NCBI GenBank assembly: GCA_030018605.1 | Contig: JASEHP010000001.1 | Coordinates: 1-36,459, forward strand | Length of the DNA stretch: 36,459 nt | Source: Thermodesulfovibrionales bacterium | Lineage (GTDB): Bacteria > Nitrospirota > Thermodesulfovibrionia > Thermodesulfovibrionales > UBA1546 | Direction of reading: 5' to 3' | Part shown: one piece after another, positions 1 through 36,459 of the stretch | How positions within the stretch are numbered: the first letter of the stretch is position 1 | Layout: each line of letters begins with the position of its first letter | Position numbers and translations under genes: made by a program | Notes under the pieces: model-generated | Database searches by the model: none | Seen by the model: the letters and a program-made list of their open reading frames with translations, nothing else | Told to the model about the DNA's origin: nothing

Positions 1-473
1 GCCAATGGCACAAGAGAGAGAACATTGTACAGTACCTGCCTAAGAAGATGCAGAGCGAGTTCAGGAAGAAACTTCAGGCTGCCTATGAGAAAGAAGACTA
101 CGACAAAGCAAAGACAGCGCTGCTGGGTATCAAGAAGGAACTGCGCCTGATAAATGAATCAGCGGTTGCAAGCATGGAAGAGGGGTTTGAAGAGAGCCTG
201 ACTGTTCTCAGGCTCGGGCTGCCCAGAGAACTCAGGCGGAGCCTTAAGACAACAAACATCATTGAATCAGTGCTTGCACTTGTGGGACAGAAAACGGACA
301 AAGTGGATTATTGGAAAAACAGTGACCAAAAACAGCGCTGGGTGGCTACTGCATTACTGGACATTGAGCCGAGGCTTAACCGTGTATGTGGATACCGATA
401 TCTTAAGAACCTGAAAAATGCATTGCAGAGAGAAATCTTACAAGGAAAAAGAAAGGAGGCAGTGGCTGCCTGA
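1..473 (+). mobile_element. IS256-family (Mutator-type) transposase, 3' part only; the gene enters from beyond the left window edge
   Basis: The frame is open from nt 3 (QWHKRENIVQYLPKK...) and continues into ...SLKTTNIIESV.... This matches my recollection of the IS256-family C-terminal motifs (C-x-H-K-x-RN ... TN-x-IES). Stop at 471-473. About 50 bp of presumed IS end follow before the next gene fragment. Confidence 0.8.
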
Positions 474-505
474 CATGCAGCACAGGGGCCATTACAGAAT
501 TTCAA

Positions 506-1009
506 CTAACAATGGGATTGACACCACTCATGACGGGAACCATCCTGATGCAGCATCATGCCGATATATGGAGCCCGTGGCCGCTGCTTTCTGTGAGTTC
601 CCTTTCGAGAAGCTTTCTGTACAAGCCCTTTGGACTGAAGTGTCTTTTTTACCCATGTGTAACTCCTCATGCCACTGTGTGCCCTGCGATACCAACTATA
701 GAAATGTTTGGCGGTAAATCCCCTATATCTACGACTATACAGATCAGTTAAGGCAATGACTTCGTCAACCGGCGCACTGCGGTGCGATACCTGCCCCAGA
801 CGCCTGTCTGCAAGACCCCGCATCCCTTCTTCCTCATACCGAATCAGATAGCGCCGAAACGTCCTGTCACATACACCAAGCAGCCTTGCTGCCTCTTCCT
901 GCGTCAATCGCCCTCTATTCCATCCGTCATATGCTTCTTCAAATCTCATCTTCCGTACCTCCTGCAGTATCTCTGCCCTCTTCATGGATAGCTCCTCCTT
1001 GCTATCCAA
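506..1009 (-). pseudogene. ISNCY/IS1202-type transposase, N-terminal fragment truncated by the IS256-type element
   Basis: There is an N-terminal HTH region (RLTQEEAARLLGVCDRTFRRYLIRYEEEGMRGLADRR). Homology stops right at the start of the DDE/rve core (GMMLHQDGSRHEW). The last 5 codons (CQSHC) and the stop appear to be read-through into the neighbouring IS end. At 167 aa it is far shorter than a full transposase of this type. Confidence 0.7.
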
Positions 1010-1044
1010 TCTTAAACCGGACAGTTTATGTGTTCTCTACAACA

Positions 1045-1347
1045 TACTGCGCTGAGGGAATGCCAGCGATAGATATTGTATATAATAAATACAAAGAAAG
1101 AGGAGTCATTATTCTTGCTGTAAATGTAGGTCAGCCAAAGGATGTGGCAGAGGCATTTGTAAAGAATCTTAGGATATCTTATCCTGTTCTTCTGGATACC
1201 TACTCTATTGCCGCGAAGCAATACGGCGTTGTGAGGTTGCCCACCACCTTTATCCTTGACAGAAAAGGCGTTATAAGGGAAAAGATACTGGGCGAGGCTG
1301 AGAGAGATTCATTTGAAAAGATGGTGGTAAATCTTCTATCTTTTTGA
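1045..1347 (+). pseudogene. TlpA/ResA-like periplasmic thiol:disulfide oxidoreductase, C-terminal fragment (N-terminus and CXXC lost)
   Basis: YCAEGMPAIDIVYNKYKERGVIILAVNVG...YPVLLD...YGVVRLPTTFILDRKGVI is the typical thioredoxin-fold TlpA/ResA core starting inside the WCxPC motif. The upstream part of tracked ORF 886..1347 overlaps the antisense IS transposase 5' end and has no thioredoxin similarity. Confidence 0.7.
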
Positions 1348-1360
1348 TGAGACAATTCGC

Positions 1361-1417
1361 ATCTCGTCTAACCCTGAATATATTCTTACTGTCTCAGGAA
1401 TGGGATACAGAGTTTAG
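1361..1417 (+). pseudogene. Relic of the 3' end of an OmpR-family response-regulator gene
   Basis: It translates to ISSNPEYILTVSGMGYRV*. This matches the C-terminus of the intact regulator in this window (PEYILTVSGAGYKFRQ*). The nucleotide differences are mostly at synonymous positions. No upstream body of the gene is present. Confidence 0.5.
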
Positions 1418-1425
1418 GAGTAGAC

Positions 1426-1692
1426 CTAAGAAGCGCCTGCGCCTTCTTCGGAAGCGTTCACATCCGCCCCTTCGAGGCTGTAATAAGAAAGATAGACTCC
1501 GCGCGCGCCTTCCACATCTTTGAGCGTATCGAGCTCCTTCTTCATTTCGGCAGGGGTGTCCCGCTCTATAAGGAAAACGACCTTTTCCTCCTTGAGGTCT
1601 GTTACCTCTATCTTCCTTTTCTTCAGGTCGTTTACGACTACCTCCACATGTCCCTCGTCATGTGCCTCAATATAACCGCTTGCTACAAGCAT
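1426..1692 (-). CDS. napD: NapD-like TAT-proofreading chaperone
   Basis: 88 aa, with a NapD-like pattern (hydrophobic N-terminal strand, VEV, ...VVFLIE..., ...LKDVEGARGVYLSYYS). It is the last gene after napG and napH. Confidence 0.7.
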   Translation of the reverse strand: MLVASGYIEAHDEGHVEVVVNDLKKRKIEVTDLKEEKVVFLIERDTPAEMKKELDTLKDVEGARGVYLSYYSLEGADVNASEEGAGAS

Positions 1693-1712
1693 GGATTACC
1701 TCCCCGTAATTT

Positions 1713-1740
1713 GAGTTATGAGTGATGAGTTTTGAGTTCA
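1713..1740. repeat. Tandem heptamer array GAGTTAT GAGTGAT GAGTTTT GAGTTCA (4 units)
   Basis: Read directly in the napH-napD intergenic spacer, just upstream of the napD ribosome-binding site (on the minus strand). Confidence 0.9.
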
Positions 1741-1774
1741 CCCATCAATTAAAAAATCTATAACTAACCGCCAG

Positions 1775-2635
1775 TTATTTAAGTGATAACTTTACCAGTT
1801 TCCCTTTTGTCTCACAGCCCTCTGCACACCTGCCGCAGTAGATGCAGTTTATATCTCTGAGTCCGGGTTGGTCAATGTGTCGGGCTATTTTCACGTTCAT
1901 ATAACATAATCTATCACAGAGGTTGCACTCGCCGCACTCTCCCGGGTAGTATTTGAGTTTAAGGAGACTTACCTTATTAAACAATCCGTAAGTCTTTCCA
2001 ACAGGGCATAATACCCTGCACCATGTCCTCGGGAATATGTATTCAAAGACAAGCAGAAAGACTATAACCCCGCCTGAATATACAAGCACCGAAGGCTCAA
2101 ACGGCAGATTAAGGGCAAGAAAAACACCGCCTGTAATGAATCTAAAAAAGTTTGTGAGATGAGAGATATAGTTTGTAAAGAACGGGATGCCTAACAGTCC
2201 TGAAACAACAAGCAGTCCGGCTGCTATCCCATAACCAATCTTTGGTGATGCCTTGACCTTTACCTTTGACCAGTTTTTGAATCCGTCCACAATCTCAAAA
2301 AGGAAATCCATGGGGCATACCCAGCCGCAGAATGCCCTGCCGAATATGAGATAAATGCCAATGATTGGAACAACTGCGATTAGGGTTGTAGTTGTAAAAT
2401 CCTTTGATGCTGCCAGACTCTCAAAATAAGCAAATACATCAATGAGCTTTACAAACCATCTCGCCAGAGAACCTGAGAGTCCGCCAACCAGCGCCTTTAC
2501 ACGAAAAAACTGCAACAAAAAGAATATTAGGACGCTGAACATCACAAAACGCCTGAGATTGGATAGCTTCAGTAATGAGTTCGGAGTTCGGAGTTCGGAG
2601 TTTAGTGTCTCTTTATCTTTTAACTCATAACTCAT
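1775..2635 (-). CDS. napH: NapH-type membrane-bound polyferredoxin (quinol dehydrogenase membrane subunit)
   Basis: Several TM helices, two CX3CP motifs (CGWVCP, CRVLCP), and two C-terminal CX2CX2CX3C clusters (CGECNLCDRLC, CIYCGRCAEGC). The ATG at 2635 has AGGAG 9 nt upstream and follows the napG stop. The tracked GTG at 2671 is an alternative start. Confidence 0.85.
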   Translation of the reverse strand: MSYELKDKETLNSELRTPNSLLKLSNLRRFVMFSVLIFFLLQFFRVKALVGGLSGSLARWFVKLIDVFAYFESLAASKDFTTTTLIAVVPIIGIYLIFGRAFCGWVCPMDFLFEIVDGFKNWSKVKVKASPKIGYGIAAGLLVVSGLLGIPFFTNYISHLTNFFRFITGGVFLALNLPFEPSVLVYSGGVIVFLLVFEYIFPRTWCRVLCPVGKTYGLFNKVSLLKLKYYPGECGECNLCDRLCYMNVKIARHIDQPGLRDINCIYCGRCAEGCETKGKLVKLSLK

Positions 2636-2649
2636 AACTCTTGACTCCT
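2577..2649. repeat. Two heptamer arrays in inverted orientation: (GAGTTCG)x3 + GAGTTTA, a 17-nt spacer, then (AACTCAT)x2 AACTCTT GACTCCT
   Basis: Read directly. The arrays lie at the napG/napH junction, in the first ~20 codons of napH, and encode MSYEL...SELRTPNS. Confidence 0.9.
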
Positions 2650-2657
2650 GACTGTCT

Positions 2658-3428
2658 TTAACGGTATTCACGTTCTACCAATCTCCCCTTTGCCATAATC
2701 TGGGGCAGATTCTGTCCGTAAACAATGTTGTATCTCTCCTCGTTGGACATTGCAAGCAGTCTCTTAAACTCATCCACATATGGCGTTTTAACTTTCTCAT
2801 ACTGTCTTTCGGTAATCACCTTTATAGCAGAACCGCCGAGCGGGCAGTATTTGACACAGAGGCCGCAGCCGACGCAGTTTTCATTTATATACGGCTGGTT
2901 GCCCCATTCGCCGTTGTAAAAATCAAAGATATTTGCGCCCATAGGACATGCCTTGCTGCATGAAAGACAGACATCGCCGTTCCAGCCAAAACAGAGGCCG
3001 AAATCAATAAGCGCCATTCCCATTGTAACTTTCTCTTTTTTGAGGTTTTTCAGAGCGTCTGTTGGACAATGCTTGGGACACTCCATGCACAGTTCACAAG
3101 GGAAATCCCTCATGTCCTTGATATACGGCGTGCCGAAGTTTCTTATGTCTTTGATTCCGGCAACTGCAATGGCGTCGTATTTCATCGTATGGCATACATT
3201 CACGCACACGCCGCAGCTTATGCACTTTGCCCTGAACTCTTTTTCAGGCAAAGCGCCCGGCGGCCTTATAATGCCGCCGACCTCTATATTCGGAAGAGGA
3301 CCCTCGAATTCTTCCTTAGCTGCGTAAGCATTCCTTTCCAAAAGATAAAAAGGGCTGCCTATTACAGCAGCGCTGCCTGTTATCAGCGATGCCTTCAAAA
3401 AATCTCTTCTGGTGAAATGATTCTGCAC
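2658..3428 (-). CDS. napG: NapG-type periplasmic ferredoxin with four [4Fe-4S] motifs (TAT-exported)
   Basis: Twin-arginine signal (TRRDFLKASLITGSAA) and four Cys clusters: CISCGVCVNVC, CELCMECPKHCP, CLSCSKACP, CVGCGLCVKYCP. Directly upstream of napH. Confidence 0.85.
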   Translation of the reverse strand: MQNHFTRRDFLKASLITGSAAVIGSPFYLLERNAYAAKEEFEGPLPNIEVGGIIRPPGALPEKEFRAKCISCGVCVNVCHTMKYDAIAVAGIKDIRNFGTPYIKDMRDFPCELCMECPKHCPTDALKNLKKEKVTMGMALIDFGLCFGWNGDVCLSCSKACPMGANIFDFYNGEWGNQPYINENCVGCGLCVKYCPLGGSAIKVITERQYEKVKTPYVDEFKRLLAMSNEERYNIVYGQNLPQIMAKGRLVEREYR

Positions 3429-3443
3429 AGCCCTTACAGCGCT

Positions 3444-4382
3444 TTATTTTTTCTCAGGGGCAGCGCTGCCTTTTGCCTTATCTTTCCCGCTGTCCTTTAT
3501 GCCCTTTGAGGCAAGGTATTTGTCCACTTCCGCCTTGTTAATTTTAACCTTGTACATCTTTTTTATATCCTGCAGATATTTGTCTAATATCTCCTTCTGC
3601 TTCTCCTGCAGCAGAACCCTTCTAATATCTTCCTTTATATTGTTGATGTCAACATTTTTGCCTTTTTTCCTGTCAGTAACCTTGATAATGTGATAGCCGA
3701 ATTCGGTCTTGACAGGCTGGCTTACATCGCCCTTCTTCAATGCCCTGATGGCATTGTTGAACTCAGGCGGCATTTTGCCATCCTCGAAGGAGCCGAGATC
3801 GCCGCCGAGCGCTGCACTCTGTTTGTCTTCAGACAGCTCTTTTGCCACCTTTGCAAAATCCTCACCTTTTTTAATCCGCTCATGCGCCTTCTTTATAGTC
3901 GCCTCGGATTTGGTCATGATATGGCTCAACCGGATTTGTTCGGGAGATGCTAACTCGCCCATATTCTTCTTGTAATACTCTTTTATCTCGCTGTCGGAAA
4001 CCTTAACCTTCTGCGACAGCTCTTTTTCGAGAAGCATCTGTATTATGGTGATCTTTTTATAGTATTCGAGCTTTTTCTGAAGGGCGCTGTCCTTGTCTAT
4101 GCCTTTTTTTACGGCCTCCTGGTGCAGGGCTTCCTTGTTTGCCATGTCCTCGAGGAAACGCATAAACTGGTTGGAATCCTGCAAAAATGCCTCCCGTACA
4201 TCCTCCGGCATACTCTGAAGCTCTTTCTCAATATCATCTTTGGTTATGCCGATTTCATTCAGTTTGACCAGCGCTGTCCCGGTTTGCTTGCCGGGGTCAG
4301 CCTTCTTTGGCTGCTCGCCTTCCTTTTTGGCGCATGAAGCTATAAGCAAAAGACTAACAAAAAACAATAAAAACTTTTTCAT
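3444..4382 (-). CDS. Parvulin-type peptidyl-prolyl cis-trans isomerase lipoprotein (PrsA/SurA/PpiD-like)
   Basis: Lipobox (LLLIASC), a long helical chaperone-like region, then a parvulin core (RLSHIM...GGDLGSF...FGYHIIKV). Confidence 0.85.
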   Translation of the reverse strand: MKKFLLFFVSLLLIASCAKKEGEQPKKADPGKQTGTALVKLNEIGITKDDIEKELQSMPEDVREAFLQDSNQFMRFLEDMANKEALHQEAVKKGIDKDSALQKKLEYYKKITIIQMLLEKELSQKVKVSDSEIKEYYKKNMGELASPEQIRLSHIMTKSEATIKKAHERIKKGEDFAKVAKELSEDKQSAALGGDLGSFEDGKMPPEFNNAIRALKKGDVSQPVKTEFGYHIIKVTDRKKGKNVDINNIKEDIRRVLLQEKQKEILDKYLQDIKKMYKVKINKAEVDKYLASKGIKDSGKDKAKGSAAPEKK

Positions 4383-4513
4383 CCATCCTCCTGTTTAATT
4401 TTTTTGTTCTTCAGGCCATTAAAACCACATATTATATTATAACCCATTGAAGTTATCTAAACAAATCAGCTATTGCATCAATCCGTCTCCTGTTGAGTTT
4501 TTATCCATCAAGC

Positions 4514-5458
4514 TTACTCTTCTGCTGTCTTCAGACGAATGGCGTCATAATGCAGCCCCTGTTCTTCGTAAAGTACAGACAGAGCCGCTCTGATTAGTTT
4601 TGCCTCTTTGCTGGCAGGACCCTTAATCTCATCAATAATTGCAAGCGCCTTTCTGTAATACATTTCGCTCTCTATATATTTCTTCTGTGTATGATAATTG
4701 GCGGCAATGCCAATCAATGTCTTTACATAATCAATATGCGCGATGCCAACGGCATTCTCTATGATATGCATTGCTCTTTTATAATACTGCTCTGCCTCTT
4801 CAAACATCTTCATAGTCCTGTGCATCCCAGCAAACAAATACAGCGCTTCTGCCATCTCTGCGCCGTATGGATTGCCATGCGACTCAAGCATCTGTATAAC
4901 CGCTTTAAGCGATAGTTCCGCTTCTCTGAACATGGCCCTGATAATATATAGTTCTGCGCGATGAATTAAAATATCTGCAACTCCGGGATATTTTATGCTC
5001 TCGCGGTTCAGCGCCATAGGATCTAACCCTTTTATGGCAAATGCTTTCATCAGCACAGTCTCTGCCTGCCTGAATAATTTGTCCGCCTTTGTGTATTGCC
5101 GTAATCCCATATAAATCCTCGCCTGCAAAGCATATGCAAGGGCGGCATTCAGATGAACATCTCCGAAATCCTGCGTTGCTGTTTCCAATGCCTTTGTAGA
5201 AGTCTCAAGGGCGCAGGCAAGTTTGCCTGCTTTGCGCAGAGCCTCAGCGGTCTCATATAACTTCTTCCAGTTATCAACCTTTGCCTGCCCAATATCTTCC
5301 GGCGCAGGAGCAGGATTTCCACCTGCAAGATATACCCCGCAGGCAACTGCCTCTATAGGATCTTTCTCCTGATTTACAGGTGAGGGTACTTCTCCTGCAT
5401 AAACTGTATTGCCAAACAAAACAAATAACAACCCCACCAAAATCCCTGAAAATCTCAC
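4514..5458 (-). CDS. Secreted TPR-repeat protein
   Basis: N-terminal signal peptide (ILVGLLFVLFGNTVYA). Repeated A/Y/L-rich 34-residue-like helical repeats (e.g. ...EAEQYYKRAMHI..., ...ESEMYYRKALAI...). Confidence 0.75.
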   Translation of the reverse strand: MRFSGILVGLLFVLFGNTVYAGEVPSPVNQEKDPIEAVACGVYLAGGNPAPAPEDIGQAKVDNWKKLYETAEALRKAGKLACALETSTKALETATQDFGDVHLNAALAYALQARIYMGLRQYTKADKLFRQAETVLMKAFAIKGLDPMALNRESIKYPGVADILIHRAELYIIRAMFREAELSLKAVIQMLESHGNPYGAEMAEALYLFAGMHRTMKMFEEAEQYYKRAMHIIENAVGIAHIDYVKTLIGIAANYHTQKKYIESEMYYRKALAIIDEIKGPASKEAKLIRAALSVLYEEQGLHYDAIRLKTAEE

Positions 5459-5542
5459 ATCAAACCTCCTGCGGTTCTATCTTGCATTGCCTCGGCTATC
5501 CGTCAGCAAAAGCTACGTATTTTATCACACCCGGAGTTAAAC

Positions 5543-5579
5543 ACAAATAAAAGGGGACACGCAAAAACCGTGTCCCCTT
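5543..5579 (-). terminator. Rho-independent terminator downstream of the NapA-like gene
   Basis: Perfect 11-bp stem AAGGGGACACG / CGTGTCCCCTT with a 7-nt loop, followed on the minus strand by TTATTTGTGT. It sits 20 nt after the stop codon. Confidence 0.8.
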
Positions 5580-5598
5580 ATTATGTCATACACTACGG

Positions 5599-8500
5599 CT
5601 ATACAACAATCTTTCCGGGCTCCGCCTGTCTGCCCTTTGTTTTTCCCTTGTATATCTTTACTGCAAACATCTTGAAGTCTGCCTGGAAGCTGAACGGATC
5701 AAAGGCATCCCTCATTATCATGTTGATGAGCTTGAACTCGTCAAACCACGGGATAAAGACATAGTCATGTCTCGGACCGCCGGTCGCTTTCTGGACATCA
5801 AGTATCTTAGCCGGAAGCTCTATCTTACCTCTCGGCGATTCAACGATAACCGAATCACCATTCTTAATATTGAGCTTCTTAGCAAGTATCTCGTTGATCT
5901 CGACATAAGCGCCGGGAACTGCGCGTGTCAGTTCAGGAACCCTTGCGGTCATGGAGCCTGAGTGCCAGTGCTCAACAACACGGCCTGTACATGCGCCGTA
6001 TTTGTAATCGGTGGTGTCAATGATCAGAAGCTTGCTTCCGTCAGCCTTTGTGTATTCATGCTTAAGGTTATGGAATTCAGCAGGGCTTAATGCTATGTTC
6101 TTCAGGGCATTCATGTCCTTGTTCGGATCTCCGACAACATTGACAGTGTATTTTGCCTTCACATCAAAGGGTAGTGCGCTATTCTCATTTACCTTGCTGG
6201 GATTAAAGGCCCTCTCAAGAACCTCAACGGTATTATGCCTTACAAACTGTTTGCCGTCGAACTTGCATGCCCACCATGGGTTTGCCCATGCTACAGCCCT
6301 GCCGTCCCAGCCCGGAGCCTTTCTGGTTTTTCCGTCCGGAGTCTTGATATCTACCATGCCGTTGATAAAGGCATTAGAGTTGTAGAAGCTTGCATACCAT
6401 CCGGAAGGAAGGTTTTCCGCCCTGTGGTATTCCGCATCATTCTTCATGTCATTGATGTTTTTCTCAAGCCATGAGCCATAGACCGGATTAAACTCCTTCA
6501 TATTCTTCATATAGAAGGCGGTCTTACCGTCTATATGCGGGTCATATGGATAGGCATATTGTATGCTGGAGACGTACTTGTCGTATCTCTTCTTTACATC
6601 GGCATTGGTGTGATACTCTGCGGGCAGGGGAATCCTGTAGCCGTGGTTCTGCTCAAGGAGCATCTTCCTGTTCATACCGCTAAAGTCATAGCCTGTGCCC
6701 TTGGAGAGGGCCATGAGTTCTTCCCAAATGTTGGTGGAGAACTTTCTGTTCCAGTCCTTTGTTTTGCCTGCCTCAATAGTCTTTTTGAGCCAGTCTGCGC
6801 CGTCGTATTCCGCCGGCCAGAACATGGAGACATGCCCTTTAGGGACGAGTCCCTTTTCCTCAAGCCTTCTCATGATACATGCAAAGATGGTGTGGTCAGG
6901 GAGTGTATCTCCATAAGGCTCAATGACCTGTTTGACAATCTGATACCTTCTCTCAAGGTTTCCGTATATGAATTCCTTTTCATACCATGAGGATGCGCCG
7001 AGCACCACATCAGAAACCATTGTGGTTGCATTCGGGAATGCCTCAAGGGTTACGGTAAGCGGCCATGCCGCTCCTTTGTGAGCGCCTGCCATTGCAAGCC
7101 TGTAGGGCCATGAATATGGAAGGCTCTGCCCGGAGTTAACCGTGGAGTTTATCATTATCTTTATCTGTCCTGCTCCAAGCCTTCTGAACATCTCAACTGT
7201 ATGGGGACCGGGCTTGTCGTGGATCTTGATTTTATCAAGTTCAGCTTTTATTGCTTCTGCTGACATGCCTTTCTTCTTCAAATAAGCTTCAGCCCTGCCT
7301 TTCCATATACCTTCAACTGCTGCCCTGTGCAGAGGATTAGCAACAAGCCTTCCATAAGGAAGCGCATGGCACAATGCTCCCGGCGCCCTGATTCCGCCGC
7401 AGGCATTGGGCTGTCCTGTAAAGCTGAAGGAATGCCTTCCGGGTTTTACTGTCTGTCCTGTGATAAGGTTGATCATGTGTAAAGAGGCGTTTGTCCATGT
7501 TCCTTGAAGCTTCTGATTAACGCCCATACACCATGCAGACAGTGTGTATCCTTCAGCATACCATTTAGCAGCAAGCCTCACTGCATCTGGCCCGCTAATC
7601 TTCTTCCATGTCCTTGTTGCTTTGTCATAGAGGAGAGGGGATTCACCCTCAAATATCGCATCGGAGACCTTTTCAGGTTTGTAGTCTTCAAGGAACTTCA
7701 GGAATACGGCAAAACCCTTGTAGAGGTCTTTCATTACATCTTCCTCTGAGGCATATTTGTTTTTCAGGTTTGGATAAGTCTTTCTCGGCTCTGCTGAATA
7801 TGTCAAATCCCAGGCTGCGTCCCTCGTGCCGCCATATGTGGTCTTTACCCATGTCTTCTTCACATCCTCGTGTATTCCAAAGCTTACATGTCTTTCAATG
7901 AACTTCTTGTCAAGGTATTTCCACTTTGCATCAACTGTGCCTTTCTCCACATCATACTTTGCGCCGTCAAGCTCATGGGTAATAACATACGCTATTGAGT
8001 TGAGAAGCACGAGGTCCCTGCCTGTTGCAAACGGAAGCCATAAATCGGCAATTGTTCCGGAACGGGTCTTTCTCGGGTCAGCGAGGATTACCTTTACATT
8101 TGGTTTTTTTGCCTTCAATGCTGCAATCCTGTTGAAGATTATGGGATGTCCTTCTGCTGTGTTACTTCCTATCAGGAAGAATGTATCGGCAGTTTTGCCA
8201 AAATCAGGGTCTGGAACATCAATATCGTCAAGGCTTCCGTAAGGCTCGTCTTTTCCAAATGTATAAAGATAGCCCACGACTGCGGATGCCATACACATTC
8301 TCGGCTGCCCTTCTACCGCGTTATTTGCAAGCATGCCGCCGCCCTTGAGGGTTTTATTCATAATGTGGGTCTCTTCCGTTCCTGCCTGACCGCTGCCGTA
8401 ATATGCAACACTGTGTTTGCCGTTTTCTTTGACTGTCTTTTCCACTGCATCAGCCACAAACTCTATGGCATCTTCCCACGGTATGAGAACAAAATTCTCT

Positions 8501-8934
8501 TTCAGGTCAACCTCAGATGGTTTTATCCCATGCGGATCTTTTGTGTTTTTCCCTTCAAGAACCCTCGGGCAGTCCTTCAGGTCAGGCTTTCCTGTTTTGG
8601 GATTAATCAATTCCTTTCTTACATAAGCGCCCTTTGGCCTGTCCTTGTACATGAGCGCCTTATGGACATAAAATCCTTTTGTGCAGAGGACGCCCCTGTT
8701 CACAGGGCTCTTGAGGTCTCCTTTAATTGCAATAACCTTTGTTACCTTGCCTGCTGCGTCAACTTCACAGTCTGCTATCATAGTGCACCCAACTGCACAA
8801 TATCTGCACTGTCCCACTGGAAATGTTTTTATAGAACCAGCAGCAAACAGCATTTCCGGCTTAGCAATCCCGGCCCCAGCGGCAGCAGCGGTTATAGCGC
8901 TTGCCCTTAGAAAATCTCTTCTACTGAGTTTCAT
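5599..8934 (-). CDS. napA: Periplasmic molybdopterin oxidoreductase, NapA-like catalytic subunit, unusually long (1111 aa)
   Basis: TAT signal ([19 protein letters not shown]) and an N-terminal CX2CX3C...C FeS motif (CRYCAVGC...[11 protein letters not shown]). There is a NapA-type Mo-ligand segment ([20 protein letters not shown]). C-terminal NapA signatures are present: [20 protein letters not shown] and [20 protein letters not shown]. These motifs align to E. coli NapA as I recall it, but the protein is about 280 aa longer. Confidence 0.85.
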   Translation of the reverse strand: [1111 protein letters not shown]

Positions 8935-8952
8935 CTATGCCTCCTTTAGTTT

Positions 8953-9477
8953 TTACTTCTTGCCTTTTTTACTGGTTTTGCCAGCCGTTGGCTGTATGGT
9001 AAAACCGTCAGCGGTTATTGCATCTCCGAATGGAGAGTAATCGCCATTGGCAGCTATTGCCATTACTTTTAATTCTACGTCAACTTTTTCCTGAGGCGCC
9101 TTCCATTCAAATGCCCATGACCTGCGCTCAGAACCTTCTAATGTCTGTGTCAGATAGGAGTCTGAAAGCTGGGTGTTTTTCTTGTCAGATACTATTAATT
9201 CTCCTGCAGACGCCTTAACTGAAAATCCGCCCTGCACCTCACTCATGCTTTTTGTTTTGCAGTCTACACTCACGGTAAGTTTATATGTCATTCCCGGCTC
9301 ATATTGTTTTGGAATGCCTGTGACTTTAATAGTGGCTGGCGCGCTTGCTCCAGTGTGGCATGTATAGCATTCAAAATTTGGAGCGCTATTATTACTCGTG
9401 AAGCCTATTGAACCGAATAAGAGGGTAATGCTGAACAATACAATTAAATACATAACAGTCTTTTTAGTCTTTGCCAT
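8953..9477 (-). CDS. Secreted monohaem c-type cytochrome with a beta-rich domain, in the NapB position
   Basis: Single CXXCH (CYTCH) right after a signal peptide or anchor. The rest is strand-like (TYKLTVSV, GGFSVKA, WAFEWKAP, VELKVMAIAANGD). The ATG at 9477 has AAGGGGTGG upstream. The stop is 18 nt before the napA-like start. Confidence 0.7.
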   Translation of the reverse strand: MAKTKKTVMYLIVLFSITLLFGSIGFTSNNSAPNFECYTCHTGASAPATIKVTGIPKQYEPGMTYKLTVSVDCKTKSMSEVQGGFSVKASAGELIVSDKKNTQLSDSYLTQTLEGSERRSWAFEWKAPQEKVDVELKVMAIAANGDYSPFGDAITADGFTIQPTAGKTSKKGKK

Positions 9478-9580
9478 ATCCACCCCTTTTCTCCCGGAGA
9501 CACTCACAAAAGGTCTTAAGCGGGACGTTCTCAAATCAGGCTTTCAGATATTTTCTTTTGTAAGGGTCTCTTTTGAGTTT

Positions 9581-9612
9581 TTAAAAATAAAAGGGGGAGC
9601 TTGCGCTCCCCC
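9581..9612 (-). terminator. Rho-independent terminator downstream of the octahaem cytochrome gene
   Basis: GGGGGAGC / GCTCCCCC stem with a 4-nt loop, followed on the minus strand by TTTTATTTTT. It sits 15 nt after the stop codon. Confidence 0.8.
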
Positions 9613-9626
9613 AAATCTATCATTTA

Positions 9627-11396
9627 CTACTTTCCTGCTGGCATTGCTGCTGCTGCTCTTTTGTCAGCAATTGCCTTGTTCAGGATGTCAATGCCTTTCC
9701 ATGAAAGAACAACTGACCTTGCGAGTGTTACCTTGGCGTTCTCAATGTTATGGAAACCATCGGAATTCTCGCCGGTCCACCATTCCCAGTACATGTGCGC
9801 ATCTTCGTGGATCTTTCTAACTTCATTAAGTGTCTTCACATCAACACCCCAGTCTTTTGCGCGCTGGAATGCATCAACAAGTTCCCTCAGCCAGACCTCT
9901 GCCTTTCTCATGTTCTGCTTGACGTAGTTCTTCGCAGAGTCTGCGGCATAGCCGGCATCATGTGATGTCCAGTCCGGATGGCAGGTAAGGCATGGCTTCC
10001 ACTCCATCGCCCTTGGGGAAACATGGAAGTGGGAAGAATAGGTCTTGCCATCCTTGCCCTTCTTCTTGCCTGCTGTATGGCAGGTTGTGCAGGTTGCTCC
10101 AGCCTTTGCGTGAGTAGAGTTGTAGAATGCCTCTGCCTCAGGGTGCTGCGACTTCCAGAGCTTTGCGCCTGTGATATAGTGGGCTAAATCAAAATATTTC
10201 CACTTTTCAAGGTGCTTTTTAAAGGTCTCATCAACAATCTTATGCTTTTCAACCTTTGCCAGTCCCTTGAACGGGAAGTGGTTGGTCCTTCTGTCAGTTG
10301 CAAAGTCAAGGGCTACAGGCGGCTTGCCCCATTCAGACTTTTCATAGTCAAAGTGGAGACCGCAGTTGTACTCAACATGGCACTGACCGCACTGAAGTAT
10401 TGGGTCATACTTGCTGAGGATTGCAATCTTCCTCTCATGTCCGCGGAATCCGAGGCCGTCTTTATTGCTGTAAACCTTGATATCTGCCTTTCCGGGGTAG
10501 CCCTCATGCCAGAGTGTGTCGGTCTGGGTTGTGAGCGCCTCTATAAGAGCGTCTCTCACAATCCTCGGTTTTGCCGCATGCGGGTCATGGCAATGAATAC
10601 ATGGCAGAGCGTTCCTCAGATACTTCACCGCATTGTAAGCAGGATTTCCTGCTCTGCTGATGTCAGAGGTCTTTGGTGAAGGATCGCCCATGTACGGCCA
10701 TGCAAGATGGTCGTCAGATGATTTACATTTTAAACAAACAGGAACTGCCGCAGGAGCTGTCCTTTCCTGAAATGCCTTCTTGGGAGCCTTGAGGTCAACA
10801 TCAGGATATGCATCATAGAGGACATCCCATGCCTTGGGGGCTATGCCGCTCTTGTCTATTACATACTTGAAACCATTCTTTGACTTGAACCTTCCGCCGT
10901 AAGACCTGTCATTAATCAGATGGTCAATAAGCATATACTTGTGGCTTCTGGTCTCATTGTGGCTGATTTCAAAGGCATAAGGTCTGATGAGGGTTTCCCA
11001 GAAAGGCGAGCGGGACTTGGGGTCGCCCTTGTCAAACTGAGCCTTTTTCTCATAGTTGTGACCGATGAAACTTGCGTGCTGGTCTTTGTGACACTTGCCG
11101 CATGCCTCGTGGTCAGTGTTGGTTGAAGGTCTGCTCTTCACGTCTGCAAGGTGTTTGTCAATGCCATCATGACAGTTGATGCAGTTTACAGTCTTGTGGA
11201 TTCCATTTGTGTGGAAATCCTTAATAAGGGCATGGCATGCGTAGCATGTCTCTACCTTTACATCTTTTACTGCAGCTTTTGCTGCGGCTTTTGCAGGGAC
11301 AGCTTTCTTCTGGGCATCAGCACTCGTATAATAGACGCCTCCTACTATGACAAGCGCCAGAACTAAAATAAATGATACATAAATCTTTTTACTCAT
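9627..11396 (-). CDS. Octahaem cytochrome c nitrite reductase (ONR/TvNiR-like, NrfA-related)
   Basis: Seven CXXCH motifs (CYACH, CINCH, CGKCH, CIHCH, CGQCH, CTTCH, CLTCH) plus one CXXCK (CLKCK) as the fourth motif. NrfA-like segments are CLKCKSSD and CGQCHVEYNC. N-terminal signal/anchor. The ATG at 11396 has AAGGAGG 8 nt upstream; the tracked start at 11447 is less likely. Confidence 0.85.
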   Translation of the reverse strand: MSKKIYVSFILVLALVIVGGVYYTSADAQKKAVPAKAAAKAAVKDVKVETCYACHALIKDFHTNGIHKTVNCINCHDGIDKHLADVKSRPSTNTDHEACGKCHKDQHASFIGHNYEKKAQFDKGDPKSRSPFWETLIRPYAFEISHNETRSHKYMLIDHLINDRSYGGRFKSKNGFKYVIDKSGIAPKAWDVLYDAYPDVDLKAPKKAFQERTAPAAVPVCLKCKSSDDHLAWPYMGDPSPKTSDISRAGNPAYNAVKYLRNALPCIHCHDPHAAKPRIVRDALIEALTTQTDTLWHEGYPGKADIKVYSNKDGLGFRGHERKIAILSKYDPILQCGQCHVEYNCGLHFDYEKSEWGKPPVALDFATDRRTNHFPFKGLAKVEKHKIVDETFKKHLEKWKYFDLAHYITGAKLWKSQHPEAEAFYNSTHAKAGATCTTCHTAGKKKGKDGKTYSSHFHVSPRAMEWKPCLTCHPDWTSHDAGYAADSAKNYVKQNMRKAEVWLRELVDAFQRAKDWGVDVKTLNEVRKIHEDAHMYWEWWTGENSDGFHNIENAKVTLARSVVLSWKGIDILNKAIADKRAAAAMPAGK

Positions 11397-11617
11397 CCAA
11401 AATACCTCCTTATTGAAGTGATGCATCTTTTTTGCTGCTTGGACCATTTTACTGCTTTGACCATTTTGTTGTGCTTCTCACCCCCCTTATCTTATTTGTG
11501 GTAATCAATTTTATAATAATAGCACATTAATATAATTTTTGGGTTAGTAAATGTGCGGTTAATTTGTGTAAAGATTCGGTAAAAGTGTTTTTAGGAGAAA
11601 ACGTCTGAAAATGCGGA

Positions 11618-12295
11618 CTACTGTCTGAATTTGTATCCGGCGCCGGACACAGTCAAAATGTACTCCGGCTCGGAAGGATTTTTTTCTATCTTATGCCTGA
11701 GATGCTGGATATGGACGTCTATGACTCTGCTCCATGAATATATTTCAGATTCCCTCCATATCTTTTTTCTGATAAATTGCCTGCTGATTACTTCGCCTCT
11801 GTTTGTGATAAAGAGATGCAGCAGTTCATATTCCTTCGGGGTGAGTTCAATCTCTTTGCCTTTGACTTTAACTGTGTGAGCGCTGAAATTAACTTCCAGA
11901 TTATTGATTACGATTGTGCTGTCAACAGGCATGGTCCTTTTGAGGCACGCTCTTATTCTCGCTATGAGTTCAAGCGTTTCAAAAGGTTTTACTATGTAAT
12001 CGTCAGCGCCGCTTTCAAAGCCCATTACCTTATCAAAGACGCTGTCTTTTGCTGTGAGCATAATAATGGGTATTCTGGGATACTGGTCTTTCAATAACCT
12101 GCATATCTGGATTCCGTCGCTGTCAGGGAGCATGAGGTCAAGTATTATAATATCCGGCAGCTGATTATTCAGTATATCGTGCGCTTCTGCCCAATTGGCG
12201 GCTGTGACAGCATCAAACCCGTACAACTCAAAGTTTGCCTTAAGCACTTTTAATATGTCAGGGTCATCATCTACAACAAGCAGTTGTTTTTTCAT
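11618..12295 (-). CDS. OmpR/PhoB-family response regulator
   Basis: Receiver domain (LVVDDDPDI...IILDLMLPDSDG...LTAK) plus a winged-helix C-terminus (LTPKEYELL...EYILTVSGAGYKF). Overlaps the kinase gene stop. Confidence 0.9.
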   Translation of the reverse strand: MKKQLLVVDDDPDILKVLKANFELYGFDAVTAANWAEAHDILNNQLPDIIILDLMLPDSDGIQICRLLKDQYPRIPIIMLTAKDSVFDKVMGFESGADDYIVKPFETLELIARIRACLKRTMPVDSTIVINNLEVNFSAHTVKVKGKEIELTPKEYELLHLFITNRGEVISRQFIRKKIWRESEIYSWSRVIDVHIQHLRHKIEKNPSEPEYILTVSGAGYKFRQ

Positions 12296-13943
12296 CCAGA
12301 AAAACCTCTTTTCTTGTCATCGGTACAGTGAACCAGAAGCGGCTGCCTTTGCCTTCAGCAGTCTTTAGCCCTATCTCTCCGTTATGCGCTTCTATTATGC
12401 CTTTGCATATTGCAAGTCCCAGCCCTGTGCCGTCTTTCACGCCTCTTGAGTAGAATTGTCTGAATACCATCTCTTTTTCAGCCTCAGCGATACCATATCC
12501 CCTGTCCTCTACGCTTGCATTTGCATATCCGTTCGTTCCGGCGAGCGTGACAATGATATCGGATGATTCAGGACTGAAGTTTAACGCATTGGACAGAAGA
12601 TTTGTCAGCACCTGCTTTATCCTGTCTTCATCAGCATGAACTGTTACATCCTCTCCCCTGAGTTCTATATTGACTTTTTTCCCCTCCGCCAATGACCTGA
12701 AGCCTGTGATAACCTCATCAAAAACATCGTTCAGGTTTATTTCTTTAAAATGCATTTCAAATTCACCAAGTTCTATCCGCTCGTAGTCAATCACGTTATT
12801 TACCAGCCTTATCAGCCTCTCGGCATTATTTTTTATTACCTCAAAAAATACTTTAAGGTCTTCCTCATTCTCTTTTCCGTGCATTGAAAGTCTTACGGAG
12901 AGGTAATCCATTGCTCCTTTTATGGACGTAAGGGGCGTCCTTAATTCGTGTGAGATATTTGCAATAAAAGCGGATTTTGTTTTATTTAATCTCAACAGGC
13001 TCTCGTTTTTTTCTGTAAGTTCCCTCGTAGCTGTGATTATCTTATCATGGAGACACCTATGGTATTCATCAATAGACTTTGCCATGTCTATAAAAGATTT
13101 GCTTAACTCTTCAAGTTCGTCATTTGTTTTGATAACCGGGATATCAGGATTGCCGTCTTTTGAGAAAGCAAGCATGAGGGTTCTAATTTTTTTTATGGGG
13201 CTTATGACAAGTCGTTTTGTTGTCATAAACAACACGGCGATGAGCACCGCAACGGTAATAATGCTGCCGAACAGCATGTATTTTCTGTCAGAATGTATTA
13301 CATTGAATGCATAGTCCATCGGGATGGATACACTTATGGCTCCTCTTATGTCGCCGACATTATAGCCCTGCTTGTCATGGCAGTGAAGACATGCCTTTTC
13401 AACATAAAGCGGGGCAATGTATCTGAAGTAATAAGAGCGTCCAATCTTTTCAACAGTTGATGAGTCTTTTAGTTTTTTTGTCTCAAAGTCTTGAAGCGCT
13501 TTCTTTTCAAAGGCGTCAGGGGCATTTTCGGGATTCATGAGTTTAAGGCTGGTTATATGAAACCAGAAGAGCCCTTCTTTCGCAGCGTACATGGAAAGTT
13601 CTTTTGTGACCATGGCAGGATTTCTCTTAACATACCTCATGCCCTCGGTATCGACTATCTCTGATTTCATGCCTTTAAGATAAGGGTTTGGCTTTATCCA
13701 TGGCAGCCTTTCCACAAATACCCCTCCGTGGTCAGCGATCCACCTTCTTGTAATTACCAGCTGCTGGAACAGCGCCTTTGCCTGCATCTCTATCTGAGTG
13801 AGCACAAGCCTCTCGTGTCTTTTGGAAATGACGATAAGTGTTATTCCCATTACGGCAGCAAGGATTATGATTGTGGAGATTATATACTTCAGGCTAAGGT
13901 TTATCCGCATCTGAAACATCCATCGGAACAGCTGTTCCGGCAA
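12267..13943 (-). CDS. Sensor histidine kinase with an extracytoplasmic c-haem (CXXCH) sensor domain, HAMP, HisKA and HATPase domains
   Basis: One TM, then a ~190-aa domain ending in CLHCHDKQGYNVGDIRGAISVSIP (DUF3365-like by recollection), then a second TM. H-box SHELRTPL, with G-boxes in the C-terminus. The exact start is uncertain (TTG 13943, ATG 13919 or 13910; no clear SD). Confidence 0.85.
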   Translation of the reverse strand: MPEQLFRWMFQMRINLSLKYIISTIIILAAVMGITLIVISKRHERLVLTQIEMQAKALFQQLVITRRWIADHGGVFVERLPWIKPNPYLKGMKSEIVDTEGMRYVKRNPAMVTKELSMYAAKEGLFWFHITSLKLMNPENAPDAFEKKALQDFETKKLKDSSTVEKIGRSYYFRYIAPLYVEKACLHCHDKQGYNVGDIRGAISVSIPMDYAFNVIHSDRKYMLFGSIITVAVLIAVLFMTTKRLVISPIKKIRTLMLAFSKDGNPDIPVIKTNDELEELSKSFIDMAKSIDEYHRCLHDKIITATRELTEKNESLLRLNKTKSAFIANISHELRTPLTSIKGAMDYLSVRLSMHGKENEEDLKVFFEVIKNNAERLIRLVNNVIDYERIELGEFEMHFKEINLNDVFDEVITGFRSLAEGKKVNIELRGEDVTVHADEDRIKQVLTNLLSNALNFSPESSDIIVTLAGTNGYANASVEDRGYGIAEAEKEMVFRQFYSRGVKDGTGLGLAICKGIIEAHNGEIGLKTAEGKGSRFWFTVPMTRKEVFLDEKTTACCR

Positions 13944-14027
13944 TATAAGAACATTACATGATTCATATTCTGTAGTATAACAAAACAGGGGTGAAGGTCA
14001 ACAGGGGGCAGCCTCCCCTAAAGTAGC

Positions 14028-14207
14028 GATAAACAGGATTGGTTTGAGCGACATTAGAGATTTTTCGTTTTCGTTCTTGGCGAAATGCAGCACTAACAGC
14101 CGCAACTGTCTGATGCCGAGGCATCGGCAGAGTTTTGCGGCTGTAGCGGAATGAGCCGTAGAACGACAGAAAAATATCTGCGGAAGCGAAAGCCAATCCT
14201 GTTTATC
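14028..14207. mobile_element. MITE-like hairpin element, copy 1 (180 bp)
   Basis: Perfect 15-bp terminal inverted repeats: GATAAACAGGATTGG (14028-14042) and CCAATCCTGTTTATC (14193-14207). AGC flanks both sides. The interior is a long imperfect palindrome. It is homologous to 30854-31042. Confidence 0.75.
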
Positions 14208-14276
14208 AGCAGATTTCGGGACTCATTTCCATGAGAAAACAGCAGGGAAGACCGCCCGCATTGCTTTAATTTAATG

Positions 14277-14405
14277 CTAATGCGCTCCGTGTATAAGAAC
14301 CGGCAGGCATCTGACACACACGAACTTTTCTGTCCCTTCATGGATACACTTAAGATATACCACTCCCTTGTTTGATTGTCCGCATACAAAACACGTTGGT
14401 TCCAT
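14277..14405 (-). CDS. Untracked 42-aa zinc-ribbon-like protein (two CXXC pairs)
   Basis: MEPTCFVCGQSNKGVVYLKCIHEGTEKFVCVRCLPVLIHGAH. GGAGGA lies 6 nt upstream of the ATG. It starts 2 nt after the stop of the DUF1858 gene. It is below the ORF-track length cut-off. Confidence 0.6.
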   Translation of the reverse strand: MEPTCFVCGQSNKGVVYLKCIHEGTEKFVCVRCLPVLIHGAH

Positions 14406-14407
14406 TT

Positions 14408-14620
14408 TTATTCCTCCAGTGAATTAAGTTCTTCTATAACCTTGCCGGGGTCAACATTATGCATCATTGCGCCGAATGAAAGAGACTCCACCTTCATGCC
14501 CGGACATGTGAAGCAGCCGTTGCCGAAATACTTTTCTATGACCTTTGACGCAGCAGTGCTGTGTTTTACTATGTCTCCTATTACGCTGTCTTTTGTAAAT
14601 TTTGTCTTTGTCGCTATCAT
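14408..14620 (-). CDS. DUF1858 / hybrid-cluster-protein-associated redox-disulfide-type small protein
   Basis: 70 aa with ...VIGDIV...P....VIEKYFGNGCFTCPGMKVESL..., as I recall for the DUF1858 (ScdA/RIC N-terminal-like) family. Strong SD (AAGGAGG). Confidence 0.7.
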   Translation of the reverse strand: MIATKTKFTKDSVIGDIVKHSTAASKVIEKYFGNGCFTCPGMKVESLSFGAMMHNVDPGKVIEELNSLEE

Positions 14621-14702
14621 CTCTGCCTCCTTTAATGTTCAGGATTTTGCCTGTTCTTGCTTTCAGTTTAACTATAAACTCAAAAGAAGTTTATGATATG
14701 TG

Positions 14703-15161
14703 TCATACTCCCATCTCGGAAAGCACATTGCCCTTAACCCCTATGATAGTTTCATCAAGCGGGATGTCTTTTCCAGACAGCTTTATCGCTTCCTTTAAGA
14801 CAGCGGTCATACCGCTGCAACACGGAACTTCCATCCTGAGACATGTTACGCTCTTGATCGGGATATTGCTGAATATCTCGGTGAACTTTTCAACATATAA
14901 TTGGGCATTGTCCAGCTTAGGACAGCCTATCAGAAGTTTCCTGTCTTTAAGAAATCTCTCATGAAAGTCTTGCACTGTAAATGCTGTGCAGTCAGCAGCC
15001 ACGAGCAGGTCTGCATTATCCAGAAAGGGTATAACTGTACCCATGAGCTTAATTTGTATGGGCCAGTGAGCAAGCCTATAGTCCTTCTTTTCCTCTGATT
15101 TGCCTGCCAGTTCTCCGATAGAAGAGCATGACGGGCATCCTTCAATTATATTTGGTTTCAT
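14703..15161 (-). CDS. Cys-rich, probably Fe-S-binding protein (WPxQ...AADC...CPKLD...MEVPCC family; function unknown)
   Basis: Motifs: CPSC near the N-terminus, HWPIQIKL, LLVAADCTAF, LIGCPKLD, MEVPCCSG. The ATG at 15161 has AAGGAGG 5 nt upstream. The tracked start at 15176 is a TTG that lies within that SD region. Confidence 0.65.
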   Translation of the reverse strand: MKPNIIEGCPSCSSIGELAGKSEEKKDYRLAHWPIQIKLMGTVIPFLDNADLLVAADCTAFTVQDFHERFLKDRKLLIGCPKLDNAQLYVEKFTEIFSNIPIKSVTCLRMEVPCCSGMTAVLKEAIKLSGKDIPLDETIIGVKGNVLSEMGV

Positions 15162-15219
15162 GTTAACCTCCTTCAAAAGTTATCTTGAGTTTAAGTTATA
15201 GCAATTCAGGGAATAACAG

Positions 15220-15235
15220 TATGACGTGCATCATA
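15220..15235. promoter_or_regulatory. Candidate Crp/Fnr-family operator TATGA-N6-TCATA, site 1
   Basis: TATGACGTGCATCATA. Its centre is about 40 bp upstream of the start predicted from a minus-strand TGcTATAAC extended -10 (15195-15203). Confidence 0.5.
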
Positions 15236-15261
15236 TTAAGAACAGAAATAATATCGGCAGT

Positions 15262-15279
15262 TTATGACTTTAATCATAA
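15262..15279. promoter_or_regulatory. Candidate Crp/Fnr-family operator TTATGA-N6-TCATAA, site 2
   Basis: TTATGACTTTAATCATAA. Its centre is about 40 bp upstream of the start predicted from a plus-strand TGaTATAAT extended -10 (15296-15304). Confidence 0.5.
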
Positions 15280-15336
15280 CACGGGAATTGTTTGATGATA
15301 TAATTTAGAATATCAACTGAAATTCAGGAGGTTTTT

Positions 15337-15744
15337 ATGGACAGATTTGTGAAAAGCTTTATTTTAATGAGCATCGTGTATCTTGCAATTGCCACAGTGC
15401 TTGGGATATTCATGCTTGGCTATCCGTCTTTGATGCAGTTTAAGTTTGTGCACTCTCATCTTATGATGCTCGGATGGGTTTCGATGATGATCTACGGTGT
15501 CGGCTATCACATCCTTCCGAAATTTTCAGGGAGGCTATTAAAGAGCCCGAAGCTCGGAGAGTTGCAGTTCTGGCTTGCGAATATAGGGCTTATGGGGATG
15601 CTGGCGTTTTATACGCTAGGGACATACAATCCTTCAGGTTTATACAGGGGTCTTGTTATTGCATCAGGGCTTATTGAGGCGTTGTCAATATCCCTGTTTT
15701 TTTACAATATAATTGCAACGTTGTATGCAAAAGTGGCGGAGTAG
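15337..15744 (+). CDS. 4-TM membrane protein resembling the haem-ligand helices of haem-copper oxidase subunit I
   Basis: AGGAGG SD. Four hydrophobic helices. FVHSHLMMLGWVSMMIYGVGYHILPKFSGRLL parallels the [31 protein letters not shown] region of aa3 oxidase subunit I (recalled sequence). Confidence 0.6.
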   Translation: MDRFVKSFILMSIVYLAIATVLGIFMLGYPSLMQFKFVHSHLMMLGWVSMMIYGVGYHILPKFSGRLLKSPKLGELQFWLANIGLMGMLAFYTLGTYNPSGLYRGLVIASGLIEALSISLFFYNIIATLYAKVAE

Positions 15745-15761
15745 TATTTGCTTTTTAAAAA

Positions 15762-15877
15762 TGTCATTCTGGCTTGACCAGTCGTAGCGACTCTCAGCGA
15801 AGACTCGCATCGAGAATCTTTCAGAAGAATTCTCACCTCGGGGAGTCGCTGAGGAGACCGAACGAGTTGGAATGACA
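15762..15877. repeat. Hairpin (MITE-like) element between convergent genes
   Basis: Termini TGTCATTC / GAATGACA. Nested internal stems GCGACTC / GAGTCGC and GAGAAT / ATTCTC. Confidence 0.6.
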
Positions 15878-15887
15878 GAATAGTTCA

Positions 15888-16565
15888 TTACCCGCAAAGT
15901 GCTTTAAGCTTATTTATATCCTTGATGGTGATCTTTCCGCCTTTTTCTGAGACGATGCCGAGCTTTTTGAATTTCGACATCGTCCTTATCGAAGTCTCTA
16001 CTGTTGTGCCGACCATCTCGGCAATATCCTGCTTTGTAAGTTTCATGTCGATAGTAATGCTGCCGTCTCCGAGCGGCTCGGAGCCTGCTTTATCAGCGAG
16101 CTTTATGAGCATGGAGGCTATTCTTGATTCCACTTTTTCAACAGCGATGTTTTTCAACGCCTCATGAGAGCCTTTGATCCTGTCTCCGATATTCATAGCC
16201 ATGCAATACATAAGGTTGGGGAACCTGTCGAGTATGCGCATTAAGTTGCTTCGTGATATTTTTAAAAGCTCCGCGTCATCCATCGCAACGGCATTTGCAG
16301 GGTAGGGGAAGCCTCTCATCACGGCAACTCCTCCGAAAAAATCCATTGGCAAGATGATTTCAAGTATGATTTCTCTTCCGCTCTGTGAGAGCTTGGTAAT
16401 CTTGACTTTGCCCTTAGTTACAACATAAAGCCAGTCAGACGGATCTCCCTCGGAGAATATAACCTCTTTTTTCTTAAATTTGGCAGGGATGAGGTAGGGT
16501 TTTACTTCCTCCATGTCGGAAGAATTTAACGTGCCGGATATCGGAATTTTTTTAAAGTCAATCAT
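15888..16565 (-). CDS. Crp/Fnr-family transcriptional regulator (no FNR-type N-terminal Cys cluster)
   Basis: cNMP-binding-like beta-roll (FSEGDPSDWLYVVTKGKVKI) and a C-terminal HTH (TKQDIAEMVGTTVETSIRTMSKFKKLGIV). Confidence 0.9.
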   Translation of the reverse strand: MIDFKKIPISGTLNSSDMEEVKPYLIPAKFKKKEVIFSEGDPSDWLYVVTKGKVKITKLSQSGREIILEIILPMDFFGGVAVMRGFPYPANAVAMDDAELLKISRSNLMRILDRFPNLMYCMAMNIGDRIKGSHEALKNIAVEKVESRIASMLIKLADKAGSEPLGDGSITIDMKLTKQDIAEMVGTTVETSIRTMSKFKKLGIVSEKGGKITIKDINKLKALCG

Positions 16566-16587
16566 TGTTTTAAGGAGATCGTTGCTT

Positions 16588-17367
16588 TTAACGGTTGAAA
16601 TTTTTATCGGACGGAAGATTGAGTGTTATGACCTTGCCATTTTCTCCCGGCGCTCCCATATCATTTCCGTCAAATATCAGCTTGATTCCGCCGGCATTTC
16701 CGATTTTTAGAGAAAAGCCGTTCTTTGCCGAAAGCTTTGCCGACTCGCCTTTGTTCAGAAGCAGTTCTTTTGACTCGGTATTGTCTATAATTGCAAGAAT
16801 CCATGTTTTGTCCGAAGCGAGAATCTCCAAGATGTGTTCTTTAACTGTTTTATCACCTTGCGAATTTGCCAGAATCTCTTTTTTTGTTTCTTCGGTGTTT
16901 TCTTTTCCCTGAGTCTGGCTGCTTGACTGTGGTGCAGGCAATACCGGTGATGTTTCTCCGACCAGAGGAGTTTTTGGCCCTTCCTTCAAAAGAACAAATA
17001 AGAATAAAACGGCTAATAAAGCCGTAGCTGCCGCTGCTGAAAGCGTGATTGCAGTAGCGGAGTATCTTTTATAGGGCTTCTCTTCTTTAACTGTATTTTC
17101 AGCAGGGGTAATGGGCTCAGGTTGTTTTTCAATTACAGGAGGCGATATCTTTTCTATATAAGCCTTTATAACAGCTTCGGGGTCTGTTTTAAGAAATTTG
17201 GCATACTCTCTGATGTAGCCTTTTGCGTAAACCTCTAAGGGAAGTTTTTCGAAGGTTCCTTCTTCGATTGCCTTTAGATAATCGGCTCTTATCCTCAGGG
17301 TCTTGGCAATCTCCTTGAGGTTATACCCCAATTCTTCACGCCTTTTTTCCAGGATTTTTCCGGACAC
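16588..17367 (-). CDS. rodZ: RodZ-like cytoskeleton protein (HTH + TM + DUF4115-like C-terminal domain)
   Basis: LGYNLKEIAKTLRIRADYLKAIEEGTFEKLP, a central TM, and a C-terminal ...WILAII...GNAGGIKLIFDG.... GTG start with GAGG upstream. Confidence 0.8.
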   Translation of the reverse strand: MSGKILEKRREELGYNLKEIAKTLRIRADYLKAIEEGTFEKLPLEVYAKGYIREYAKFLKTDPEAVIKAYIEKISPPVIEKQPEPITPAENTVKEEKPYKRYSATAITLSAAAATALLAVLFLFVLLKEGPKTPLVGETSPVLPAPQSSSQTQGKENTEETKKEILANSQGDKTVKEHILEILASDKTWILAIIDNTESKELLLNKGESAKLSAKNGFSLKIGNAGGIKLIFDGNDMGAPGENGKVITLNLPSDKNFNR

Positions 17368-17505
17368 CTTTTCCTCTACGGTAAAATAACATAATCGGCG
17401 CAGGAAATGGTAGGGGGGAATTTTTTATCGGCTGTCAGCCATCAGATGTCTCGCTAAGTTATGGCCTGGCATTATTGTAAACCTGATGTGCTATTATAGT
17501 TGACA

Positions 17506-18795
17506 ATGAAAAGAGTAGTTATGACAGGCATTGGCGCAATAACGCCTATTGGAAATTCATTTCGTGAATCATGGTCTGCTGTCCTAAAAGGATTATCAGG
17601 CATAGCTCCTCTAAAAAAGATTGATGCCTCGGTATTGAAATGGCGAGTGGCCGGTGAATTGAAAGGCTTTGATGCGGGGCTGTATCTGTCTCAAAAGGAG
17701 ATGACCCGTCTTGACCCCTTTGTTCATTATGCGGTTGCCGCGTCTTTTATGGCGGCAGAAGATGCGGGATTAATAGATCGAGCAGAAGAGCAGAAGAGCA
17801 GAAGAGCAGAAGTTAAAGACTCCTCACTCGTCACTCGTCACCCGTCACTTGAAAATGCCGGTGTGATTATCGGCTCAAGTCGCGGCGGGATTACTACAAT
17901 TGAAAGGGAATCGGGAAAAATATACGCATCACGCGTCACGCATCACGCATCACGCCTTTCCCCTTACCTCATGCCTTCAACAAGCGTTAATGCGGCAGCA
18001 TCTTATGTTGCGCAAAAACTTGGGATAAAGGGTCACTGTCTTGGCATATCGAATGCCTGCTCATCAGGCGCAAATGCAATAGGCGAGGCGTACAGATTGA
18101 TAAAATCCGGCTATGCAGATATGGTTTTTGCCGGCGGTAGCGAAGCTCCTCTGTGCAGATTGTGCGTAGAAGGATATGGCGTATCAGGAGCCTTGTCAAA
18201 AATAAACGATTCCTCAGCAAGCAGGCCTTTTGATAAAACGAGAGACGGTTTTGTTCTTGCAGAAGGCGCATGTGTTCTTGTCCTTGAAGGTTATGAGTCT
18301 GCGTTAAAAAGAGGGGCAAGGATTTACGGCGAGATTATCGGATACGGCAATACAACTGATGCATTCCATCAGACAAGGCCCAGCGCAGAAGGGGAGGCAA
18401 GGGCGATAAGGCTTGCAATGGAAGAAGGGGGTTTATTGCACGTAGATGTGGATTATATCAATGCGCACGGCACATCAACGCCTCTCGGCGATAAGGCAGA
18501 AACAGAAGCTATAAAGCTTGCTCTCGGCAAAAGGGCTTATGAAATTCCAATAAGTTCTGTGAAGTCCATGACAGGGCACATGCTTGCCGCGTCAGGCGCG
18601 TTTGAGGCTGCTGTTACGTTGATGAGCATTCGTGAGGGCATAATTTCTCCGGCTATAAATCTCAAAACGAAAGACCCTGAGTGCGATTTGAATTATATCA
18701 CCGAAACCAAAAACGCCGATATTAAAACCGCTATTTCCAACTCATTCGGATTTGGAGGGGTGAATGCGGTGCTGGCGTTTAGGAGGGTGAGGTGA
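17506..18795 (+). CDS. fabF: Beta-ketoacyl-ACP synthase II (KAS II) carrying repeat-encoded loop insertions
   Basis: MKRVVMTGIGAITPIG. Catalytic Cys (NACSSG) and both His motifs (NAHGTSTPLGD, MTGHMLAASG). C-terminal NSFGFGGVNA. Confidence 0.9.
   Translation: MKRVVMTGIGAITPIGNSFRESWSAVLKGLSGIAPLKKIDASVLKWRVAGELKGFDAGLYLSQKEMTRLDPFVHYAVAASFMAAEDAGLIDRAEEQKSRRAEVKDSSLVTRHPSLENAGVIIGSSRGGITTIERESGKIYASRVTHHASRLSPYLMPSTSVNAAASYVAQKLGIKGHCLGISNACSSGANAIGEAYRLIKSGYADMVFAGGSEAPLCRLCVEGYGVSGALSKINDSSASRPFDKTRDGFVLAEGACVLVLEGYESALKRGARIYGEIIGYGNTTDAFHQTRPSAEGEARAIRLAMEEGGLLHVDVDYINAHGTSTPLGDKAETEAIKLALGKRAYEIPISSVKSMTGHMLAASGAFEAAVTLMSIREGIISPAINLKTKDPECDLNYITETKNADIKTAISNSFGFGGVNAVLAFRRVR
17780..17852 (+). 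repeat. Octamer array (GAGCAGAA)x4 followed by heptamer array TCACTCG TCACTCG TCACCCG TCACTTG, inside fabF
   Basis: Read directly (17780-17812 and 17825-17852). It encodes RAEEQKSRRAEVKDSSLVTRHPSL. Confidence 0.9.
17923..17955 (+). repeat. Heptamer array ACGCATC ACGCGTC ACGCATC ACGCATC ACGCC inside fabF
   Basis: Read directly. It encodes ASRVTHHASR. Confidence 0.9.
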
Positions 18796-18876
18796 TAGGG
18801 GTTTAGCAGGTTTAAAAAGCATGTAGCAGGTAGGCTTTAACTTTTAGCCGTTGTTATCTGCCATTGGGGGCAGGGT

Positions 18877-19089
18877 TTATAAAAGTTTCTTGAATTCTTC
18901 AATGGTAAGTCCAGCATCTTTTACAATACCTGCCATTGTAAAGGCATCAACAGGATTTGCTCTCGGAATAGTGGTAATCCTTTCGCCATTTGTCATTGTG
19001 ATATGTTTACCTTCTTTTGCAATCCAAAATCCTGCTTTTTGAAATGCCCTCACTGCTCGCTGGTGGTTTATTCCAGACAATTTAGGCAT
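18877..19089 (-). CDS. hicA: HicA-family (YcfA-like) toxin
   Basis: 70 aa. The ...RAVRAFQKAGFWIAKEGKHITMTNGERITTIPRANPV... pattern is typical of HicA mRNA interferases. Confidence 0.8.
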   Translation of the reverse strand: MPKLSGINHQRAVRAFQKAGFWIAKEGKHITMTNGERITTIPRANPVDAFTMAGIVKDAGLTIEEFKKLL

Positions 19090-19282
19090 AGGCTACTTCT
19101 ACATAACGAGACTTTTTCCCTTTGCTTAGTCCCTCGACAGTCTCTAAATATGACTGTATGGCATCTTTAATGTTTTCCAATGCTTCCTCTTCTGTTTTCC
19201 CTTGAGACCAGCAGCCAGGTAAGCCTGGCACCCAAACAGAATAACCTTCTTCTGTTTTTCTGAGATTTACTTTATATCTCAT
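19082..19282 (-). CDS. hicB: HicB-family (UPF0150) antitoxin
   Basis: 66 aa with EEGYSVWVPGLPGCWSQGKTEEEALENIKDAIQSYLE. Overlaps hicA by 8 nt. Confidence 0.8.
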   Translation of the reverse strand: MRYKVNLRKTEEGYSVWVPGLPGCWSQGKTEEEALENIKDAIQSYLETVEGLSKGKKSRYVEVAYA

Positions 19283-19464
19283 ACAGCACCTCCAAAACCT
19301 TTAGTGGTTTTTCTTTATTTTACATCATAAGGCTAAATTTGTTTTCTAATGAACGTTGATTAATCTCAAACACGCCGTCATCTGTCGCTACGGACAAGTC
19401 CTTCCTTATTAACGGTTGTCCCTATTTCCCAAGCTCTCTCGTAAATTTGATTGTTATGAATCAT

Positions 19465-19986
19465 TTATTCTCTTTTTTCAATAAATATAATTCGCCCCCG
19501 CTCGACCTTCCATATTCCTGTTTTAGACACGACATAAACAGCTTTCTTGTATTTAAGCGAAACGAACACATGAAATTCAGTCGGCGTATCGGACAAAAGA
19601 TGTGTCGTAAATGCAGCCAGAGTATTTTGGGGTTCATCAGGTGAAGCGAAGCATGTTATAGTCGATTTGATAACTTTACCATCTGATATTTTGTAATGTC
19701 TGCCAAAGACGATGCCCCCGGATACGGGCGGTTCGGCTATAAAATATATGATACCGTCAATAAGATATGCATTATATTGGAAGTCACAGAAATCATCTAT
19801 TTTACTTTTAATTCTTTCAATTTCGTTGTCTGATATTGGTCCCTTTAAATATTCCGCGAATAAGTTATTTCCGTCTTTCATAGCCTTAGCGACCTCAGAT
19901 CGCGATTCTTCAGGCACATCAAGAGAGTAGGCGAGAATCGGGGAGAGAAGGATGAAGCTGATGAATGTAAATAGTATTTTCTTCAT
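19465..19986 (-). CDS. Secreted hypothetical protein
   Basis: Signal peptide (ILFTFISFILLSPILAYS). No recognisable family. Confidence 0.6.
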   Translation of the reverse strand: MKKILFTFISFILLSPILAYSLDVPEESRSEVAKAMKDGNNLFAEYLKGPISDNEIERIKSKIDDFCDFQYNAYLIDGIIYFIAEPPVSGGIVFGRHYKISDGKVIKSTITCFASPDEPQNTLAAFTTHLLSDTPTEFHVFVSLKYKKAVYVVSKTGIWKVERGRIIFIEKRE

Positions 19987-20169
19987 ATTATTTTTGCCTC
20001 ATAACATTATATTTTATGTCGCATGCGTCTCTTGGGCTGATTTTAGGTGAAATCACAGGTTTCGTCAAGGAAAATCTCTATGCCTGTGAAGCCAATTTAG
20101 AAATGTTAGTTTTTAAGCGACTGTCTCCCATCCCTACTCTTAATCCTGCCTCATATAGTATCATACTAA

Positions 20170-22638
20170 GTGGACTTTCTTAAGGAAATTGAAGAGAATT
20201 TTGATAAATTAGGCGGGAGGCAGCTTGCAGCTTTTTATACACAAAAAATAGACGACTTTCTTTCAGAGATTTTCAATTCCATACAATCCCCAAAACCTAT
20301 TGCGCTTATTGCAACCGGAGGATACGGCAGGGCAGAGCTTGCTCCTTATTCTGATATTGATATTATGTTTTTTGCAGAGGATAAAACAGATTCAAAAAAA
20401 GTAGAATCCGTGCTTTACAAGCTCTGGGATGCGGGGCTTATGATAGGCCACTGCTTCAGGACTGCCGATGAATGTATTGCAGAGGCAAAAAAAGACCTGC
20501 GCACACACACATCTTTGCTTGAAGCGAGATTTATAGCAGGCGACAGGGAACTCTATAATTACTTTCATAAAAAAGTCTATCCTGAGCTTGCATACAGAAA
20601 ACAGAAGAATTTCATAAGCGGAAAGCTGAAAGAACGGGAGAAGAGGCTCCGGGACTTCGGAGGCTCGGTGTTCCTGCTTGAGCCGAATGTAAAGGAAGGG
20701 CAGGGAGGGCTCAGGGACATACACACAGTGCTATGGCTTTCAAGGATTGCGCTGAAGATTAATAACATTGAAGGCATATCAGACGTTATCTCAAGGAATG
20801 ATTTCAAGAGGCTTATTAAGGCATACGATTTTCTGCTGAAAGTGAGATTCTGCCTGCATCTCATAAACGGCAGGAGGGATGACGCCCTTTCATTCCGCGT
20901 TCAGGATTATGTTTCAAAAAAGATGGGTTTTAATGATTCAAAAAAGTTTTCAGGCTCAGAGAGGTTTATGCGGTATTTTTATCTTAAGGCAAGCACTGTA
21001 AAGGAAATAACATCAACAATATCAGGCATGTGCCTCAGGCAATGGCTGATTACAGGGAACCGGGGAGCAGCAAGAAAGAAAAAAATAACTGATAATTTTA
21101 TTTTGTATAAAGGCATGATTATTCCATCAGAGAAGGATATTTTAAAAAACAATCCTGTCAGCATCATTGAGGCTTTTTATGCCTTTTCAAAAACAGGAGG
21201 ATATTTCAGCCACGCTCTCAGGGAGGGAATTAAATATAATCTGCTCTTGATAGGGAAGAAAGTCAGAAATTCGTACCGTGCCGTATTGTTCTTCCTTGAG
21301 ATATTTAAAGGAAGCAGGGTATACGAGACCCTCAGGGAGATGCATGAGACAGGCGTGTTAGAAAGATTTATTCCTGAGTTTGGAGCTTTGAAGTCCCTTG
21401 TGATACATGAACCCTTTCATAGATATACCGTTGATGAGCATACAATGCTTGCAATAAGGCACCTTGAGAACTTGACTGCTACAAAGTATAAAAACCTTGA
21501 ACATCTCGCCGGGATTATGAAGAATATAAAGGAGAGAGAAATACTATTTATGGCATTGCTCTTTCATGATATAGGCAAGGCTGCGGGCAGATATCATGAA
21601 GATGAAGGATACAAAAGGCTTAAAAATATTGTGGAGAGATTCAATATTGATATTGAGAAACGCCGGAGGATAGAATTCCTTGTTAGAAACCATATCCTGA
21701 TGTCTGTTTTTGCATTAAAAAGGGAGATTGAGGATTCTGAAGTCATAGCGCAGTTTGCTGATGCGGCAGGCGACGAGGAAAGCCTCATGGCGCTCTGCCT
21801 TATGACATATGCAGATATGTCTGCTGTCAATCCCGATTTCTGGACAGAATGGAAGGCTTATCTCCTTAAAGGACTCTATGAAAAGACGTTAAATCATCTC
21901 CGTGGAATAAGAAAAGACCCTGCTGCCTATATAGAAACCGTCCTGTCATCCTGCGCTGATGACGACAGAGAAGGATTAAGCGGTTTCCTTAATGAGATGC
22001 CTGAGAGGTATCTGCTTTCAACGCCTCCTGAAAAAATACAGGAGGATTACAGGCTTGCATGCGGTGTCCGGAAAGACGGTTTTGCAGTAGCAATAAGCGA
22101 AAAATCGCGTGGCATAACGGAGATAGCAATTGGCGCATTAGACATGCCAGGACTTTTTTCGCAGATAGTCGGGGTTCTCTCTTCAAAATGGCTGAATATA
22201 GTAAGCGCAAGGCTGTATACTGGAAAGAACGGGCTTGTTATTGATAAAATTCAAATTTCAAACTGGAAAGAACTCTGGTGGAACGGGATGGAAGGTGTTA
22301 TTAAAGATGGGTTGAAGGGTGCAGTAACAGGAGTCGGTTCAATAGAACTGCACAGCACCCCAAAAGAAGTTAACGGGAAATTTGATGTGTTTGTAGAGCT
22401 TGACAATGAAACCTCGGAAGAAAGCACAATCGTTGAGTTTTTCTCGCAGGACAGGCACGGCCTTCTCTACGATGTGTCTAATCTTATGCATGAGAGCGGG
22501 CTGAACATAATATCGGCAAGGGTCAATACCGAATCAGGAATTGCTCAGGATATTTTTTATGTTCAGCATGGAGGCAAGAAGGTTAACGGGCCTATGGCTG
22601 TGAAATTGCTGGAATCTCTATGGGAAAATCTAAAATGA
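20170..22638 (+). CDS. glnD: [Protein-PII] uridylyltransferase / uridylyl-removing enzyme
   Basis: Nucleotidyltransferase motif (GGYGRAELAPYSDIDIMF), HD domain (LLFHDIGK), and two C-terminal ACT-like repeats. GTG start. Confidence 0.9.
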   Translation: MDFLKEIEENFDKLGGRQLAAFYTQKIDDFLSEIFNSIQSPKPIALIATGGYGRAELAPYSDIDIMFFAEDKTDSKKVESVLYKLWDAGLMIGHCFRTADECIAEAKKDLRTHTSLLEARFIAGDRELYNYFHKKVYPELAYRKQKNFISGKLKEREKRLRDFGGSVFLLEPNVKEGQGGLRDIHTVLWLSRIALKINNIEGISDVISRNDFKRLIKAYDFLLKVRFCLHLINGRRDDALSFRVQDYVSKKMGFNDSKKFSGSERFMRYFYLKASTVKEITSTISGMCLRQWLITGNRGAARKKKITDNFILYKGMIIPSEKDILKNNPVSIIEAFYAFSKTGGYFSHALREGIKYNLLLIGKKVRNSYRAVLFFLEIFKGSRVYETLREMHETGVLERFIPEFGALKSLVIHEPFHRYTVDEHTMLAIRHLENLTATKYKNLEHLAGIMKNIKEREILFMALLFHDIGKAAGRYHEDEGYKRLKNIVERFNIDIEKRRRIEFLVRNHILMSVFALKREIEDSEVIAQFADAAGDEESLMALCLMTYADMSAVNPDFWTEWKAYLLKGLYEKTLNHLRGIRKDPAAYIETVLSSCADDDREGLSGFLNEMPERYLLSTPPEKIQEDYRLACGVRKDGFAVAISEKSRGITEIAIGALDMPGLFSQIVGVLSSKWLNIVSARLYTGKNGLVIDKIQISNWKELWWNGMEGVIKDGLKGAVTGVGSIELHSTPKEVNGKFDVFVELDNETSEESTIVEFFSQDRHGLLYDVSNLMHESGLNIISARVNTESGIAQDIFYVQHGGKKVNGPMAVKLLESLWENLK

Positions 22639-25600
22639 TAAAACGGATAGCATATCTTTCCACTGCCGCATTGCTGATAGGGATGCTCATCTTTGTTTCA
22701 CGCGGCCCGCACATATCAAACGCATTAAAGAAGATAATACTGCCTGAACTTGAGAATATGACAGGCCGCAAGGTAATAGCACAGTCAATATATCTTAATT
22801 TATTTCCCTTATTCATTGAGGCAAAGGGCGTGAAGTTGTTTGATGATGCAGGCAACAGGGTTTTGACTGTTGACAGGATAAAGGGCTACCCAAAGCTGTC
22901 CGCAATGCGGAGGAGAAAAATAGCGCTGAAAAGAATAGTGATAAAAGAGTCGGAGTTATGGACCGACAGAGAACAGGCTGATGACATCATCAAGAGGGTA
23001 AAGGAGTATCTGCTCAAAGAAGATCCTAAAAAGATGAAAGTTATAGTGGATGTGATAGAAGTGCGTGATGGAGGATTTGGCTTGTACGATCCTGCGCATG
23101 GCGCTGTTTTAAGAGGAAAAGGATTGAGCGCTGAGGTTCTGTTAGGAGGCACAGCCAGACTCAAAGCGCAGATAAAAGAATTTATTTTCAATATCAGGGA
23201 TTTCCCTGAATTGAAAGGGGGCGCAGATGCTGTATTGTTTTTCAGGAAAGACGGAATTGATATAAAGAACGTCACTCTCAGGGCTTATGATTCAGAACTG
23301 AAGGCGGGCGGTTTTTATTCGGCTGAAGGGAAAGGTGATATAAAGACATCTGTTGAATTTTCCGCTGATTCTATAAAAAAAGTTTTTGGGCTGAAAAGGA
23401 GCGGGGAAGGAAAGATATTTGCAAAGGGCGATATAAAATTTGGAGAAGGCAGCCCTTTTGTGGATATCAGAGTCAGAGGCAATTTTTATCTTCAGTCCCT
23501 GATGGAACTTCTTAAAGTGAAAGAGAGGGTTGAAGGCTGGCTGGATTTTGACGGGAAGATAAGCGGGGCAGTTTCAAAACTTACGGGCAGTGCAGACGCA
23601 ACATTGAAAAAGGGGAATCTTTTTGATGTGGCTGTAGACAGCCTCAAGTGCAATATAGCTTACAACAACGGAGTCATGAGTTTTGAAAACGGCAAGGCAG
23701 CGCTTTACAATGGCAGGGCAGATGCGGAGGTCATGTTAAAAATGCCGGATATTGACCGCTATTCGGTGAAGGTGAATTTCACTGATGTTGACAGTCAGCC
23801 GGCTTTTAAGCTTATCGGTCTGGATATAGAGGTTCCAAAGGGCAAGGTAAAAGGAGAGCTTTTTTCTTCTGACAGCGAATTTAATCCATCAGGATGGTTT
23901 GGTTACGAAGCTAATCCCACCTTTAGTAAAGGGGGGATGGGGGGGGTAAGCAGTGATTTAATAGCGAGGGTAAAGATAATGAAAGGGGAATTTAAGGTGC
24001 AGGGTGATATACTTTCCCTTTCTAATACAGAGATCAGAACTGATAAGTCAGCGCTGGATATAAACGGCACAGTTGCTATGTCTGCTTCAGCGCTCAACCT
24101 CAAAGGAAAACTTATAACTCATGACATCGCAGACCTCACGTTTCCTCATTTTGACCTTCTGAAAGGCACAGGCGAGTTTGAAGGCACAATAACCGGGAAA
24201 TTTGATGACCCTCTCATAGACGGCGCAGTGAGGATGACAGCCGCATCCTTAAAAGGTTACGGTCTTGATAATGTTTCTGGCGAGCTGCTTTACAGGAAAA
24301 ATCTCCTTGAGATAAAGCAATTGTCTGTTAAATCAAAAAATGAGGAACACACAGCTAAGGGGCATATAAAGTTTGATTCCGCAAAAGAAATTTTTGATCT
24401 TAAACAGCGTGATTACAGGCTTTCGGTGTCATTAAGAGGCGCTGATATTGAAAGACTGGCGGCAGCCTTTTATAAAAAACTTCCATTTAAGGGCAAACTG
24501 AACACAGACTTTAAGATAGCAGGCAATGGTTCCAATCCTGAATATTCAGGCTCTGCAGCTGTAGTTAACGCAGAGGCTTATAAATTCTCTGCGGATTCTC
24601 TGACATCGGATTTTTATTATAAGGGTAAAGATATTGCTGTAAGAAAAGCTGTGCTTAAGAAAGGCGGCTCTACAATGATTGTTGAGGGAAGAATTTCAGG
24701 CATGGAGAAGTTTTCTTTCAATGCATCAGGCAGTAAATTATTTTTGAATGATATGGGACTGAAAGGCATGCCTGATGATGCGGTGTTGAATGTAAATGCA
24801 ACAGGCTCCGGAACTTTTGATAATCCCTCCATAAAGATAGACGGGAAATTATCAGGCGGAACATTTAAAGGCAAACCGCTTGGCGCAGGCGACATAAATG
24901 CCTCTATTGAAAGTAAAGATATTCTATTCAGCGCCATGTTTTTCAATGAGAAGGTGATTATGAAAGGAAGGGGATATCTGAGTGATCTACTGCCATGGAA
25001 TGCGGAGATTACAATTCTATCAGGCAGATATGATTTTCTTCTGTCACCTTTGCTGAAGGATGTTCCTGATGACCTGGTAGTCAATATGAAAGGAAATGCG
25101 GTTATGTCAGGAACGAGAAAAACCTTTTCATCTGCTGCAGTTTTAAGTCAGGTTAATGCGGCTCTTTACGGACACAGCTTCTCCAATGATTCGGATATAA
25201 AATTTAAATTTGATAATAGAAAAATGTCTTTTTCAGTATTTTCAATGCGGAGCGGAAATGCCTCTTTCAACATGCGGGGGGGGATGGAAATAGGCAGAGA
25301 GTACAATATATCACTTGAAGGGAGTTCAGCGCTTTCTCCTCTGAAGGGATTTTCAAAAAAGATTGGCGTTCTGAGGGGCGACGCTAATTTCGCCCTGACT
25401 GTAGGGGGTAAATGGGACAACCCTCATATAAACGGCAACCTCAATGTGACCAACGGGCTGTTCGGATTAAAGGATATGCACCAGCGAGTCAGTTCAATAA
25501 ATGGTCTATTCTATTTTGAAGGGAACAAAATTGCTGTACGTAAACTCTCCGGCAAACTTGGAGGCGGAGATATAGATGCGTCGGGCGTTGTCTATCTCAG

Positions 25601-26576
25601 CGGTTTTAATCTTAAGAGGTTTTATCTTGATGCAAAACTGAACAACATCACCAGTTCCGTATCCAAAGATTTCTCTATTAATTTTAACGGCAATGTTCTC
25701 TATAAAGGGACCCTTGATGTGCAGAATATTACCGGCGATGTAAGGGTGAATAGGGCAAGATACAGAGAGAGAGTAGAATGGAAAAGTTGGCTTCTTAAGG
25801 CAAAGACCGCAGAAAGGCCAAGAGGGGAACTGACAGGGATAGAAAAAGCAGTATTAAATGTGAAAATATATGGGGCAGAAAATATCATTGTGGACAACAA
25901 TATTGCGCATGCGCCTTTGAAGGTTGATATGGTTTTGAAAGGCACGATAGGGCATCCGCTCCTTTTCGGAAGGATTGAGTCCAAAGAGGGCAAGGTCTAT
26001 TTCAGGAACAGTGAATTCAGGATATTGAACGCAAGCGCGGATTTTACCGACCCAAACAGGATAAATCCTGTAATGGAGATTGTGGCGCAGACAATAGTGA
26101 AAGGATACAATATCAGGCTGAATCTTGAAGGGCAGATGGAACGTTTTAATCTCTCTCTCGTTTCTGATCCGCCCCTTGAGGAGACCGACATACTCAGCCT
26201 GCTTACTGTGGGGCAGATTGGAAAACAACTTAAGGGACTTGAAGGCGGAATCGGGGCAGGCGAGGCTGCTTCATTTCTGACAGGCAAGGTTCAGGATGTT
26301 TTTGAAGAAAGGATAAAGAGCATAACCGGGATTGACAGAGTCCAGGTTGACCCTTATGTCTCAAAATCTACAGGCACCGTAGGCCCAAGGCTGACTGCGT
26401 CAAAGAGACTTTTGGGTGATAAATTATTTGTAACTTACACGTCTGCAGTGGGTTCTACCGAGGAACAGGTGCTTAAGCTTGAATATATTCTTGATAAGAA
26501 TGTTTCTCTGGTTGGCGTGAGGGATGAAAAAGGTAGTGTTGGTGGAGACATTAAGTTCAGATTTGAATTTAAATGA
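22635..26576 (+). CDS. tamB: TamB-like translocation and assembly module protein (AsmA-like; DUF490-type C-terminus)
   Basis: N-terminal anchor, a very long beta-rich body, and a C-terminal ...LGDKLFVTYTSAVGSTEEQVLKLEYILDKNVSLVGVRDEKG.... The ATG at 22635 forms an ATGA overlap with the glnD stop. The ATG at 22620 is the tracked alternative. Confidence 0.85.
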   Translation: MIKRIAYLSTAALLIGMLIFVSRGPHISNALKKIILPELENMTGRKVIAQSIYLNLFPLFIEAKGVKLFDDAGNRVLTVDRIKGYPKLSAMRRRKIALKRIVIKESELWTDREQADDIIKRVKEYLLKEDPKKMKVIVDVIEVRDGGFGLYDPAHGAVLRGKGLSAEVLLGGTARLKAQIKEFIFNIRDFPELKGGADAVLFFRKDGIDIKNVTLRAYDSELKAGGFYSAEGKGDIKTSVEFSADSIKKVFGLKRSGEGKIFAKGDIKFGEGSPFVDIRVRGNFYLQSLMELLKVKERVEGWLDFDGKISGAVSKLTGSADATLKKGNLFDVAVDSLKCNIAYNNGVMSFENGKAALYNGRADAEVMLKMPDIDRYSVKVNFTDVDSQPAFKLIGLDIEVPKGKVKGELFSSDSEFNPSGWFGYEANPTFSKGGMGGVSSDLIARVKIMKGEFKVQGDILSLSNTEIRTDKSALDINGTVAMSASALNLKGKLITHDIADLTFPHFDLLKGTGEFEGTITGKFDDPLIDGAVRMTAASLKGYGLDNVSGELLYRKNLLEIKQLSVKSKNEEHTAKGHIKFDSAKEIFDLKQRDYRLSVSLRGADIERLAAAFYKKLPFKGKLNTDFKIAGNGSNPEYSGSAAVVNAEAYKFSADSLTSDFYYKGKDIAVRKAVLKKGGSTMIVEGRISGMEKFSFNASGSKLFLNDMGLKGMPDDAVLNVNATGSGTFDNPSIKIDGKLSGGTFKGKPLGAGDINASIESKDILFSAMFFNEKVIMKGRGYLSDLLPWNAEITILSGRYDFLLSPLLKDVPDDLVVNMKGNAVMSGTRKTFSSAAVLSQVNAALYGHSFSNDSDIKFKFDNRKMSFSVFSMRSGNASFNMRGGMEIGREYNISLEGSSALSPLKGFSKKIGVLRGDANFALTVGGKWDNPHINGNLNVTNGLFGLKDMHQRVSSINGLFYFEGNKIAVRKLSGKLGGGDIDASGVVYLSGFNLKRFYLDAKLNNITSSVSKDFSINFNGNVLYKGTLDVQNITGDVRVNRARYRERVEWKSWLLKAKTAERPRGELTGIEKAVLNVKIYGAENIIVDNNIAHAPLKVDMVLKGTIGHPLLFGRIESKEGKVYFRNSEFRILNASADFTDPNRINPVMEIVAQTIVKGYNIRLNLEGQMERFNLSLVSDPPLEETDILSLLTVGQIGKQLKGLEGGIGAGEAASFLTGKVQDVFEERIKSITGIDRVQVDPYVSKSTGTVGPRLTASKRLLGDKLFVTYTSAVGSTEEQVLKLEYILDKNVSLVGVRDEKGSVGGDIKFRFEFK

Positions 26577-26597
26577 GAACAAAGAAACAGAGCAACA

Positions 26598-29327
26598 ATG
26601 AATAGTGCAATAGAGCAACAGAGCAGCAGGCCGGCAGTAAATAAAAAATGCTGCTCTACTGCACTACCGCTCTTCTGCGCTACTACACTGCTAATCTGTT
26701 TATTATTGTCCTCTTCCATTGAAGCGTCGGATACAGTAATACAAAAGATAAATATCGAAGGTCTCTATTCCATAAAGAGCGAAGAACTTCTGGGCATTTT
26801 AAGCATAAAGATTGGTGATGTCTTTAACCCTTCAGCTGTCCGCGCCGGGTTAAAACTGGCGTTTCTTAAAGAAGGGATATTTGAGGACATATCCGTGGAA
26901 GTTAATGACAAGGACAGGTCGCATATAATGGTAAAAGTCAGGGAGAGAGACATAATAAGGAAGATTATTATTGCCGGGAATCAACGTCTGTCAAAAAAGG
27001 TAATAAAAAATCATTTTTCATTAAAAGAAGGGCAGATTATGCGATATGACCGTATGGAAGGTGCTGCAAAGGATCTCAAGAATGAATTGTCTGAGAGGGG
27101 ATTCTCCCACGCAGATATAAAACTCGCTGTAAAGAAGACCGGCACGCCCTACAGGGTTAATATTTTACTTACGATAGAGGAGGGGATGCCCGAGATAATA
27201 AAAACCATTAAAATCATCGGGCATGCGGAAGCGAAAGAATTAATTAAGATAGAGGAAGGCGATATATATGACCAGGTTAAGTTAAGAAAAGAGATGGAGA
27301 GAATCAGGCTGCATTACAAAAAGAATAATTTTCTGAAGCCGGTTGTTGGCCCCTATACTTTCAGCAGCGGCAATCTCAGCATTAACGTATATCCAGGTAA
27401 AAAACTCGATGTTATATTTGAAAACAACTCTGCTGTGAATTCTAAGGATCTCATTAAAGAAGTGCCGTTTTTTGATGCTGAGGACTTCAGAGATGACCTT
27501 GTAGAAGAGGCGGTCTCAAGGATTATTTCTTCGTATCATGACAAGGGCTTCCCTTTTGTTCAGGTTGCGCCTGTTATAACTTCGGATAAAGAAACAGTCA
27601 GTGTGCGGTTCTTTATTTTTGAAGGGAGCAGGGTTTTTGTTAGTTCTATAACTTTTGATGGCATAACAATATCAGAGAAAAATCTGAAAGAGGCAATGTC
27701 ATTGAGAGAAAAGAAGCTGTACAATCCGGATCTCGTTGAACAAGACAGAGAAACATTAACAGAGTTTTACAATGCGCTTGGTTATCTAAGCGCCGGTGTG
27801 GATGACGTAAGGGTTTCAATAAAAAATTCCGGGGCAGACATCAATATAAAGATTACGGAAGGCACAAAAACCATAATAGAAGGCATCGAGATAAAAGGGG
27901 CAAAAGTTGTCCCGAAAGCAGAGATAATAAAGGCTGTGAGGATAAAGGCAGGGAATTCCTATAATGCAGTTGACATATCAGATGCGAGATACAGGATTAT
28001 AAATCTTTATGAAAACAGGGGTTTTATTGACGCAAGGGTTGATATAAAACAGGAAAGCGGAGAAAAAGGGACAAAAATTATTTTTGAGATAGGAGAGGGT
28101 AATATTACGCTTTTTGGAAAGACTGTAATAAGCGGCAATACAGAAACAAAAAATGAGGTAATAAATAGAGAATTTCTCCATGAAAACGGCGCTCCCTTCA
28201 ATCCTTCTCTCCTTGCAAAAACACGGCAGAGACTTTACAATCTGGGTTTATTTACAGACGTGGATGTGGATGCGATAGAAAAAGAAGGGGATAGGAAGGA
28301 CGTTCATGTCAGAGTTAAAGAAGGAAACGCTGGTGCTGTTGAGTTTGGCGTCGGATACGGGGATTACGAGCGGTTCAGAGGGTCATTTGATGTTAGCTAC
28401 AGGAATCTTTTTGGAATGAACAGGCAGATATCGTTCAGGACAGAGATAAGTTCTATTGAACAGCGATATATAATTAATTATACCGAGCCGTGGTTTTTAG
28501 GCAGGCGTCTTCCATTTAAAGCGCTGCTCATAAAAGAAGAAAGGACAGAAAAAACCATCGAGACCCGTGAGACGCGGTATAAACTTAGGAGGCACACTGC
28601 AAACGTAGGCTTTGAGAAGAAATTCAGCGAAAGGGTGAAGGGTGAGATTTTTTATGATTTTTCATTAGTCAAAACTTTTGAGGTAAAGCCTGATGTTATC
28701 CTTACGAAAGAAGATACTGGAACACTTGCAATTGCAGGGATAAGGCCGGGTATAGTTTACGATACGAGGGACAATCCTTTTGACCCCAGAAAAGGCGTGC
28801 TTGCAGGGATATCCGTGAAAACCGCATCGGGATACCTTCTGTCAGAAACTGATTTTGTAAAGGCAGTTCTCAACGGAAGCGCTTATAAAGAGTTAAATAA
28901 AAATTTTGTTGTTGCGGTTTCTTTAAAAACCGGGATGGCTCAGGGTTTTGAAACCACAACGGAACTTCCGCTTGTAGAAAGGTTTTTTCTCGGCGGCAGA
29001 ACTACTGTCCGCGGATATGAACAGGATACGCTTGGGCCTAAAGGCGTTAACGGCTCTCCGACAGGCGGTAATGTGTTTATCCTGTCGAATCTCGAGCTAC
29101 GAACCGATGTTGCCAAAGGTTTTGGCCTTGTAACTTTTCTTGACGGAGGGAATGTGTGGAGAAAGAACAGCGATGTAAAGCTCTCAGATATGAAATATAC
29201 TGCCGGTGCAGGCATAAGATACAACACGCCTGTAGGCCCTCTGAGGATTGACTATGGCCATAAACTTGACAGAGAAAAAGGTGAAAGCAAAGGAGAAGTG
29301 CATTTCAGCATTGGTCATGCGTTCTAA
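26598..29327 (+). CDS. bamA: BamA/Omp85-family outer membrane protein assembly factor with multiple POTRA domains
   Basis: Signal/anchor, repeated POTRA-like units (I..I.I.G...), and a C-terminal beta-barrel with FFLGG..TVRGY and a terminal aromatic residue (HAF). Confidence 0.9.
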   Translation: MNSAIEQQSSRPAVNKKCCSTALPLFCATTLLICLLLSSSIEASDTVIQKINIEGLYSIKSEELLGILSIKIGDVFNPSAVRAGLKLAFLKEGIFEDISVEVNDKDRSHIMVKVRERDIIRKIIIAGNQRLSKKVIKNHFSLKEGQIMRYDRMEGAAKDLKNELSERGFSHADIKLAVKKTGTPYRVNILLTIEEGMPEIIKTIKIIGHAEAKELIKIEEGDIYDQVKLRKEMERIRLHYKKNNFLKPVVGPYTFSSGNLSINVYPGKKLDVIFENNSAVNSKDLIKEVPFFDAEDFRDDLVEEAVSRIISSYHDKGFPFVQVAPVITSDKETVSVRFFIFEGSRVFVSSITFDGITISEKNLKEAMSLREKKLYNPDLVEQDRETLTEFYNALGYLSAGVDDVRVSIKNSGADINIKITEGTKTIIEGIEIKGAKVVPKAEIIKAVRIKAGNSYNAVDISDARYRIINLYENRGFIDARVDIKQESGEKGTKIIFEIGEGNITLFGKTVISGNTETKNEVINREFLHENGAPFNPSLLAKTRQRLYNLGLFTDVDVDAIEKEGDRKDVHVRVKEGNAGAVEFGVGYGDYERFRGSFDVSYRNLFGMNRQISFRTEISSIEQRYIINYTEPWFLGRRLPFKALLIKEERTEKTIETRETRYKLRRHTANVGFEKKFSERVKGEIFYDFSLVKTFEVKPDVILTKEDTGTLAIAGIRPGIVYDTRDNPFDPRKGVLAGISVKTASGYLLSETDFVKAVLNGSAYKELNKNFVVAVSLKTGMAQGFETTTELPLVERFFLGGRTTVRGYEQDTLGPKGVNGSPTGGNVFILSNLELRTDVAKGFGLVTFLDGGNVWRKNSDVKLSDMKYTAGAGIRYNTPVGPLRIDYGHKLDREKGESKGEVHFSIGHAF

Positions 29328-29345
29328 TTTGAGCGGCAATATATT

Positions 29346-29987
29346 TTATTCAGTCATCACTTTGTTTGAAAGCTCGTCTGCATCGCCTGGGATCACAGGG
29401 AAGTGCTTTGCAAGGAGCGCTCCAGCCTCTTTTACGGCATCACACAATGAATCGCAGGCACGGCTTTCTTTTATTCCCTGAGATACGGTTGTCGCAAATT
29501 TATTTAGAGTCTCCTGTTCGATCTTTTCATAAATTCCTTTATCAGCAAGAACCCAGACCTTTTTTTCAAGGATGGAAATGAAGAACAGAACCCCTGTATT
29601 TTTTCTGGTCTTATAAAGTCCCTTTTCATAAAATGCCCTGACAGCCCTCTGCCTTACAGTTTCCTCCTTTCTTTTGAAGCCAATGAATGAAATTTTAAGA
29701 ACTGGAAATCTCCTGAATAAAAATCTGGAAGGGAAAAACAAGATAAGACTCACTGGAATGAAAGACCAGACAGATGAGTTGAAGTATAAGGCAGTTATAA
29801 TAAGCGAGATGAGACTTCCGAGGAATATCCCCCCCAATATTTCCGCCTCGATGTATTGGTCGCTGCTGTCAACAACCATTACAGCAATCTCTCCAATGGT
29901 GCGGGATTCAACCTCACAGGTTGTCTCTGTTATTCTTTTTCGCTCTTCTTTTGTAAAAAATCTTTTTGCCTTTGACATATTTTCCAT
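29346..29987 (-). CDS. TPM-domain protein (TLP18.3/Psb32/MOLO-1 family) with two TM helices
   Basis: FTKEERKRITETTCEVESRTIGEIAVMVV... and ...NTGVLFFISILEKKVWVLADKGIYEKI. Confidence 0.8.
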   Translation of the reverse strand: MENMSKAKRFFTKEERKRITETTCEVESRTIGEIAVMVVDSSDQYIEAEILGGIFLGSLISLIITALYFNSSVWSFIPVSLILFFPSRFLFRRFPVLKISFIGFKRKEETVRQRAVRAFYEKGLYKTRKNTGVLFFISILEKKVWVLADKGIYEKIEQETLNKFATTVSQGIKESRACDSLCDAVKEAGALLAKHFPVIPGDADELSNKVMTE

Positions 29988-31063
29988 TACCAGTCTCCTG
30001 ATGCTCCACCGCCCCCGAAGTCTCCGCCTCCTCCGCTAAAACCACCAGAGTCTTCTCCCCTGCTAAAACCACTGCCGGTTCCATAGTATCCTCCGCCTGA
30101 CCAGAAACCTCCGATGCTGTGATGGCTGCCTGAAGAGAAAAGTTTTGGCAGGAAAAGTCCTGCAAGCAATCCGGCGGCAGAGAGGATGATAAATGCAATA
30201 GGCCCGATTGGGGTAAGCGCCAGATGGACAAGAGCAGGAAGGCCTATTGCTCCTGATACGCCGCCAAAGATTCGCGATATGCTTCCTATGAACAGTAAAG
30301 CTATTACGCCAAAGATAAGAATTGTTAAGAAGCTATGTGTGCCGTTTTTCTTTTTAGGCAGGTGGTTTTTATCAGACTTGAACTCTCCCCTTGTTGCGTC
30401 AATAAGAGAATGCACTCCCGCGACAAAACCTTGGTCAAAATCGCCTCTTTTGAATTTAGGTTTTATAACAAGGTCAACGATTCTTCCCGCAGCAAGGTCA
30501 GTCAACCTTCCTTCGAGCCCGCGGCCAATCTCAATCCGTATCTTTTTTTCCTGTTTAGCCACGGTGATGATTATGCCGTTGTCTTTCCCTTTCTGTCCTA
30601 TCTTCCATGCCTCAGCAGCTTTAATGCTGAATTCCTCTAAGACTTCTCCCTCAAGAGACGGGATTGTAAGGATGACAATCTGCGTTGAATCTGTCTGTTC
30701 AAAAGACTTCAGCTCTTTTTCCAGTTCAGCCTTAGTTGGCTGGGATAGCATATTTGCGTAATCGTTGACATGTCCCTGAAGTTTCGGGACATCAAGGGCA
30801 AAAACGGAGCGTGAAGAGAAGGAAATAAAAAGAAGACTTATAGCCAGAATGAAATAACAGGCAGTGATGCTTTGAGCGATATTCGATATTTTTCGGTAAC
30901 AGTTCTTAGCGAAATGGAGCGGCCACAGCCTCGATTGTCTGAGTTCCGAAAGCCTTCGGAACGAGTTTCGAGGATGTAGCGGAATGAGCTTAGAACTGTC
31001 GATAAAATATCGCCGGTAGCGAAAGGCTTTACTGCCTGTTATGACCAATACCTTTTCTCTCAA
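29987..31063 (-). CDS. YgcG-like TPM-domain protein with a Gly-rich C-terminus; the N-terminal region is interrupted in frame by a MITE
   Basis: HVNDYANMLS...TDSTQIVILTIPSLEGE...KGKDNGIIITVAKQEKKIRIEIGRGLEG, a TM, then a GGG-rich tail. The ATG abuts the lemA stop. Confidence 0.8.
   Translation of the reverse strand: MREKVLVITGSKAFRYRRYFIDSSKLIPLHPRNSFRRLSELRQSRLWPLHFAKNCYRKISNIAQSITACYFILAISLLFISFSSRSVFALDVPKLQGHVNDYANMLSQPTKAELEKELKSFEQTDSTQIVILTIPSLEGEVLEEFSIKAAEAWKIGQKGKDNGIIITVAKQEKKIRIEIGRGLEGRLTDLAAGRIVDLVIKPKFKRGDFDQGFVAGVHSLIDATRGEFKSDKNHLPKKKNGTHSFLTILIFGVIALLFIGSISRIFGGVSGAIGLPALVHLALTPIGPIAFIILSAAGLLAGLFLPKLFSSGSHHSIGGFWSGGGYYGTGSGFSRGEDSGGFSGGGGDFGGGGASGDW
30854..31042. mobile_element. 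MITE-like hairpin element, copy 2 (189 bp), inside codons 8-70 of the TPM gene
   Basis: 12-bp perfect terminal inverted repeats: ATAACAGGCAGT (30854-30865) and ACTGCCTGTTAT (31031-31042). By eye it is about 70% identical to 14028-14207. The internal stems are kept through different sequences. Confidence 0.75.
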
Positions 31064-31648
31064 TTAAAACTTCACCTGCGGCGCTTTTTCAGCTCCTGCC
31101 TCTGCCTTGAAAGGCTCTCTGGACTTTAATTGCAGCAGGACTTTGTTGGTAATGTTATTCGGGAATATCCTGATTGACGTATTGAATGTCTCTACAGCTT
31201 TGTTGTAACGAGTGCGTGCGACATTTATCCTGTTTTCCGTTCCTTCAATCTGGTGCTGAAGGTCTTTGAAATTCTGGTTTGCCTTGAGGTCAGGATATTT
31301 TTCAACTACGACCATAAGCCTTGAAAGCGCACTGCTTAAAGCTCCCTGTGCCTCCTGAAACTGAGTAAATGCCTGAGGGTTATCAAGCATGCTTTCCGAC
31401 ATCTGTATTGAGCCGACCTTTGCCCTTGCTTCAGTAACTGCGGTAAGTGTTTCTCTTTCATGCTTGGCGTATGCCTTTACGACTTCAACGAGATTTGGGA
31501 TTAAATCATTTCTCCTCTGGTATGACCCTTCAACATCACCCCACGCTGCCTTTACAGCCTCTTCATTTGCCTGCATTGTGTTATAACCGCAGCCTGAAAG
31601 GGCGAAAACAGTTACCAAGATTAAAAGATAAAGCAGATTTTTTCTCAT
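31064..31648 (-). CDS. lemA: LemA-family protein
   Basis: Lipoprotein/anchor N-terminus (SGCGYN) with [25 protein letters not shown]...ERETL..V.EAR and ...[13 protein letters not shown]. Confidence 0.9.
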
Positions 31649-31820
31649 TAGTTTCCTCCTGAATTTTATTTGCAGTTAACGGCTATTTATCTTGACATAA
31701 ATCCCGGACACCCTTCGAATCCCCTGCATCCGGCTTTTCCCAGCCTGCAAGATGCGTTTGTGCATATGTTCTGCGTATTTGTCTTGTTATTTTTCGGCGA
31801 ATGTCCGCTGCTTCTCTTTT

Positions 31821-32171
31821 CTATCTTCTTTTTGATTTTTTTGATGCCTTCTTTGATGTTTTGCTCCCTGTTTTTTCAAGCCTTGCAATCTTTGCTTCAA
31901 GCTTTTTTATTGAAGCAATAGTCGACTTTACTTTTGAATCCGCCGACGGGTTTTTTAAGCCTTTTGAAGCAAGGTCGTAAACCTTTCCGCCGAGGTCTGT
32001 GAAATTAGACTGAACCTTCATCTTCAGTTCAAAAACTTTGTATCTCATTTTTCCTTCCTCTGCCAGTTCCTCTGCCTTTTCAACGGCAACCGTAGCTCCC
32101 TTTCTTACGGCAGCAATGCTTTCATCAACGCCTTTCTGGATGTCCTTTTTAACCCTGTCCCATAGTCCCAT
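31821..32171 (-). CDS. Hypothetical coiled-coil protein with a Lys/Ser-rich tail
   Basis: 116 aa, helical and charged, no TM. Loosely phasin-like; family not recognised. Confidence 0.55.
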   Translation of the reverse strand: MGLWDRVKKDIQKGVDESIAAVRKGATVAVEKAEELAEEGKMRYKVFELKMKVQSNFTDLGGKVYDLASKGLKNPSADSKVKSTIASIKKLEAKIARLEKTGSKTSKKASKKSKRR

Positions 32172-32286
32172 AAAATTCCTCCTTCATAAAATCTAAATTG
32201 TTTCTTTACCATATCACAAAACCGCTCTATTGAAAAGAGAAAAAAGATATGTTAATCTTCTTCAAAACCGGCACATCCTGTAGATT

Positions 32287-32835
32287 ATGCTAAAAAACGA
32301 CAGATGGATAATAGAAATGGCTGAGAAGGGGATGATAACGCCTTTTGACAGGAATCAGGTGAGAAAAGGGGTTATCTCTTACGGCGTGAGTTCTTATGGC
32401 TATGACTTAAGATTATTCGATGAGTTTAAGGTTTTTGACGCTAAGGAAAATGCCGTGATTGACCCTAAGAATTTTGACAAGACGCATTTTGTTGATTTCA
32501 AAGGCGATGTCTGCACAATGCCACCGAATTCGTATGTCCTCGGACGCTCTCTGGAATATTTCAAGATTCCAAGAGATGTGCTTGTTATATGCCTTGGAAA
32601 ATCAACATATGCGCGCTCAGGAATTATTGTGAATGTAACACCGCTGGAGCCGGAGTGGGAAGGCTACATAACCATTTCCATTTCAAACACAGCGCCTGTC
32701 CCTGCAAAGCTTTATTCAAATGAGGGGCTGGCCCAGCTTATATTCCTTGGAGCATCAGAGATGTGCGAGACTTCTTATGCTGATAAAGCAGGGAAGTATC
32801 AGGCACAGAAGAATATAACGCTTTCAAAGACATGA
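32287..32835 (+). CDS. dcd: dCTP deaminase
   Basis: MLKNDRWI...ITPF...SYGYDLR...[24 protein letters not shown]. Confidence 0.9.
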
Positions 32836-32845
32836 GGATGAGATA

Positions 32846-33565
32846 ATGCCCTGGAGAGAAAAGTTAATAATAGCCCTTGATGTGTCAGAGCCTGACTATG
32901 CGCTTGAACTTGTGGATAAATTCGGGGAGCAGATAGAGATATACAAAGTCGGGCTGGAGCTTTTTACATCAGCGGGGCCAAAGATAATAGAAAAATTACA
33001 TAAAAGAAAGAAAAAGGTTTTTCTTGACCTTAAATTGCATGACATTCCTGCCACAGTTGTAAAGGCGGCGGTCGCCGCAACAAGGCTTGGTGTTTATATG
33101 TTCAATGTCCATGCGTCAGGCGGGTTTGAGATGATGAAGATGTGCAGAGATTCTGTAGTTGAACTCTGCCTTAAAGAGAATCTCCAGAAACCGAGGATGC
33201 TCGGAGTTACTGTTCTTACAAGCATGTCACAGGATGTCCTGAAGGCAGAGCTTGGGATTCAGCACAGCCTTAACACACATGTCAGGCATCTTTCTGCGCT
33301 CGCGCTAAAGGCAGGGCTGGACGGCGTTGTCGCATCAGGGCACGAGGTTGCTAAAATTAAAAGTCACTGCGGAAACAAATTTCTTATTGTTACGCCGGGC
33401 ATAAGGCCTTCGTGGCATCCTCCTGACGACCAGCACAGGACAATGACGCCGAAGCAGGCGTTAAAAGAAGGCGCTGATTATTTAGTTATGGGAAGGTCAA
33501 TTTTAAATCACAGCGACCCGCTGAAGGCGATAGAACTGGTTTCTCTGGAGATGATTACGGCGTAG
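32846..33565 (+). CDS. pyrF: Orotidine-5'-phosphate decarboxylase
   Basis: LIIALDV..., IYKVGLELF, FLDLKLHDIP, ...VTPGIRP.... GAGG SD. Confidence 0.9.
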   Translation: MPWREKLIIALDVSEPDYALELVDKFGEQIEIYKVGLELFTSAGPKIIEKLHKRKKKVFLDLKLHDIPATVVKAAVAATRLGVYMFNVHASGGFEMMKMCRDSVVELCLKENLQKPRMLGVTVLTSMSQDVLKAELGIQHSLNTHVRHLSALALKAGLDGVVASGHEVAKIKSHCGNKFLIVTPGIRPSWHPPDDQHRTMTPKQALKEGADYLVMGRSILNHSDPLKAIELVSLEMITA

Positions 33566-33598
33566 TGTGAGTCATTCAAAATAAGGTAAAATAGCAGG

Positions 33599-35083
33599 AT
33601 GGTTATGCCTGCTAAAAAAGATTTTCTGTTGTCCGCGAATGCCGGAACTGTCTCTCCGGTTTATAAGGAAATCCCTTATTTTTCTCCGCATCAGGTTTAT
33701 GAATCCTTCATATCTCAGAATACATTTCTTCTTGAAAGCGTGAAAGGCCCGGCAAATATTGCCCGCTATTCCTTCATCGGTTTTGACCCTTATTTAATAT
33801 TCAGGGTGAAAAACGGTTCCACAGAAATTACTTATAAAGGGCGGAAGGCAGTGTCAACAGGAAACCCTCTTGCAAGGCTTAAATCGCTTGTAACGGCATA
33901 CAAACAAAAACCTGTAAAGTCCCTGCCTCCTTTTCAGGGCGGCGCTGTTGGTTTATTAAGTTATGACTTTGTCCAGTATCTTGAGAAACTTCCAAAAACA
34001 ACTAAAGATGACCTGAAGATTCCCGACGCTCATTTTTTCATGATTGATAAACTGATAGTCTTTGACCATCTTGATAAGAAGGCGTGGATTATTGTCTGCC
34101 CCGGCGCAGGAGATACGGAATTGGGCTACAGGGACATGGATGGTAATTGGGAAGAAAAATATGATGAAGCAACTCAACTGATAGAGAAGATAAGCTCGGA
34201 AGTTAGCAAGCGCGAAAGTGTCAAAGAAACGACTTCAGTGCATTCGCGCTTCCGCTCTTCCGCGCTAAAACATGGTTTGTCTAAAAAACAATATATGGAT
34301 ATGGTAGGAAGGGCAAAAGAGTATATCGCTGCCGGAGATATATTTCAGGCAAATCTTTCCCTGAGGGTTTCTGCTGAAATCGGAGGGACAAATCCATGGG
34401 AGCTTTATAAGATTCTCCGCTCGATTAATCCTTCTCCGTTTGCCGGATACATTGATTTCGGGGATTATCAGATAGCCAGCTCTTCTCCAGAGAGGTTGTT
34501 AAAAATCGAGGGCGGTATTATTGAGACAAGGCCCATAGCAGGCACAAGGCCGAGGGGCATTGATATGAAAGAAGACGAACTCATGCGAGCCGAGCTTCTT
34601 CTTAATGAGAAAGAGAGGGCAGAGCATATAATGCTCATTGACCTTGAAAGAAATGATATCGGAAGAGTTTCTGATTACGGAAGCGTTCATGTGAATGAGC
34701 TTATGATAACAGAGGACTATTCCCATGTGATACATATCGTATCCAATATAAAGGGCAGTCTCGCTTCAGGCAAAACCTGTTTTGACGCGATAAAAGCTGC
34801 ATTCCCCGGAGGGACGATAACAGGTGTTCCCAAGGTCAGGTGCATGGAGATTATAGATGAGCTTGAGCCTGTCTCAAGAGGCTCTTACACAGGCTCTTTT
34901 GGCTATATAGGTTTCTCAGGCAGCACGGACCTGAATATAATCATCAGGACCTTTCTTATAAAAAAAGGGTTCGCATATGTTCAGGCAGGCGCAGGCATAG
35001 TCGCGGACTCCGACCCTGAAAAAGAATATTATGAAAGTCTAAAAAAAGCAGAGGCATTGATAAGGACGCTGGAGAGACTGTGA
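33599..35083 (+). CDS. Chorismate-utilising enzyme, anthranilate/aminodeoxychorismate synthase component I family
   Basis: FLLESV...RYSFIG, SSPERLLKI, ETRPIAGTRPRG, LNEKERAEHIMLIDLERND, FPGGTITGVPK, GAGIVADSDPEKEY. The LLES and PIAGT motifs lean towards TrpE, but no glutamine amidotransferase partner is adjacent. Confidence 0.85.
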   Translation: MVMPAKKDFLLSANAGTVSPVYKEIPYFSPHQVYESFISQNTFLLESVKGPANIARYSFIGFDPYLIFRVKNGSTEITYKGRKAVSTGNPLARLKSLVTAYKQKPVKSLPPFQGGAVGLLSYDFVQYLEKLPKTTKDDLKIPDAHFFMIDKLIVFDHLDKKAWIIVCPGAGDTELGYRDMDGNWEEKYDEATQLIEKISSEVSKRESVKETTSVHSRFRSSALKHGLSKKQYMDMVGRAKEYIAAGDIFQANLSLRVSAEIGGTNPWELYKILRSINPSPFAGYIDFGDYQIASSSPERLLKIEGGIIETRPIAGTRPRGIDMKEDELMRAELLLNEKERAEHIMLIDLERNDIGRVSDYGSVHVNELMITEDYSHVIHIVSNIKGSLASGKTCFDAIKAAFPGGTITGVPKVRCMEIIDELEPVSRGSYTGSFGYIGFSGSTDLNIIIRTFLIKKGFAYVQAGAGIVADSDPEKEYYESLKKAEALIRTLERL

Positions 35084-35085
35084 AT

Positions 35086-36129
35086 TTATTTTGTGAGCCA
35101 GCCTTTTTTCTCTTTTTCTTTCATTTTTTCTATTGTCTCATTTATTTTTATTTCTTTGAGTATAGTCAGAATCTCTTTCTGTTCTTCTCTTGATTCTTTA
35201 AGTTCATCGAGGAGTTCATTGATCGCAGATTTTATGCTGGCAAGCATATGGGTGTTTTCTCTCAGCTTATCAATCTGTTCTGATGAATATGCATGTGGTT
35301 CCTCGGTTTTTGGCTTTTCAAATTCCTGCCTGTTTTTTTTCGAAAATACCGGTTCCTGCTGGGGCAGGCAAGGTTGAGCAGGTTCCTCTAAGGCGGTTGT
35401 TTCTGAGAGTTCCAGAGAGAGCGAAGGAACTGCTGTTTCCTCTGTTTTGATAGTTTCTTCATAAGGCGGCGGCTGTTCTATGGTTTCTTCTGAAACTGCT
35501 GAAAAAAATTCTTCAGGCTGCGCAGGCGGCTGAATATCAAACTTATACTTATCTGAAAGGTCTTTGATAAGCAGTTTTGTTACAGTCTGCAAGGTTTCCT
35601 TTACGCCTTTACCGTTAACTGCCTCTGCCTCAAGATAGATATAACCGTGGCTGTTCAGGATTTCATTCAACTCGTCAACGGGCAGTATATTCGGCAGGTC
35701 TCTCTTGTTGTACTGCAGGACAAGGGCAATGTTGTCAGGATTTATATTGTTTGAAAGGAGATTTTCCTTCATAGCAGCGAAACTGTCCATATTTGTCTCC
35801 CTCACTTCCCTCTGTGAGTCGGCAACAAATACAACAGCGTCAGCGCCTTTAAGGATCACCTTTCTTGTCTGATTGTATTTGATCTGGCCGGGCACGGTGT
35901 ACAACTGAAATCTGATAGAGAAATCCTTTATTTTGCCGAGTTCAACCGGAAGAAAATCAAAAAACAGAGTCCTGTCGGTTTCTGTTGCTAATGAAACCAG
36001 CCTGCCTGTTTTCCCCGGGCCAAGCACTGAATGAAGATACTGAAGATTGGTTGTCTTTCCGCTTAAGCCAGGACCGTAATAAACGATTTTGAGCGTAACT
36101 TCTTTTGCAGCGTAATTAAAGAGAGCCAT
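35086..36129 (-). CDS. MglA-like Ras-superfamily GTPase with a ~150-aa acidic, Pro-rich and coiled-coil C-terminal extension
   Basis: MALFNYAAKEVTLKIVYYGPGLSGKTTNLQYL...TDRTLFFDFLP...YTVPGQ...FVADSQ...QYNKRDL closely parallels Myxococcus MglA as recalled (~195 aa). The tracked start at 36159 is a TTG inside a heptamer array. Confidence 0.8.
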   Translation of the reverse strand: MALFNYAAKEVTLKIVYYGPGLSGKTTNLQYLHSVLGPGKTGRLVSLATETDRTLFFDFLPVELGKIKDFSIRFQLYTVPGQIKYNQTRKVILKGADAVVFVADSQREVRETNMDSFAAMKENLLSNNINPDNIALVLQYNKRDLPNILPVDELNEILNSHGYIYLEAEAVNGKGVKETLQTVTKLLIKDLSDKYKFDIQPPAQPEEFFSAVSEETIEQPPPYEETIKTEETAVPSLSLELSETTALEEPAQPCLPQQEPVFSKKNRQEFEKPKTEEPHAYSSEQIDKLRENTHMLASIKSAINELLDELKESREEQKEILTILKEIKINETIEKMKEKEKKGWLTK

Positions 36130-36139
36130 GACCTTAAAA

Positions 36140-36198
36140 TTCCAAATTCCAAATTCCAAATTCCAAATATTTGGTTATTGAGATTTGGTCATTGGTCA
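36140..36198. repeat. Heptamer arrays (TTCCAAA)x4, then TAT, then TTGGTTA TTGAGAT TTGGTCA TTGGTCA
   Basis: Read directly. They fill the spacer between the GGDEF fragment stop and the MglA-like start. Confidence 0.9.
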
Positions 36199-36203
36199 TT
36201 TTC

Positions 36204-36380
36204 TTACGATATAGCATAAACCCCGTTTCTGGTGGTATATTTTACCCTGTACATTGCTTCATCTGCCAGGCGAATAAGGTCTTCTTTGGTCTTTGCGCTT
36301 TCAGGATACGATGCAACACCAAAGCTTGCAGTCATTTTAAGAGTATAACCTTCTTTTTTAAGAAATGTATTCTGCTCGCA
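36204..36380 (-). pseudogene. C-terminal remnant (58 codons) of a GGDEF diguanylate cyclase gene
   Basis: It translates to ...EGYTLKMTASFGVASYPESAKTKEDLIRLADEAMYRVKYTTRNGVYAIS*, the usual end of a GGDEF domain. An in-frame stop at 36381-36383 cuts it off. Not in the ORF track. Confidence 0.7.
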
Positions 36381-36437
36381 TTAAATCATCTAAAATGTAA
36401 CCGAGAAGGTACTGGTTAAATCATCTAAAATGTAACC
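36381..36437. repeat. Two perfect 22-bp direct repeats TTAAATCATCTAAAATGTAACC separated by 13 bp
   Basis: Copies at 36381-36402 and 36416-36437. The first begins exactly where GGDEF homology ends. The window ends 22 bp later. Confidence 0.85.
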
Positions 36438-36459
36438 CAAAACATATGGTATAGGGGGT

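Follow-up and report, generated by a model that had tools for sequence, protein, structure and literature searches.

The window, that is, the whole stretch of 36,459 nucleotides analysed here from a Nitrospirota bacterium (Thermodesulfovibrionales), carries between positions 1426 and 13943 ten genes, all located on the minus strand, and two terminator-like hairpins. Listed in the direction of transcription, these features are:

12267..13943, minus strand: haem-c sensor histidine kinase (transmembrane helix, Tll0287-like domain with CLHCH, transmembrane helix, HAMP, HisKA, HATPase)
11618..12295, minus strand: OmpR/PhoB-type response regulator (Response_reg, Trans_reg_C)
9627..11396, minus strand: octahaem nitrite reductase (ONR) of the TvNiR/TaNiR family, 589 aa from ATG 11396 (eight haem motifs, PDB matches)
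9593..9612, minus strand: terminator-like hairpin, GGGGGAGC-GCAA-GCTCCCCC plus T-run, 8 pairs, 15 nt after the ONR stop
8953..9476, minus strand: monohaem c-type cytochrome c1, choice-of-anchor V/reeler-like β-sandwich, about 173 aa (NF041895, single CYTCH)
5599..8934, minus strand: long-form NapA, 1111 aa (Tat signal, [4Fe-4S] motif, Mo-bisMGD domains)
5551..5579, minus strand: terminator-like hairpin, 11-bp stem plus T-run, 20 nt after the napA stop
4514..5458, minus strand: secreted TPR protein (TPR_12 and related models)
3444..4382, minus strand: parvulin-type peptidyl-prolyl isomerase lipoprotein, PrsA/SurA-like (Rotamase models, lipobox LIASC)
2658..3428, minus strand: NapG, Tat-exported periplasmic ferredoxin (four [4Fe-4S] motifs, NapG best model)
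1775..2671, minus strand: NapH, membrane quinol dehydrogenase subunit (Fer4_5, TIGR02163)
1426..1692, minus strand: putative NapD of 88 aa, divergent, the Tat proofreading chaperone of NapA (orthologue identity, operon-end position)

Profile searches, a motif scan and PDB matches bore out the ten gene identities, haem motifs and coordinates that a sequence-only reading of the window had proposed. The same reading had noted that NapB, NapC/NirT and NrfH are missing. When the remaining open reading frames of the 36 kb were scanned for CXXCH and CXXCK, only two chance CXXCK motifs in short, non-coding-looking frames were found, and as no further haem-motif frames exist, the three electron-transfer partners are indeed absent from the window. 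Judged from its sequence and that of its relatives, the 12.5-kb block is a real and widely conserved gene cluster predicted to serve nitrate-to-ammonium respiration.

The ONR contains, in order, the motifs CYACH, CINCH, CGKCH, CLKCK, CIHCH, CGQCH, CTTCH and CLTCH, that is, seven CXXCH motifs and CLKCK as the fourth motif, at the catalytic position. Its open reading frame as listed reaches 11447, and the likely true start is the ATG at 11396, which is preceded by the ribosome-binding site AAGGAGG. The protein aligned end-to-end (residues 60-594) with TvNiR in the PDB (E = 1e-118) and, also end-to-end, with the octahaem nitrite reductase 8rv0 (E = 7e-116), and the Tyr-Cys motif VEYNC is retained after haem 6 ('CGQCHVEYNC'). 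It thus shares with TvNiR from Thioalkalivibrio nitratireducens (PDB 2ot4, 3sxq) the eight haems, the fourth CXXCK and the Tyr-Cys feature (EYNC), whereas its N-terminal hydrophobic helix is longer and followed by an Ala/Lys/Pro linker, and its genomic partners differ from those of TvNiR. The helix of 19 residues and the linker are more suggestive of a tether in the membrane than of a signal peptide that is cleaved off, and a tether was likewise predicted for the nitrite reductase of Desulfurivibrio alkaliphilus (PMC5516251). By homology to the TvNiR family the enzyme would convert nitrite to ammonium. It is related to NrfA though it is no NrfA itself: an identity as pentahaem NrfA was ruled out given the eight haems, a score of 57 bits against the NF008339 cut-off of 595 and the lack of NrfH and NrfB in the window.

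The deduced NapA differs from solved NapAs by four insertions that total about 300 aa. Its top NCBIfam model is NapA NF010055 (434.8 bits, missing the cut-off of 904), TIGR01706 gave 404.6 bits and missed its cut-off of 930, and the second NCBIfam model, Fdh-alpha, followed with 233 bits, about 200 bits behind the NapA model. The top PDB match is the monomeric NapA from D. desulfuricans (E = 1.5e-120). A Tat signal (MKLSRRDFLRA...) matching TAT_signal PF10518 and TIGR01409 is present, as are the domains PF04879, PF00384 and PF01568. The motif CRYCAVGC...C aligned with the cluster motif of D. desulfuricans NapA, and the segments CMASAV (Mo-Cys; 'prmCMASAV'), WCMG ('WCMGVNQ') and ACGGxR ('ACGGIR') aligned with segments of 2jio; we take the active-site residues of the D. 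desulfuricans enzyme to be Cys140/Met141, Met308 and Arg354. Members of the long-NapA family were found in Nitrospirota, Desulfurivibrio (72% identity), Kryptonia (69%) and Crenarchaeota (40%). Published trees place long NapA within the Nap branch, where it forms a divergent clade (PMC5516251, PMC12142623), and together with the NCBIfam and PDB rankings they uphold the earlier assignment of the molybdoenzyme to NapA and not to other molybdoenzymes. By homology, long NapA would be a nitrate-to-nitrite reductase with a Cys-ligated Mo-bisMGD site.

The top models for NapG were NF007012 (103.6 bits, cut-off 269) and MauM/NapG, and the protein displays a TAT_signal match with TRRDFLK. NapH, whose gene overlaps napG by 14 nt, was best matched by NapH/MauN TIGR02163 (117.2 bits, cut-off 213) and shows two CX3CP motifs (CGWVCP, CRVLCP) and the C-terminal [4Fe-4S] motifs CGECNLCDRLC and CIYCGRCAEGC. 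As NapA, NapG and NapH all score below their NCBIfam equivalog cut-offs, they are divergent members of their families. By homology, membrane-bound NapH and the exported iron-sulfur protein NapG would together constitute a menaquinol dehydrogenase. The putative NapD is 55% identical to the napD product of D. alkaliphilus; the window copy reached 16.2 bits with PF03927 (cut-off 28, E = 0.011), Pfam NapD was the top match for five of five NapD orthologues (best 2.8e-7), and the top PDB profile match was NapD from E. coli (2jsx, E = 0.016). Going by this homology, NapD probably serves NapA as its Tat-export chaperone.

Among related loci (L followed by a number), L035 carries TPR-ResB-PPIase genes between napA and napG, where the TPR orthologue shows 62% identity and precedes ResB and then the parvulin, and L004 carries ResB-PPIase there; parvulin orthologues are found at this position in L004, L023 and L035, and in L054 ResB-CcsA follows the ONR gene. 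This recurrent linkage suggests that both proteins are maturation factors, the TPR protein being a probable maturation or assembly factor and the parvulin a probable periplasmic folding factor. ResB, the haem-lyase subunit that accompanies TPR protein and parvulin in relatives, is missing from the cluster studied here. Locus L035 also holds arsenic- and chromate-type cargo genes within the cluster.

A lack of conservation of the gene order in relatives had been named beforehand as an outcome that would refute the proposal, but in a survey of 47 species-level genomes or loci from at least three phyla the order ONR-c1-napA-napG-napH-napD was kept. In 42 of 43 loci, the c1 gene is the immediate 5' neighbour of long napA; napG, napH and napD are located 3' of napA in 31 of 31 loci, with napD at the operon end in all 31, and an eight-haem CXXCK reading frame is found directly upstream in 30 of 38 loci (about 31 if the fragmented ONR of L036 is included). 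The complete set, haem-c kinase included, is still present in L053, where NapA identity is only 58%. No NapB was found at the long-NapA loci examined.

The sensor domain of the kinase matched PF11845 with 85.2 bits (cut-off 24.1), in addition to HAMP, HisKA and HATPase_c, and its CLHCH aligns with the CXXCH of the Tll0287 structure 5b82, the direct match being weak. From the position between two transmembrane helices, the haem-c domain is predicted to be periplasmic. The start of the regulator gene overlaps the kinase stop by 29 nt. Half of the loci have the kinase at a distance of no more than 10 kb, and kinase and regulator are paired in 12 of the 24 related loci that have at least 6 kb of flank on each side. 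The same type of kinase adjoins ONR genes in L004, L053, L054 and L056, and in L054 and L056 this linkage is independent of Nap. The recurrent linkage points to a scheme in which the Tll0287-type kinase and the OmpR-type regulator would respond to a cue in the periplasm (redox state, NO or nitrite) by turning on the ONR unit and the c1-napA unit.

Both hairpin/T-run sites had been proposed to divide the block into transcription units, and in a scan that covered the first 17.5 kb of the window no other terminator-like site matched them in strength. An identical copy of the 9593-9612 hairpin exists in L035, and about 26 of the 35 related loci with a readable spacer between the ONR and monohaem cytochrome genes show a hairpin and T-run there, with differing sequences, which substantiates the transcription break after the ONR gene. 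A hairpin after napA was detected in about one third of the related loci, including L035 and L004. The recurrence of the strong hairpin suggests that the ONR gene forms a separate and probably more highly expressed unit.

The protein that takes the place of NapB in this gene order is c1. Its reading frame as listed reaches 9534, and the likely true start is the ATG at 9476; its one haem motif, CYTCH, is N-terminal, and its stop lies 18 nt 5' of the napA start with no terminator in the gap. The protein scored 96.8 bits with NCBIfam NF041895 (cut-off 42), and an AF2 model with pLDDT 85 showed as top PDB fold the reeler domain of F-spondin (2zot, E = 5e-7). CXXCH is invariant in the c1 subfamily, whereas about one third of the wider choice-of-anchor V family is devoid of it, so the fold is not intrinsically that of a cytochrome. 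No second axial ligand is conserved in the subfamily, the nearly invariant His130 being Gln in the window copy. In Pyrolobus, a c1 homologue that passes Pfam Reeler (25.3, cut-off 21) is encoded 1.3 kb 5' of an archaeal long NapA, in a locus with NapGH. The one canonical nap locus examined (L055) encodes a 923-aa NapA and NapB and has no c1, and c1 and NapB never occurred together in the loci examined. Like NapB, c1 is a small periplasmic c-type cytochrome encoded with the nap operon; it differs by having one haem instead of two and a predicted all-β reeler/choice-of-anchor V fold. Membership in the NapB family was rejected, given the single CXXCH, the missing PF03892 match and the all-β predicted fold. 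Even outside that family, c1 may work like NapB.

A Nap that depends on NapGH and not on NapC is long established for Wolinella. In the NapAGHB(F)LD systems of Wolinella succinogenes and Campylobacter, NapGH oxidises quinol, there is no NapC, and napD stands at the operon end, and the cluster described here agrees with them in all three features. In contrast, epsilonproteobacterial Nap comprises a NapA of normal length and dihaem NapB, whereas the window encodes a NapA about 300 aa longer and, in gene order, a monohaem reeler-fold protein instead of NapB; nitrite reduction in those bacteria depends on NrfHA at a separate locus, whereas ONR is part of the window cluster.

The sequence-only reading had stated that no system with this composition was described, a claim contradicted by reports on Desulfurivibrio (2017, 2025) and Trichlorobacter (2023–25). 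For D. alkaliphilus, a NapB-less long NapA with NapGHD and an NrfH-less ONR were reported (Thorup et al., 2017, PMC5516251), and its napAGHD and nitrite reductase genes were highly expressed with nitrate (PMC5516251). For D. dismutans, a 2025 paper in Front Microbiol described the same parts, named the octahaem enzyme and added proteomics, with log2(S8/nitrate) values of -6.0 for NapA and -4.65 for ONR and with NapG and NapH detected in nitrate-grown cells only (PMC12142623). The Desulfurivibrio systems resemble the window in long NapA (72-73% identity, 1111 aa), in NapG, NapH and NapD (52-68%), in a c1 gene directly 5' of napA (46-49%), in the lack of NapB, NapC and NrfH and in a CXXCK octahaem nitrite reductase, and they are induced by nitrate at the transcript and protein levels. 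They differ in that ONR is encoded at a separate locus, whereas the Nitrospirota window has everything in one 12.5-kb block, and in that their nap locus is devoid of the Tll0287-type kinase, the TPR protein and the parvulin, all three of which are present in the window. Both papers named the operon napAGHD and termed the electron donor 'unknown' (PMC5516251, PMC12142623). For Trichlorobacter ammonificans and T. lovleyi, a clustered Nap–ONR (TaNiR) DNRA module is reported (Sorokin et al., 2023, cited in PMC11972089 and PMC13390470), with ONR next to nap as in the window and read as coupled periplasmic reduction of nitrate to ammonium; the T. lovleyi ONR gene is downstream of nap, whereas that of the window is upstream and ends in a terminator of its own. 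The long-NapA relatives included none from Trichlorobacter, so Trichlorobacter Nap is probably of another type. The unusual parts are thus already reported in a few cultured bacteria, the monohaem cytochrome excepted, for which no published description was found in the literature. The cluster belongs to a type known from Desulfurivibrio and Trichlorobacter, and the cytochrome placed before its nitrate reductase may be the missing electron donor of that enzyme.

Taken together, we consider it quite probable that NapA and ONR reduce nitrate to ammonium, that NapGH oxidises quinol, that c1 carries electrons from NapG to NapA and that the haem-c kinase exerts control. In this scheme, c1 is the best candidate for the electron donor of NapA, acting as a dedicated carrier from NapG in place of dihaem NapB. 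Three observations point to this role: the genes are strictly linked, the protein is expressed in a relative, and its distribution is complementary to that of NapB. The D. dismutans orthologue, RS11650, was detected by proteomics in nitrate-grown cells only (PMC12142623). Its riBAQ value of 1.9e-5, compared with 4.5e-4 for NapA (PMC12142623), indicates that c1 is not obviously stoichiometric with NapA, and this low abundance favours a different view, in which c1 is a sensor, an ONR accessory, or a factor that tethers long NapA to the membrane or assists its assembly, and monomeric long NapA takes electrons from NapG directly, as proposed for NapA of the D. desulfuricans type. The nearest structural relative of long NapA is that monomeric enzyme, Thorup et al. 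read the D. alkaliphilus enzyme as monomeric (PMC5516251), the reeler/choice-of-anchor V fold is mostly a module of surface proteins, the distal haem ligand is not conserved, and His130 is Gln in the window copy. However, c1 is kept with long NapA in Desulfurivibrio, Kryptonia and Pyrolobus, where ONR is not adjacent, CXXCH is invariant in the subfamily, the 18-nt gap to napA is terminator-free, and the sole canonical nap locus examined has NapB and no c1. A role of c1 outside electron transfer to NapA seems rather unlikely to us, and c1 as carrier remains the preferred reading.

With respect to the electron supply of ONR, comparative data make it plausible that NapGH also feeds this enzyme, as the sequence-only reading had proposed; electrons would reach ONR from NapGH, directly or via c1, or from a quinol dehydrogenase whose genes lie at another place in the genome. 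The window covers 36 kb of that genome, too little to call the cluster self-contained as the same reading had done. In Desulfurivibrio the ONR gene has a locus of its own (PMC12142623), and in L056 it directly follows nrfH-nrfA, so an electron link between Nap and ONR is not obligatory. These arrangements speak for a cluster that is not self-contained, in which NapGH serves only c1 and NapA and an outside module (NrfH/CymA-type, Rieske/cytochrome b or another membrane complex) feeds ONR. Kryptonia locus L003, where genes for Rieske, cytochrome b and an eight-haem cytochrome other than ONR come after napD, the hairpin that parts the ONR gene transcriptionally from nap, and an nrfH reported in a related Nitrospirota MAG point in the same direction. 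In about 30 loci, though, ONR-c1-napAGHD lie together and the surrounding ±10 kb encode no further quinol dehydrogenase, the ONR-before-nap layout recurs with canonical napAGHBD in L055, where ONR directly precedes nap and NrfH is missing, and D. alkaliphilus was reported to be devoid of nrfH and nrfB altogether (PMC5516251). An outside feed is a serious contender, to which we give somewhat less than even chances. It is very improbable, by comparison, that the cluster serves a purpose other than energy-conserving DNRA, with ONR detoxifying nitrite, hydroxylamine or NO or reducing sulfite and the long 'NapA' using another oxyanion. The literature calls the physiological role of ONR unclear, sulfite is also a substrate of NrfA-type enzymes (cited in PMC5516251), long NapA scores under the NapA equivalog cut-off, and the L035 cluster includes the arsenic- and chromate-type cargo genes. 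Against this, two Desulfurivibrio species grow on nitrate and form ammonium, and nitrate strongly induces their orthologues of NapA and ONR (PMC5516251, PMC12142623); ONR is reported to be the only ammonifying nitrite reductase of DNRA-growing T. ammonificans, and the active-site segments are retained in NapA.

Between positions 1426 and 13943, the ORF map shows ten co-directional genes on the minus strand, and Pfam and NCBIfam scans named their products, in agreement with the nitrate-to-ammonium gene set that the sequence-only reading had recognized:

minus strand: histidine kinase with a Tll0287-like domain (PF11845, 85 bits) containing CLHCH, followed by HAMP, HisKA and HATPase domains
minus strand: OmpR/PhoB-type regulator
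minus strand, 606-aa ORF: large cytochrome (ONR), matching Cytochrom_C552
8953-9534, minus strand, 193 aa: small monohaem ORF (c1), whose sole match is NCBIfam choice-of-anchor V (96.8 bits against a cut-off of 42)
5599-8934, minus strand, 1111 aa: molybdopterin enzyme (long NapA), with NapA as best model (435 bits) and formate dehydrogenase alpha second at 233
minus strand: TPR protein
minus strand: parvulin PPIase with a lipobox
minus strand: NapG-like protein
minus strand: NapH-like protein
minus strand, 88 aa: NapD-like protein

A six-frame scan of the 36 kb for haem motifs detected eight in the large cytochrome and a single CXXCH each in the small ORF and the kinase. As no further credible haem-c ORF was encountered in the 36-kb window, NapB, NapC/NirT and NrfH are absent from it, and the earlier statement that they are missing here is borne out. 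Reading of the 5' regions indicates that two proteins are likely shorter than their listed ORFs, with ONR starting at ATG 11396 after AAGGAGG (589 aa) and c1 starting at ATG 9476 (173 aa).

On sequence grounds the 606-aa cytochrome is assigned to the octahaem CXXCK nitrite reductases (ONR) and not to NrfA. Its fourth haem motif in the six-frame scan is CLKCK, it aligned end to end with the solved eight-haem nitrite reductases from Thioalkalivibrio (E = 1e-118), it matched the further octahaem nitrite reductase entry 8rv0 with E = 7e-116 and pentahaem NrfAs only with 1e-18 or weaker, and it keeps the VEYNC segment with the Tyr-Cys pair typical of ONRs. Identification as NrfA was ruled out, the score being 57 bits with the NrfA equivalog against a cut-off of 595. 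The N-terminus of ONR reads as a helix of transmembrane length followed by a flexible linker. In the case of the long NapA, the best match is the monomeric NapA from Desulfovibrio desulfuricans (E = 1.5e-120). The long NapA keeps the iron-sulfur motif and the segments CMASAV, which holds the Mo-ligating Cys, WCMG and ACGGxR, and four insertions account for its additional residues, about 300 in number. Since it scores below the NapA equivalog cut-off, the protein is regarded as a member of a divergent Nap clade. The 88-aa protein shares 55% identity with the napD product of Desulfurivibrio alkaliphilus, and NapD is the top Pfam match in five of five orthologues and the top PDB profile match, with the window copy itself remaining sub-threshold.

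Dozens of proteins of 1107-1116 aa, with 75-91% identity, form the long NapA family in Nitrospirota MAGs (Thermodesulfovibrionales, Dissulfurispiraceae); identity is 72-73% in Desulfurivibrio and 69% in Candidatus Kryptonium, and the long NapA from Crenarchaeota has 1250 aa (e.g., Pyrolobus fumarii, 40% identity). For a survey of synteny, one genome per species was retained, yielding 47 loci, and the window proteins were compared by BLAST with all ORFs of these loci, in which haem motifs were also counted. Conservation of gene order had been set beforehand as a refutation test, and the order was found to be kept across the 47-locus survey. The c1 gene lies directly before the long napA in 42 of the 43 loci with sufficient upstream sequence, the exception being a Bacteroidota MAG (L040) in which a small tetrahaem ORF takes this slot, and napG, napH and napD follow napA in all 31 of 31 loci. 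The apparent lack of c1 in L027 was traced to a napA ORF that had been extended too far and was rejected. An eight-haem ORF immediately precedes c1 in 30 of 38 loci, and L036 is the 31st, where ONR is split into three ORFs with 4, 1 and 2 haem motifs (L036:7340-9222), which is a pseudogene or an assembly frameshift; the dihaem ORF of this locus, tried as NapB-like, was rejected as a fragment of the split ONR. Of 24 loci, 12 have a haem-c kinase at a distance of no more than 10 kb, and even L053, with 58% NapA identity, keeps the Tll0287-kinase, regulator, ONR, c1, NapA, NapG, NapH and a small ORF.

The closest well-assembled relative, L035 (89% NapA identity), has the order ONR, c1, NapA, TPR, ResB, PPIase, five unrelated cargo genes, NapG, NapH and NapD. 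The cargo, which splits the nap operon between parvulin and napG (L035:17124-20713), comprises an ArsR-type regulator, an SBF/Acr3-like transporter, a methyltransferase, a chromate transporter and DUF134. A comparison of the ONR genes of L005-L051 with that of the window (9627-11396) showed two types of ONR in the slot upstream of c1, one of about 590 aa (window, L035 with 81% and L004 with 67% identity) and one of about 550 aa. The latter is only 41-51% identical to the former while the adjoining NapAs share 75-89%, and this divergence next to conserved NapAs suggests that ONR was replaced within the cluster. In L055, ONR is located directly upstream of a canonical-length napA-napG-napH-napB-napD set (L055:8001-15155), so that ONR-before-nap clustering occurs with both NapA types. 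In Candidatus Kryptonium (L003:15224-18438, also L028 and L029), napD is followed by Rieske, cytochrome b, eight-haem 'Multi-haem_cyto' and molybdenum-cofactor genes, the 'Multi-haem_cyto' protein having a NapC/NirT-like N-terminus; the same long Nap is here combined with a multihaem enzyme and a quinol oxidase in another way.

The sequence-only reading had also pointed to two strong terminators, and both sites, at 9593-9612 and 5551-5579, proved to be the strongest terminator-like ones in the scanned first 17.5 kb of the window. A hairpin with a T-run follows the ONR gene in about 26 of the 35 loci with a readable spacer, and these hairpins differ in sequence, which makes the transcription break after ONR look like a selected feature. 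After napA, a hairpin is present in about one third of the related loci, and this second break is more lineage-specific than the first.

In the alignment of 29 c1 homologues, C59 and H60 of the CXXCH motif are invariant, C56 is nearly so, several β-strand residues are nearly invariant and no conserved distal haem ligand is evident. The AlphaFold model of c1 (pLDDT 85) consists of an N-terminal helix and a β-sandwich; among PDB entries, the F-spondin reeler domain matches it best (E = 5e-7). The homologue from Pyrolobus passes Pfam Reeler from sequence alone. A DOMON or ethylbenzene-dehydrogenase-gamma-like haem domain was also considered and discarded, as the fold search led to reeler and no such family was matched. 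The c1 profile retrieved more than 6000 cluster representatives, and CXXCH occupies the same N-terminal position in 94 of the top 150; only about 18 sequences reach the score level of the nap-linked c1 subfamily. Codon 130 of the 193-aa ORF (9145-9147) encodes Gln in the window (LTHT to LTQT). The residue is His in 27 of the 29 sequences of the alignment, and it is His in P0121, a relative with 91% identity. His130 as distal ligand was rejected as a firm claim, Gln being present in the window copy and in one distant homologue, and Gln130 could be a functional variant or a sign that His130 is not the distal haem ligand.

The distribution of c1 ties it to NapA rather than to ONR, because it accompanies the long NapA without an adjacent ONR in Desulfurivibrio and Kryptonia, because a homologue (E = 1.6e-42, one CXXCH) is located 1.3 kb upstream of the long NapA-NapG-NapH genes in Pyrolobus fumarii, and because c1 was not found in L055, which has an ONR, a canonical 923-aa NapA and NapB. 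The architecture of c1, long NapA and NapGH predates, or has crossed, the divide between bacteria and archaea. At the Pyrolobus locus (L052:3219-13884), NapG- and NapH-like genes are downstream of the 1250-aa NapA, and an 859-aa eight-haem cytochrome is encoded on the opposite strand. In the proteome of D. dismutans, NapA was 65-fold and ONR 25-fold higher in cells grown with formate and nitrate, and the c1 orthologue RS11650, NapG and NapH were detected only in such cells (Table S1), the measured abundance of the c1 orthologue being low (PMC12142623). Most economically, c1 is read as a functional replacement of NapB without being a NapB itself. It would pass electrons from NapG to the long NapA and possibly onward to the membrane-tethered ONR; as such a carrier, c1 would be the donor that has been called 'unknown' for the long NapA clade of bacteria and Crenarchaeota. 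That c1 is a small, hitherto unrecognized redox subunit replacing NapB in this way, and that together with the Tll0287 kinase it defines a distinct and ancient c1-NapA(long)-NapGHD architecture, is put forward tentatively, with chances that we judge to be close to evenly balanced. The protein seems not to have been discussed before in the literature.

With respect to the supply of ONR, it is plausible that NapGH feeds both NapA and ONR. NapGH is the sole quinol-oxidising module within 10 kb on either side of ONR in about 30 loci, the placement of ONR before nap arose with NapAs of two different types (L055), D. alkaliphilus was reported to be without nrfH or nrfB (PMC5516251), and the N-terminal helix and linker would keep ONR at the membrane, all of which argue for the shared supply. 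However, ONR is encoded at a separate locus in Desulfurivibrio and beside nrfHA in L056, Kryptonia possess another eight-haem cytochrome, itself no homologue of ONR, beside the Rieske/cytochrome b pair, and the visible genome here amounts to 36 kb only. Each of these points counts against NapGH as common donor, and it is possible, if somewhat doubtful, that ONR draws its electrons from a donor outside the window.

The Tll0287-type haem-c kinase is found beside ONR genes in long-Nap clusters, in Seleniivibrio (L054:3243-10491: kinase, regulator, ONR, ResB and CcsA, no Nap) and in L056 (L056:5736-12540: nrfH, nrfA, ONR, regulator and kinase). As the kinase accompanies ONR in three kinds of context, this points to the kinase/regulator pair as an ONR-associated candidate regulator. 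The position after napD is held in many relatives by the genes of regulator and kinase, on the opposite strand. ResB, a subunit of the system II cytochrome c synthase, is encoded between TPR/napA and parvulin in L035 (L035:14323-15864) and L004 (L004:13456-14838), whereas neither ResB nor a remnant was found in the 131-nt spacer between the TPR and parvulin genes of the window (4383-4513) or elsewhere in it. Among relatives (L035, L004, L054), ResB or ResB-CcsA adjoins ONR or fills the slot between napA and napG, in parallel to NrfI, the haem lyase dedicated to CXXCK in Wolinella; by this analogy, the TPR/PPIase slot may be a maturation module whose ResB component is missing in the window.

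Thorup et al. (2017, PMC5516251) assigned nitrate reduction in D. alkaliphilus to a highly expressed napAGHD operon without napB, described the NapA as a 'novel type' resembling the one in Ca. Kryptonia, gave its electron donor as 'unknown', and assigned nitrite reduction to an NrfA-like enzyme that is anchored in the membrane and has no NrfH. In D. dismutans, the second enzyme was recognized as an octahaem nitrite reductase of the CXXCK type, with TaNiR from Trichlorobacter ammonificans as a homologue (PMC12142623). As related in citing papers (PMC11972089, PMC13390470), T. ammonificans has a Nap–TaNiR DNRA module, and in T. lovleyi the ONR gene is immediately downstream of nap, for which functional coupling was proposed. 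The NapC-independent, NapGH-dependent Nap of Wolinella is classical. As these Desulfurivibrio, Trichlorobacter and Wolinella systems were already published, the earlier statement that no described system of such composition was known is incorrect. The observation made from the sequence alone is confirmed and its interpretation supported in part. The cluster is a genuine, conserved and laterally distributed DNRA cluster, a Nitrospirota member of a described kind. What is added is c1 as a specific candidate donor for the NapB-less long NapA, a question left by the 2017 paper, and the Tll0287-type kinase as candidate regulator of ONR genes; the answer given by c1 is concrete and of specialist rather than broad interest.

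DNRA retains fixed nitrogen in ecosystems rather than losing it as gas, and aquifers, sediments and paddy soils harbour abundant Nitrospirota of the Thermodesulfovibrionales type. In metagenome surveys, pentahaem nrfA and 'napAB' are the usual markers for DNRA, and organisms with such a cluster are easily mis-scored because nrfA and napAB are absent in canonical form. The genome papers on Nitrospirota that were consulted label these genes coarsely as napA, 'napAB' or nrfA.

Immediately downstream of napD, the window contains the C-terminal fragment of a Mutator-family transposase (48-473), an HTH transposase-like ORF on the opposite strand (506-1009) and a truncated thioredoxin/AhpC-like ORF (886-1347), and it appears that an IS element has rearranged the cluster edge at 48-1347. 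Rfam and tRNA scans revealed no Rfam family or tRNA in the window, including a 670-nt stretch (18796-19464) without an ORF of at least 80 aa on either strand. Just upstream of the kinase gene are a Cys-rich 157-aa ORF without family match (14703-15176), a membrane ORF of 135 aa (15337-15744) that looks like part of cbb3/haem-copper oxidase subunit I, and a Crp/Fnr-family regulator (15888-16565), and weak Crp homologues are located near the cluster in four related loci (L012, L018, L023 and L044). The three ORFs within 14703-16565 may represent further redox or NO-related regulation.

Follow-up and report, generated by a model that had tools for sequence, protein, structure and literature searches.

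The analysed window, a stretch of 36,459 nucleotides, carries on its minus strand an operon in which a long napA gene, with an ATG start codon preceded by AAGGAGG, begins 18 nt downstream of a gene coding for a small cytochrome, designated cytS (Table 1). Further upstream are an octahaem nitrite reductase gene, with seven CxxCH haem motifs and CLKCK as the fourth motif, and a two-component system whose histidine kinase incorporates a Tll0287-like periplasmic domain with a CLHCH motif. Downstream of napA, the window contains genes coding for NapG, NapH and a NapD-like chaperone, as do almost all of the related bacterial loci, and napB and napC are absent from the operon. Genes for dihaem or tetrahaem proteins are not a regular feature of the forty-four bacterial genome loci, and the lack of a two-haem ORF adjoining long napA in the loci examined sets them apart from the heterodimeric NapAB type. 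The NapD-like protein itself has no Pfam match.

Table 1. Features of the long napA locus, with positions in the window and the evidence on which each assignment is based
Feature	Position	Strand	Evidence and remarks
napD-like chaperone, 88 aa	1426..1692	-	phmmer 74 bits to D. alkaliphilus gene with weak Pfam NapD match
napH, membrane quinol-oxidising FeS protein	1775..2671	-	Best NCBIfam match NapH/MauN, 117 bits, under cut-off of 213; synteny
napG, Tat-exported poly-ferredoxin	2658..3428	-	Best NCBIfam match NapG, 103.6 bits, under cut-off of 269; conserved downstream of long napA
PpiC/PrsA-type peptidyl-prolyl isomerase (PPIase), between napA and napG	3444..4382	-	Pfam Rotamase; minority of related loci
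TPR protein, between napA and napG	4514..5458	-	Pfam TPR_12; also present at locus L026
napA, long type, 1111-aa Mo-bisPGD/[4Fe-4S] catalytic subunit	5599..8934	-	ORF, translation, Pfam/NCBIfam, PDB, AF2 model
Composite block V, aa 789-974 (789-797, 804-833, 855-876, 887-947, 957-974; 140 aa)	6013..6570	-	Alignment, model
Insert IV, aa 709-732, helical	6739..6810	-	Alignment; hot spot common with E. coli NapA insert
Insert III, aa 550-569, helical	7228..7287	-	Alignment, model
Composite block II, aa 322-447 (322-338, 364-406, 428-447; 80 aa)	7594..7971	-	Alignment, model
Cys214 codon, predicted Mo ligand, followed by Met215	8293..8295	-	Residue-level alignment to 2jio; invariant column
Insert I-b, aa 108-144, directly C-terminal of FeS domain	8503..8613	-	MAFFT alignment
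[4Fe-4S] segment, C43-x2-C46-x3-C50...C84 and K86	8677..8808	-	Columns invariant in 71-sequence alignment
Family-specific 6-aa insert, aa 60-65, inside [4Fe-4S] segment		-	MAFFT alignment
Tat signal peptide, aa 1-33, SRRDFL	8836..8934	-	TIGR01409, 25 bits against cut-off of 16.7; Pfam TAT_signal
cytS, 174-aa monohaem c-type cytochrome (CYTCH)	8953..9477	-	Translation, NCBIfam, model, synteny, D. dismutans proteomics
Octahaem nitrite reductase, TvNiR/TaNiR family	9627..11447	-	PDB 3sxq, E = 1e-118; 8rv0, E = 7e-116
Two-component system upstream of operon	11618..13943	-	OmpR-type response regulator and histidine kinase

The translated napA has the length and coordinates given in the earlier note, where the minus strand was left unstated, and contains all of the NapA-diagnostic motifs quoted there, including the SRRDFL Tat motif and CRYCAVGC. 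Pfam analysis distinguished Molybdop_Fe4S4 (residues 42-92), Molybdopterin (146-687) and Molydop_binding (982-1089) domains, and the NapA model ranked first in NCBIfam (NF010055; E = 6.6e-130), ahead of formate dehydrogenase (6e-69) and NasC (3e-55). The top match in the PDB sequence search is the NapA of D. desulfuricans (E = 1.5e-120), and the closest fold to the AF2 model (pLDDT 90.3 overall) is that of the same enzyme (2v45; TMt 0.90), with the eight top Foldseek matches all being NapA (TMt 0.81-0.90), followed by formate dehydrogenases. The NapA equivalog cut-offs are missed (NF010055, 434.8 against 904; TIGR01706, 404.6 against 930.55), with the HMM match broken by inserts into three stretches, and the PGAP name is 'molybdopterin oxidoreductase family protein' only. 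A formate dehydrogenase alpha subunit could be ruled out on the basis of the Cys-Met motif, in place of Sec/Cys-His, and of the Fdh-alpha score of 232.7 bits against 434.8 bits for NapA. In the alignment to 2jio, Cys214, Met215, Asp229, Glu230, Met470 and Arg516 are equivalent to Cys140, Met141, Asp155, Glu156, Met308 and Arg354 of the D. desulfuricans enzyme, the roles of the second-sphere Asp155/Glu156, Met308 and Arg354 being taken from published NapA structures. These six residues, as well as Cys43, Cys46, Cys50, Cys84 and Lys86, are invariant in seventy-one sequences. The active site, on which the earlier note had made its reading depend, is thus consistent with nitrate reduction.

Alignment with MAFFT against nineteen shorter NapAs (750-810 aa; ~775 aa) revealed 333 inserted residues in fifteen segments (60-65, 108-144, 240-247, 322-338, 364-406, 428-447, 550-569, 709-732, 789-797, 804-833, 855-876, 887-947, 957-974, 1048-1053 and 1100-1111), with boundaries that are alignment-dependent by roughly +/-5 aa. 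The excess had previously been placed in two blocks, which account for about 73 % of it (80 inserted residues in the first, 320-461, and 164 in the second, 666-982), with five smaller inserts having been missed. The baseline of 750-830 aa used there for characterised NapA is outdated, as the characterised NapA of C. jejuni, for which a cryo-EM structure is available, has 924 aa (PMC12769810). Insert I-b is the densest in residues that are invariant over the bacterial and archaeal long forms (L109, I110, P112, P117, P123, R124, V125 and K132). In the model, block II is made up of a beta-sheet with long helices and lies in domain III, at a hot spot where insertions are also found in the NapA of E. 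coli and C. jejuni, and block V consists of three helices followed by a beta-rich module ahead of the domain-IV barrel, with its segment 855-876 found in the bacterial forms only.

The inserts, which are common to the bacterial and archaeal long forms, are less conserved than the core (majority-residue frequency of 0.71 against 0.83 in bacteria), with an identity of 95 % or higher among the bacterial and archaeal sequences at 33 insert positions. They are enriched in both Lys (15.3 % against 7.7 % in the core) and Asp (8.7 % against 5.0 %), and their net charge is therefore only mildly positive. Most insert regions of the model have pLDDT values above 90, and are thus predicted with confidence to fold as additional structure. 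A Pfam scan of the inserts gave no domain match, the block II and block V profile had no match in the PDB at E<=10, and no homologue of block V outside the long-NapA family was found among 1.84 billion representative proteins. The inserts, which occur in all four domains at NapA insertion hot spots, are an ancestral hallmark of the long-NapA lineage.

The product of cytS is predicted to begin with a signal or anchor helix, which is followed by a Reeler-like beta-sandwich. It scores 96.8 bits against the NCBIfam 'choice-of-anchor V' model (NF041895; cut-off 42), and its top fold match is the F-spondin Reeler domain (E = 8.8e-7), with no cytochrome among the fold matches and weak Pfam Reeler matches in its homologues. 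It was rejected as a NapB, as it has one CxxCH motif rather than two and a beta-sandwich rather than an all-alpha model. An ortholog occurs at most 300 nt upstream of long napA, on the same strand, at 44/44 bacterial genome loci, and at all of the 25 metagenome loci, which were retrieved with cytS as query, a long napA follows 0-119 nt downstream; homologues also occur near the archaeal long-NapA genes. In bacteria cytS and the inserts are thus co-inherited without exception, and both are present in the archaeal relatives. No Met, His or Lys that could serve as distal haem ligand is conserved across bacteria and archaea, so that a redox role is not self-evident. This previously undescribed protein is the best candidate for the electron donor of long NapA.

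The long-NapA family is small, and includes members in the Nitrospirota, Desulfurivibrio, Caldimicrobium, Kryptonia, Ignavibacteriales and the archaeal Pyrodictiaceae (1220-1290 aa). Homologues are found in Hyperthermus and Ignicoccus, which are not known to respire nitrate. The archaeal and bacterial long forms constitute one clade (100/100 bootstraps), which is separate from the short NapAs (100/100 bootstraps). The NapA length classes in a 2025 phylogeny and a 2026 review reach only 925-975 aa.

The NapA proteins of Desulfurivibrio alkaliphilus and D. dismutans (72-73 % identity; 1111 aa) have all of the inserts, and the gene order at the Desulfurivibrio locus is likewise cytS-napA-napG-napH-napD, with no napB or napC, to which the window adds the upstream octahaem nitrite reductase as well as the TPR protein and PPIase between napA and napG. 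The napAGHD genes of D. alkaliphilus, whose napA is the 1111-aa ortholog with 72 % identity, are highly expressed with nitrate, and Thorup et al. (2017, PMC5516251) referred to their product as a 'novel type of NapA ... electron donor is unknown'. The Desulfurivibrio ortholog has thus been known as a novel NapA type since 2017, which the earlier note had missed. In D. dismutans, the product of RS11645 (3336 nt) has a log2 S8/(formate+nitrate) ratio of -6.02, and nitrate was the only condition under which RS11650 ('choice-of-anchor V'), NapG and NapH were found (PMC12142623 Table S1), although cytS abundance is low (rank 1664) and its nitrate-only detection rests on missing values. The main texts of PMC5516251 and PMC12142623 do not comment on the extra length of NapA, and the upstream cytochrome is left out of the name napAGHD and of the statement on the electron donor by Thorup et al. 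The cytS-napA pairing at 44/44 and 25/25 loci, the occurrence of napG, napH and napD without napB and napC, and the nitrate-only detection of cytS in the published proteomics are new here.

Among solved structures, the monomeric D. desulfuricans NapA (2NAP, 2V45, 2JIO) is the closest by both sequence and fold, and has the same FeS motif, Cys-Met Mo-ligand motif and M308/R354 equivalents, as well as lacking NapB. However, its crystal structure comprises 723 residues against 1111, covers 59 % of the model (TMq 0.59) and is without any of the fifteen inserts. The monomeric small NapA subgroup of the D. desulfuricans type, reportedly delineated by Jepson et al. 2006, is said to comprise proteins of ~720-760 aa without NapB; long NapA also lacks NapB but is excluded from this subgroup by its length and separate clade. 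The nap operon of D. desulfuricans makes use of NapC/NapM rather than cytS.

The NapA of C. jejuni (9PXT; PMC12769810) is likewise an enlarged protein with Lys-rich surface insertions, and its two largest insert regions (275-411 and 603-805) coincide with the sites of blocks II and V (320-464 and 681-974 here). That protein belongs to the heterodimeric NapAB-type branch, however, and long NapA is 187 aa larger, with extra inserts such as 108-144. Long NapA does not represent the Campylobacterota-type enlarged NapA (925-975 aa) with homologous Lys-rich insertions, as HMMER aligns only core segments to 9pxt and blocks II and V have no PDB match. E. coli (2NYA) shares NapG, NapH and NapD homologues and a core that is 34 % identical over 766 columns, and its NapA (828 aa) has small inserts of its own at hot spots I-b, II and IV, but it employs the dihaem NapB and tetrahaem NapC that are absent here. 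The 'Nap-like' proteins of the Pyrodictiaceae (Pyrolobus fumarii, Pyrodictium delaneyi Pyrde_1154, Hyperthermus and Ignicoccus) are ~40 % identical across 96 % of the length and contain 14/15 insert segments, with NapG/NapH-like genes downstream and a cytS homologue nearby. They differ in having additional inserts and, at the N-terminus, a Thr-rich linker or anchor, while their CytS is membrane-anchored at its C-terminus and in some cases encoded away from napA. No napD was detected at these loci. Extracts of P. delaneyi have nitrate reductase activity, to which the 'Nap-like' genes Pyrde_1154-1156 were assigned.

On the basis of the conserved residues and the expression data for the orthologs, long NapA is most likely a nitrate reductase. 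It is likely, for the lineage and the entire mechanism taken jointly, that the ORF represents the catalytic subunit in a separate and deeply branching lineage of periplasmic nitrate reductases, 'long NapA'. The protein would be exported folded by Tat, with NapD assisting, would hold a single [4Fe-4S] cluster together with Mo-bis(pyranopterin guanine dinucleotide), whose Mo atom is coordinated by Cys214, and would reduce nitrate to nitrite. Electrons would pass from menaquinol via membrane-bound NapH to periplasmic NapG, without NapB or NapC, and the final transfer to the NapA FeS cluster would most likely be performed by CytS. As the adjoining octahaem reductase would reduce nitrite to ammonium, the operon would represent a complete nitrate-ammonification module. 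Docking of CytS by the inserts is plausible, and the conjecture favoured here is that a subset of them provides a docking surface for CytS and/or NapG, with the strongly conserved residues 108-144, which follow the FeS domain, as the best candidate. Docking of the octahaem reductase, which had also been suggested, is unlikely, as its gene is absent at the Desulfurivibrio, Kryptonia and most archaeal loci, where all inserts are kept. More tentatively, long NapA and CytS may form an unrecognised two-subunit nitrate reductase of an archaeal/bacterial lineage outside all other NapAs, in which a new class of cytochrome, with haem c on a Reeler beta-sandwich and possibly an unconventional sixth ligand, replaces NapB and docks on the lineage-specific inserts. 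Such a placement, if true, would challenge the published view of the ~750-aa NapA as ancestral.

An origin of the extra length in an assembly or annotation artefact, or in fusion with a known domain, for which no supporting evidence was found, is refuted by the ~100 independent clusters of full-length homologues at matching length, including those from the complete genomes of D. alkaliphilus and Pyrolobus fumarii, by the interleaving of the inserts with core segments rather than their being appended, and by the Pfam, PDB and homologue searches above. The inserts may, with rather limited probability, be structural only, for example a stabilising decoration from a thermophilic ancestor with no docking or catalytic role, in which case CytS would act by transient collision or have another job. 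The concentration of the family in thermophiles and their relatives (Pyrodictiaceae, Caldimicrobium, Thermodesulfovibrionales and Kryptonia) would fit this, as would the dispersal of the inserts in fifteen pieces over four domains, with no single module, their sites at hot spots where other NapAs independently acquired unrelated loops, and their somewhat lower conservation. However, this conservation is still high, every insert is kept in the mesophilic and alkaliphilic members, and the strict co-inheritance with cytS calls for explanation.

The inserts may alter the substrate funnel, as also suggested in the earlier note, but it appears unlikely that their main role is to reshape it as Lys-rich lids, which would locally enrich nitrate or other anions and thereby adjust affinity or specificity. 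This may be proposed by analogy with C. jejuni NapA, where three Lys-rich inserts were assigned to the substrate channel (PMC12769810), and is consistent with the Lys content and with the location of block II at the domain-III site of a large C. jejuni insert, but no sequence similarity between these inserts and C. jejuni NapA is detectable and the concurrent Asp enrichment leaves a net charge that is only mildly positive. It is highly improbable that the protein is a NapA-like oxidoreductase which acts primarily on a different compound, for example chlorate/perchlorate, selenate or a sulfur/polysulfide species, and reduces nitrate as a side activity. The missed equivalog thresholds, the presence of the gene in the sulfur-respiring Ignicoccus and Hyperthermus, and the promiscuity of NapA for chlorate and perchlorate would favour it, as would the abundance of the P. 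delaneyi Nap-like protein, which is no higher on nitrate than on iron. Nitrate reduction as the function of long NapA is favoured by the invariance of all NapA-specific first- and second-sphere residues, by the induction of the orthologs by nitrate in two Desulfurivibrio species, and by the ammonifying nitrite reductase gene found beside long napA in most Nitrospirota loci.

The napA gene forms a single open reading frame of 1111 codons, with an AAGGAGG ribosome-binding site a few bases 5' of its ATG start. All the motifs quoted in an earlier note on this DNA, made from the sequence alone, were found in its translation, the Tat signal is recognised by TIGR01409, and three Pfam domains could be placed along the protein (Table). 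A search of 5.8 billion proteins yielded bacterial homologues in about 78 clusters, almost all of 1101–1116 aa (58–91 % identity), with two clusters at 1135–1136 aa, and about 23 archaeal clusters of 1220–1290 aa, which share ~40 % identity over 96 % of the query. Finished genomes with homologues include those of Desulfurivibrio alkaliphilus, Pyrolobus fumarii, Hyperthermus butylicus and Ignicoccus islandicus. A length artefact can thus be ruled out. The protein is a NapA homologue with large insertions, as had been proposed from its sequence.

The best NCBIfam matches are NapA models (E = 6.6e-130 versus 6e-69 for Fdh-alpha). By the single criterion of the curated HMM threshold for NapA membership, however, the protein falls short: its 434.8 bits are less than half the 904 set for an equivalog, and three separate stretches make up the match. 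It is for these reasons that PGAP labels it "molybdopterin oxidoreductase family protein"; in IMG the homologues are labelled NapA or "anaerobic selenocysteine-containing dehydrogenase". Residue-level alignment to the NapA of D. desulfuricans places the Mo ligand Cys140 and Met141 of the latter at C214-M215, Asp155/Glu156 at D229-E230, Met308 at M470 and Arg354 at R516, and the four cysteines of the FeS site, with the lysine after them, are conserved. The equivalents of these active-site and FeS residues are invariant in an alignment of 71 sequences, and the NapA catalytic apparatus is intact. A formate dehydrogenase could be rejected on the absence of the Sec/Cys-His dyad and the weaker Fdh-alpha match. 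In a neighbour-joining tree (766 core columns, 100 bootstraps), the long forms of bacteria, those of archaea and the two joined were each monophyletic in 100/100 bootstraps; the position of the long clade relative to the short NapAs plus E. coli NapA was supported in only 55/100, with one outgroup and limited NapA sampling.

Alignment to nineteen NapAs of 750–810 aa, the next-best matches at ~35 % identity, distinguished 333 residues without counterpart in these shorter proteins, spread over fifteen segments (Table). The excess had previously been placed in two blocks; 244/333 extra residues do fall within those two regions, but smaller inserts occur elsewhere and that description was incomplete. 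The archaeal homologues have residues in fourteen of the fifteen segments as well, with segment 855–876 the one insert specific to bacteria. The inserts are conserved at the sequence level, with a mean majority-residue frequency among 34 bacterial sequences of 0.71, versus 0.83 for the core. Across all 52 long sequences, bacterial and archaeal, 33 insert positions are ≥95 % identical, eight of which lie in the 37-aa insert behind the FeS domain (108–144). Lysine makes up 15.3 % of the inserts versus 7.7 % of the core.

Table. Genes of the nap region (nt) and domains and inserts of the long NapA (aa)
Feature	Position	Strand	Basis
Mutator-family transposase, C-terminal fragment	48–473 nt	+	
HTH (IS-like) ORF	506–1009 nt	-	
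napD-like ORF, 88 aa	1426–1692 nt	-	
PpiC/PrsA-type prolyl isomerase	3444–4382 nt	-	
TPR protein	4514–5458 nt	-	
napA (long NapA)	5599–8934 nt	-	
cytS (monohaem protein, 174 aa)	8953–9477 nt	-	
Octahaem protein	9627–11447 nt	-	
OmpR/PhoB-type regulator	11618–12295 nt	-	
Histidine kinase	12267–13943 nt	-	
Molybdop_Fe4S4	aa 42–92		Pfam
Molybdopterin	aa 146–687		Pfam
Molydop_binding	aa 982–1089		Pfam
Small insert inside FeS domain	aa 60–65		alignment to 19 NapAs
Small inserts	aa 108–144, 240–247, 550–569, 709–732, 1048–1053		alignment to 19 NapAs
Block II (80 aa)	aa 322–338, 364–406, 428–447		alignment to 19 NapAs
Block V (140 aa)	aa 789–797, 804–833, 855–876, 887–947, 957–974		alignment to 19 NapAs
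C-terminal tail (12 aa)			alignment to 19 NapAs

The extra length could have derived from fusion with an already known domain, an alternative raised in the same note. The inserts had no Pfam match even at E ≤ 10, a PDB sequence search with block II and with a profile of block V matched no chain, C. jejuni NapA included, and an exhaustive phmmer comparison of block V with 1.84 billion representative proteins gave, besides the representative of the family itself, just a fragment and one chance match. Fusion with a known domain was ruled out on these grounds. The sole outside match to block V (P0158; E = 2.6e-4) is of low complexity, its Pfam matches are scattered and spurious, and it was treated as chance. 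The AlphaFold2 model, based on the 71-sequence alignment, has a mean pLDDT of 90.3 and a pTM of 0.92, with most insert regions above a pLDDT of 90. Block II is predicted to form a small sheet and long helices, and block V three helices followed by a beta-rich module ahead of the domain-IV barrel. Foldseek comparison against the PDB ranked the D. desulfuricans NapA structures at the top (TMt 0.88–0.90), followed by E. coli, Cupriavidus and Rhodobacter NapA and then formate dehydrogenases. Solved structures cover at most about 60 % of the model (TMq ≤ 0.60), and the inserts thus have no structural precedent among the relatives.

When 185,579 species genomes were scanned with the block V alignment, 58 long-NapA loci were identified, distributed among the Nitrospirota (Thermodesulfovibrionales, Dissulfurispiraceae), Caldimicrobium, Desulfurivibrio and other Desulfobulbaceae, Kryptonia, Ignavibacteriales and Bacteroidota, and the archaeal Pyrodictiaceae and Ignicoccus. 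In 44/44 bacterial-type loci whose napA is complete and whose upstream flank is long enough, cytS, which encodes the linked monohaem protein, lies ≤300 nt upstream on the same strand; napG, napH and napD occur downstream of napA and neither a NapB-like dihaem nor a NapC-like tetrahaem gene is regularly present at bacterial-type loci. In the reverse test, with cytS as query, a long napA was found 0–119 nt downstream in 25/25 metagenome loci. The synteny of napA and cytS is strict in both directions. The archaeal cytS homologue (36 % identical) has a C-terminal membrane anchor and is located a few kilobases or less from long napA in five of the loci with adequate flanks. The octahaem reductase gene accompanies cytS-napA at the majority of loci from Nitrospirota and Caldimicrobium; at those of Desulfurivibrio and Kryptonia it does not.

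CytS carries a single CYTCH motif behind an N-terminal hydrophobic helix and matches the NCBIfam "choice-of-anchor V" domain at 96.8 bits (cut-off 42), a term not found in the literature searched. Its model is a nine-stranded beta-sandwich, for which the best PDB match is the F-spondin Reeler domain (E = 8.8e-7), with no cytochrome among the fold matches. When bacterial and archaeal sequences were compared for a distal haem ligand, no Met, His or Lys was conserved besides His41, and the only invariant candidates are Tyr59 and Tyr65. Cytochrome f is a beta-sandwich c-type cytochrome, with its N-terminal amino group as a haem ligand; for the sixth ligand of CytS this parallel may serve as a lead only. 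If CytS is a c-type cytochrome as read here, it would add a new fold class to these proteins.

The operon in the window is arranged in the order histidine kinase, response regulator, octahaem cytochrome, cytS, napA, TPR protein, PpiC-type isomerase, napG, napH and napD-like gene, with intergenic gaps of -29 to 170 nt, and supplies NapD, NapG and NapH. The octahaem protein incorporates seven CxxCH motifs and CLKCK as the fourth haem motif, matches the Thioalkalivibrio and Trichlorobacter octahaem nitrite reductases (E ~1e-118; PDB 3sxq, 8rv0) and is, by homology, a clear member of the TvNiR/TaNiR family; its start may have been called 17 codons too far upstream, with an MSKKIY start following. 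The 88-aa ORF has no Pfam match and is termed napD-like only through a 74-bit match to the D. alkaliphilus gene, itself with a weak NapD Pfam match. The histidine kinase contains a periplasmic Tll0287-like domain with a CLHCH haem-c motif, which points to sensing by haem, possibly of nitrite, NO or redox state, and its gene is paired with that of the OmpR/PhoB-type regulator, the two overlapping by 29 nt. The TPR protein and prolyl isomerase encoded between napA and napG may be maturation helpers for large periplasmic proteins. A homologue of the isomerase occurs near napA in about ten related loci (six of them strong: L023-L026, L035 and L036), while the TPR protein recurs in L026 only. Just past the end of the operon, the transposase fragment and HTH ORF look like mobile-element remnants at its border.

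The orthologues are produced when nitrate is respired. In D. alkaliphilus, napAGHD is highly expressed during growth with nitrate, napB is missing and "its electron donor is unknown", and the lineage was flagged as a novel NapA type (Thorup et al. 2017, PMC5516251). The napA of this cluster encodes the orthologue of 1111 aa and is directly preceded by a 181-aa cytS gene. The long NapA studied here is 72 % identical to the lineage member flagged in 2017 and is thus not a new kind of system. For D. dismutans AMeS2, the level of the long napA (RS11645; 3336 nt) on formate plus nitrate exceeded that on sulfur 65-fold (log2 -6.02, p = 0.001), and the discussion of nitrate metabolism in the main text names NapAGHD only, leaving its "choice-of-anchor V" cytS (RS11650) unmentioned (PMC12142623). 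Extracts of Pyrodictium delaneyi reduce nitrate, an activity its authors assigned to the "Nap-like" Pyrde_1154-1156, with no difference in abundance seen on nitrate and on iron. A 2025 NapA phylogeny and a 2026 review distinguish three length classes (about 750–800, 850–875 and 925–975 aa) and give the 924-aa enzyme of C. jejuni as the largest NapA; neither mentions the long lineage or archaea.

In the mechanism proposed, menaquinol would be oxidised by NapH and the electrons passed on to NapG. Most likely, CytS would then hand electrons to the FeS cluster of NapA, as a bound subunit or dedicated shuttle, since NapB and NapC are missing and CytS is inherited and expressed together with NapA. 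The octahaem reductase encoded next to it would then take over the nitrite. The least secure part of this mechanism is what the inserts do. Docking of the octahaem reductase, one of the purposes suggested in the earlier note, was rejected because the octahaem gene is missing at many loci that keep the inserts. We favour the reading that at least some of the inserts bind the partner CytS, given their conservation and their co-inheritance with it, and the best candidate for such a docking site would be insert 108–144, beside the FeS domain. The richness of the inserts in lysine and their position, in a comparison by HMMER coordinates, at the sites of the channel-lining inserts of C. jejuni NapA also allow for tuning of the substrate funnel. 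A merely structural role is allowed as well, the inserts being scattered over hot spots which other NapAs also use. Docking to CytS, funnel tuning and a structural role are not exclusive and may hold together.

Nitrate ammonification in sulfur-cycling Nitrospirota, Desulfurivibrio relatives and Kryptonia has been inferred from long napA in many metagenome studies, while the NCBI pipeline does not name the gene NapA and the specialist NapA literature leaves the lineage out. The literature searched contained no description of the insert architecture, its archaeal occurrence or a strictly linked Reeler-fold monohaem cytochrome. With 333 conserved extra residues this is the largest NapA architecture known and, as archaea share it, it bears on NapA evolution. 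How electrons reach NapA in Desulfurivibrio has stood as an explicit question since 2017; CytS, always adjacent and with a predicted Reeler fold, provides a concrete, testable candidate, and the linkage turns the electron-donor question into a direct experiment.

Several of the related loci differ in detail. The long NapA of Pyrolobus fumarii (L003 8001-11753) has a Thr-rich linker behind the Tat/anchor region, and its CytS (L003 6046-6720) a Thr-rich linker and C-terminal transmembrane helix, so that both appear to be membrane-tethered outside the cell. Long-NapA homologues are encoded by Ignicoccus pacificus (L055), with no cytS within 7–9 kb, Hyperthermus butylicus (P0082) and Ignicoccus islandicus (P0087), species described as sulfur reducers or fermenters and not known as nitrate respirers; the Ignicoccus and Hyperthermus enzymes may act on a different substrate, or nitrate use may have been overlooked. 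Locus L051 (JALTZZ010000036.1), from a MAG labelled "archaeon", encodes a 1135-aa form (58 % identical) in the bacterial order cytS-napA-napG-napH-napD with an octahaem gene; this reflects a mistake in binning or, alternatively, an intermediate of transfer linking the bacterial form to the archaeal one. In Ca. Kryptonium (L004/L042 13224-16438), genes for Rieske, cytochrome b and an octahaem cytochrome come after the nap genes, which suggests that in Kryptonia a different quinol-to-periplasm electron route is coupled to the same long NapA.

What the first reader, a model, noticed from the sequence alone, without database searches (positions are those of the whole stretch)
8953..9477. Monohaem, beta-rich cytochrome sits where NapB should be
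A 174-aa secreted protein is translationally coupled to the NapA-like gene (18-nt gap). It has a single CYTCH site right after its signal sequence. Beyond that it looks like a beta-sandwich (TYKLTVSV, GGFSVKA, WAFEWKAP, VELKVMAIAANGD).

It is not like dihaem NapB or tetrahaem NapM. From memory the pattern resembles Reeler/DOMON-like haem domains, but I cannot verify that here. It may be a new type of NapA redox partner.
Basis: partly seen in the sequence, partly recalled or inferred. Interest (0 to 1): 0.6.

Follow-up and report, generated by a model that had tools for sequence, protein, structure and literature searches.

The report
Reeler-fold monohaem partner of long NapA
A small secreted single-haem protein with a Reeler-type beta-sandwich fold is encoded directly in front of an unusually long periplasmic nitrate reductase in every genome examined that has that enzyme, and it is the best candidate for the enzyme's so far unknown electron donor, in place of the usual NapB.

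Summary
On the minus strand (9477..8953) lies a 174-aa gene with a Sec-type signal peptide and one CYTCH motif (residues 37-41). An 18-nt gap with a Shine-Dalgarno sequence separates it from a TAT-exported 1111-aa NapA.

The protein is not NapB, NapM or NapC. It passes NCBIfam's uncharacterised "choice-of-anchor V" domain model (97 bits, cut-off 42). An AlphaFold model (pLDDT 83) matches the F-spondin Reeler domain best. A PDB profile search and weak Pfam Reeler hits agree. DOMON is not supported.

Linkage is complete in the samples. In 33 of 34 public loci the gene sits -4 to 193 nt upstream of a full-length long NapA; the 34th contig ends there. Among 452 sampled genomes, 20 have long NapA and the same 20 have this gene. 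None of the 17 in the window's own phylum has a NapB match over the cut-off.

In Desulfurivibrio dismutans the orthologue was detected by proteomics only in nitrate-grown cells, though papers call that operon napAGHD with "electron donor unknown".

Most likely it is a haem-c electron carrier: quinol, then NapH/NapG (or Rieske/cytochrome b), then this cytochrome, then NapA. Haem binding and the donor role are inferred, not shown.

This scan had already noted the pairing on this window (e1-3928591) and on another genome (e1-4126544).

The parts
8953..9477 (-). Gene for the 174-aa secreted monohaem protein with a Reeler-type / choice-of-anchor V domain; first gene of the nap operon
   Evidence: ORF and translation. 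NCBIfam NF041895 at 97.3 bits, cut-off 42. 36 homologues. Structure model and Reeler fold match.
9397..9477 (-). Signal peptide, about residues 1-25/27: Lys-rich n-region, hydrophobic core, conserved S-x-G before the mature 'NNSAP' N-terminus
   Evidence: Sequence and conservation pattern in A1. The cleavage site is inferred, not predicted by a tool.
9355..9369 (-). CYTCH, the single c-type haem attachment motif (residues 37-41)
   Evidence: Invariant C37, C40 and H41 in A1 and in all 47 sequences of the NapA-type clade. Sits in helix 35-42 of the model.
9145..9147 (-). Codon 111 (CAG, Gln), where all other verified NapA-linked orthologues have His; candidate haem-pocket or ligand position
   Evidence: His is conserved family-wide, but about 10% of members have Gln, Tyr or Asn.
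9061..9063 (-). Codon 139 (Met), specific to the NapA-type clade; candidate distal haem ligand
   Evidence: Met in 39 of 47 sequences of the NapA-type clade, against Ala/Ser/His/Phe in the rest of the family.
8935..8952 (-). 18-nt intergenic spacer with an AAAGGAGG Shine-Dalgarno sequence for napA
   Evidence: Sequence. Orthologous gaps run from -4 to 193 nt, median 31.5.
9583..9612 (-). Terminator-like hairpin (8 bp, 7 G-C) plus T-run between the octahaem gene and the small cytochrome gene
   Evidence: Fold -20.6 kcal/mol, z = -3.9.
5599..8934 (-). 1111-aa TAT-exported long NapA (Mo-bisMGD nitrate reductase catalytic subunit), the proposed electron acceptor
   Evidence: Pfam Molybdopterin, Molydop_binding, Fe4S4 and TAT signal. 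Best NCBIfam hit is NapA at 435 bits, below the equivalog cut-off. Orthologues are 65-90% identical in all loci.
2658..3428 (-). NapG-like TAT-exported poly-[4Fe-4S] ferredoxin, the proposed upstream donor
   Evidence: Conserved downstream of NapA in the loci whose contig extends that far.
1775..2671 (-). NapH-like membrane Fe-S quinol dehydrogenase subunit
9627..11447 (-). Octahaem NrfA-like (CXXCK) cytochrome, probable nitrite reductase; a neighbour in Nitrospirota loci only, not part of the conserved core
   Evidence: Pfam Cytochrom_C552. No homologue adjacent in L028, L034, L035, L037 and L039; L036 has only a weak partial match about 5.7 kb upstream.
3444..5458 (-). TPR protein (4514-5458) and parvulin-type PPIase lipoprotein (3444-4382) inserted between napA and napG; present in only a subset of loci

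Best explanation
The gene encodes a Sec-exported periplasmic protein of about 15 kDa. One haem c is proposed to be attached covalently to CYTCH near the mature N-terminus, and the haem is proposed to pack against a Reeler-type beta-sandwich.

The protein is proposed to be the dedicated electron-entry partner of the long (about 1110-aa) NapA lineage, doing the job that dihaem NapB or tetrahaem NapM does in other Nap systems. The proposed path is: menaquinol, then NapH (membrane), then NapG (periplasmic poly-ferredoxin), then the Reeler-fold cytochrome c, then the NapA [4Fe-4S] cluster, then Mo-bisMGD, then nitrate. In Kryptonia/Bacteroidota-type clusters a Rieske/cytochrome b module encoded just after napH could feed the same cytochrome.

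What is shown:
- The gene is real and conserved, and the protein has the features of a secreted protein.
- The fold is Reeler-like.
- The CxxCH motif is invariant in this clade.
- Co-occurrence and adjacency with long NapA are complete in the samples, and exclusive of NapB.
- The protein is expressed in nitrate-grown D. dismutans.

What is inferred: covalent haem binding, the axial ligands, physical binding to NapA, and the direction and partners of electron transfer.
For: Anatomy:
- Signal peptide, single invariant CxxCH and beta-sandwich.
- The window's genome has CcsA-type cytochrome c maturation genes.
- It has no NapB at 94% completeness.

Linkage:
- In 33 of 34 loci from Nitrospirota, Desulfobulbales (including Desulfurivibrio dismutans), Ignavibacteriales, Bacteroidota and Ca. 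Kryptonium, the gene lies on the same strand directly upstream of a full-length long NapA. The 34th contig ends after the gene.
- The gaps run from -4 to 193 nt, with four ATGA overlaps.

Two-way co-occurrence:
- In 301 genomes of the window's phylum, 17 have long NapA and the same 17 have the gene.
- In 151 Desulfobulbales, 3 have long NapA and the same 3 have the gene.

Complementarity with NapB:
- 24 genomes of the phylum have a strong NapB match. None of them has long NapA, and where checked the NapB gene lies a few kb from an ordinary (about 930-aa) NapA-like gene on the same contig.

Core versus shell of the cluster:
- The octahaem gene, TPR protein, PPIase and the two-component regulator vary between loci.
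- The small cytochrome, NapA, NapG and NapH travel together.
- A terminator-like hairpin separates the gene from the octahaem gene in the window.

Precedent:
- NapB-less clusters carry another cytochrome gene immediately upstream of napA. An example is Caldithrix abyssi, with napM, napA and napG, then napH, Rieske and cytochrome b genes further downstream (PMC5317091).
- The Kryptonia-type loci here have the same layout with this gene in the napM position.

Open question it would fill:
- Thorup et al. 2017 state that the electron donor of this NapA type is unknown (PMC5516251).
- A 2026 Nap review lists no such partner (PMC13223375).
Against: - There is no biochemical evidence of haem, of a complex with NapA, or of electron transfer.
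- No distal haem ligand can be assigned. His111 is Gln in the window itself, and Met139 is missing in 8 of 47 clade members. Two database representatives of the clade have neither, though their genomic context is unknown.
- About half of the wider choice-of-anchor V family carries CxCH, with one-residue spacing. From memory, this is not a known substrate for the cytochrome c maturation systems. The conserved C...CH could therefore serve another cofactor or a disulfide in the family at large.
- The model is least confident around the motif (pLDDT 55-72 for residues 21-50), and no coordinates were available to inspect a haem pocket.
- NapG might reduce NapA directly, as has been proposed for other NapB-less systems, which would leave this protein a different role.
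- Adjacency and co-inheritance (distance correlation r = 0.74) are expected of any two genes in one mobile operon. They do not prove physical contact.
Confidence: 0.55

Rival explanations
1. It is a haem protein dedicated to the long-NapA system, but it is not the obligatory electron donor. It could be a structural or stabilising subunit for NapA's extra segments. It could sense or protect against nitrite or NO. Or it could be a side branch, with NapG reducing NapA directly.
For: - Direct NapG-to-NapA transfer has been proposed for NapB-less systems (PMC5317091).
- No universal sixth ligand is present, and the window's own protein has Gln at the conserved His position. That would suit a five-coordinate, ligand-binding haem.
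- NapA here has about 280 extra residues of unknown role.
Against: - The mutually exclusive distribution with NapB and the napM-like gene position fit functional replacement of the donor better.
- Where known, small monohaem periplasmic proteins encoded with reductases are usually electron carriers (general knowledge).
Confidence: 0.2
2. The CxxCH does not carry haem. As in the CxCH members of the choice-of-anchor V / Reeler family, the Cys pair and His form a disulfide or a non-haem metal site. The protein would then be a non-redox accessory, assembly or docking factor for long NapA.
For: - 90 of 187 family sequences examined have CxCH, and a few have spacers of 3 to 6 residues.
- Distant members sit in non-respiratory contexts, some as parts of 700-900-aa surface proteins.
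- Eukaryotic Reeler domains are not known to bind haem (no paper found).
Against: - Every member of the NapA-type clade keeps the exact CxxCH spacing (47 of 47).
- The 'CH' pair is universal while the position of the first Cys varies. That is the pattern of known haem-c motif variants, not of a structural disulfide (plus general knowledge).
- The host has cytochrome c maturation genes and many c-type cytochromes. From memory, these systems attach haem to accessible periplasmic CxxCH motifs with little further specificity.
Confidence: 0.12
3. It is a general periplasmic shuttle rather than a NapA-specific subunit. It would distribute electrons from the quinol-oxidising modules (NapGH, Rieske/cytochrome b) to both NapA and the octahaem nitrite reductase, which has no NrfH-type partner nearby.
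For: - In most Nitrospirota loci the octahaem gene lies immediately upstream.
- No NrfH or NapC gene is in the cluster.
- In Caldithrix, a shared carrier was proposed for NapA and epsilon-Hao.
Against: - The gene stays with NapA where no octahaem gene is adjacent (L028, L034, L035, L037, L039).
- A terminator-like hairpin separates it from the octahaem gene in the window.
- It is never found without long NapA in the 452 genomes sampled.
Confidence: 0.1

Closest known systems
NapB (dihaem cytochrome c subunit of NapAB, Pfam PF03892)
   Same: - Small, Sec-exported, periplasmic c-type cytochrome encoded in the nap operon.
- Proposed role as direct electron donor to the NapA [4Fe-4S] cluster.
- Its distribution complements this protein: genomes have one or the other.
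   Different: - One haem instead of two.
- No sequence match to the NapB models.
- Beta-sandwich fold instead of a small helical one.
- Pairs only with the 1110-aa NapA lineage.
NapM (tetrahaem cytochrome of napMADGH / napCMADGH clusters, e.g. Desulfovibrio desulfuricans, Caldithrix abyssi)
   Same: - Same gene position, immediately upstream of napA, in a NapB-less and NapC-less cluster that also has napG and napH.
- In Caldithrix and in the Kryptonia-type loci here, that cluster also has Rieske and cytochrome b genes.
- Same proposed role as periplasmic donor.
   Different: - Monohaem, not tetrahaem.
- Unrelated fold and family.
NCBIfam NF041895 'choice-of-anchor V domain' (also the MXAN_6652 family)
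   Same: - True family membership: 97.3 bits against a cut-off of 42, covering profile positions 2-146 of 150.
- RefSeq already names the D. dismutans orthologue this way.
   Different: - The family is uncharacterised and mostly consists of proteins with C-terminal anchors (PGF-CTERM-like, transmembrane, T9SS-like tails) or of large surface proteins.
- The NapA-type clade has no anchor, a strict CxxCH, a clade-specific Met139 and a fixed genomic partner.
Eukaryotic Reeler domain (Pfam PF02014; F-spondin structures 2ZOT, 2ZOU, 3COO)
   Same: - Best structural match: Foldseek E 7e-7, TM-score about 0.6 on the target, 19-20% identity.
- Best PDB profile match.
- Sub-threshold to threshold-level Pfam matches over nearly the whole domain.
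- Shared 'Y-x-P-G-x-x-Y' and 'W-x-A-P' motifs appear in the alignment.
   Different: - The window's own protein gets no Pfam Reeler hit.
- Reeler domains are extracellular animal or plant modules with no known haem.
- This protein has a CxxCH haem motif in the N-terminal segment.
Cytochrome f (large domain)
   Same: Analogy only: a beta-sandwich c-type cytochrome with the CxxCH close to the mature N-terminus.
   Different: No significant similarity. Two family members gave Apocytochr_F_N E-values of 0.064-0.18. The cellular context is different.

Membership tests
NapB (PF03892) | Sequence match to the NapB model | tested here: not met
   No Pfam or NCBIfam NapB hit for the protein. No NapB match anywhere in the window's genome, while the E. 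coli control was found.
NapB (PF03892) | Two CxxCH haem motifs | tested here: not met
   A single CxxCH (CYTCH, residues 37-41). Only three Cys in the protein.
NapM / NapC-NirT tetrahaem cytochromes | Four CxxCH motifs and a match to multihaem models (PF03264, cytochrome c3/c7) | tested here: not met
   One motif and no such hits.
c-type cytochrome (generic) | CxxCH motif in a Sec-exported protein, in a host with cytochrome c maturation | tested here: met
   Invariant CxxCH, signal-peptide features, and CcsA-type assembly genes in the window's genome.
c-type cytochrome (generic) | Covalently bound haem demonstrated | not testable with these tools
   Needs haem staining, mass spectrometry or spectroscopy.
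choice-of-anchor V domain (NCBIfam NF041895) | Score above the curated cut-off over the whole domain | tested here: met
   97.3 bits against a cut-off of 42, E 8.7e-28, residues 12-156 on profile positions 2-146 of 150. Same result on the genome.
Reeler domain (Pfam PF02014) | Score above Pfam's gathering threshold (21 bits) | tested here: inconclusive
   The window protein gets no hit. 20 of 33 family members hit with best E 3.3e-4. Orthologue P0005 scores 21.6 bits, others 12.7-19.2 bits, over profile positions 25-125 of 131.
Reeler domain (Pfam PF02014) | Reeler beta-sandwich fold | tested here: met
   The top five Foldseek PDB matches are all F-spondin Reeler domains, E 7e-7 to 1.4e-5, TM about 0.6 on the target. 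The PDB profile search ranks the same protein first.
DOMON / EB_dh / CDH-cytochrome haem domains | Sequence or fold match to a DOMON-type haem domain | tested here: not met
   No such Pfam family among the hits of any of the 33 members at E up to 10. None among the 50 best Foldseek PDB matches.
Subunit of the long-NapA nitrate reductase system | Conserved adjacency and two-way co-occurrence with long NapA | tested here: met
   33 of 34 loci. 20 of 20 genomes with long NapA, against 0 of 432 without it, have a strong match to this gene.
Subunit of the long-NapA nitrate reductase system | Physical complex with NapA and electron transfer to it | not testable with these tools
   Needs co-purification, kinetics, or a multimer structure prediction with cofactors.

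The most novel reading that the evidence does not exclude
The protein founds a new structural class of c-type cytochrome, a haem c carried on a Reeler-fold beta-sandwich, and forms an obligate heterodimer with long NapA.

The C-x(1-6)-C-H motif is conserved throughout the choice-of-anchor V family, which has more than 3,000 clusters. If the motif binds haem there too, thousands of bacterial and archaeal surface proteins would be unrecognised haem or redox proteins. The animal and plant Reeler domain, found beside DOMON and cytochrome b561 in ferric-chelate reductase 1 (from memory), would then descend from a prokaryotic redox module.
Probability: 0.3. Interest if true: 0.8.

Novelty: new variant of a known kind. 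Interest (0 to 1): 0.62.

Why it matters
Periplasmic nitrate reductases are central to nitrate ammonification and denitrification. Their known electron-entry proteins are NapB, NapC, NapG/H and, tentatively, NapM.

The long-NapA lineage occurs in Desulfurivibrio, many Thermodesulfovibrionia and other Nitrospirota, Kryptonia, Ignavibacteria and Bacteroidota. It was described in 2017 as a novel NapA type whose "electron donor is unknown", and its operon is still written napAGHD.

This analysis gives that question a concrete candidate, and the candidate can be tested in cultured organisms (D. alkaliphilus, D. dismutans). The operon would then be better written as five genes.

If the haem is confirmed, the protein would also add a beta-sandwich (Reeler) scaffold to the few non-helical c-type cytochrome folds. 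It would give a first functional foothold for the large uncharacterised choice-of-anchor V family, and possibly for the origin of the eukaryotic Reeler domain.

Tried and rejected
- Pfam on the window protein gave no family at E up to 0.1. The Reeler signal only appeared when all family members were scanned.
- Direct sequence search of the PDB found nothing significant.
- I considered DOMON, EB_dh and cytochrome f membership. DOMON and EB_dh gave no hits at all. Cytochrome f gave only insignificant E-values.
- I tried to assign the sixth haem ligand from conservation. His111 is family-wide but replaceable (Gln, Tyr, Asn), and it is Gln in the window. Met139 is clade-specific but not universal. 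No assignment was possible. The model's coordinates are not exposed, so the distance from the haem motif to these residues could not be measured.
- I looked for transcript data on the D. alkaliphilus orthologue in the Thorup supplements. The nap rows are not in the held text.
A 4-sequence alignment worked.
I obtained a genome handle first.
- I rejected the idea that the gene belongs to the octahaem nitrite-reductase unit. A terminator-like hairpin lies between them, and the gene stays with NapA where no octahaem gene is adjacent.
- The window's putative NapD (1426-1692) gets no Pfam hit at E up to 0.001, so I do not list it as a part.
Full report
**1. What is at 8953-9477**

The feature is a gene on the minus strand, from the ATG at 9477 to the TAA at 8955-8953, encoding 174 aa. 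A GGGGTG-type ribosome-binding site precedes the ATG.

- The product starts with a Lys-rich stretch and about 18 hydrophobic residues.
- In 33 aligned family members, a conserved S-x-G lies just before a nearly invariant 'N-N-S-A-P-x-x-E-C-x-x-C-H' block (A1). This fits a cleaved Sec signal with the haem motif about ten residues into the mature protein. The cleavage site is my inference.
- CYTCH (residues 37-41) is the only CxxCH. The third Cys (C73) is not conserved.
- The 18-nt spacer to the next gene's ATG (8934) contains AAAGGAGG.
The only addition is the strand.

**2. Surroundings**

All genes from 13943 down to 1775 are on the minus strand. In order they are:

- a histidine kinase with a Tll0287-like periplasmic domain;
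- an OmpR-type response regulator;
- an octahaem NrfA-like cytochrome with a CLKCK motif;
- the small gene;
- a 1111-aa TAT-exported molybdopterin enzyme whose best NCBIfam hits are the NapA models (435 and 405 bits, below the equivalog cut-offs);
- a TPR protein;
- a parvulin-type PPIase lipoprotein;
- a TAT-exported NapG-like ferredoxin;
- a NapH-like membrane Fe-S protein.

A terminator-like hairpin lies between the octahaem stop and the small gene (9612-9593, 8 bp with 7 G-C, T-run, -20.6 kcal/mol, z = -3.9). The small gene is therefore most likely the first gene of the nap transcription unit.

The window's genome is 1.72 Mb and 93.6% complete. It has one copy of the gene, no NapB, only a weak NapC/NirT-like match on another contig, and CcsA-type cytochrome c maturation genes.

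**3. What family and fold**

- Pfam finds nothing for the window protein.
- NCBIfam places it in NF041895, 'choice-of-anchor V domain' (97.3 bits, cut-off 42). I found no paper that names this family in its text.
- An AlphaFold2 model built on A1 is confident (mean pLDDT 83.2, pTM 0.70). It has a short helix carrying the CxxCH (residues 35-42) and then ten beta-strands.
- Foldseek against the PDB puts five chains of the human F-spondin Reeler domain on top (2ZOT, 3COO, 2ZOU; E 7e-7 to 1.4e-5, TM about 0.6 on the target, 18-20% identity). Generic Ig-like, cohesin and pilin domains follow.
- A sequence profile of A1 against all PDB sequences ranks the same Spondin-1 Reeler chains first (E 0.011-0.019). 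The aligned motifs are 'Y-x-P-G-x-x-Y-x-v-t-L' and 'W-x-A-P'.
- Pfam's Reeler model matches 20 of the 33 family members (best E 3.3e-4) over profile positions 25-125 of 131. One orthologue (P0005) reaches 21.6 bits against a cut-off of 21.
- No DOMON, EB_dh or cellobiose-dehydrogenase-cytochrome match appeared anywhere.

No solved structure of a close relative exists.

**4. The wider family**

An exhaustive HMMER search of 1.84 billion representative proteins found 3,296 clusters at E up to 1e-3. Only 16 of them are at E up to 1e-30, which is the NapA-type clade and its nearest kin.

Among the 150 best representatives plus the first homologues:

- The 'C-H' pair is universal.
- The first Cys lies three positions upstream of the second (CxxCH) in 84 sequences and two positions upstream (CxCH) in 90. 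A few have longer spacers.
- Many CxCH members end in PGF-CTERM-like or other anchor tails. Some are domains of 700-900-aa proteins.
- His111 is conserved across all groups but is replaced by Gln, Tyr or Asn in roughly a tenth of sequences.
- Met139 is specific to the NapA-type clade (39 of 47 sequences).

Every verified NapA-linked orthologue has His111 and Met139, except the window's, which has Gln111 and Met139. The 94%-identical P0001 has His. I cannot assign the distal ligand.

A universal C-H with a variable first Cys is the pattern seen in known haem-c motif variants. That favours haem. The CxCH half of the family keeps a non-haem reading alive.

**5. Is it tied to long NapA?**

*Forward test.* A scan of one genome per species (185,579 species) with A1 returned 34 loci. 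They come from Nitrospirota and Thermodesulfovibrionales MAGs, Dissulfurispiraceae, Desulfurivibrio dismutans AMeS2 and other Desulfobulbaceae, an Ignavibacteriales MAG, a Bacteroidota MAG and Ca. Kryptonium thompsonii.

- In 33 of them a full-length 1110-1112-aa NapA (65-90% identical to the window's) starts directly downstream on the same strand. The 34th contig ends after the small gene.
- NapG and NapH follow in the loci whose contig extends that far.
- Gaps between the two genes run from -4 nt (ATGA overlap, four loci) to 193 nt, median 31.5.
- The octahaem gene, TPR protein, PPIase and regulators come and go. No octahaem homologue is adjacent in L028, L034, L035, L037 or L039, and L036 has only a weak partial match several kb upstream.
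- The conserved core is therefore small cytochrome, NapA, NapG and NapH.

*Converse test.*

- Among 301 genomes sampled across the window's phylum, full-length long NapA (74-100% identity) occurs in 17. Strong matches to the small protein (E up to 1e-60) occur in exactly those 17, each adjacent to NapA.
- The 14 genomes with only ordinary NapA- or Fdh-like hits have none.
- Among 151 genomes of the D. dismutans order, 3 have long NapA and the same 3 have the small gene. One of these is a 3.1-Mb single-contig genome.
- In total that is 20 of 20 against 0 of 432. One distant family member (E 4e-8) sits elsewhere.
- These are samples of related genomes, so no P-value is attached.

*Complementarity with NapB.*

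- Strong NapB matches (92 bits or more) occur in 24 of the 301 genomes, and in none of the 17 long-NapA genomes.
- In G114, G123 and G127 the NapB gene lies a few kb from an ordinary NapA-like gene (open frames of about 930 aa) on the same contig.

*Co-inheritance.* Pairwise distances of the small protein and NapA correlate (r = 0.74, Mantel 0 of 999). The small protein evolves about twice as fast (mean divergence 0.51 against 0.24). This shows co-inheritance, not contact.

**6. Expression and literature**

- Thorup et al. 2017 described the D. alkaliphilus operon as napAGHD. They noted the lack of napB, called the enzyme 'a novel type of NapA ... similar to that of Ca. Kryptonia', and wrote that 'its electron donor is unknown' (PMC5516251).
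- The 2025 D. dismutans paper also writes NapAGHD (RS11645-11630). [quoted passage not shown]
- That protein was detected only in formate+nitrate cells (riBAQ 1.9e-5) and not in sulfur-grown cells. NapG and NapH show the same pattern. NapA is about 100-fold higher by riBAQ on nitrate (PMC12142623 Table S1).
- Its coordinates match locus L034.
- A May 2026 review of Nap lists 12 nap genes and four operon types, gives C. jejuni NapA (924 aa) as the largest structurally studied, and does not mention this partner (PMC13223375).

**7. Extra context that bears on mechanism**

- In Ca. Kryptonium (L039), related metagenome contigs (L044-L046) and a Bacteroidota MAG (L037), napH is followed by Rieske [2Fe-2S] and cytochrome b genes. 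A 493-aa protein without a Pfam match precedes the small gene.
- Rieske/cytochrome b modules normally reduce a c-type cytochrome. The small protein is the only cytochrome c gene in those clusters.
- Caldithrix abyssi has the same overall layout: napM, napA and napG, then napH, Rieske and cytochrome b genes further downstream. There tetrahaem NapM sits in the upstream position, and its authors proposed NapM as the donor to NapA (PMC5317091).
- The closest non-NapA clade consists of proteins of about 190-260 aa, most with a Thr-rich linker and a C-terminal transmembrane anchor. In the one informative contig (L042) such a gene lies beside a divergently transcribed cluster: NapC/NirT-like tetrahaem, 4Fe-4S protein, NrfD-type membrane subunit and monohaem.
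- More distant members lie in non-respiratory neighbourhoods.

**8. Most likely mechanism**

The protein is exported by Sec and receives one haem c at CYTCH from the Ccs system. In the periplasm it docks on folded, TAT-exported long NapA and passes electrons to the NapA [4Fe-4S] cluster. It receives those electrons from NapG (of the NapGH quinol dehydrogenase), or from a Rieske/cytochrome b module where one is present.

- Shown: the gene, the fold class, the invariant motif, the strict two-way linkage, the exclusion of NapB, and expression on nitrate.
- Inferred: the haem, its ligands, the complex, and the electron path.

I put about 0.55 on this full statement. My separate estimates are about 0.9 that the protein is functionally dedicated to the long-NapA system, about 0.8 that it carries haem c, and about 0.85 that the fold is Reeler-like.

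**9. Rivals**

- A haem protein with a non-donor role, with NapG reducing NapA directly (0.2).
- A non-haem accessory that uses the Cys/His site otherwise, as the CxCH relatives may (0.12).
- A shared shuttle that also serves the octahaem nitrite reductase (0.1).

Each rival is set out with its refutation test in its own section.

**10. Comparison and novelty**

- It works like NapB and sits like NapM, but it is a member of neither (defining features tested and not met).
- It is a member of the choice-of-anchor V family.
- It is a structural and remote sequence relative of the Reeler domain. The window protein itself does not pass the Pfam threshold.
- I file it as a new variant of a known kind: a Nap system with a previously undescribed type of cytochrome partner.
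- RefSeq already names the domain. I re-derived the pairing independently.
- New in this analysis, as far as I can see:
  - the two-way co-occurrence counts;
  - the complementarity with NapB;
  - the Reeler fold evidence;
  - the family-wide motif analysis;
  - the proteomic detection;
  - the Rieske/cytochrome b context.

Noticed in passing
window 9145-9147 (codon 111): The window's protein has Gln where all other verified NapA-linked orthologues, including a 94%-identical one, have His. Gln is also the commonest alternative at this position across the wider family. This may be a real variant or a MAG consensus error.
   Followed up: partly
window 9583-9612 (minus strand): A strong terminator-like hairpin with a T-run lies between the octahaem nitrite-reductase-like gene and the small cytochrome gene. 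This implies separate transcription units for nitrite and nitrate reduction.
   Followed up: yes
L039 15673-17162; L045 13736-15228; L044 10226-11715; L037 15758-17287: In Ca. Kryptonium and Bacteroidota-type loci the cluster (small cytochrome, NapA, NapG, NapH) is followed directly by Rieske [2Fe-2S] and cytochrome b genes with no cytochrome c1 gene. This mirrors the Caldithrix abyssi nap cluster.
   Followed up: partly
L045 6440-7921; L039 8377-9855; L044 2912-4390; L036 8441-9967; L037 8356-9867: A conserved 493-aa secreted protein with no Pfam match lies immediately upstream of the small cytochrome gene in the Kryptonia, Ignavibacteria and Bacteroidota loci. By its sequence style it could be an outer-membrane porin, perhaps for nitrate or nitrite.
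   Followed up: no
proteins P0058-P0186: About half of the choice-of-anchor V family carries G-C-x-C-H (one-residue spacing) instead of CxxCH. Many of these have PGF-CTERM-like tails that suggest archaeal surface proteins, and a few have CxxxCH or Cx4-6CH. Whether these bind haem, another metal, or nothing is unknown.
   Followed up: partly
L042 2230-8723: A member of the nearest non-NapA clade (244 aa, CIQCH, Thr-rich linker, C-terminal transmembrane helix) sits next to a divergently transcribed cluster: NapC/NirT-like tetrahaem, 4Fe-4S protein, NrfD-type membrane subunit, monohaem cytochrome c and another Fe-S protein.
   Followed up: partly
L051 7983-9442: Two tandem paralogues of the family have a C-x4-C-H spacing (CAEAGCH, CAQSGCH) and lie in a non-respiratory, Bacteroidota-like neighbourhood.
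   Followed up: no
window 1426-1692 (minus strand): The 88-aa ORF after napH, taken as NapD by first-stage notes, gets no Pfam hit at E up to 0.001. Homologous loci carry one or two weak NapD-like ORFs at the same place.
   Followed up: partly
window 12267-13943 (minus strand): The histidine kinase upstream has a Tll0287-like periplasmic domain (PF11845, 85 bits) containing a CxxCH. The same kinase and regulator pair accompanies the nap cluster in many Nitrospirota loci, on either side of it.
   Followed up: partly
G301:C3:16688-17182; G326:C1:2214506-2215009: The Desulfurivibrio orthologues lie in open frames of 214-216 aa, and their profile match is split in two (profile positions about 6-127 and 117-160). 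This suggests a short insertion or a locally divergent segment in this lineage.
   Followed up: no

Follow-up and report, generated by a model that had tools for sequence, protein, structure and literature searches.

The 36,459-nucleotide stretch of Thermodesulfovibrionales DNA analysed here (the window; contig JASEHP010000001.1 of assembly GCA_030018605.1) carries a gene that a preliminary description had read as an octahaem nitrite reductase (ONR), transcribed alone, with neither a quinol-oxidising partner nor a lyase for its CXXCK haem nearby. We asked whether the gene belongs to this family, from where such an enzyme would draw its electrons, and how its catalytic haem would be attached.

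The gene encodes an octahaem nitrite reductase

9627..11396 (-), ONR gene, 589 aa
11405..11411 (-), ribosome-binding site AAGGAGG, 8 nt 5' of the ONR ATG at 11396
10722..10736 (-), CLKCK, residues 221-225, predicted catalytic haem 4 site with Lys225 as proximal ligand, from the alignment
10362..10391 (-), CGQCHVEYNC, residues 336-345, haem 6 site followed by Glu342, Tyr343 and Cys345, from the alignment

Met1 of the ONR is kept in at least 90% of 50 homologues, and the alternative ATG further upstream, at 11447, has no ribosome-binding site of the AAGGAGG kind. The protein opens with a hydrophobic helix (residues 4-27) and a linker rich in Ala, Lys and Pro; three N-terminal haems come next, and then a pentahaem core like that of NrfA. 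A motif scan of the open reading frame bore out the earlier claim of eight haem sites with CLKCK as the fourth: these are CYACH (residue 51), CINCH (72), CGKCH (99), CLKCK (221), CIHCH (266), CGQCH (336), CTTCH (436) and CLTCH (469), and their order, three CXXCH, one CXXCK and four CXXCH, is that of the ONR family. When the protein was aligned to the Thioalkalivibrio nitratireducens enzyme TvNiR (2ot4), CLKCK fell on C184-K188, the distal-pocket catalytic residues R164, Y343 and H418 fell on R131, Y303 and H361, and the predicted Ca-site residues E342, Y343, K415 and Q417 fell on E302, Y303, K358 and Q360; no residue of the catalytic set or of the Ca site is missing, and Tyr343 is assigned to both. 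Cys345, within VEYNC, aligns to C305; it is the sole non-haem cysteine and the predicted partner of a Tyr-Cys crosslink. All eight of the 2ot4 residues R131, K188, E302, Y303, C305, K358, Q360 and H361 are conserved in the ONR, in columns that are invariant among the 50 homologues, as is CLKCK. In the TvNiR structures, E302, Y303, K358 and Q360 form the Ca site. Nitrite would bind at haem 4, with its lysine ligand, and its reduction to ammonium would involve Arg164, Tyr343 and His418; the Ca site would be built from Glu342, Tyr343, Lys415 and Gln417.

The Thioalkalivibrio-type assignment, with three N-terminal haems preceding an NrfA-like core, was supported by homology search and fold as well as by alignment. 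With phmmer, residues 43-578 matched the solved ONRs at E values of 9e-119 (3sxq), 1.8e-118 (2ot4) and 6.5e-116 (8rv0), as against 1e-19 or worse for pentahaem NrfA, and the search of the PDB at E<=10 returned no match to OTR, HAO or MccA. The AF2 model (pLDDT 75.8, pTM 0.79) gave predicted Foldseek TM scores of 0.87 to 2ot4 and 8rv0, 0.48-0.67 to NrfA and 0.16-0.18 to MccA (the last at E 0.1), and OTR and HAO were not found in its match list. In the tree, ONRs were monophyletic against NrfA (SH-aLRT 100), and the subclade that includes the window sat on a long branch of 0.75 changes per column. Pentahaem NrfA was rejected as an identity, as the protein has eight haems, not five, and scores far below the NrfA equivalog cut-offs (NF008339, 57.9 against 595 bits; TIGR03152, 35.7 against 692.5); its C-terminal pentahaem core matches PF02335 at 124 bits. 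Against a metagenome copy that is 93.5% identical, dN/dS was 0.109. We conclude that the open reading frame at 9627-11396 encodes a genuine ONR of the TvNiR/TaNiR family, a predicted nitrite-to-ammonia enzyme. It groups with ONR rather than with OTR, HAO or MccA, identities that are excluded, and it adds one more member to an already characterised family.

Homology to TvNiR and TvPaR (T. nitratireducens and T. paradoxus; 2ot4 and 3sxq) runs over the full length, with 43% identity to 2ot4 over 508 columns, and on alignment the window ONR shares with TvNiR the eight haem sites in the same order, the catalytic Arg, Tyr and His, the predicted Ca ligands and the crosslink cysteine. Unlike TvNiR, however, it falls in a different ONR clade and is some 50 residues longer, owing to a longer N-terminal linker and six small insertions (the largest of 10 aa, residues 384-393), and its host is a member of the Nitrospirota with system II cytochrome maturation rather than a gammaproteobacterium. 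The enzyme of Trichlorobacter ammonificans (TaNiR, 8rv0) belongs to the same family by phmmer and fold but to a separate clade, at 40-42% identity. With the NrfHA and NrfHAIJ systems of Wolinella succinogenes and Desulfovibrio, the ONR has in common a homologous pentahaem core, a catalytic haem of the CXXCK type and the predicted chemistry; it differs in having eight haems rather than five and in the lack of an NrfH in its assembly.

The ONR gene heads a conserved Nap cluster

12267..13943 (-), sensor histidine kinase whose periplasmic domain is Tll0287-like (PF11845, E 7.8e-24)
11618..12295 (-), OmpR/PhoB-type response regulator, directly upstream of ONR
8953..9477 (-), secreted monohaem (CYTCH) protein with a choice-of-anchor-V domain (NF041895, E 1.2e-27)
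5599..8934 (-), TAT-signal NapA-like molybdopterin oxidoreductase of 1111 aa (NF010055, E 6.6e-130, under the equivalog cut-off)
4514..5458 (-), secreted TPR protein, common only to the window and locus L008
3444..4382 (-), parvulin-type PPIase lipoprotein (lipobox LIASC), kept in the cluster in L008-L014
2658..3428 (-), NapG-like periplasmic ferredoxin (NF007012, E 9.4e-30, below the equivalog cut-off)
1775..2671 (-), NapH-like membrane quinol dehydrogenase subunit (TIGR02163, E 8.7e-34, below the equivalog cut-off)

ONR is the first gene of a same-strand cluster that continues with the monohaem protein, the NapA-like protein, the TPR protein, the PPIase, NapG and NapH. The order histidine kinase, response regulator, ONR is also found in L022 and in L061, a locus that comes from a Hainich H32-type groundwater sample. 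The NapA-like gene lies 0.7 kb downstream of ONR, an arrangement kept in nine loci, and its product is 72-89% identical across the loci of the subclade. The monohaem gene occupies the usual position of NapB and is kept directly upstream of long NapA in L008-L014, L047 and L061; no dihaem NapB was found at this position, where the protein encoded has one CXXCH and a choice-of-anchor-V domain. Both members of the NapG/NapH pair are complete in their motifs: the NapG-like protein has TRRDFLK as its twin-arginine signal and four motifs for Fe-S clusters, and the NapH-like protein has two CX3CP and two C-terminal [4Fe-4S] motifs. An 88-aa open reading frame at 1426-1692 was considered as NapD and dropped, having no Pfam match at E 0.01.

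The order ONR, monohaem protein, NapA, (PPIase), NapG, NapH is common to L008-L014, L047 and L061, and Nap-ONR linkage was also seen in Desulfurivibrionaceae and Geobacter loci. Among 45 ONR loci, NapA was linked in 21, NapG in 17 and NapH in 17, and about half had no Nap genes inside 10 kb. The cluster is conserved across three phyla; the order of ONR and Nap genes is kept in Nitrospirota and Thermodesulfobacteriota, and Geobacter has other arrangements. Judged by its sequences, the cluster corresponds to the Nap-ONR module already published for ammonification. Composition gave no significant sign that the island was transferred recently: its GC content is 45.2%, against 43.8% for the genome (sd 1.1), and 9% of genome windows are equally high.

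Reports on T. ammonificans describe an ONR that partners with Nap, and they reveal further likenesses to the window: no NrfH, an ONR linked to napA, napG and napH, and an ONR that is the genome's sole gene of the NrfA superfamily (PMC11972089, PMC13390470). Unlike the Geobacter loci, in which ONR follows nap, the window has ONR first; its NapA is the 1111-aa long form, 31-32% identical to Geobacter NapA. Relative to the TaNiR module, the window has the monohaem choice-of-anchor-V protein in place of NapB and adds the PPIase, the TPR protein and the two-component pair. The ONRs of Desulfurivibrio alkaliphilus and D. dismutans, which accompany napAGHD, form the sister group of the window's subclade in the ONR tree, at 47-48% identity to the window ONR. 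Desulfurivibrio uses NapAGHD together with an ONR, and this ONR is upregulated under DNRA (PMC12142623); its 'NrfA' was described without nrfH or nrfB and with a predicted membrane anchor, and its napAGHD without napB (PMC5516251). In the Desulfurivibrionaceae loci L015-L017, ONR, NapA and NapG are linked as in the window, but a monohaem choice-of-anchor-V gene is absent from them, and only 35% identity links their NapA to that of the window. A Thermodesulfovibrionales groundwater lineage would join those for which nitrate reduction to ammonium is predicted to run by Nap-ONR, not NrfA, and surveys that use nrfA or nrfH as a marker would misjudge such organisms.

NapH and NapG are the probable route for electrons

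No NrfH, NrfBCD, NrfEFG or NrfI/CcsBA gene was found in the window, and to that extent the preliminary description was literally correct. Its claim that the enzyme lacks a quinol-oxidising partner did not hold, as a NapG/NapH pair with all its motifs is encoded on the same strand, 6-8 kb downstream, in a conserved cluster; the missing-NrfH puzzle is resolved because the gene context supplies a Nap cluster. In the assembly, which is 93.6% complete, we found no true NrfH or NrfB. The single partial match to PF03264 (NapC/NrfH), on contig C95, was rejected as NrfH, as it covers the last 46 model positions only and the protein is a class-III-type multihaem cytochrome, which adjoins an NrfC/DmsB-type Fe-S protein. 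Among related genomes, true NrfH occurs solely beside pentahaem NrfA (G005, G020, G023) and in no ONR-only relative, and a full-length NapH-family gene lies 3-8 kb from ONR in G001, G005, G014, G019, G022 and G025. In published descriptions of ONR systems, NrfH is missing and Nap is the partner (PMC5516251, PMC11972089, PMC12142623, PMC13390470). The window ONR is not an orphan: a conserved nitrate-reduction cluster would supply its membrane quinol-oxidising partner. Electrons would pass from menaquinol through the cluster-encoded NapH/NapG iron-sulfur module to ONR, not through NrfH or NrfBCD, and the N-terminal hydrophobic helix would keep ONR near the membrane. We infer this donor role for NapGH from gene linkage and from a published presumptive proposal, reportedly that of Sorokin et al. 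2023.

9583..9612 (-), intrinsic terminator-like hairpin with an 8-bp GC-rich stem, a GCAA loop and TTTTATTTTT, 14 nt 3' of the ONR stop

The hairpin reads GGGGGAGC-GCAA-GCTCCCCC, then TTTTATTTTT, at 9612..9583 on the (-) strand, with a dG of -19 kcal/mol and a stem that is identical in L008 and L061. The preliminary description had taken it as a strong terminator that makes ONR monocistronic. The terminator is real, but monocistronic is an over-reading: a hairpin 3' of the ONR stop is kept in all ONR clades, and in L009-L011 it has no T-tract and lies only about 25 nt before the next start codon, so that read-through must feed the nap genes there. The canonical T-tract of the window makes separate ONR transcription possible. 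The terminator may set the ONR transcript level above that of the nap genes and need be no mark of functional independence; ONR would then be the first, and probably the most strongly expressed, gene of a nitrate-to-ammonium island led by the two-component pair.

A donor other than NapGH must serve part of the family, since Nap genes are missing from the surroundings of ONR in about half of the loci, and for the window ONR we consider such a donor unlikely. The adjacent monohaem protein might act as a shuttle, as its gene lies between ONR and NapA and co-occurs exactly with the window's ONR subclade; however, this gene stands about 18 nt from NapA and tracks long NapA as well as ONR, so its product may serve NapA only, and a soluble monohaem protein cannot oxidise quinol alone. 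The multihaem cytochrome on C95, with at least eight CXXCH motifs and a twin-arginine Fe-S protein beside it, might instead deliver electrons from an NrfD-like membrane subunit that would lie past the contig end, but this module is unlinked to ONR and is cut by that end. It is improbable, in our view, that ONR is a self-standing, separately transcribed enzyme for the detoxification of nitrite, hydroxylamine or sulfite that is merely adjacent to nap genes. The canonical terminator would fit such a role, TvNiR also reduces sulfite and hydroxylamine according to the titles of its sulfite complex structures, and it has been described as unclear whether ONRs in general serve respiration or detoxification (PMC10949509). 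Yet the Nap gene order is conserved between phyla, the L009-L011 hairpin implies co-transcription, and T. ammonificans and Desulfurivibrio use ONR for respiratory DNRA (PMC11972089, PMC12142623). The reading we favour, and hold to be likely, is that of a periplasmic ammonia-forming ONR that heads a Nap island, receives electrons via NapH/NapG and has haem 4 attached by the housekeeping ResB-CcsA synthase.

Attachment of the CXXCK haem

The lyase set of the assembly consists of a single ResB-CcsA pair and a single CcsA-like gene next to hemA. The genome's sole ResB groups with housekeeping copies, and the same lyase set is present in G001, an ONR-positive congener whose genome is 100% complete, as well as in three congeners without ONR, G002, G003 and G006. 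The second CcsA-family gene (C240:2236-3060) passes TIGR03144 (227 bits against a cut-off of 187.6) and has no WWD-type pattern by regular expression, whereas the CcsA on C255 has one. It was rejected as a dedicated lyase and judged housekeeping, given this lack, its HemX-like position directly upstream of hemA and its presence in the three ONR-negative genomes. The TPR protein was likewise rejected as an NrfG/CcmI-like apocytochrome chaperone, with no similarity even at E 0.1. Unlike the Wolinella system with its NrfI lyase, the window has no ResB/CcsA-type gene, and so no NrfI-type CcsBA, beside ONR. Since no lyase gene is linked to ONR, the CXXCK haem would most likely depend for its attachment on the one ResB-CcsA synthase of the genome, a housekeeping system II enzyme.

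The point that a lyase is missing is literally correct and carries some weight, since in the nearest relatives, but not in the window, a ResB paralogue is embedded in the cluster; the underlying premise that every CXXCK enzyme needs such a lyase is not established (PMC12285233). In Shewanella, a CXXCK NrfA is matured with no lyase dedicated to it, and CXXCK attachment in system II organisms outside Wolinella was called unsolved in a 2025 review (PMC12285233). In L008-L011, the four nearest relatives, the paralogue is encoded in the interval from NapA to the PPIase, has four TM segments and the two invariant His residues, and is additional to a housekeeping ResB-CcsA. One Deferribacterales ONR is directly followed by ResB-CcsA; L020 has both ResB and CcsA linked to ONR, and L008-L011 have ResB only. 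A literature search for ONR-linked ResB found nothing specific, and the paralogue in the four nearest relatives and the Deferribacterales ONR-ResB-CcsA arrangement are new here. Specialised maturation may therefore matter in this subclade.

This distribution raises the alternative that the subclade needs the cluster ResB for its CXXCK haem, the window's copy either being part of the 6% of the genome that is unassembled or having been lost, with ONR left poorly matured. The presence of the paralogue in all four other Nitrospirota members of the subclade speaks for such a need, and the Deferribacterales arrangement echoes nrfHAIJ of Wolinella (PMC12285233). With 277 contigs and a completeness of 93.6%, the assembly may also miss a lyase or a ResB paralogue. 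But the same ONR-Nap cluster occurs without the paralogue in Caldimicrobium loci and in L047, Shewanella does without a dedicated lyase, and the window ONR is intact, with a dN/dS of 0.11. Moreover, tblastn of the assembly with the four paralogues found the housekeeping ResB only, and no remnant or deletion scar was seen in the window, including the TPR-PPIase spacer, which carries a promoter-like site. We consequently regard this alternative as quite unlikely and retain attachment by the housekeeping synthase.

A more speculative idea, which we think has only a modest chance of being right, is that CXXCK recognition in system II is achieved by a specialised ResB (CcsB) acting with the housekeeping CcsA, such as the one embedded in the L008-L011 clusters; the window lineage, having cleanly lost it while its ONR stayed under purifying selection, would be a natural knock-out. 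If so, either the housekeeping ResB-CcsA has broadened its specificity or the secreted TPR protein and the PPIase substitute for the paralogue; this would address a question called unknown for system II organisms other than Wolinella (PMC12285233). More widely, near-identical ONR clusters with and without the ResB paralogue offer a ready contrast for how system II handles CXXCK. In L008, the TPR gene overlaps the start of the ResB paralogue.

Identity of the octahaem enzyme

The preliminary description had read eight haem sites, the fourth CLKCK, in a Thioalkalivibrio-type octahaem nitrite reductase (ONR):

9627-11396, minus strand, ONR ORF, 589 residues

All eight haem c motifs are present, in the order CYACH, CINCH, CGKCH, CLKCK, CIHCH, CGQCH, CTTCH and CLTCH, and C345 is the sole cysteine outside them. 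A longer ORF starting at ATG 11447 is unlikely from the sequence, because AAGGAGG with an 8-nt spacer precedes the ATG at 11396 and this Met1 is aligned with the start in at least 90% of 50 homologues. By the C..C[HK] pattern, the otherwise full-length Nitrospirota and Deferribacterales ONRs at loci L019-L023 have seven haem motifs, and one of their sites may be non-canonical.

A phmmer search with the ONR against all PDB sequences matched residues 43-578 to the Thioalkalivibrio eight-haem nitrite reductases (E 9e-119 to 1.8e-118) and to 8rv0 (E 6.5e-116), named in Foldseek as the Trichlorobacter ammonificans octahaem nitrite reductase, while pentahaem NrfA proteins matched the C-terminal half alone at E 1e-19 or worse. 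No OTR, HAO or MccA chain appeared in this search, even at E<=10. The same 8rv0 matched a Geobacter locus protein at 1e-232. Matching the chain numbering of 2ot4, a Thioalkalivibrio ONR (TvNiR), to the alignment residue by residue, we found that TvNiR Arg131, Lys188, Glu302 and Tyr303 correspond to R164, K225, E342 and Y343 of the window, and Cys305, Lys358, Gln360 and His361 to C345, K415, Q417 and H418. The catalytic and Ca-site residues are thus all kept, and all eight positions are invariant in the 50-sequence family alignment. Most Geobacter-clade rows carry VEYAC in place of VEYNC at the catalytic Tyr. An AlphaFold2 model from that alignment (pLDDT 75.8, pTM 0.79) superposed in Foldseek on 2ot4 and 8rv0 with a TM of 0.87; the values were 0.48-0.67 for NrfA and 0.16-0.18 for MccA.

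A maximum-likelihood tree of 46 rows (quick search, SH-aLRT support alone; two PDB rows reconstructed from aligned portions only; partial rows L042, L043, L045 and L047 left out) was rooted on three pentahaem NrfA genes of relatives. The ONRs were monophyletic (support 100) and fell into three clades: one that includes TvNiR; one with the T. ammonificans enzyme (TaNiR) and Geobacter; and one of Desulfurivibrionaceae and Nitrospirota sequences. Within the third, the window ONR shares a long-branched subclade (support 100, branch length 0.75) with L008-L014 from Thermodesulfovibrionales, Dissulfurispiraceae and Caldimicrobium. This subclade is set apart from other ONRs by six small insertions, of which the largest spans 10 residues (384-393), and by seven diagnostic substitutions, all at non-catalytic positions. 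Against its 93.5%-identical copy on a groundwater metagenome contig (L061), dN/dS was 0.109. The full-length matches to solved ONRs, the superposition and the placement in the tree bear out the original identification, and grouping with tetrathionate- or sulfite-type enzymes was not seen. The window enzyme belongs to an uncharacterised ONR subclade and is part of a Nap-ONR nitrate ammonification module.

The gene cluster and a proposed redox partner

The remainder of the cluster, and what follows it up to the contig edge, comprises:

12267-13943, minus strand, histidine kinase with a Tll0287-like periplasmic sensor domain
11618-12295, minus strand, OmpR-type regulator
8953-9477, minus strand, secreted monohaem choice-of-anchor-V protein
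5599-8934, minus strand, NapA-like protein with a TAT signal, 1111 aa
4514-5458, minus strand, secreted TPR protein
3444-4382, minus strand, parvulin (PPIase) lipoprotein
2658-3428, minus strand, NapG-like protein with a twin-arginine signal and four Fe-S motifs
1775-2671, minus strand, NapH-like protein with both CX3CP motifs and two C-terminal [4Fe-4S] motifs
1426-1692, minus strand, 88-aa ORF after NapH, without a Pfam match at E 0.01
3-473 and 506-1009, IS256 and ISNCY transposase fragments at the island end

No NrfH, NrfBCD, NrfEFG or CcsBA-type gene lies within the window, so that the reported absence of NrfH, NrfBCD, NrfEFG and NrfI is literally correct. NapGH is established in Wolinella as the menaquinol dehydrogenase for Nap, and Sorokin et al. 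in 2023 reportedly proposed, presumptively, that it feeds both Nap and ONR; in the window's organism NapGH would do the same. The same-strand order ONR, monohaem, NapA, (PPIase), NapG, NapH is repeated in L008-L014, L047 and L061; Desulfurivibrionaceae loci have the order ONR-NapA-NapG, and Geobacter loci NapA-NapG-NapH-ONR. NapA lies within 10 kb of the ONR at 21 of 45 loci, and NapG and NapH at 17 each, with several other loci ending at contig edges. Among 25 relatives, a genuine NrfH (155-167 aa, E 1e-13 to 1e-15) was found in G005, G020 and G023 only, each time adjoining a pentahaem NrfA, and in none of the ONR-only genomes. A full-length gene of the NapH family stands 3-8 kb away from the ONR in six relatives (G001, G005, G014, G019, G022 and G025).

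Published work describes a Desulfurivibrio 'NrfA' without nrfH and nrfB and with a membrane anchor (Thorup et al. 2017, PMC5516251), an ONR strongly induced during DNRA alongside NapAGHD in Desulfurivibrio (PMC12142623), and, in T. ammonificans, a 'Nap-TaNiR complex' that pairs the ONR with Nap (PMC11972089, PMC13390470). The enzyme had been presented as an orphan without a quinol-oxidising partner; NrfH is indeed absent, but the neighbouring same-strand NapGH genes and this published work mostly resolve that reading.

Tll0287-like sensor kinases and OmpR-type regulators also sit beside ONR clusters, in various arrangements, at L061, L022, L010-L013, L047, L018 and L020, and the window's pair is a candidate dedicated regulator. 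Elsewhere in the assembly, contig C95 (locus L007:3-1701) carries a multihaem cytochrome c, truncated at the contig end, that has at least eight CXXCH motifs and adjoins a twin-arginine NrfC/DmsB-type Fe-S protein; these could be a quinol-linked module with its membrane subunit beyond the contig.

Possible transcription units

A canonical terminator-like element does follow the ONR, as described: 14 nt past the stop codon is an 8-bp GC-rich stem capped by a GCAA loop and followed by TTTTATTTTT. The step from there to a monocistronic gene probably goes too far. A GC-rich hairpin stands directly 3' of the ONR stop in every ONR clade examined, irrespective of the following gene, and L008 and L061 have exactly the same stem as the window. 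The L009-L011 hairpin lacks a T-tract and lies ~25 nt from the next start codon, leaving no promoter room, and the nap genes there must therefore be reached by read-through. The most economical reading is that the hairpin is an attenuator or stabiliser, keeping the abundant ONR better supplied with transcript than the nap genes, and does not signal functional isolation.

The NapA-like gene, too, is followed by a strong terminator-like hairpin (5551-5579, minus strand, 11-bp stem), so the island may form three transcription units: ONR, monohaem-NapA and TPR/PPIase-NapGH. A promoter-like TAGATA-N17-TATAAT (4431-4459, minus strand) lies in the TPR-PPIase spacer, where relatives carry a ResB paralogue, and may drive PPIase-napGH separately.

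Origin of the island

Window positions 20516 to 14278 are collinear with the congener G001 at 80-91% nucleotide identity (positions 1-5567 of L055, G001:C16:38000-56000). Past this junction, G001 has an ONR of the TvNiR clade that shares 43% identity with the window's; beside it are genes for a dihaem cytochrome c and for haem-copper-oxidase-like and CcoG/NapH-like proteins. The window instead has the kinase-regulator-ONR-Nap island, ending in IS fragments at the contig edge. Within one genus, a single chromosomal slot thus holds two different ONR modules. In the ONR tree, the window's module has its nearest counterparts in other families and another phylum; by base composition, the island was not separable from the genome.

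Haem attachment and a ResB paralogue in relatives

The preliminary description held that known NrfA systems need a dedicated lyase for the CXXCK haem. No lyase gene is in the window, but the premise is too strong: according to a 2025 review, recognition of CXXCK in system II organisms has been confirmed for a single protein, NrfI of Wolinella, CXXCK handling in the others is unknown, and Shewanella lacks a dedicated lyase (PMC12285233). The maturation genes of the assembly (1.72 Mb, 277 contigs, 93.6% complete) are of system II, with a single ResB (C255:8398-9984), next to which comes a 506-aa CcsA with a WWD-type motif, and a 274-aa CcsA-family gene immediately upstream of hemA on C240. Both CcsA-family genes also occur in G001 (ONR-positive, 100% complete) and in the ONR-negative congeners G002, G003 and G006, and therefore no paralogue tracks with ONR.

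Searching the 45 ONR loci with the window genome's ResB and CcsA, we found a ResB-like (CcsB) gene between NapA and PPIase in the clusters of the window's four closest relatives, and a ResB-CcsA pair at a fifth locus:

L008:16681-18222, cluster ResB paralogue
L009:15135-16517, cluster ResB paralogue
L010:15818-17200, cluster ResB paralogue
L011:15815-17197, cluster ResB paralogue
L020:11698-14191, ResB-CcsA pair immediately after the ONR of a Deferribacterales locus, echoing nrfHAIJ

In the L008-L011 genomes the cluster ResB has no CcsA of its own and is an extra copy besides the housekeeping ResB-CcsA pair. These paralogues form a separate clade (support 94) and retain both histidines and the four hydrophobic segments invariant in housekeeping ResBs; the sole ResB of the window genome falls among the housekeeping copies (46-50% identity, support 93). 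We found no paper describing ONR-linked ResB genes.

The window is sister to L008 (support 98), where the order is TPR-ResB-PPIase as against TPR-PPIase in the window. The TPR 3' end and PPIase start are alignable between the two, and comparison with L008 revealed no ResB remnant in the window's 131-nt spacer. The simplest history would be one clean loss of the paralogue in the window's lineage. The paralogue is also absent from the Caldimicrobium loci and L047, and is therefore not obligatory for this ONR subclade. In the window's organism the CXXCK haem would most likely be matured by the single housekeeping ResB-CcsA, although the closest relatives retain a ResB paralogue within the cluster that looks dedicated.

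Throughout the genus (C255:9984-11504 in the window's assembly, and G001-G006) the housekeeping CcsA has an unusual length of 506-524 aa and a Pfam match broken into two stretches; in the relatives G027-G029 it is 361 aa long.

Follow-up and report, generated by a model that had tools for sequence, protein, structure and literature searches.

In-frame heptamer and octamer arrays in two loops of a KAS II paralogue belong to a genome-wide set of such repeats in a Thermodesulfovibrionales bacterium

Published precedents for arrays of the kind described here exist in Geobacter metallireducens, in Xanthomonas and Nostoc, and in Beggiatoaceae. G. metallireducens carries 49 'Gmet_H4' elements, each made of four tandem heptanucleotides (GGGACCG), and also pairs of sites on opposite strands, with four octanucleotides in tandem; both were ascribed a regulatory role, as RNA elements or as binding sites of regulators (Aklujkar et al. 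2009, PMC2700814). G-rich heptamer repeats were described with the units GGGAATC in Xanthomonas and GGGGAYT in Nostoc (Rehm et al. 2015, PMC4692102). The TAACTGA-type heptamers of Beggiatoaceae and cyanobacteria and the cyanobacterial STRR are direct repeats of 2–6 copies with a patchy distribution (MacGregor 2015, PMC4679880). TAACTGA-type repeats have one dominant unit, are overwhelmingly intergenic and located upstream of start codons, and were proposed to have a translational regulatory role; strains differ by indels 'in 7 nt increments', and translation of the repeat in reverse orientation can give LSVISYQ (PMC4679880). In the contingency loci of Haemophilus, Neisseria and others, the units are numerous, closely related strains differ from each other, with out-of-frame states among them, and the genes concerned are surface or host-interaction genes (PMC2651432, PMC3315296). 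On heptamer repeats in Nitrospirae or Thermodesulfovibrio, nothing relevant was found in the literature.

The window analysed here is a stretch of 36,459 nt from the 1.72-Mb genome of an uncultured Nitrospirota (Thermodesulfovibrionales) bacterium. On its forward strand, an intact open reading frame at positions 17506–18795 encoded a KAS II-type β-ketoacyl-ACP synthase paralogue of 429 amino acids, referred to as FabF2. In profile searches, FabF2 scored 463 bits on NCBIfam PRK07314 (cut-off 387) and 478.2 bits on the equivalog of housekeeping FabF, TIGR03150, below the cut-off of 493.75. Solved FabF chains matched FabF2 over its full length (E 1e-109), and its orthologues carried PF00109 and PF02801, the N- and C-terminal ketoacyl synthase domains of the two-domain thiolase-like fold. 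The Cys-His-His triad (C185/H321/H358) was invariant in an 82-sequence alignment, as were K353 and the GFGG gating loop (F416–G418), in agreement with the first-pass annotation, which had described an otherwise intact KAS II gene with its triad. An AF2 model built from the diverse 82-sequence alignment had an overall pLDDT of 92.7, matched B. subtilis, Synechocystis and E. coli FabF with TM 0.94–0.95 and an rmsd of 1.9 Å, and was confident everywhere except over the inserts. A model based on 51 close orthologues reached a pLDDT of only 61.5 and was discarded as poor. Since the enzyme core and the catalytic triad are untouched, FabF2 most likely retains its activity as a condensing enzyme, to which the inserts add three flexible, hydrophilic loop extensions.

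FabF2 was conserved across the Thermodesulfovibrionales. The gene was located outside any fab cluster, alone and downstream of divergent RodZ-like and Crp-family genes, a synteny kept in L104. A second fabF without repeats was present on another contig (C201) in a fabG-acpP-fabF cluster and scored 683 bits on the fabF equivalog; it shared 46% identity with FabF2. The designation of the window gene as an essential-type fabF was not supported, and the suggested search for a second, repeat-free gene was thereby answered. The low equivalog score of FabF2 is due to paralogy rather than to the inserts, since insert-poor FabF2 orthologues also scored only 478–484 bits. Canonical FabF of these genomes never contained inserts, and its open frames encoded 414–419 amino acids across the family.

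Tandem Repeats Finder detected three forward-strand arrays in FabF2, all within the single open frame, which bears out the earlier description of three in-frame arrays. Array 1 (17780–17812) consisted of 4.1 copies of GAGCAGAA (100% match) and encoded RAEEQKSRRAEV; it added 24 nt (8 amino acids) to the native seed GWGCAGAAG. Array 2 (17819–17849) consisted of 4.4 copies of ACTCGTC, a rotation of TCACTCG (87% match), encoded SSLVTRHPSL and added 21 nt (7 amino acids) to a single native TCACTCG. Array 3 (17924–17955) consisted of 4.6 copies of ACGCATC (92% match), encoded (Y)ASRVTHHASR and also added 21 nt (7 amino acids). The peptides predicted previously, RAEEQKSRRAEVKDSSLVTRHPSL and ASRVTHHASR, were both contained in the translation. 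Of the spacings given before, the approximately 70 nt to array 3 agreed with the 74 nt found here, whereas arrays 1 and 2 were separated by 6 nt and not by 12 nt. The two adjacent arrays differed in period and had a complementarity of 0.38, and array 3 was solitary, which set them apart from the inverted-array hairpin elements of this genome described below. A hairpin or RNA-structure role for arrays 1 and 2 was likewise rejected, as they folded no better than shuffles (z = +1.21).

The arrays occupied two loops. Loop A (residues 90–118; 17773–17859, forward strand) was located between the helix of residues 71–86 and the strand of residues 119–123, and comprised 29 amino acids in the window gene compared with 8 in empty alleles. 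We take it to align to E91–R99 of E. coli FabF, whose sequence was checked by C163/H303/H340. Its extension, previously put at roughly 20 residues, amounted to 18–19 residues relative to solved KAS II structures and 21 relative to empty-loop orthologues. Loop B (residues 134–150; 17905–17955, forward strand) directly preceded the conserved LSPYLMP and was 7 residues longer than the unexpanded form in the orthologue alignment. It comprised 17 amino acids in the window gene and in 80 of the 121 aligned sequences (78 of them of the RELEK type), and 10 in P0012. Both loops were modelled with reduced confidence (pLDDT 52–58 for residues 91–110 of loop A and 74 for residues 141–150 of loop B).

Orthologues with unexpanded loops revealed the seeds of the arrays. 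Empty loop A alleles contained TGCAGAAG directly followed by TCACTCG; in G009, G001 and P0015, the sequence read GTGCAGAAG, TCACTCG and CTTCAGG in direct succession. The window gene carried four copies of GAGCAGAA and four of TCACTCG exactly at these adjacent seeds. Array 1 was absent from the genus relatives G008, G006 and G003, which had array 2, while G009, G001 and P0015 lacked array 2. In loop B, the unexpanded allele P0012 read TACGCATCACGCATTTCC, exactly 21 nt shorter, with 1.9 units compared with 4.6–4.7 in expanded alleles. Loop A of the window gene exceeded the empty allele by 63 nt, which may be composed of 24 nt from array 1, 21 nt from array 2 and about 18 nt from an older segment, since decayed, that is shared with G008, although these sequences are much diverged. 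Loop A has been struck at least twice here and loop B once.

The lengths of both loops changed in steps of 7 or 8 residues. In 120 metagenomic orthologues, loop A lengths followed the series 8, 15, 22, 29 and onwards, with a further step from 10 to 17 residues, and loop B lengths stepped from 10 to 17 and from 29 to 36 residues. RELEK-type loop B was found with only 10 (n = 1), 17 (n = 78) or 20 (n = 2) residues. Residue self-match at a lag of seven was 14.6% in the loops and 7.2% in the core. The same loops were filled by different heptamer units in different species, and nearly all arrays were 31–34 nt long. Neither out-of-frame alleles nor single-unit variants were present among more than 140 FabF2 orthologues; all 20 genomic and 120 metagenomic ones were in frame. 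This supports the proposal that the unit counts are constrained to keep the frame, and it speaks against the implied slippage-prone switching of the frame. A metagenome-wide pattern scan that required exact flanks but let the gap between them vary returned no match for array 1 and one match for array 3, which was of the 4.7-unit length. We consider the arrays to be presumably stable in populations.

Phase variation, in which FabF2 would be a contingency locus switched on and off through gain or loss of single units, is very unlikely given these alleles. The unit lengths are not multiples of three, so that one unit more or less would shift the frame, and FabF2 looks like a dispensable paralogue. 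However, the arrays contained only about four units (4.1–4.6 in FabF2), arrays of at least 42 nt were few genome-wide, and all orthologues were in frame, with loops differing by only 7 or 8 residues and equal loop lengths persisting across more than 30% protein divergence. Similar arrays also occurred in genes for aminoacyl-tRNA synthetases, MurE and Dxs, for which an off state is not viable. The sole truncated copy, in G010, was rejected as a frameshifted allele: the 3' end of murD was joined to the loop B array, a chimera or rearrangement without a change in unit count. This suspicious junction and the fragmentation of the assembly (277 contigs) would be expected if the arrays were mis-assembled or mis-binned repeats. 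The probability of such an artefact is negligible, because the same arrays recurred, with point differences, in independent MAGs and metagenome contigs of related species. The FabF2 arrays (31–33 nt) were also shorter than any read, and the open frame had homologous sequence on both flanks.

Genome-wide, 431 arrays of period 7 or 8 and at least 24 nt were detected, approximately 100 times the number in shuffled sequence. By period, the genome contained 256 (period 7) and 194 (period 8) such arrays, while the whole genome (1.72 Mb), shuffled under a second-order Markov model, yielded 0–2 and 4–6, respectively. The earlier likening of the roughly four-copy units to the heptamer repeats of cyanobacteria and sulfur bacteria was apt. 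The arrays of the window are not due to chance, since the shuffles yield approximately 0.1 arrays per 36 kb. The median array length was 31 nt, typical of both 7-nt and 8-nt units. Deep ORF positions accounted for 181 of the arrays and positions near ORF ends for 56; a further 57 were of the straddling type, and 137 were intergenic. The first-pass annotation had noted that such arrays are mostly intergenic elsewhere; here, 237 (55%) were inside ORFs, although intergenic DNA, which makes up 10% of the genome, was still enriched relative to its share. The class with three added units was enriched deep in ORFs compared with intergenic DNA, for heptamers (odds ratio 2.2, p = 0.004) and for both periods together (odds ratio 2.0, p = 0.0009). 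Stop-codon content of the units was compared between coding and non-coding arrays and was uninformative.

FabF2 was not special in carrying arrays: the roughly 180 arrays deep in ORFs included some in essential single-copy genes. Array carriers included ValRS, LeuRS, MetRS, GluRS, MurE, Dxs, PurL, NrdJ, UvrA, RecG and RecJ. A ValRS loop likewise contained species-specific in-frame arrays and was short in array-poor families. The peptides ASRITHHASR, SSLVTRHSSL, NSELRTPNSEL and KGSKGQRVKGSK recurred in dozens of unrelated enzymes, which indicates that the DNA unit, rather than the host protein, determines the peptide sequence.

This recurrence argues against adaptive loop engineering, in which the peptides would be selected for altered docking of ACP or other partners and the recurrent loop changes would reflect diversifying selection. 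The last codon of array 3 is R150, which aligned with K128 of E. coli FabF; R127/K128 and I129–F132 of the E. coli enzyme are part of the AcpP interface (PMC7138838), and a functional effect of array 3 is possible. The 7-residue insert in loop B was also kept in 78 of 81 RELEK-type orthologues, array 3 was 91–97% identical between species whose third codon positions were only 70% identical, and the inserts spared canonical FabF of the same genomes. The loops were, however, predicted to be disordered, and close relatives had empty-loop alleles. Overall, we regard adaptive engineering as improbable and the repeat-derived peptides, which are presumably translated, as probably near-neutral. The slow divergence of array 3, together with arrays that were perfect despite an insertion common to 78 orthologues, points to homogenisation or constraint and not to simple neutral decay.

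The units themselves were non-random. They fell into 158 canonical units, with families of up to 15–17 arrays, above chance. ACGCATC formed 15 exact arrays, the unit of array 2 formed 7 and that of array 1 formed 4 (19, 10 and 18, respectively, within one mismatch), and the maximum multiplicity of one unit was 15 compared with 3.4 for random genome heptamers. Because ACGCATC forms arrays far more often than random heptamers, the process prefers certain words or the arrays spread by copying; plain local slippage is insufficient. Furthermore, 122 close pairs of arrays had reverse-complementary units and formed periodic hairpins (p = 8e-44). Per 20 kb, the genus had 5–9 arrays and the family 1–6; among other families of the order, one had 9 and nine had 0–1. 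Loss of mismatch repair was rejected as the cause, as mutS and mutL were present in array-rich and array-poor relatives alike.

Spread by copying, through template switching or gene conversion from an array of the same unit elsewhere or through a dedicated machinery, would deliver a product of about four units and 31 nt in one step. The large unit families, the common length of about 31 nt for both unit sizes, the hairpin pairs, the patchy phylogenetic distribution, the perfect arrays at old insertion sites and loop types that were mosaic between close relatives are consistent with it. However, the empty sites already held the unit that was later amplified, which is not expected if foreign DNA were simply inserted, and neither a candidate enzyme nor a repair-defect correlate was found (MutS and MutL occurred in array-rich and array-poor genomes). 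We consider copying in place of local slippage unlikely. A mobile origin was rejected on the same observation. Rickettsia palindromic elements are selfish or neutral repeat DNA translated in essential proteins at permissive surface positions; they are dispersed mobile palindromes of 100–150 bp that insert as a unit. The arrays of the present genome resemble them in that repeat DNA is tolerated in frame within essential proteins, but differ in that native words of 7–8 nt are amplified in place: empty alleles already contained the amplified seed word, unlike what is expected of RPE- or MITE-like inserts.

We hypothesize, and consider probable, a lineage-specific, burst-type amplification of which selection leaves only frame-preserving inserts in tolerant loops, with the arrays as tolerated by-products. 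A mutational process active throughout the genome of this bacterium and its relatives would amplify a native 7- or 8-nt word in place into an array of about four units (approximately 31 nt). Within genes, purifying selection would discard products that shift the frame, introduce stops or disrupt the fold. The survivors would consist of the native unit and three additional copies, a gain of 21 or 24 nt (7 or 8 residues), in length-tolerant surface loops, which in FabF2 would be loop A, after the helix of residues 71–86, and loop B, before LSPYLMP. The three units were probably added in one event, by reiterative slippage or by copying from an array of the same unit. Simple slippage is not known to add three units to a single copy in one step. 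It is conceivable, though doubtful, that the arrays are written not by ordinary replication slippage but by a dedicated and horizontally patchy mechanism, an unknown enzyme or templated copying from existing arrays. In a single event, it would turn a 7–8-nt seed into a product of fixed size (about four units, about 31 nt), in many cases on both hairpin arms. If true, this would explain the four-unit signature shared by Nitrospirota, Geobacter, Xanthomonas and cyanobacteria, and how essential genes gained 21 nt without lethal frameshift intermediates.

The G. metallireducens repeats agree with the genome-wide picture in the Thermodesulfovibrionales genome (PMC2700814). They have one dominant unit per class, whereas the present genome, of the lineage Nitrospirota, has 158 unit classes; in-situ seeds, steps of 7 or 8 residues and recurrent changes in the same protein loops are shown for it. 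Unlike those of Xanthomonas and Nostoc, the present units are not G-rich and 55% of the arrays lie in ORFs, and unlike those of Beggiatoaceae, they are diverse and mostly within genes. A peptide of the LSVISYQ type also occurred here, as KQLSVISYQL in ValRS of G007 and as QLSAISYQLS in an orthologue. With contingency loci the FabF2 arrays share tandem units not divisible by three within a reading frame, but not the many units, the strain variation or the surface genes (PMC2651432, PMC3315296).

Repeats of this kind occur throughout the genome, in essential genes too, and those of FabF2 are a single instance. Matching alleles with empty and with filled loops show how arrays of about four heptamers or octamers, a class of bacterial repeats that is poorly understood, enter protein-coding genes. 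The orthologue series of FabF2 (8, 15, 22 and 29 residues) and of ValRS serve as natural experiments in how well-studied enzymes tolerate longer loops. The arrays also call for caution in annotation, with regard to additional low-complexity loops of 7 residues, family scores below threshold, and contigs that break or become chimeric at an array. The patchiness within one order makes it testable what produces four units at once and why this happens in only some lineages.

Tandem Repeats Finder placed three arrays, GAGCAGAA x4.1 (array 1, perfect; 17780-17812), ACTCGTC x4.4 (array 2; 17819-17849) and ACGCATC x4.6 (array 3; 17924-17955), inside a single open frame of 429 aa at 17506-18795 (+); its boundaries make unit counts uncertain by about one unit. 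The three in-frame arrays described in the first-pass annotation were confirmed by these calls and the open frame, and the peptides quoted there were present in the translation. Genome-wide, 256 period-7 and 194 period-8 arrays reached 24 nt or more, against 0-2 and 4-6, respectively, in second-order Markov shuffles of the genome. Since shuffled sequence yields so few arrays, three within 176 nt are not a chance occurrence.

The window protein matched solved KAS II structures over its full length (E 1e-109), but for a gap of ~17-19 residues where arrays 1 and 2 lie and a small one where array 3 lies. The assembly (1.72 Mb, 277 contigs, 43.8% G+C) contains the window on contig C111, and its relatives are Nitrospirota/Thermodesulfovibrionales MAGs. 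A second, repeat-free fabF, which the first-pass annotation had suggested looking for, was present on contig C201 (414 aa, 46% identity) inside a fabG-acpP-fabF cluster. Against the fabF equivalog model (cut-off 493.75), this copy scored 683 bits and the window gene 478 bits; insert-poor orthologues of the window gene also scored 478-484, so paralogy, rather than the inserts, explains its lower score. Both KAS II genes were found in nearly every relative searched. Based on the repeat-free copy in the fab cluster, the equivalog scores and the presence of both genes in relatives, the window gene is a conserved KAS II paralogue and not the housekeeping fabF, and its earlier designation as an essential-type fabF was dropped. 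The catalytic residues Cys185, His321 and His358 and the GFGG loop were invariant in an 82-sequence alignment, and canonical FabF length was constant in the genomes that carry the paralogue. Divergent RodZ-like (HTH_25/RodZ_C) and Crp/Fnr-family genes lay upstream of the paralogue (window 15888-17367 (-); locus L104) and a ribonucleotide reductase lay downstream (L104). This conserved neighbourhood may hint at a physiological role. A deacetylase-like gene adjoining the canonical repeat-free fabF (L002 2743-3810 (-), G000:C201:12175-13242) carried heptamer arrays of TCGGAGT and CGCTAAA side by side and in frame, encoding NSELQTPNSD and RLAFSVQRSA.

Empty and filled sites were matched among genus-level orthologues. 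Loop A (residues 90-118, holding arrays 1 and 2) read ...TTA(G/A)TGCAGAAG TCACTCG CTTCAGGCGG... in the empty alleles of two related genomes (G009, G001) and a metagenomic orthologue (P0015). In the window, GAGCAGAA x4 followed by TCACTCG x4 was located exactly at two adjacent words of this empty allele; three further relatives (G008, G006 and G003) had the heptamer array only. Loop B (134-150, holding array 3) was TACGCATCACGCATTTCC, 1.9 units, in metagenomic orthologue P0012 and 4.6-4.7 units in the window, G008, G006 and P0015, exactly 21 nt longer than in P0012. Thus each array is a native seed plus three extra units (+24, +21 and +21 nt). The residual ~18 nt of loop A probably represent an older, decayed segment that G008 also has.

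The same two loops were hit recurrently. Among 18 genomic orthologues, Tandem Repeats Finder called ACTCGTC, TCGTCCC, GAGCAAC, ACTCGAA, CAGCTAT, ATACAGA and ACGCATC (the last in locus L018) as heptamer units in loop A, and ACGCATC, CAGGATG with AACTCAT, TCAGCGA with AAAGCTG, AGCTCTC, ACGCCTC and CTATCGC in loop B; nearly all arrays were 31-34 nt long. In 120 metagenomic orthologues (65-85% identity), loop A had 8 residues if empty and otherwise 15, 22, 29 or more, to a maximum of 59. In loop B the empty length was 10 residues, 80 of 121 aligned sequences had 17, and RELEK-type loops came in lengths of 10, 17 or 20 residues only. Clean empty/filled pairs were ISFNSSLDMG/ISFNSSLVTRHSSLDMG, RELEKIYASR/RELEKIYASRITHHASR and QENSGCRIKTV/QENSGCRIQDAGFRIKTV. 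Residue self-match at lag 7 was 14.6% in the loops and 7.2% in the core, compared with 5-7% at other lags. No out-of-frame alleles of the window gene were seen among the genomic and metagenomic orthologues. The one truncated copy, in the same-genus MAG G010, lacked the first 144 codons of the KAS paralogue, and a murD-like 3' end was fused directly to its loop-B (CAGGATG)n array (L017 (G010:C9), ~700-820); this junction is either a chimera created in assembly at the repeat or the product of genuine recombination between two arrays. Two metagenome scans for array variants gave one match at most.

Loop A and loop B types combined as mosaics (P0001-P0120; L004 versus L005), and G003 and G006 shared 93% DNA identity overall, yet loop B of G003 was unrelated and 36 residues long. 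Such combinations suggest either intragenic recombination or loop types that were gained and lost repeatedly. Pure neutral decay of arrays is argued against by array 3, which was 91-97% identical between species with ~70% identical third codon positions, and by perfect arrays at insertion sites common to many diverged orthologues. Both features would follow from homogenisation, or from rounds of in-frame contraction and renewed expansion.

An AF2 model based on an alignment of 82 diverse sequences (mean pLDDT 92.7, pTM 0.93) dipped in confidence only at residues 91-110 (pLDDT 52-58; arrays 1 and 2) and 141-150 (74; array 3), and superposed on B. subtilis, Synechocystis and E. coli FabF with TM 0.94-0.95 and ~1.9 Å rmsd. 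For residue correspondence we used an E. coli FabF sequence whose numbering reproduces C163/H303/H340. Loop A aligned with E91-R99 of this sequence, and the end of array 3, A148-S149-R150 (then LSPY), with P126-R127-K128 (then ISPF). Region 2 of the AcpP-FabF interface comprises R127, K128 and R206, and I129-S130-P131-F132 form part of its hydrophobic patch (Mindrebo et al. 2020, PMC7138838). Array 3 is therefore predicted to abut the ACP-docking surface, its last codon probably supplying the conserved basic residue.

In total, 431 arrays of period 7 or 8 and at least 24 nt were counted in the genome. Of these, 181 lay deep within ORFs, 56 close to an ORF end, 57 across an ORF end and 137 between genes; the coding fraction was 0.90 by the simple longest-ORF heuristic used for the census. 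Additions of a multiple of three units were over-represented deep within ORFs compared with non-coding DNA, for heptamers (odds ratio 2.2, p = 0.004) and for both periods pooled (odds ratio 2.0, p = 0.0009). Strict criteria left 95 arrays in 72 genes, many of which shared the peptides ASRITHHASR, SSLVTRHSSL, NSELRTPNSEL, KGSKGQRVKGSK and DSPIHPFTHSP. The 20 annotated carriers included ValRS, LeuRS, MetRS, GluRS, MurE, Dxs, PurL, NrdJ, UvrA, RecG, RecJ and the CCA-adding enzyme. The essential ValRS (G000:C14:1166-3913; L110/L143) had a perfect in-frame (AAGTCAG)x4.6 at residues ~727-740; the loop held different or decayed in-frame arrays in two other genera and was short (WQTMP-HEGESIM) in array-poor families. 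The ValRS array peptide of G007 was of the LSVISYQ type discussed for Beggiatoaceae. Phase variation, in which arrays would switch genes on and off, is very unlikely: the arrays are short, have stayed stable across large divergence and occur in genes that must remain on. In aminoacyl-tRNA synthetase genes a frameshifted intermediate would be lethal, so the addition of all three units in a single event is most likely.

Median array length was 31 nt for 7-nt and 8-nt units alike, and lengths of at least 42 nt were rare. Units were non-random (ACGCATC, 15 arrays; ACTCGTC, 7; GAGCAGAA, 4), the largest family having 15 arrays versus 3.4 expected. Octamer families AAAGGGTC, AAAGTATC and ACACTCTG had 16-17 arrays each genome-wide. 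The shared ~31-nt length and recurring units suggest that the mechanism involves control of array length or spread by copying. Array pairs at most 40 nt apart numbered 122, where ~4 would be expected. In most of them the units are reverse complements of each other (p = 8e-44), and the two arrays fold into a long periodic hairpin; such pairs lie both between and inside genes (in the window, 2577-2640, 26578-26689 and 36137-36200). The window-gene arrays did not show this pattern. Simple slippage leaves several features unaccounted for: the one-event addition of three units, the recurrence of units, the shared array length and the inverted pairing. Existing arrays may instead have been copied, or a dedicated activity may be at work.

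The most economical reading is that a lineage-specific process would amplify short words into arrays, after which a selective filter would retain frame-preserving products. Support for the filter is good: three-unit additions are enriched in coding DNA, lengths change in 7/8-residue steps, no out-of-frame alleles were seen, and the insertions lie in loops. In one 20-kb sample per genome, the genus had 5-9 arrays (three genomes), three other genera of the family 1-6 and one other family 9 (G024), and 0-1 were counted in nine additional families of the order, a phylogenetically patchy distribution. The G024 sample (L137, G024:C1:892000-911999) comes from a complete 2.4-Mb genome with a density like that of the window's genus. 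MutS and MutL were present throughout array-rich and array-poor relatives.

A literature search for Nitrospirota heptamer repeats found nothing relevant. Repeats of four tandem heptamers or octamers in Geobacter metallireducens were interpreted as regulatory sites (PMC2700814), and TAACTGA repeats of Beggiatoaceae and cyanobacteria are mostly intergenic and vary between strains in 7-nt steps (PMC4679880). Xanthomonas and Nostoc heptamers favour four units as well, but avoid coding DNA (PMC4692102). The window arrays thus belong to a known, poorly understood kind of repeat, to which this gene adds matched empty and filled alleles that reveal in-situ seeds, a long orthologue series of a KAS paralogue, and an array that would lie at the ACP-docking edge.

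Follow-up and report, generated by a model that had tools for sequence, protein, structure and literature searches.

A hairpin repeat family of Nitrospirota with an in-frame copy in the predicted signal-peptide n-region of a TPM-domain gene

How does a gene for a predicted exported protein come to carry 63 codons of repeat-like DNA inside the coding region of its signal peptide, and what becomes of those codons in expression? The question is raised by a 36,459-nucleotide stretch of contig JASEHP010000001.1 from a Thermodesulfovibrionales bacterium (hereafter the window), in which a minus-strand ORF of 358 amino acids (29987–31063) encodes a YgcG-like TPM-domain protein. Its TTG start codon (31061–31063) follows directly on the stop codon (31064–31066) of the upstream operon gene, lemA (31064–31648, minus strand; Pfam LemA, E 7.5e-57), and a Shine-Dalgarno-like AGGTGA of putative function (31072–31077, minus strand) lies 8 nt upstream of the TTG, within the last lemA codons. 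The first seven codons, TTG AGA GAA AAG GTA TTG GTC (31043–31063, minus strand), read MREKVLV. They are followed by a 189-bp element, here called copy A (30854–31042, minus strand), which makes up codons 8–70, is exactly 63 codons long and free of stops in the TPM frame, and separates codon 7 from the hydrophobic core of the signal peptide. Next come the predicted h- and c-regions, FILAISLLFISFSSRSVFA (30797–30853, minus strand), and then the mature TPM-domain protein with its C-terminal membrane segment, Gly-rich tail and stop codon (29987–30796, minus strand), delimited by Pfam and orthologue alignment. The Pfam TPM_phosphatase domain spans residues 99–222 (E 4e-39), and Pfam gave no match in residues 1–98. 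The second TPM-domain gene of the operon (29346–29987, minus strand; ORF and Pfam) is intact and overlaps the stop of the first.

The termini of copy A, ATAACAGGCAGT at 30854–30865 and ACTGCCTGTTAT at 31031–31042, match perfectly over 12 bp. A preliminary description had reported such a stop-free element with perfect ends at codons 8–70, and all of these particulars hold. Deleting copy A in silico joins MREKVLV to FILAISLLFISFSSRSVFA and then LDVP, giving MREKVLVFILAISLLFISFSSRSVFA followed by LDVP; the flanks rebuild n-, h- and c-regions ending in VFA, the textbook signal peptide that had been expected of the element's removal. By inspection and Kyte-Doolittle windows, the h-region has a mean hydrophobicity of 2.8–3.3, the cleavage site falls between VFA and LD, and the n-region carries a net charge of +12 with copy A versus +1 without it, in agreement with the earlier view of the inserted segment as basic. 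Judged from its residues, the N-terminus therefore bears the marks of a cleavable Sec-type signal peptide, in that its n-region is positive, its h-region hydrophobic and the residues at −3 and −1 small, with cleavage predicted after VFA; every orthologue aligns from ALDVP on. There is no in-frame ATG, GTG or TTG between copy A and the cleavage site. Near-cognate codons (ATT, CTG or ATA) just after copy A may also serve as starts.

Copy A is strongly self-complementary, with a predicted fold of −70.8 kcal/mol (z = −7.6) that was equalled by none of 200 shuffles and a hairpin in which 54 of 58 pairs are Watson-Crick. Read in the sense direction, the basal stem is formed by a 5' arm, ATAACAGGCAGT (31031–31042, minus strand), and a 3' arm, ACTGCCTGTTAT (30854–30865, minus strand), both defined by sequence, fold and covariation of helix 1. 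Further in, the 5' arm contains a conserved block, sense GTTCTAAGCTCATTCCGCTACA (30975–30996, minus strand), a mostly unpaired internal loop and the most invariant part of the family described below; opposite it, the conserved block of the 3' arm, sense CGCTCCATTTCGCTAAGAAC (30902–30921, minus strand), is a direct rather than inverted copy of the same motif. The apical hairpin, GTTCCGAAGGCTTTCGGAAC (30943–30962, minus strand), differs in length among copies. In a 311-nt fold the TPM start region is paired, across the hairpin base, with pyrimidine-rich codons further downstream. Against Rfam 15, nothing in the window reached the gathering score and copy A drew only noise at E≤10, and a promoter and terminator scan around copy A gave no signal above chance. 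A hairpin of −71 kcal/mol that begins 21 nt past a start codon could hinder translation.

Comparison with relatives identifies copy A as an insertion. Among the closest relatives, whose mature TPM is 83–93% identical, the lemA-TPM junction is empty in L051 and L052 (48 nt, with a GTG start), is occupied by an unrelated 95-nt element in L004 and L053, and in L050 holds another hairpin repeat, CGCAATGACA...TGTCATTGCG. The 95-nt element was considered as a deletion derivative of the family; it shares AGACAGGA and TTTxCGCT near its 5' end, gives no model match and was treated as separate. A covariance-model scan of the window found only two copies of the family. The second, copy B of subfamily B (14016–14220, minus strand; 179.1 bits), occupies the spacer that separates a DUF1858 gene from a histidine-kinase gene. 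It aligns with copy A in like orientation, stops interrupt the frame used by copy A, and it folds at −86.4 kcal/mol (z −9.6). Its site is empty in L134 and L135 (kinase 91% identical), with no model match in either contig. These loci read CTGCAAAG where the window has ~216–228 extra bases, arranged as a 12-nt stretch, CCCGAAATCTGCT, the hairpin (14028–14207) and GCTACTTTAGGG. This filled-versus-empty comparison indicates that in subfamily B the hairpin is flanked at either end by ~12 conserved bases that belong to the unit (CCCGAAATCTGCT on the 5' side, GCTACTTTAGGG on the 3' side); the interval 14028–14207, previously given for copy B, does mark a second copy, and its extent grows to ~205 bp. 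The same comparison permits a 3-bp GAG duplication. Orthologue comparison, which had been proposed as a check on the insertion, has in this way turned up close relatives without the element at the TPM junction and at the copy B site alike.

The two copies belong to a larger family. A single degenerate 26-nt pattern drawn from the most conserved block was run on 185,579 species-representative genomes and matched 43 stretches, of which 39 were real; the other four were tRNA-like (Clostridia) or unrelated, and one match in viral contigs was rejected by the covariance model. All 39 stretches are from MAGs assigned to Nitrospirota, Thermodesulfovibrionales or Dissulfurispiraceae, and the stretches fetched from a single MAG contain up to 7 copies. 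The covariance model scores true copies at 115–193 bits in the sense orientation and ~41 bits in the antisense, and copy A (subfamily A; model R1) at 181.6 bits (E 2e-41) on the minus strand versus 40.8 bits on the plus strand. Copy B groups with a tight subfamily present in several MAGs (81–92%). The family comprises ~40 copies (about 42 in 39 loci), dispersed and strand-specific. It had been conceded beforehand that a lack of copies beyond 14028–14207 would undo the idea of a mobile element; the window has two copies, and some 40 are found in Nitrospirota MAGs. A literature search found no publication on a Nitrospirota or Thermodesulfovibrio repeat like this one, nor on a MITE in a signal peptide. 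These are Nitrospirota-specific palindromic interspersed repeats of ~180 bp, hitherto undescribed, and they are probably non-autonomous mobile elements recognised by their structure.

That structure is apparent from an alignment of 37 copies, whose consensus is one hairpin of 58 pairs in seven helices. Paired cells make up 88.9% of the consensus hairpin versus 34–43% when the partners are slid, and changes on both sides occur in 43 of the 58 pairs, a number reached by none of 500 shuffles; they affect 19 of 21 pairs in the basal helix 1 and all four in helix 7, at the apex. The terminal stem is the least sequence-conserved part of the family and is complementary within each copy (for example ATAACAGGCAGT, GAGGAGAGGAGGG and GATGGAAGGGGAG). 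What stays invariant is a set of asymmetric internal loops (CTTTCGCT, GTTCTAAGCTCATTCCGCTACA, CAAAACTC, TCAGACAGT, CGCTnCATTTCGCTAAGAAC and TCGCTCAA), strongly conserved across subfamilies, in which a TYCGCT motif recurs on both arms as a direct repeat. The 12-bp ends of copy A, first read as terminal inverted repeats (TIRs), are only the basal stem of one long hairpin, and their sequence co-varies. No conserved terminal sequence, fixed end, left-flank target or consistent target duplication was found among 44 copies. The name MITE fits in so far as the unit is multi-copy, has at 180 bp no room for a gene and is present or absent among relatives, and fails on the conserved TIRs.

Covariation on this scale is what a structured non-coding RNA family displays, and a DNA palindrome predicts the same result. 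On the sense strand, tolerance of G-U pairs was not found: 57 G-U cells stand against 106 A-C (37 against 67 without systematic columns), and 85% of cells are Watson-Crick. With G-U pairs few and outnumbered by A-C, the structural signal does not point to an RNA of the sense strand, and a DNA palindrome fits equally well. The asymmetry between G-U and A-C was dropped as an indicator of the folding strand, the excess being antisense and partly lineage-shared.

Where the copies lie was assessed from flanking ORFs called by a mechanical long-ORF heuristic, which makes the context counts rough. Most copies are intergenic and fill short spacers, with a modest bias overall towards the sense orientation: between co-directional genes 21 are sense and 7 antisense, while 7 lie in divergent and 3 in convergent pairs. 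The 5' end of the element falls a median of ~10 nt past the stop of a co-oriented upstream gene, and no common downstream gene was seen among the non-junction copies. In-frame cases appear to be a minority concentrated in signal-peptide n-regions, namely those of TPM and of one LysM-YkuD protein, in whose gene (L026) the element stands in frame in the n-region. A peptide-profile search for further in-frame fusions returned only 14 small hypothetical or spurious ORFs; it missed the known TPM cases, so the search is incomplete.

The arrangement at the lemA-TPM junction is not confined to the window. A protein-based search found the element at the same junction, in sense and open into TPM, in three TPM orthologues (L001, L002 and L003; 58–66% identity). 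An unbiased sample of 80 metagenome TPM loci, chosen by mature-domain motifs only, contains it at the junction in five (L068, L079, L102, L099 and L121), all sense and all open into TPM. The element is present at the junction in nine loci, from at least eight lineages besides the window, and all nine copies are sense and open into TPM. That orthologues in distant relatives share the segment had been named beforehand as an observation that would make the 63 residues a real domain, and at 53–66% identity the observation formally holds. A genuine, vertically inherited N-terminal domain of the TPM orthogroup would also account for the homologous peptides, YFIDSSKLxPLxPRNS...ISNIAQ, found in orthologues at 58–66% identity. 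However, the same DNA is dispersed over ~40 intergenic places and, as in copy B, has stops in the frame concerned; the nearest kin of copy A are non-junction copies of other MAGs (L028, 82%; L032, 78%) and not the junction copies (68–74%), which fall into different subfamilies and do not share one reading frame; and the nearest relatives of the window lack the segment, for which Pfam has no match. Vertical inheritance of the junction copies was rejected in favour of repeated insertion on the same grounds of kinship and subfamily, and a domain origin is very improbable.

We then considered whether the ribosome passes through the element. Its open frame is in itself weak evidence of translation, because 24 of the 42 copies are free of stops in frame A (57%; for the two remaining sense frames the numbers are 10 and 8), where it encodes a conserved peptide, ...KLIPLQPQNSP...LHFAKN...; for a single copy the mean chance of being stop-free in a random phase is ~0.33. 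At every junction copy a canonical start is found past the lemA stop and ahead of the element's 5' edge. Downstream of it, no canonical start that keeps the h-region is available in the window, L003, L079, L102/L099 or L121, while L001, L002 and L068 offer plausible starts immediately past the element, so that read-through is not obligatory there. In L121 and L102 the element is read partly in frames other than frame A and is still stop-free. Of the 29 distinct junctions of ≥160 nt in the unbiased sample, 19 run without a stop in the TPM phase all the way between lemA and the cleavage site, compared with 1 of the 58 out-of-phase frames of the same junctions and 4.9% of shuffles. In other lineages the junction holds at least three further repeat-like inserts, which are likewise read through: the CGCAATGACA hairpin, an element of the K(Q)TGHxIFAHSRPD kind and one of the PSPxPP...PLPLWERVRVRG type. 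The extension peptides have net charges of +4 to +12 and no hydrophobic stretch, and a normal h-region and an AXA-like site follow them.

These observations bear on the possibility that the element is an untranslated intercistronic RNA hairpin, with TPM starting either at a near-cognate codon (ATT, CTG or ATA) that closely follows it or on a 5' end produced by RNase processing, and with the open frame a by-product of a frame that is intrinsically open. Such an account sits well with the intergenic position of most copies, with a frame A open in 57% of them, with the good starts at the 3' edge of the element in L001, L002 and L068, and with relatives whose signal peptides have no charged n-region (for example MLTTFIFYFLLIISPAHA). 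It sits poorly with the window, L003, L079, L102 and L121, which offer no canonical downstream start that keeps the h-region, and with a 3' arm that is buried in the basal stem and has no Shine-Dalgarno sequence ahead of it. It also sits poorly with an open frame in all nine junction copies, two of them by way of other frames. Nor does an untranslated spacer predict that junctions should in general be open in the TPM phase only. We consider this account unlikely.

The mature part of the protein has a dN/dS against relatives of 0.09–0.14, equal to that of pairs of relatives without the element, and is under purifying selection. Were the insertion a recent one, the decay of a pseudogene might not yet be visible in this ratio. 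A disabling insertion, one that abolished export or expression and left a young pseudogene or a mislocalised protein in which decay has not yet begun, would be compatible with the near-perfect hairpin of copy A (54 of 58 pairs Watson-Crick), which suggests a fairly recent event, and with the fact that pairwise dN/dS does not date it. Against this, at least eight diverged lineages keep the same arrangement with intact TPM genes, dN/dS is not raised, the extension obeys the positive-inside rule and the downstream overlapping gene is intact, all of which make the loss of TPM function a distinctly doubtful reading. Of the outcomes envisaged at the start (a tolerated 70-residue n-region, abolished export, or a switch), the comparative data favour tolerance of a long n-region.

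The idea of a switch for the lemA-TPM-TPM operon found no support. In its broader form it would make the element a cis-regulatory device, selected and not merely tolerated, in which the RNA hairpin or the nascent basic peptide tunes coupling, mRNA stability or export. Recurrence at one junction with nine of nine copies in sense, the strong conservation of the internal loops across subfamilies, the modest sense bias of the family and the pairing of the start region across the hairpin base could all be read in this way. Yet the closest relatives do without the element, the other copies have no common downstream gene, and neither promoter nor terminator signals were found; in other lineages the same junction has taken in at least three unrelated repeat families, as would be expected of a permissive site rather than of one with a specific function. 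Selected regulation by the element is accordingly improbable, to much the same degree as its disabling effect.

The reading that we favour, and hold to be reasonably probable, is that translation would begin at the TTG abutting the lemA stop and run through the element, and that the basic n-region extension would stay in the cytoplasm and be removed on cleavage. The family would usually land in short spacers just downstream of gene stop codons. Because the TPM start abuts the lemA stop, lemA and TPM have no spacer between them, and for this reason the insertion landed 21 nt into the TPM coding region. Ribosomes would start at the TTG by termination-reinitiation coupled to lemA, and the hairpin would be unwound and translated into 63 additional n-region residues, strongly basic and non-hydrophobic. 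This extension would be kept in the cytoplasm, as the positive-inside rule predicts, while the unchanged h- and c-regions would still drive Sec export and signal peptidase would take off the whole presequence of 89 residues. With the presequence wholly removed, mature TPM would be unaltered and the insertion nearly neutral. The presequence n-region would then be a permissive site in which in-frame repeat insertions survive; insertions that broke the frame, or that moved the TPM start away from lemA termination, would be lost. Translation through the element, export and cleavage are all deduced here from sequence comparison.

Long n-regions are known from Sec or Tat signal peptides, for example from the ESPR of autotransporters, a conserved motif of the protein that has been proposed to affect export kinetics. 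Like the ESPR, the extension here precedes a normal h- and c-region and is predicted to be removed on cleavage; unlike it, it derives from a mobile repeat and differs even among close relatives. Among mobile elements, REPINs consist of two inverted short REPs with conserved arms and are mobilised by RAYT, and elements of the REP and IS200/IS605 type have hairpins recognised by structure and not by a TIR, form long imperfect hairpins and generate no target duplication. The present family resembles these in its probable reliance on structure rather than TIRs, in showing no consistent target duplication and in its long imperfect hairpin. It differs from REPINs, in which the arms are conserved and the REPs inverted, in that its loops carry direct copies of a motif. 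A bolder proposal would be that the repeats form a new, structure-defined class of mobile element, a single ~180-nt hairpin with direct TYCGCT loops and co-varying stems, without TIR or target duplication, that is acted on by a hairpin-recognising enzyme and targets sites 10–30 nt past stop codons, and that capture into the n-region of coupled genes for exported proteins is selected for, tuning coupling or export kinetics. We regard this combined proposal as unlikely.

The closest parallels by description are the palindromic repeats (RPEs) of Rickettsia, which are fused in frame with host ORFs (Ogata et al. 2000, 2002; as described in PMC10969869 and PMC3184786). As far as those accounts portray them, RPEs share with the present family a palindromic repeat of ~100–190 bp, an intrinsically open frame, positions that are intergenic or fused in frame, and restriction to a lineage. 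They come from another phylum and are likened here by description, with no sequence homology expected; in the same accounts RPEs lie in the bodies of metabolic enzymes, whereas here in-frame cases are rare, fall in signal-peptide n-regions and are outnumbered by intergenic copies. As judged from the sequences, the family has the hallmarks of RPE-like repeats, being palindromic with an open frame and a conserved peptide and standing in frame in host ORFs (TPM at nine loci and LysM-YkuD in L026). The bcr1 and group A repeats of the Bacillus cereus group also keep their structure by compensatory change (PMC3184786, citing Okstad 2004, Klevan 2007 and Kristoffersen 2011). In that account they are likewise interspersed, ~155–180 bp long, distributed differently between close strains and often found in transcribed intergenic regions; bcr1 differs in having 5-bp terminal direct repeats and a two-stem, cruciform-like fold, where the present repeats have one long hairpin and no consistent duplication. 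MITEs are defined by conserved TIRs from a parent IS and by target-site duplications, and ERIC, BOX and other repeats also extend ORFs in frame, 5' extensions included (PMC10969869, PMC3184786). The Nitrospirota repeats are like MITE, ERIC, BOX, Correia and NEMIS elements in being small, non-coding, multi-copy and hairpin-forming and in extending ORFs in frame at the 5' or 3' end, and unlike MITEs in that the termini are the least conserved part.

Since in-frame palindromic fusion (RPE, ERIC, BOX) and compensatory maintenance of structure (bcr1) have already been described, the repeats represent a new family and not a new principle. Two features stand out: the in-frame cases are concentrated in signal-peptide n-regions, and one junction is used by several repeat families. 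The family, not described before, comes from Nitrospirota, a phylum that has been little studied, and cultured Thermodesulfovibrio appear to carry it, which makes experiments possible. For annotation it serves as a warning that N-terminal 'extensions' of exported proteins in these genomes may be repeat-encoded, and neither domains nor gene-calling errors. The locus offers what appears to be a natural example of where in-frame repeat insertions survive, in a cleaved-off n-region at the start of a translationally coupled gene; and the lemA-TPM junction, where at least four repeat families have entered and one open frame has been kept, would amount to a natural experiment on the length and arbitrariness of sequence that a Sec n-region can bear.

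The junction between the lemA stop codon and the cleavage site of the TPM signal peptide is hypervariable. Among stretches fetched from other genomes and metagenomes (L054-L133, L001-L004 and L050-L053), its length ranges from 64 to 321 nt, and at least four repeat-like inserts, differing by lineage, are found there. The signal-peptide sequences at this position are unrelated even between relatives that are ~90% identical. A single ORF in the TPM reading frame is nevertheless present in 19 of the 29 distinct long junctions, against 1 of the 58 out-of-phase frames. Many TPM orthologues carry at the junction an element of ~95 nt that contains the hairpin GTCCCGATAAGTCGGGAC (L004 9895-10000; also L053, L056, L057 and L091) and whose translation product is K(Q)TG(H/Y)xIFAHSRPD. 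The covariance model of the long element, the ~180-bp hairpin repeat, did not pick it up. Partial matches lie at L012 3053-3089, L032 2490-2616 and L060 529-550, and because fragments are present away from TPM loci, the ~95-nt element is probably another dispersed repeat.

The long element itself also occurs in frame in another gene. A subfamily B copy (L026 3626-3808, minus strand) lies within a gene for a LysM and YkuD (L,D-transpeptidase) protein, directly 5' of the signal-peptide hydrophobic core and with a GTG start 8 codons upstream of the element. By its predicted features, this is a second exported protein arranged like TPM. In the window, a 311-nt fold (30790-31100, minus strand) pairs the purine-rich start region of the TPM gene, UUGAGAGAAAAGG, with CUUCUUUUU...CCUUCUCUU, the pyrimidine-rich signal-peptide codons, across the base of the copy A hairpin (30854-31042, minus strand). 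In this model, such pairing could occlude the TPM start codon.

On the sense strand of the 37 aligned copies of the long element, A-C mismatches outnumber G-U by 106 to 57 (~1.8 to 1), and by 67 to 37 when the systematic columns are left out. This excess runs counter to the prediction for a sense-strand RNA fold; it could reflect selection on the antisense strand, or mismatches inherited from shared ancestry. Two copies from a single metagenome-assembled genome, MAG025 (L007 252-467 and L009 2567-2875), contain nested insertions at an identical internal point, following GCGGCTGT and beginning with CAGGCAATGGTATGGTC; that in L007 is 42 nt and a hairpin in its own right, and that in L009 is longer.

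For copy B, the filled site (window 14016-14232) was compared with L135 8643-8924 and L134 1396-1840. The window reads ATGGAAATGAGT, CCCGAAATCTGCT, the hairpin and GCTACTTTAGGG, whereas the empty counterpart in L134 and L135 is CTGCAAAG. GAG flanks the insert on both sides and may represent a 3-bp duplication. L134 has another insertion, of ~160 nt, immediately 3' of the DUF1858 stop codon. Elsewhere in the window, the short tandem repeats GAGCAGAA (x4.1, 17780-17812) and AAATTCC (x4.6, 36137-36168), together with a pair of 27-nt direct repeats lying 35 nt apart close to the window end (36381-36442), appear unrelated to the long element.

The peptide profile of the long-element translation matches THER_1987 (P0133; E 4.5e-7), a 43-aa protein annotated as hypothetical in the cultured isolate Thermodesulfovibrio sp. 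N1, so at least one strain that can be grown in culture probably carries the repeat family.
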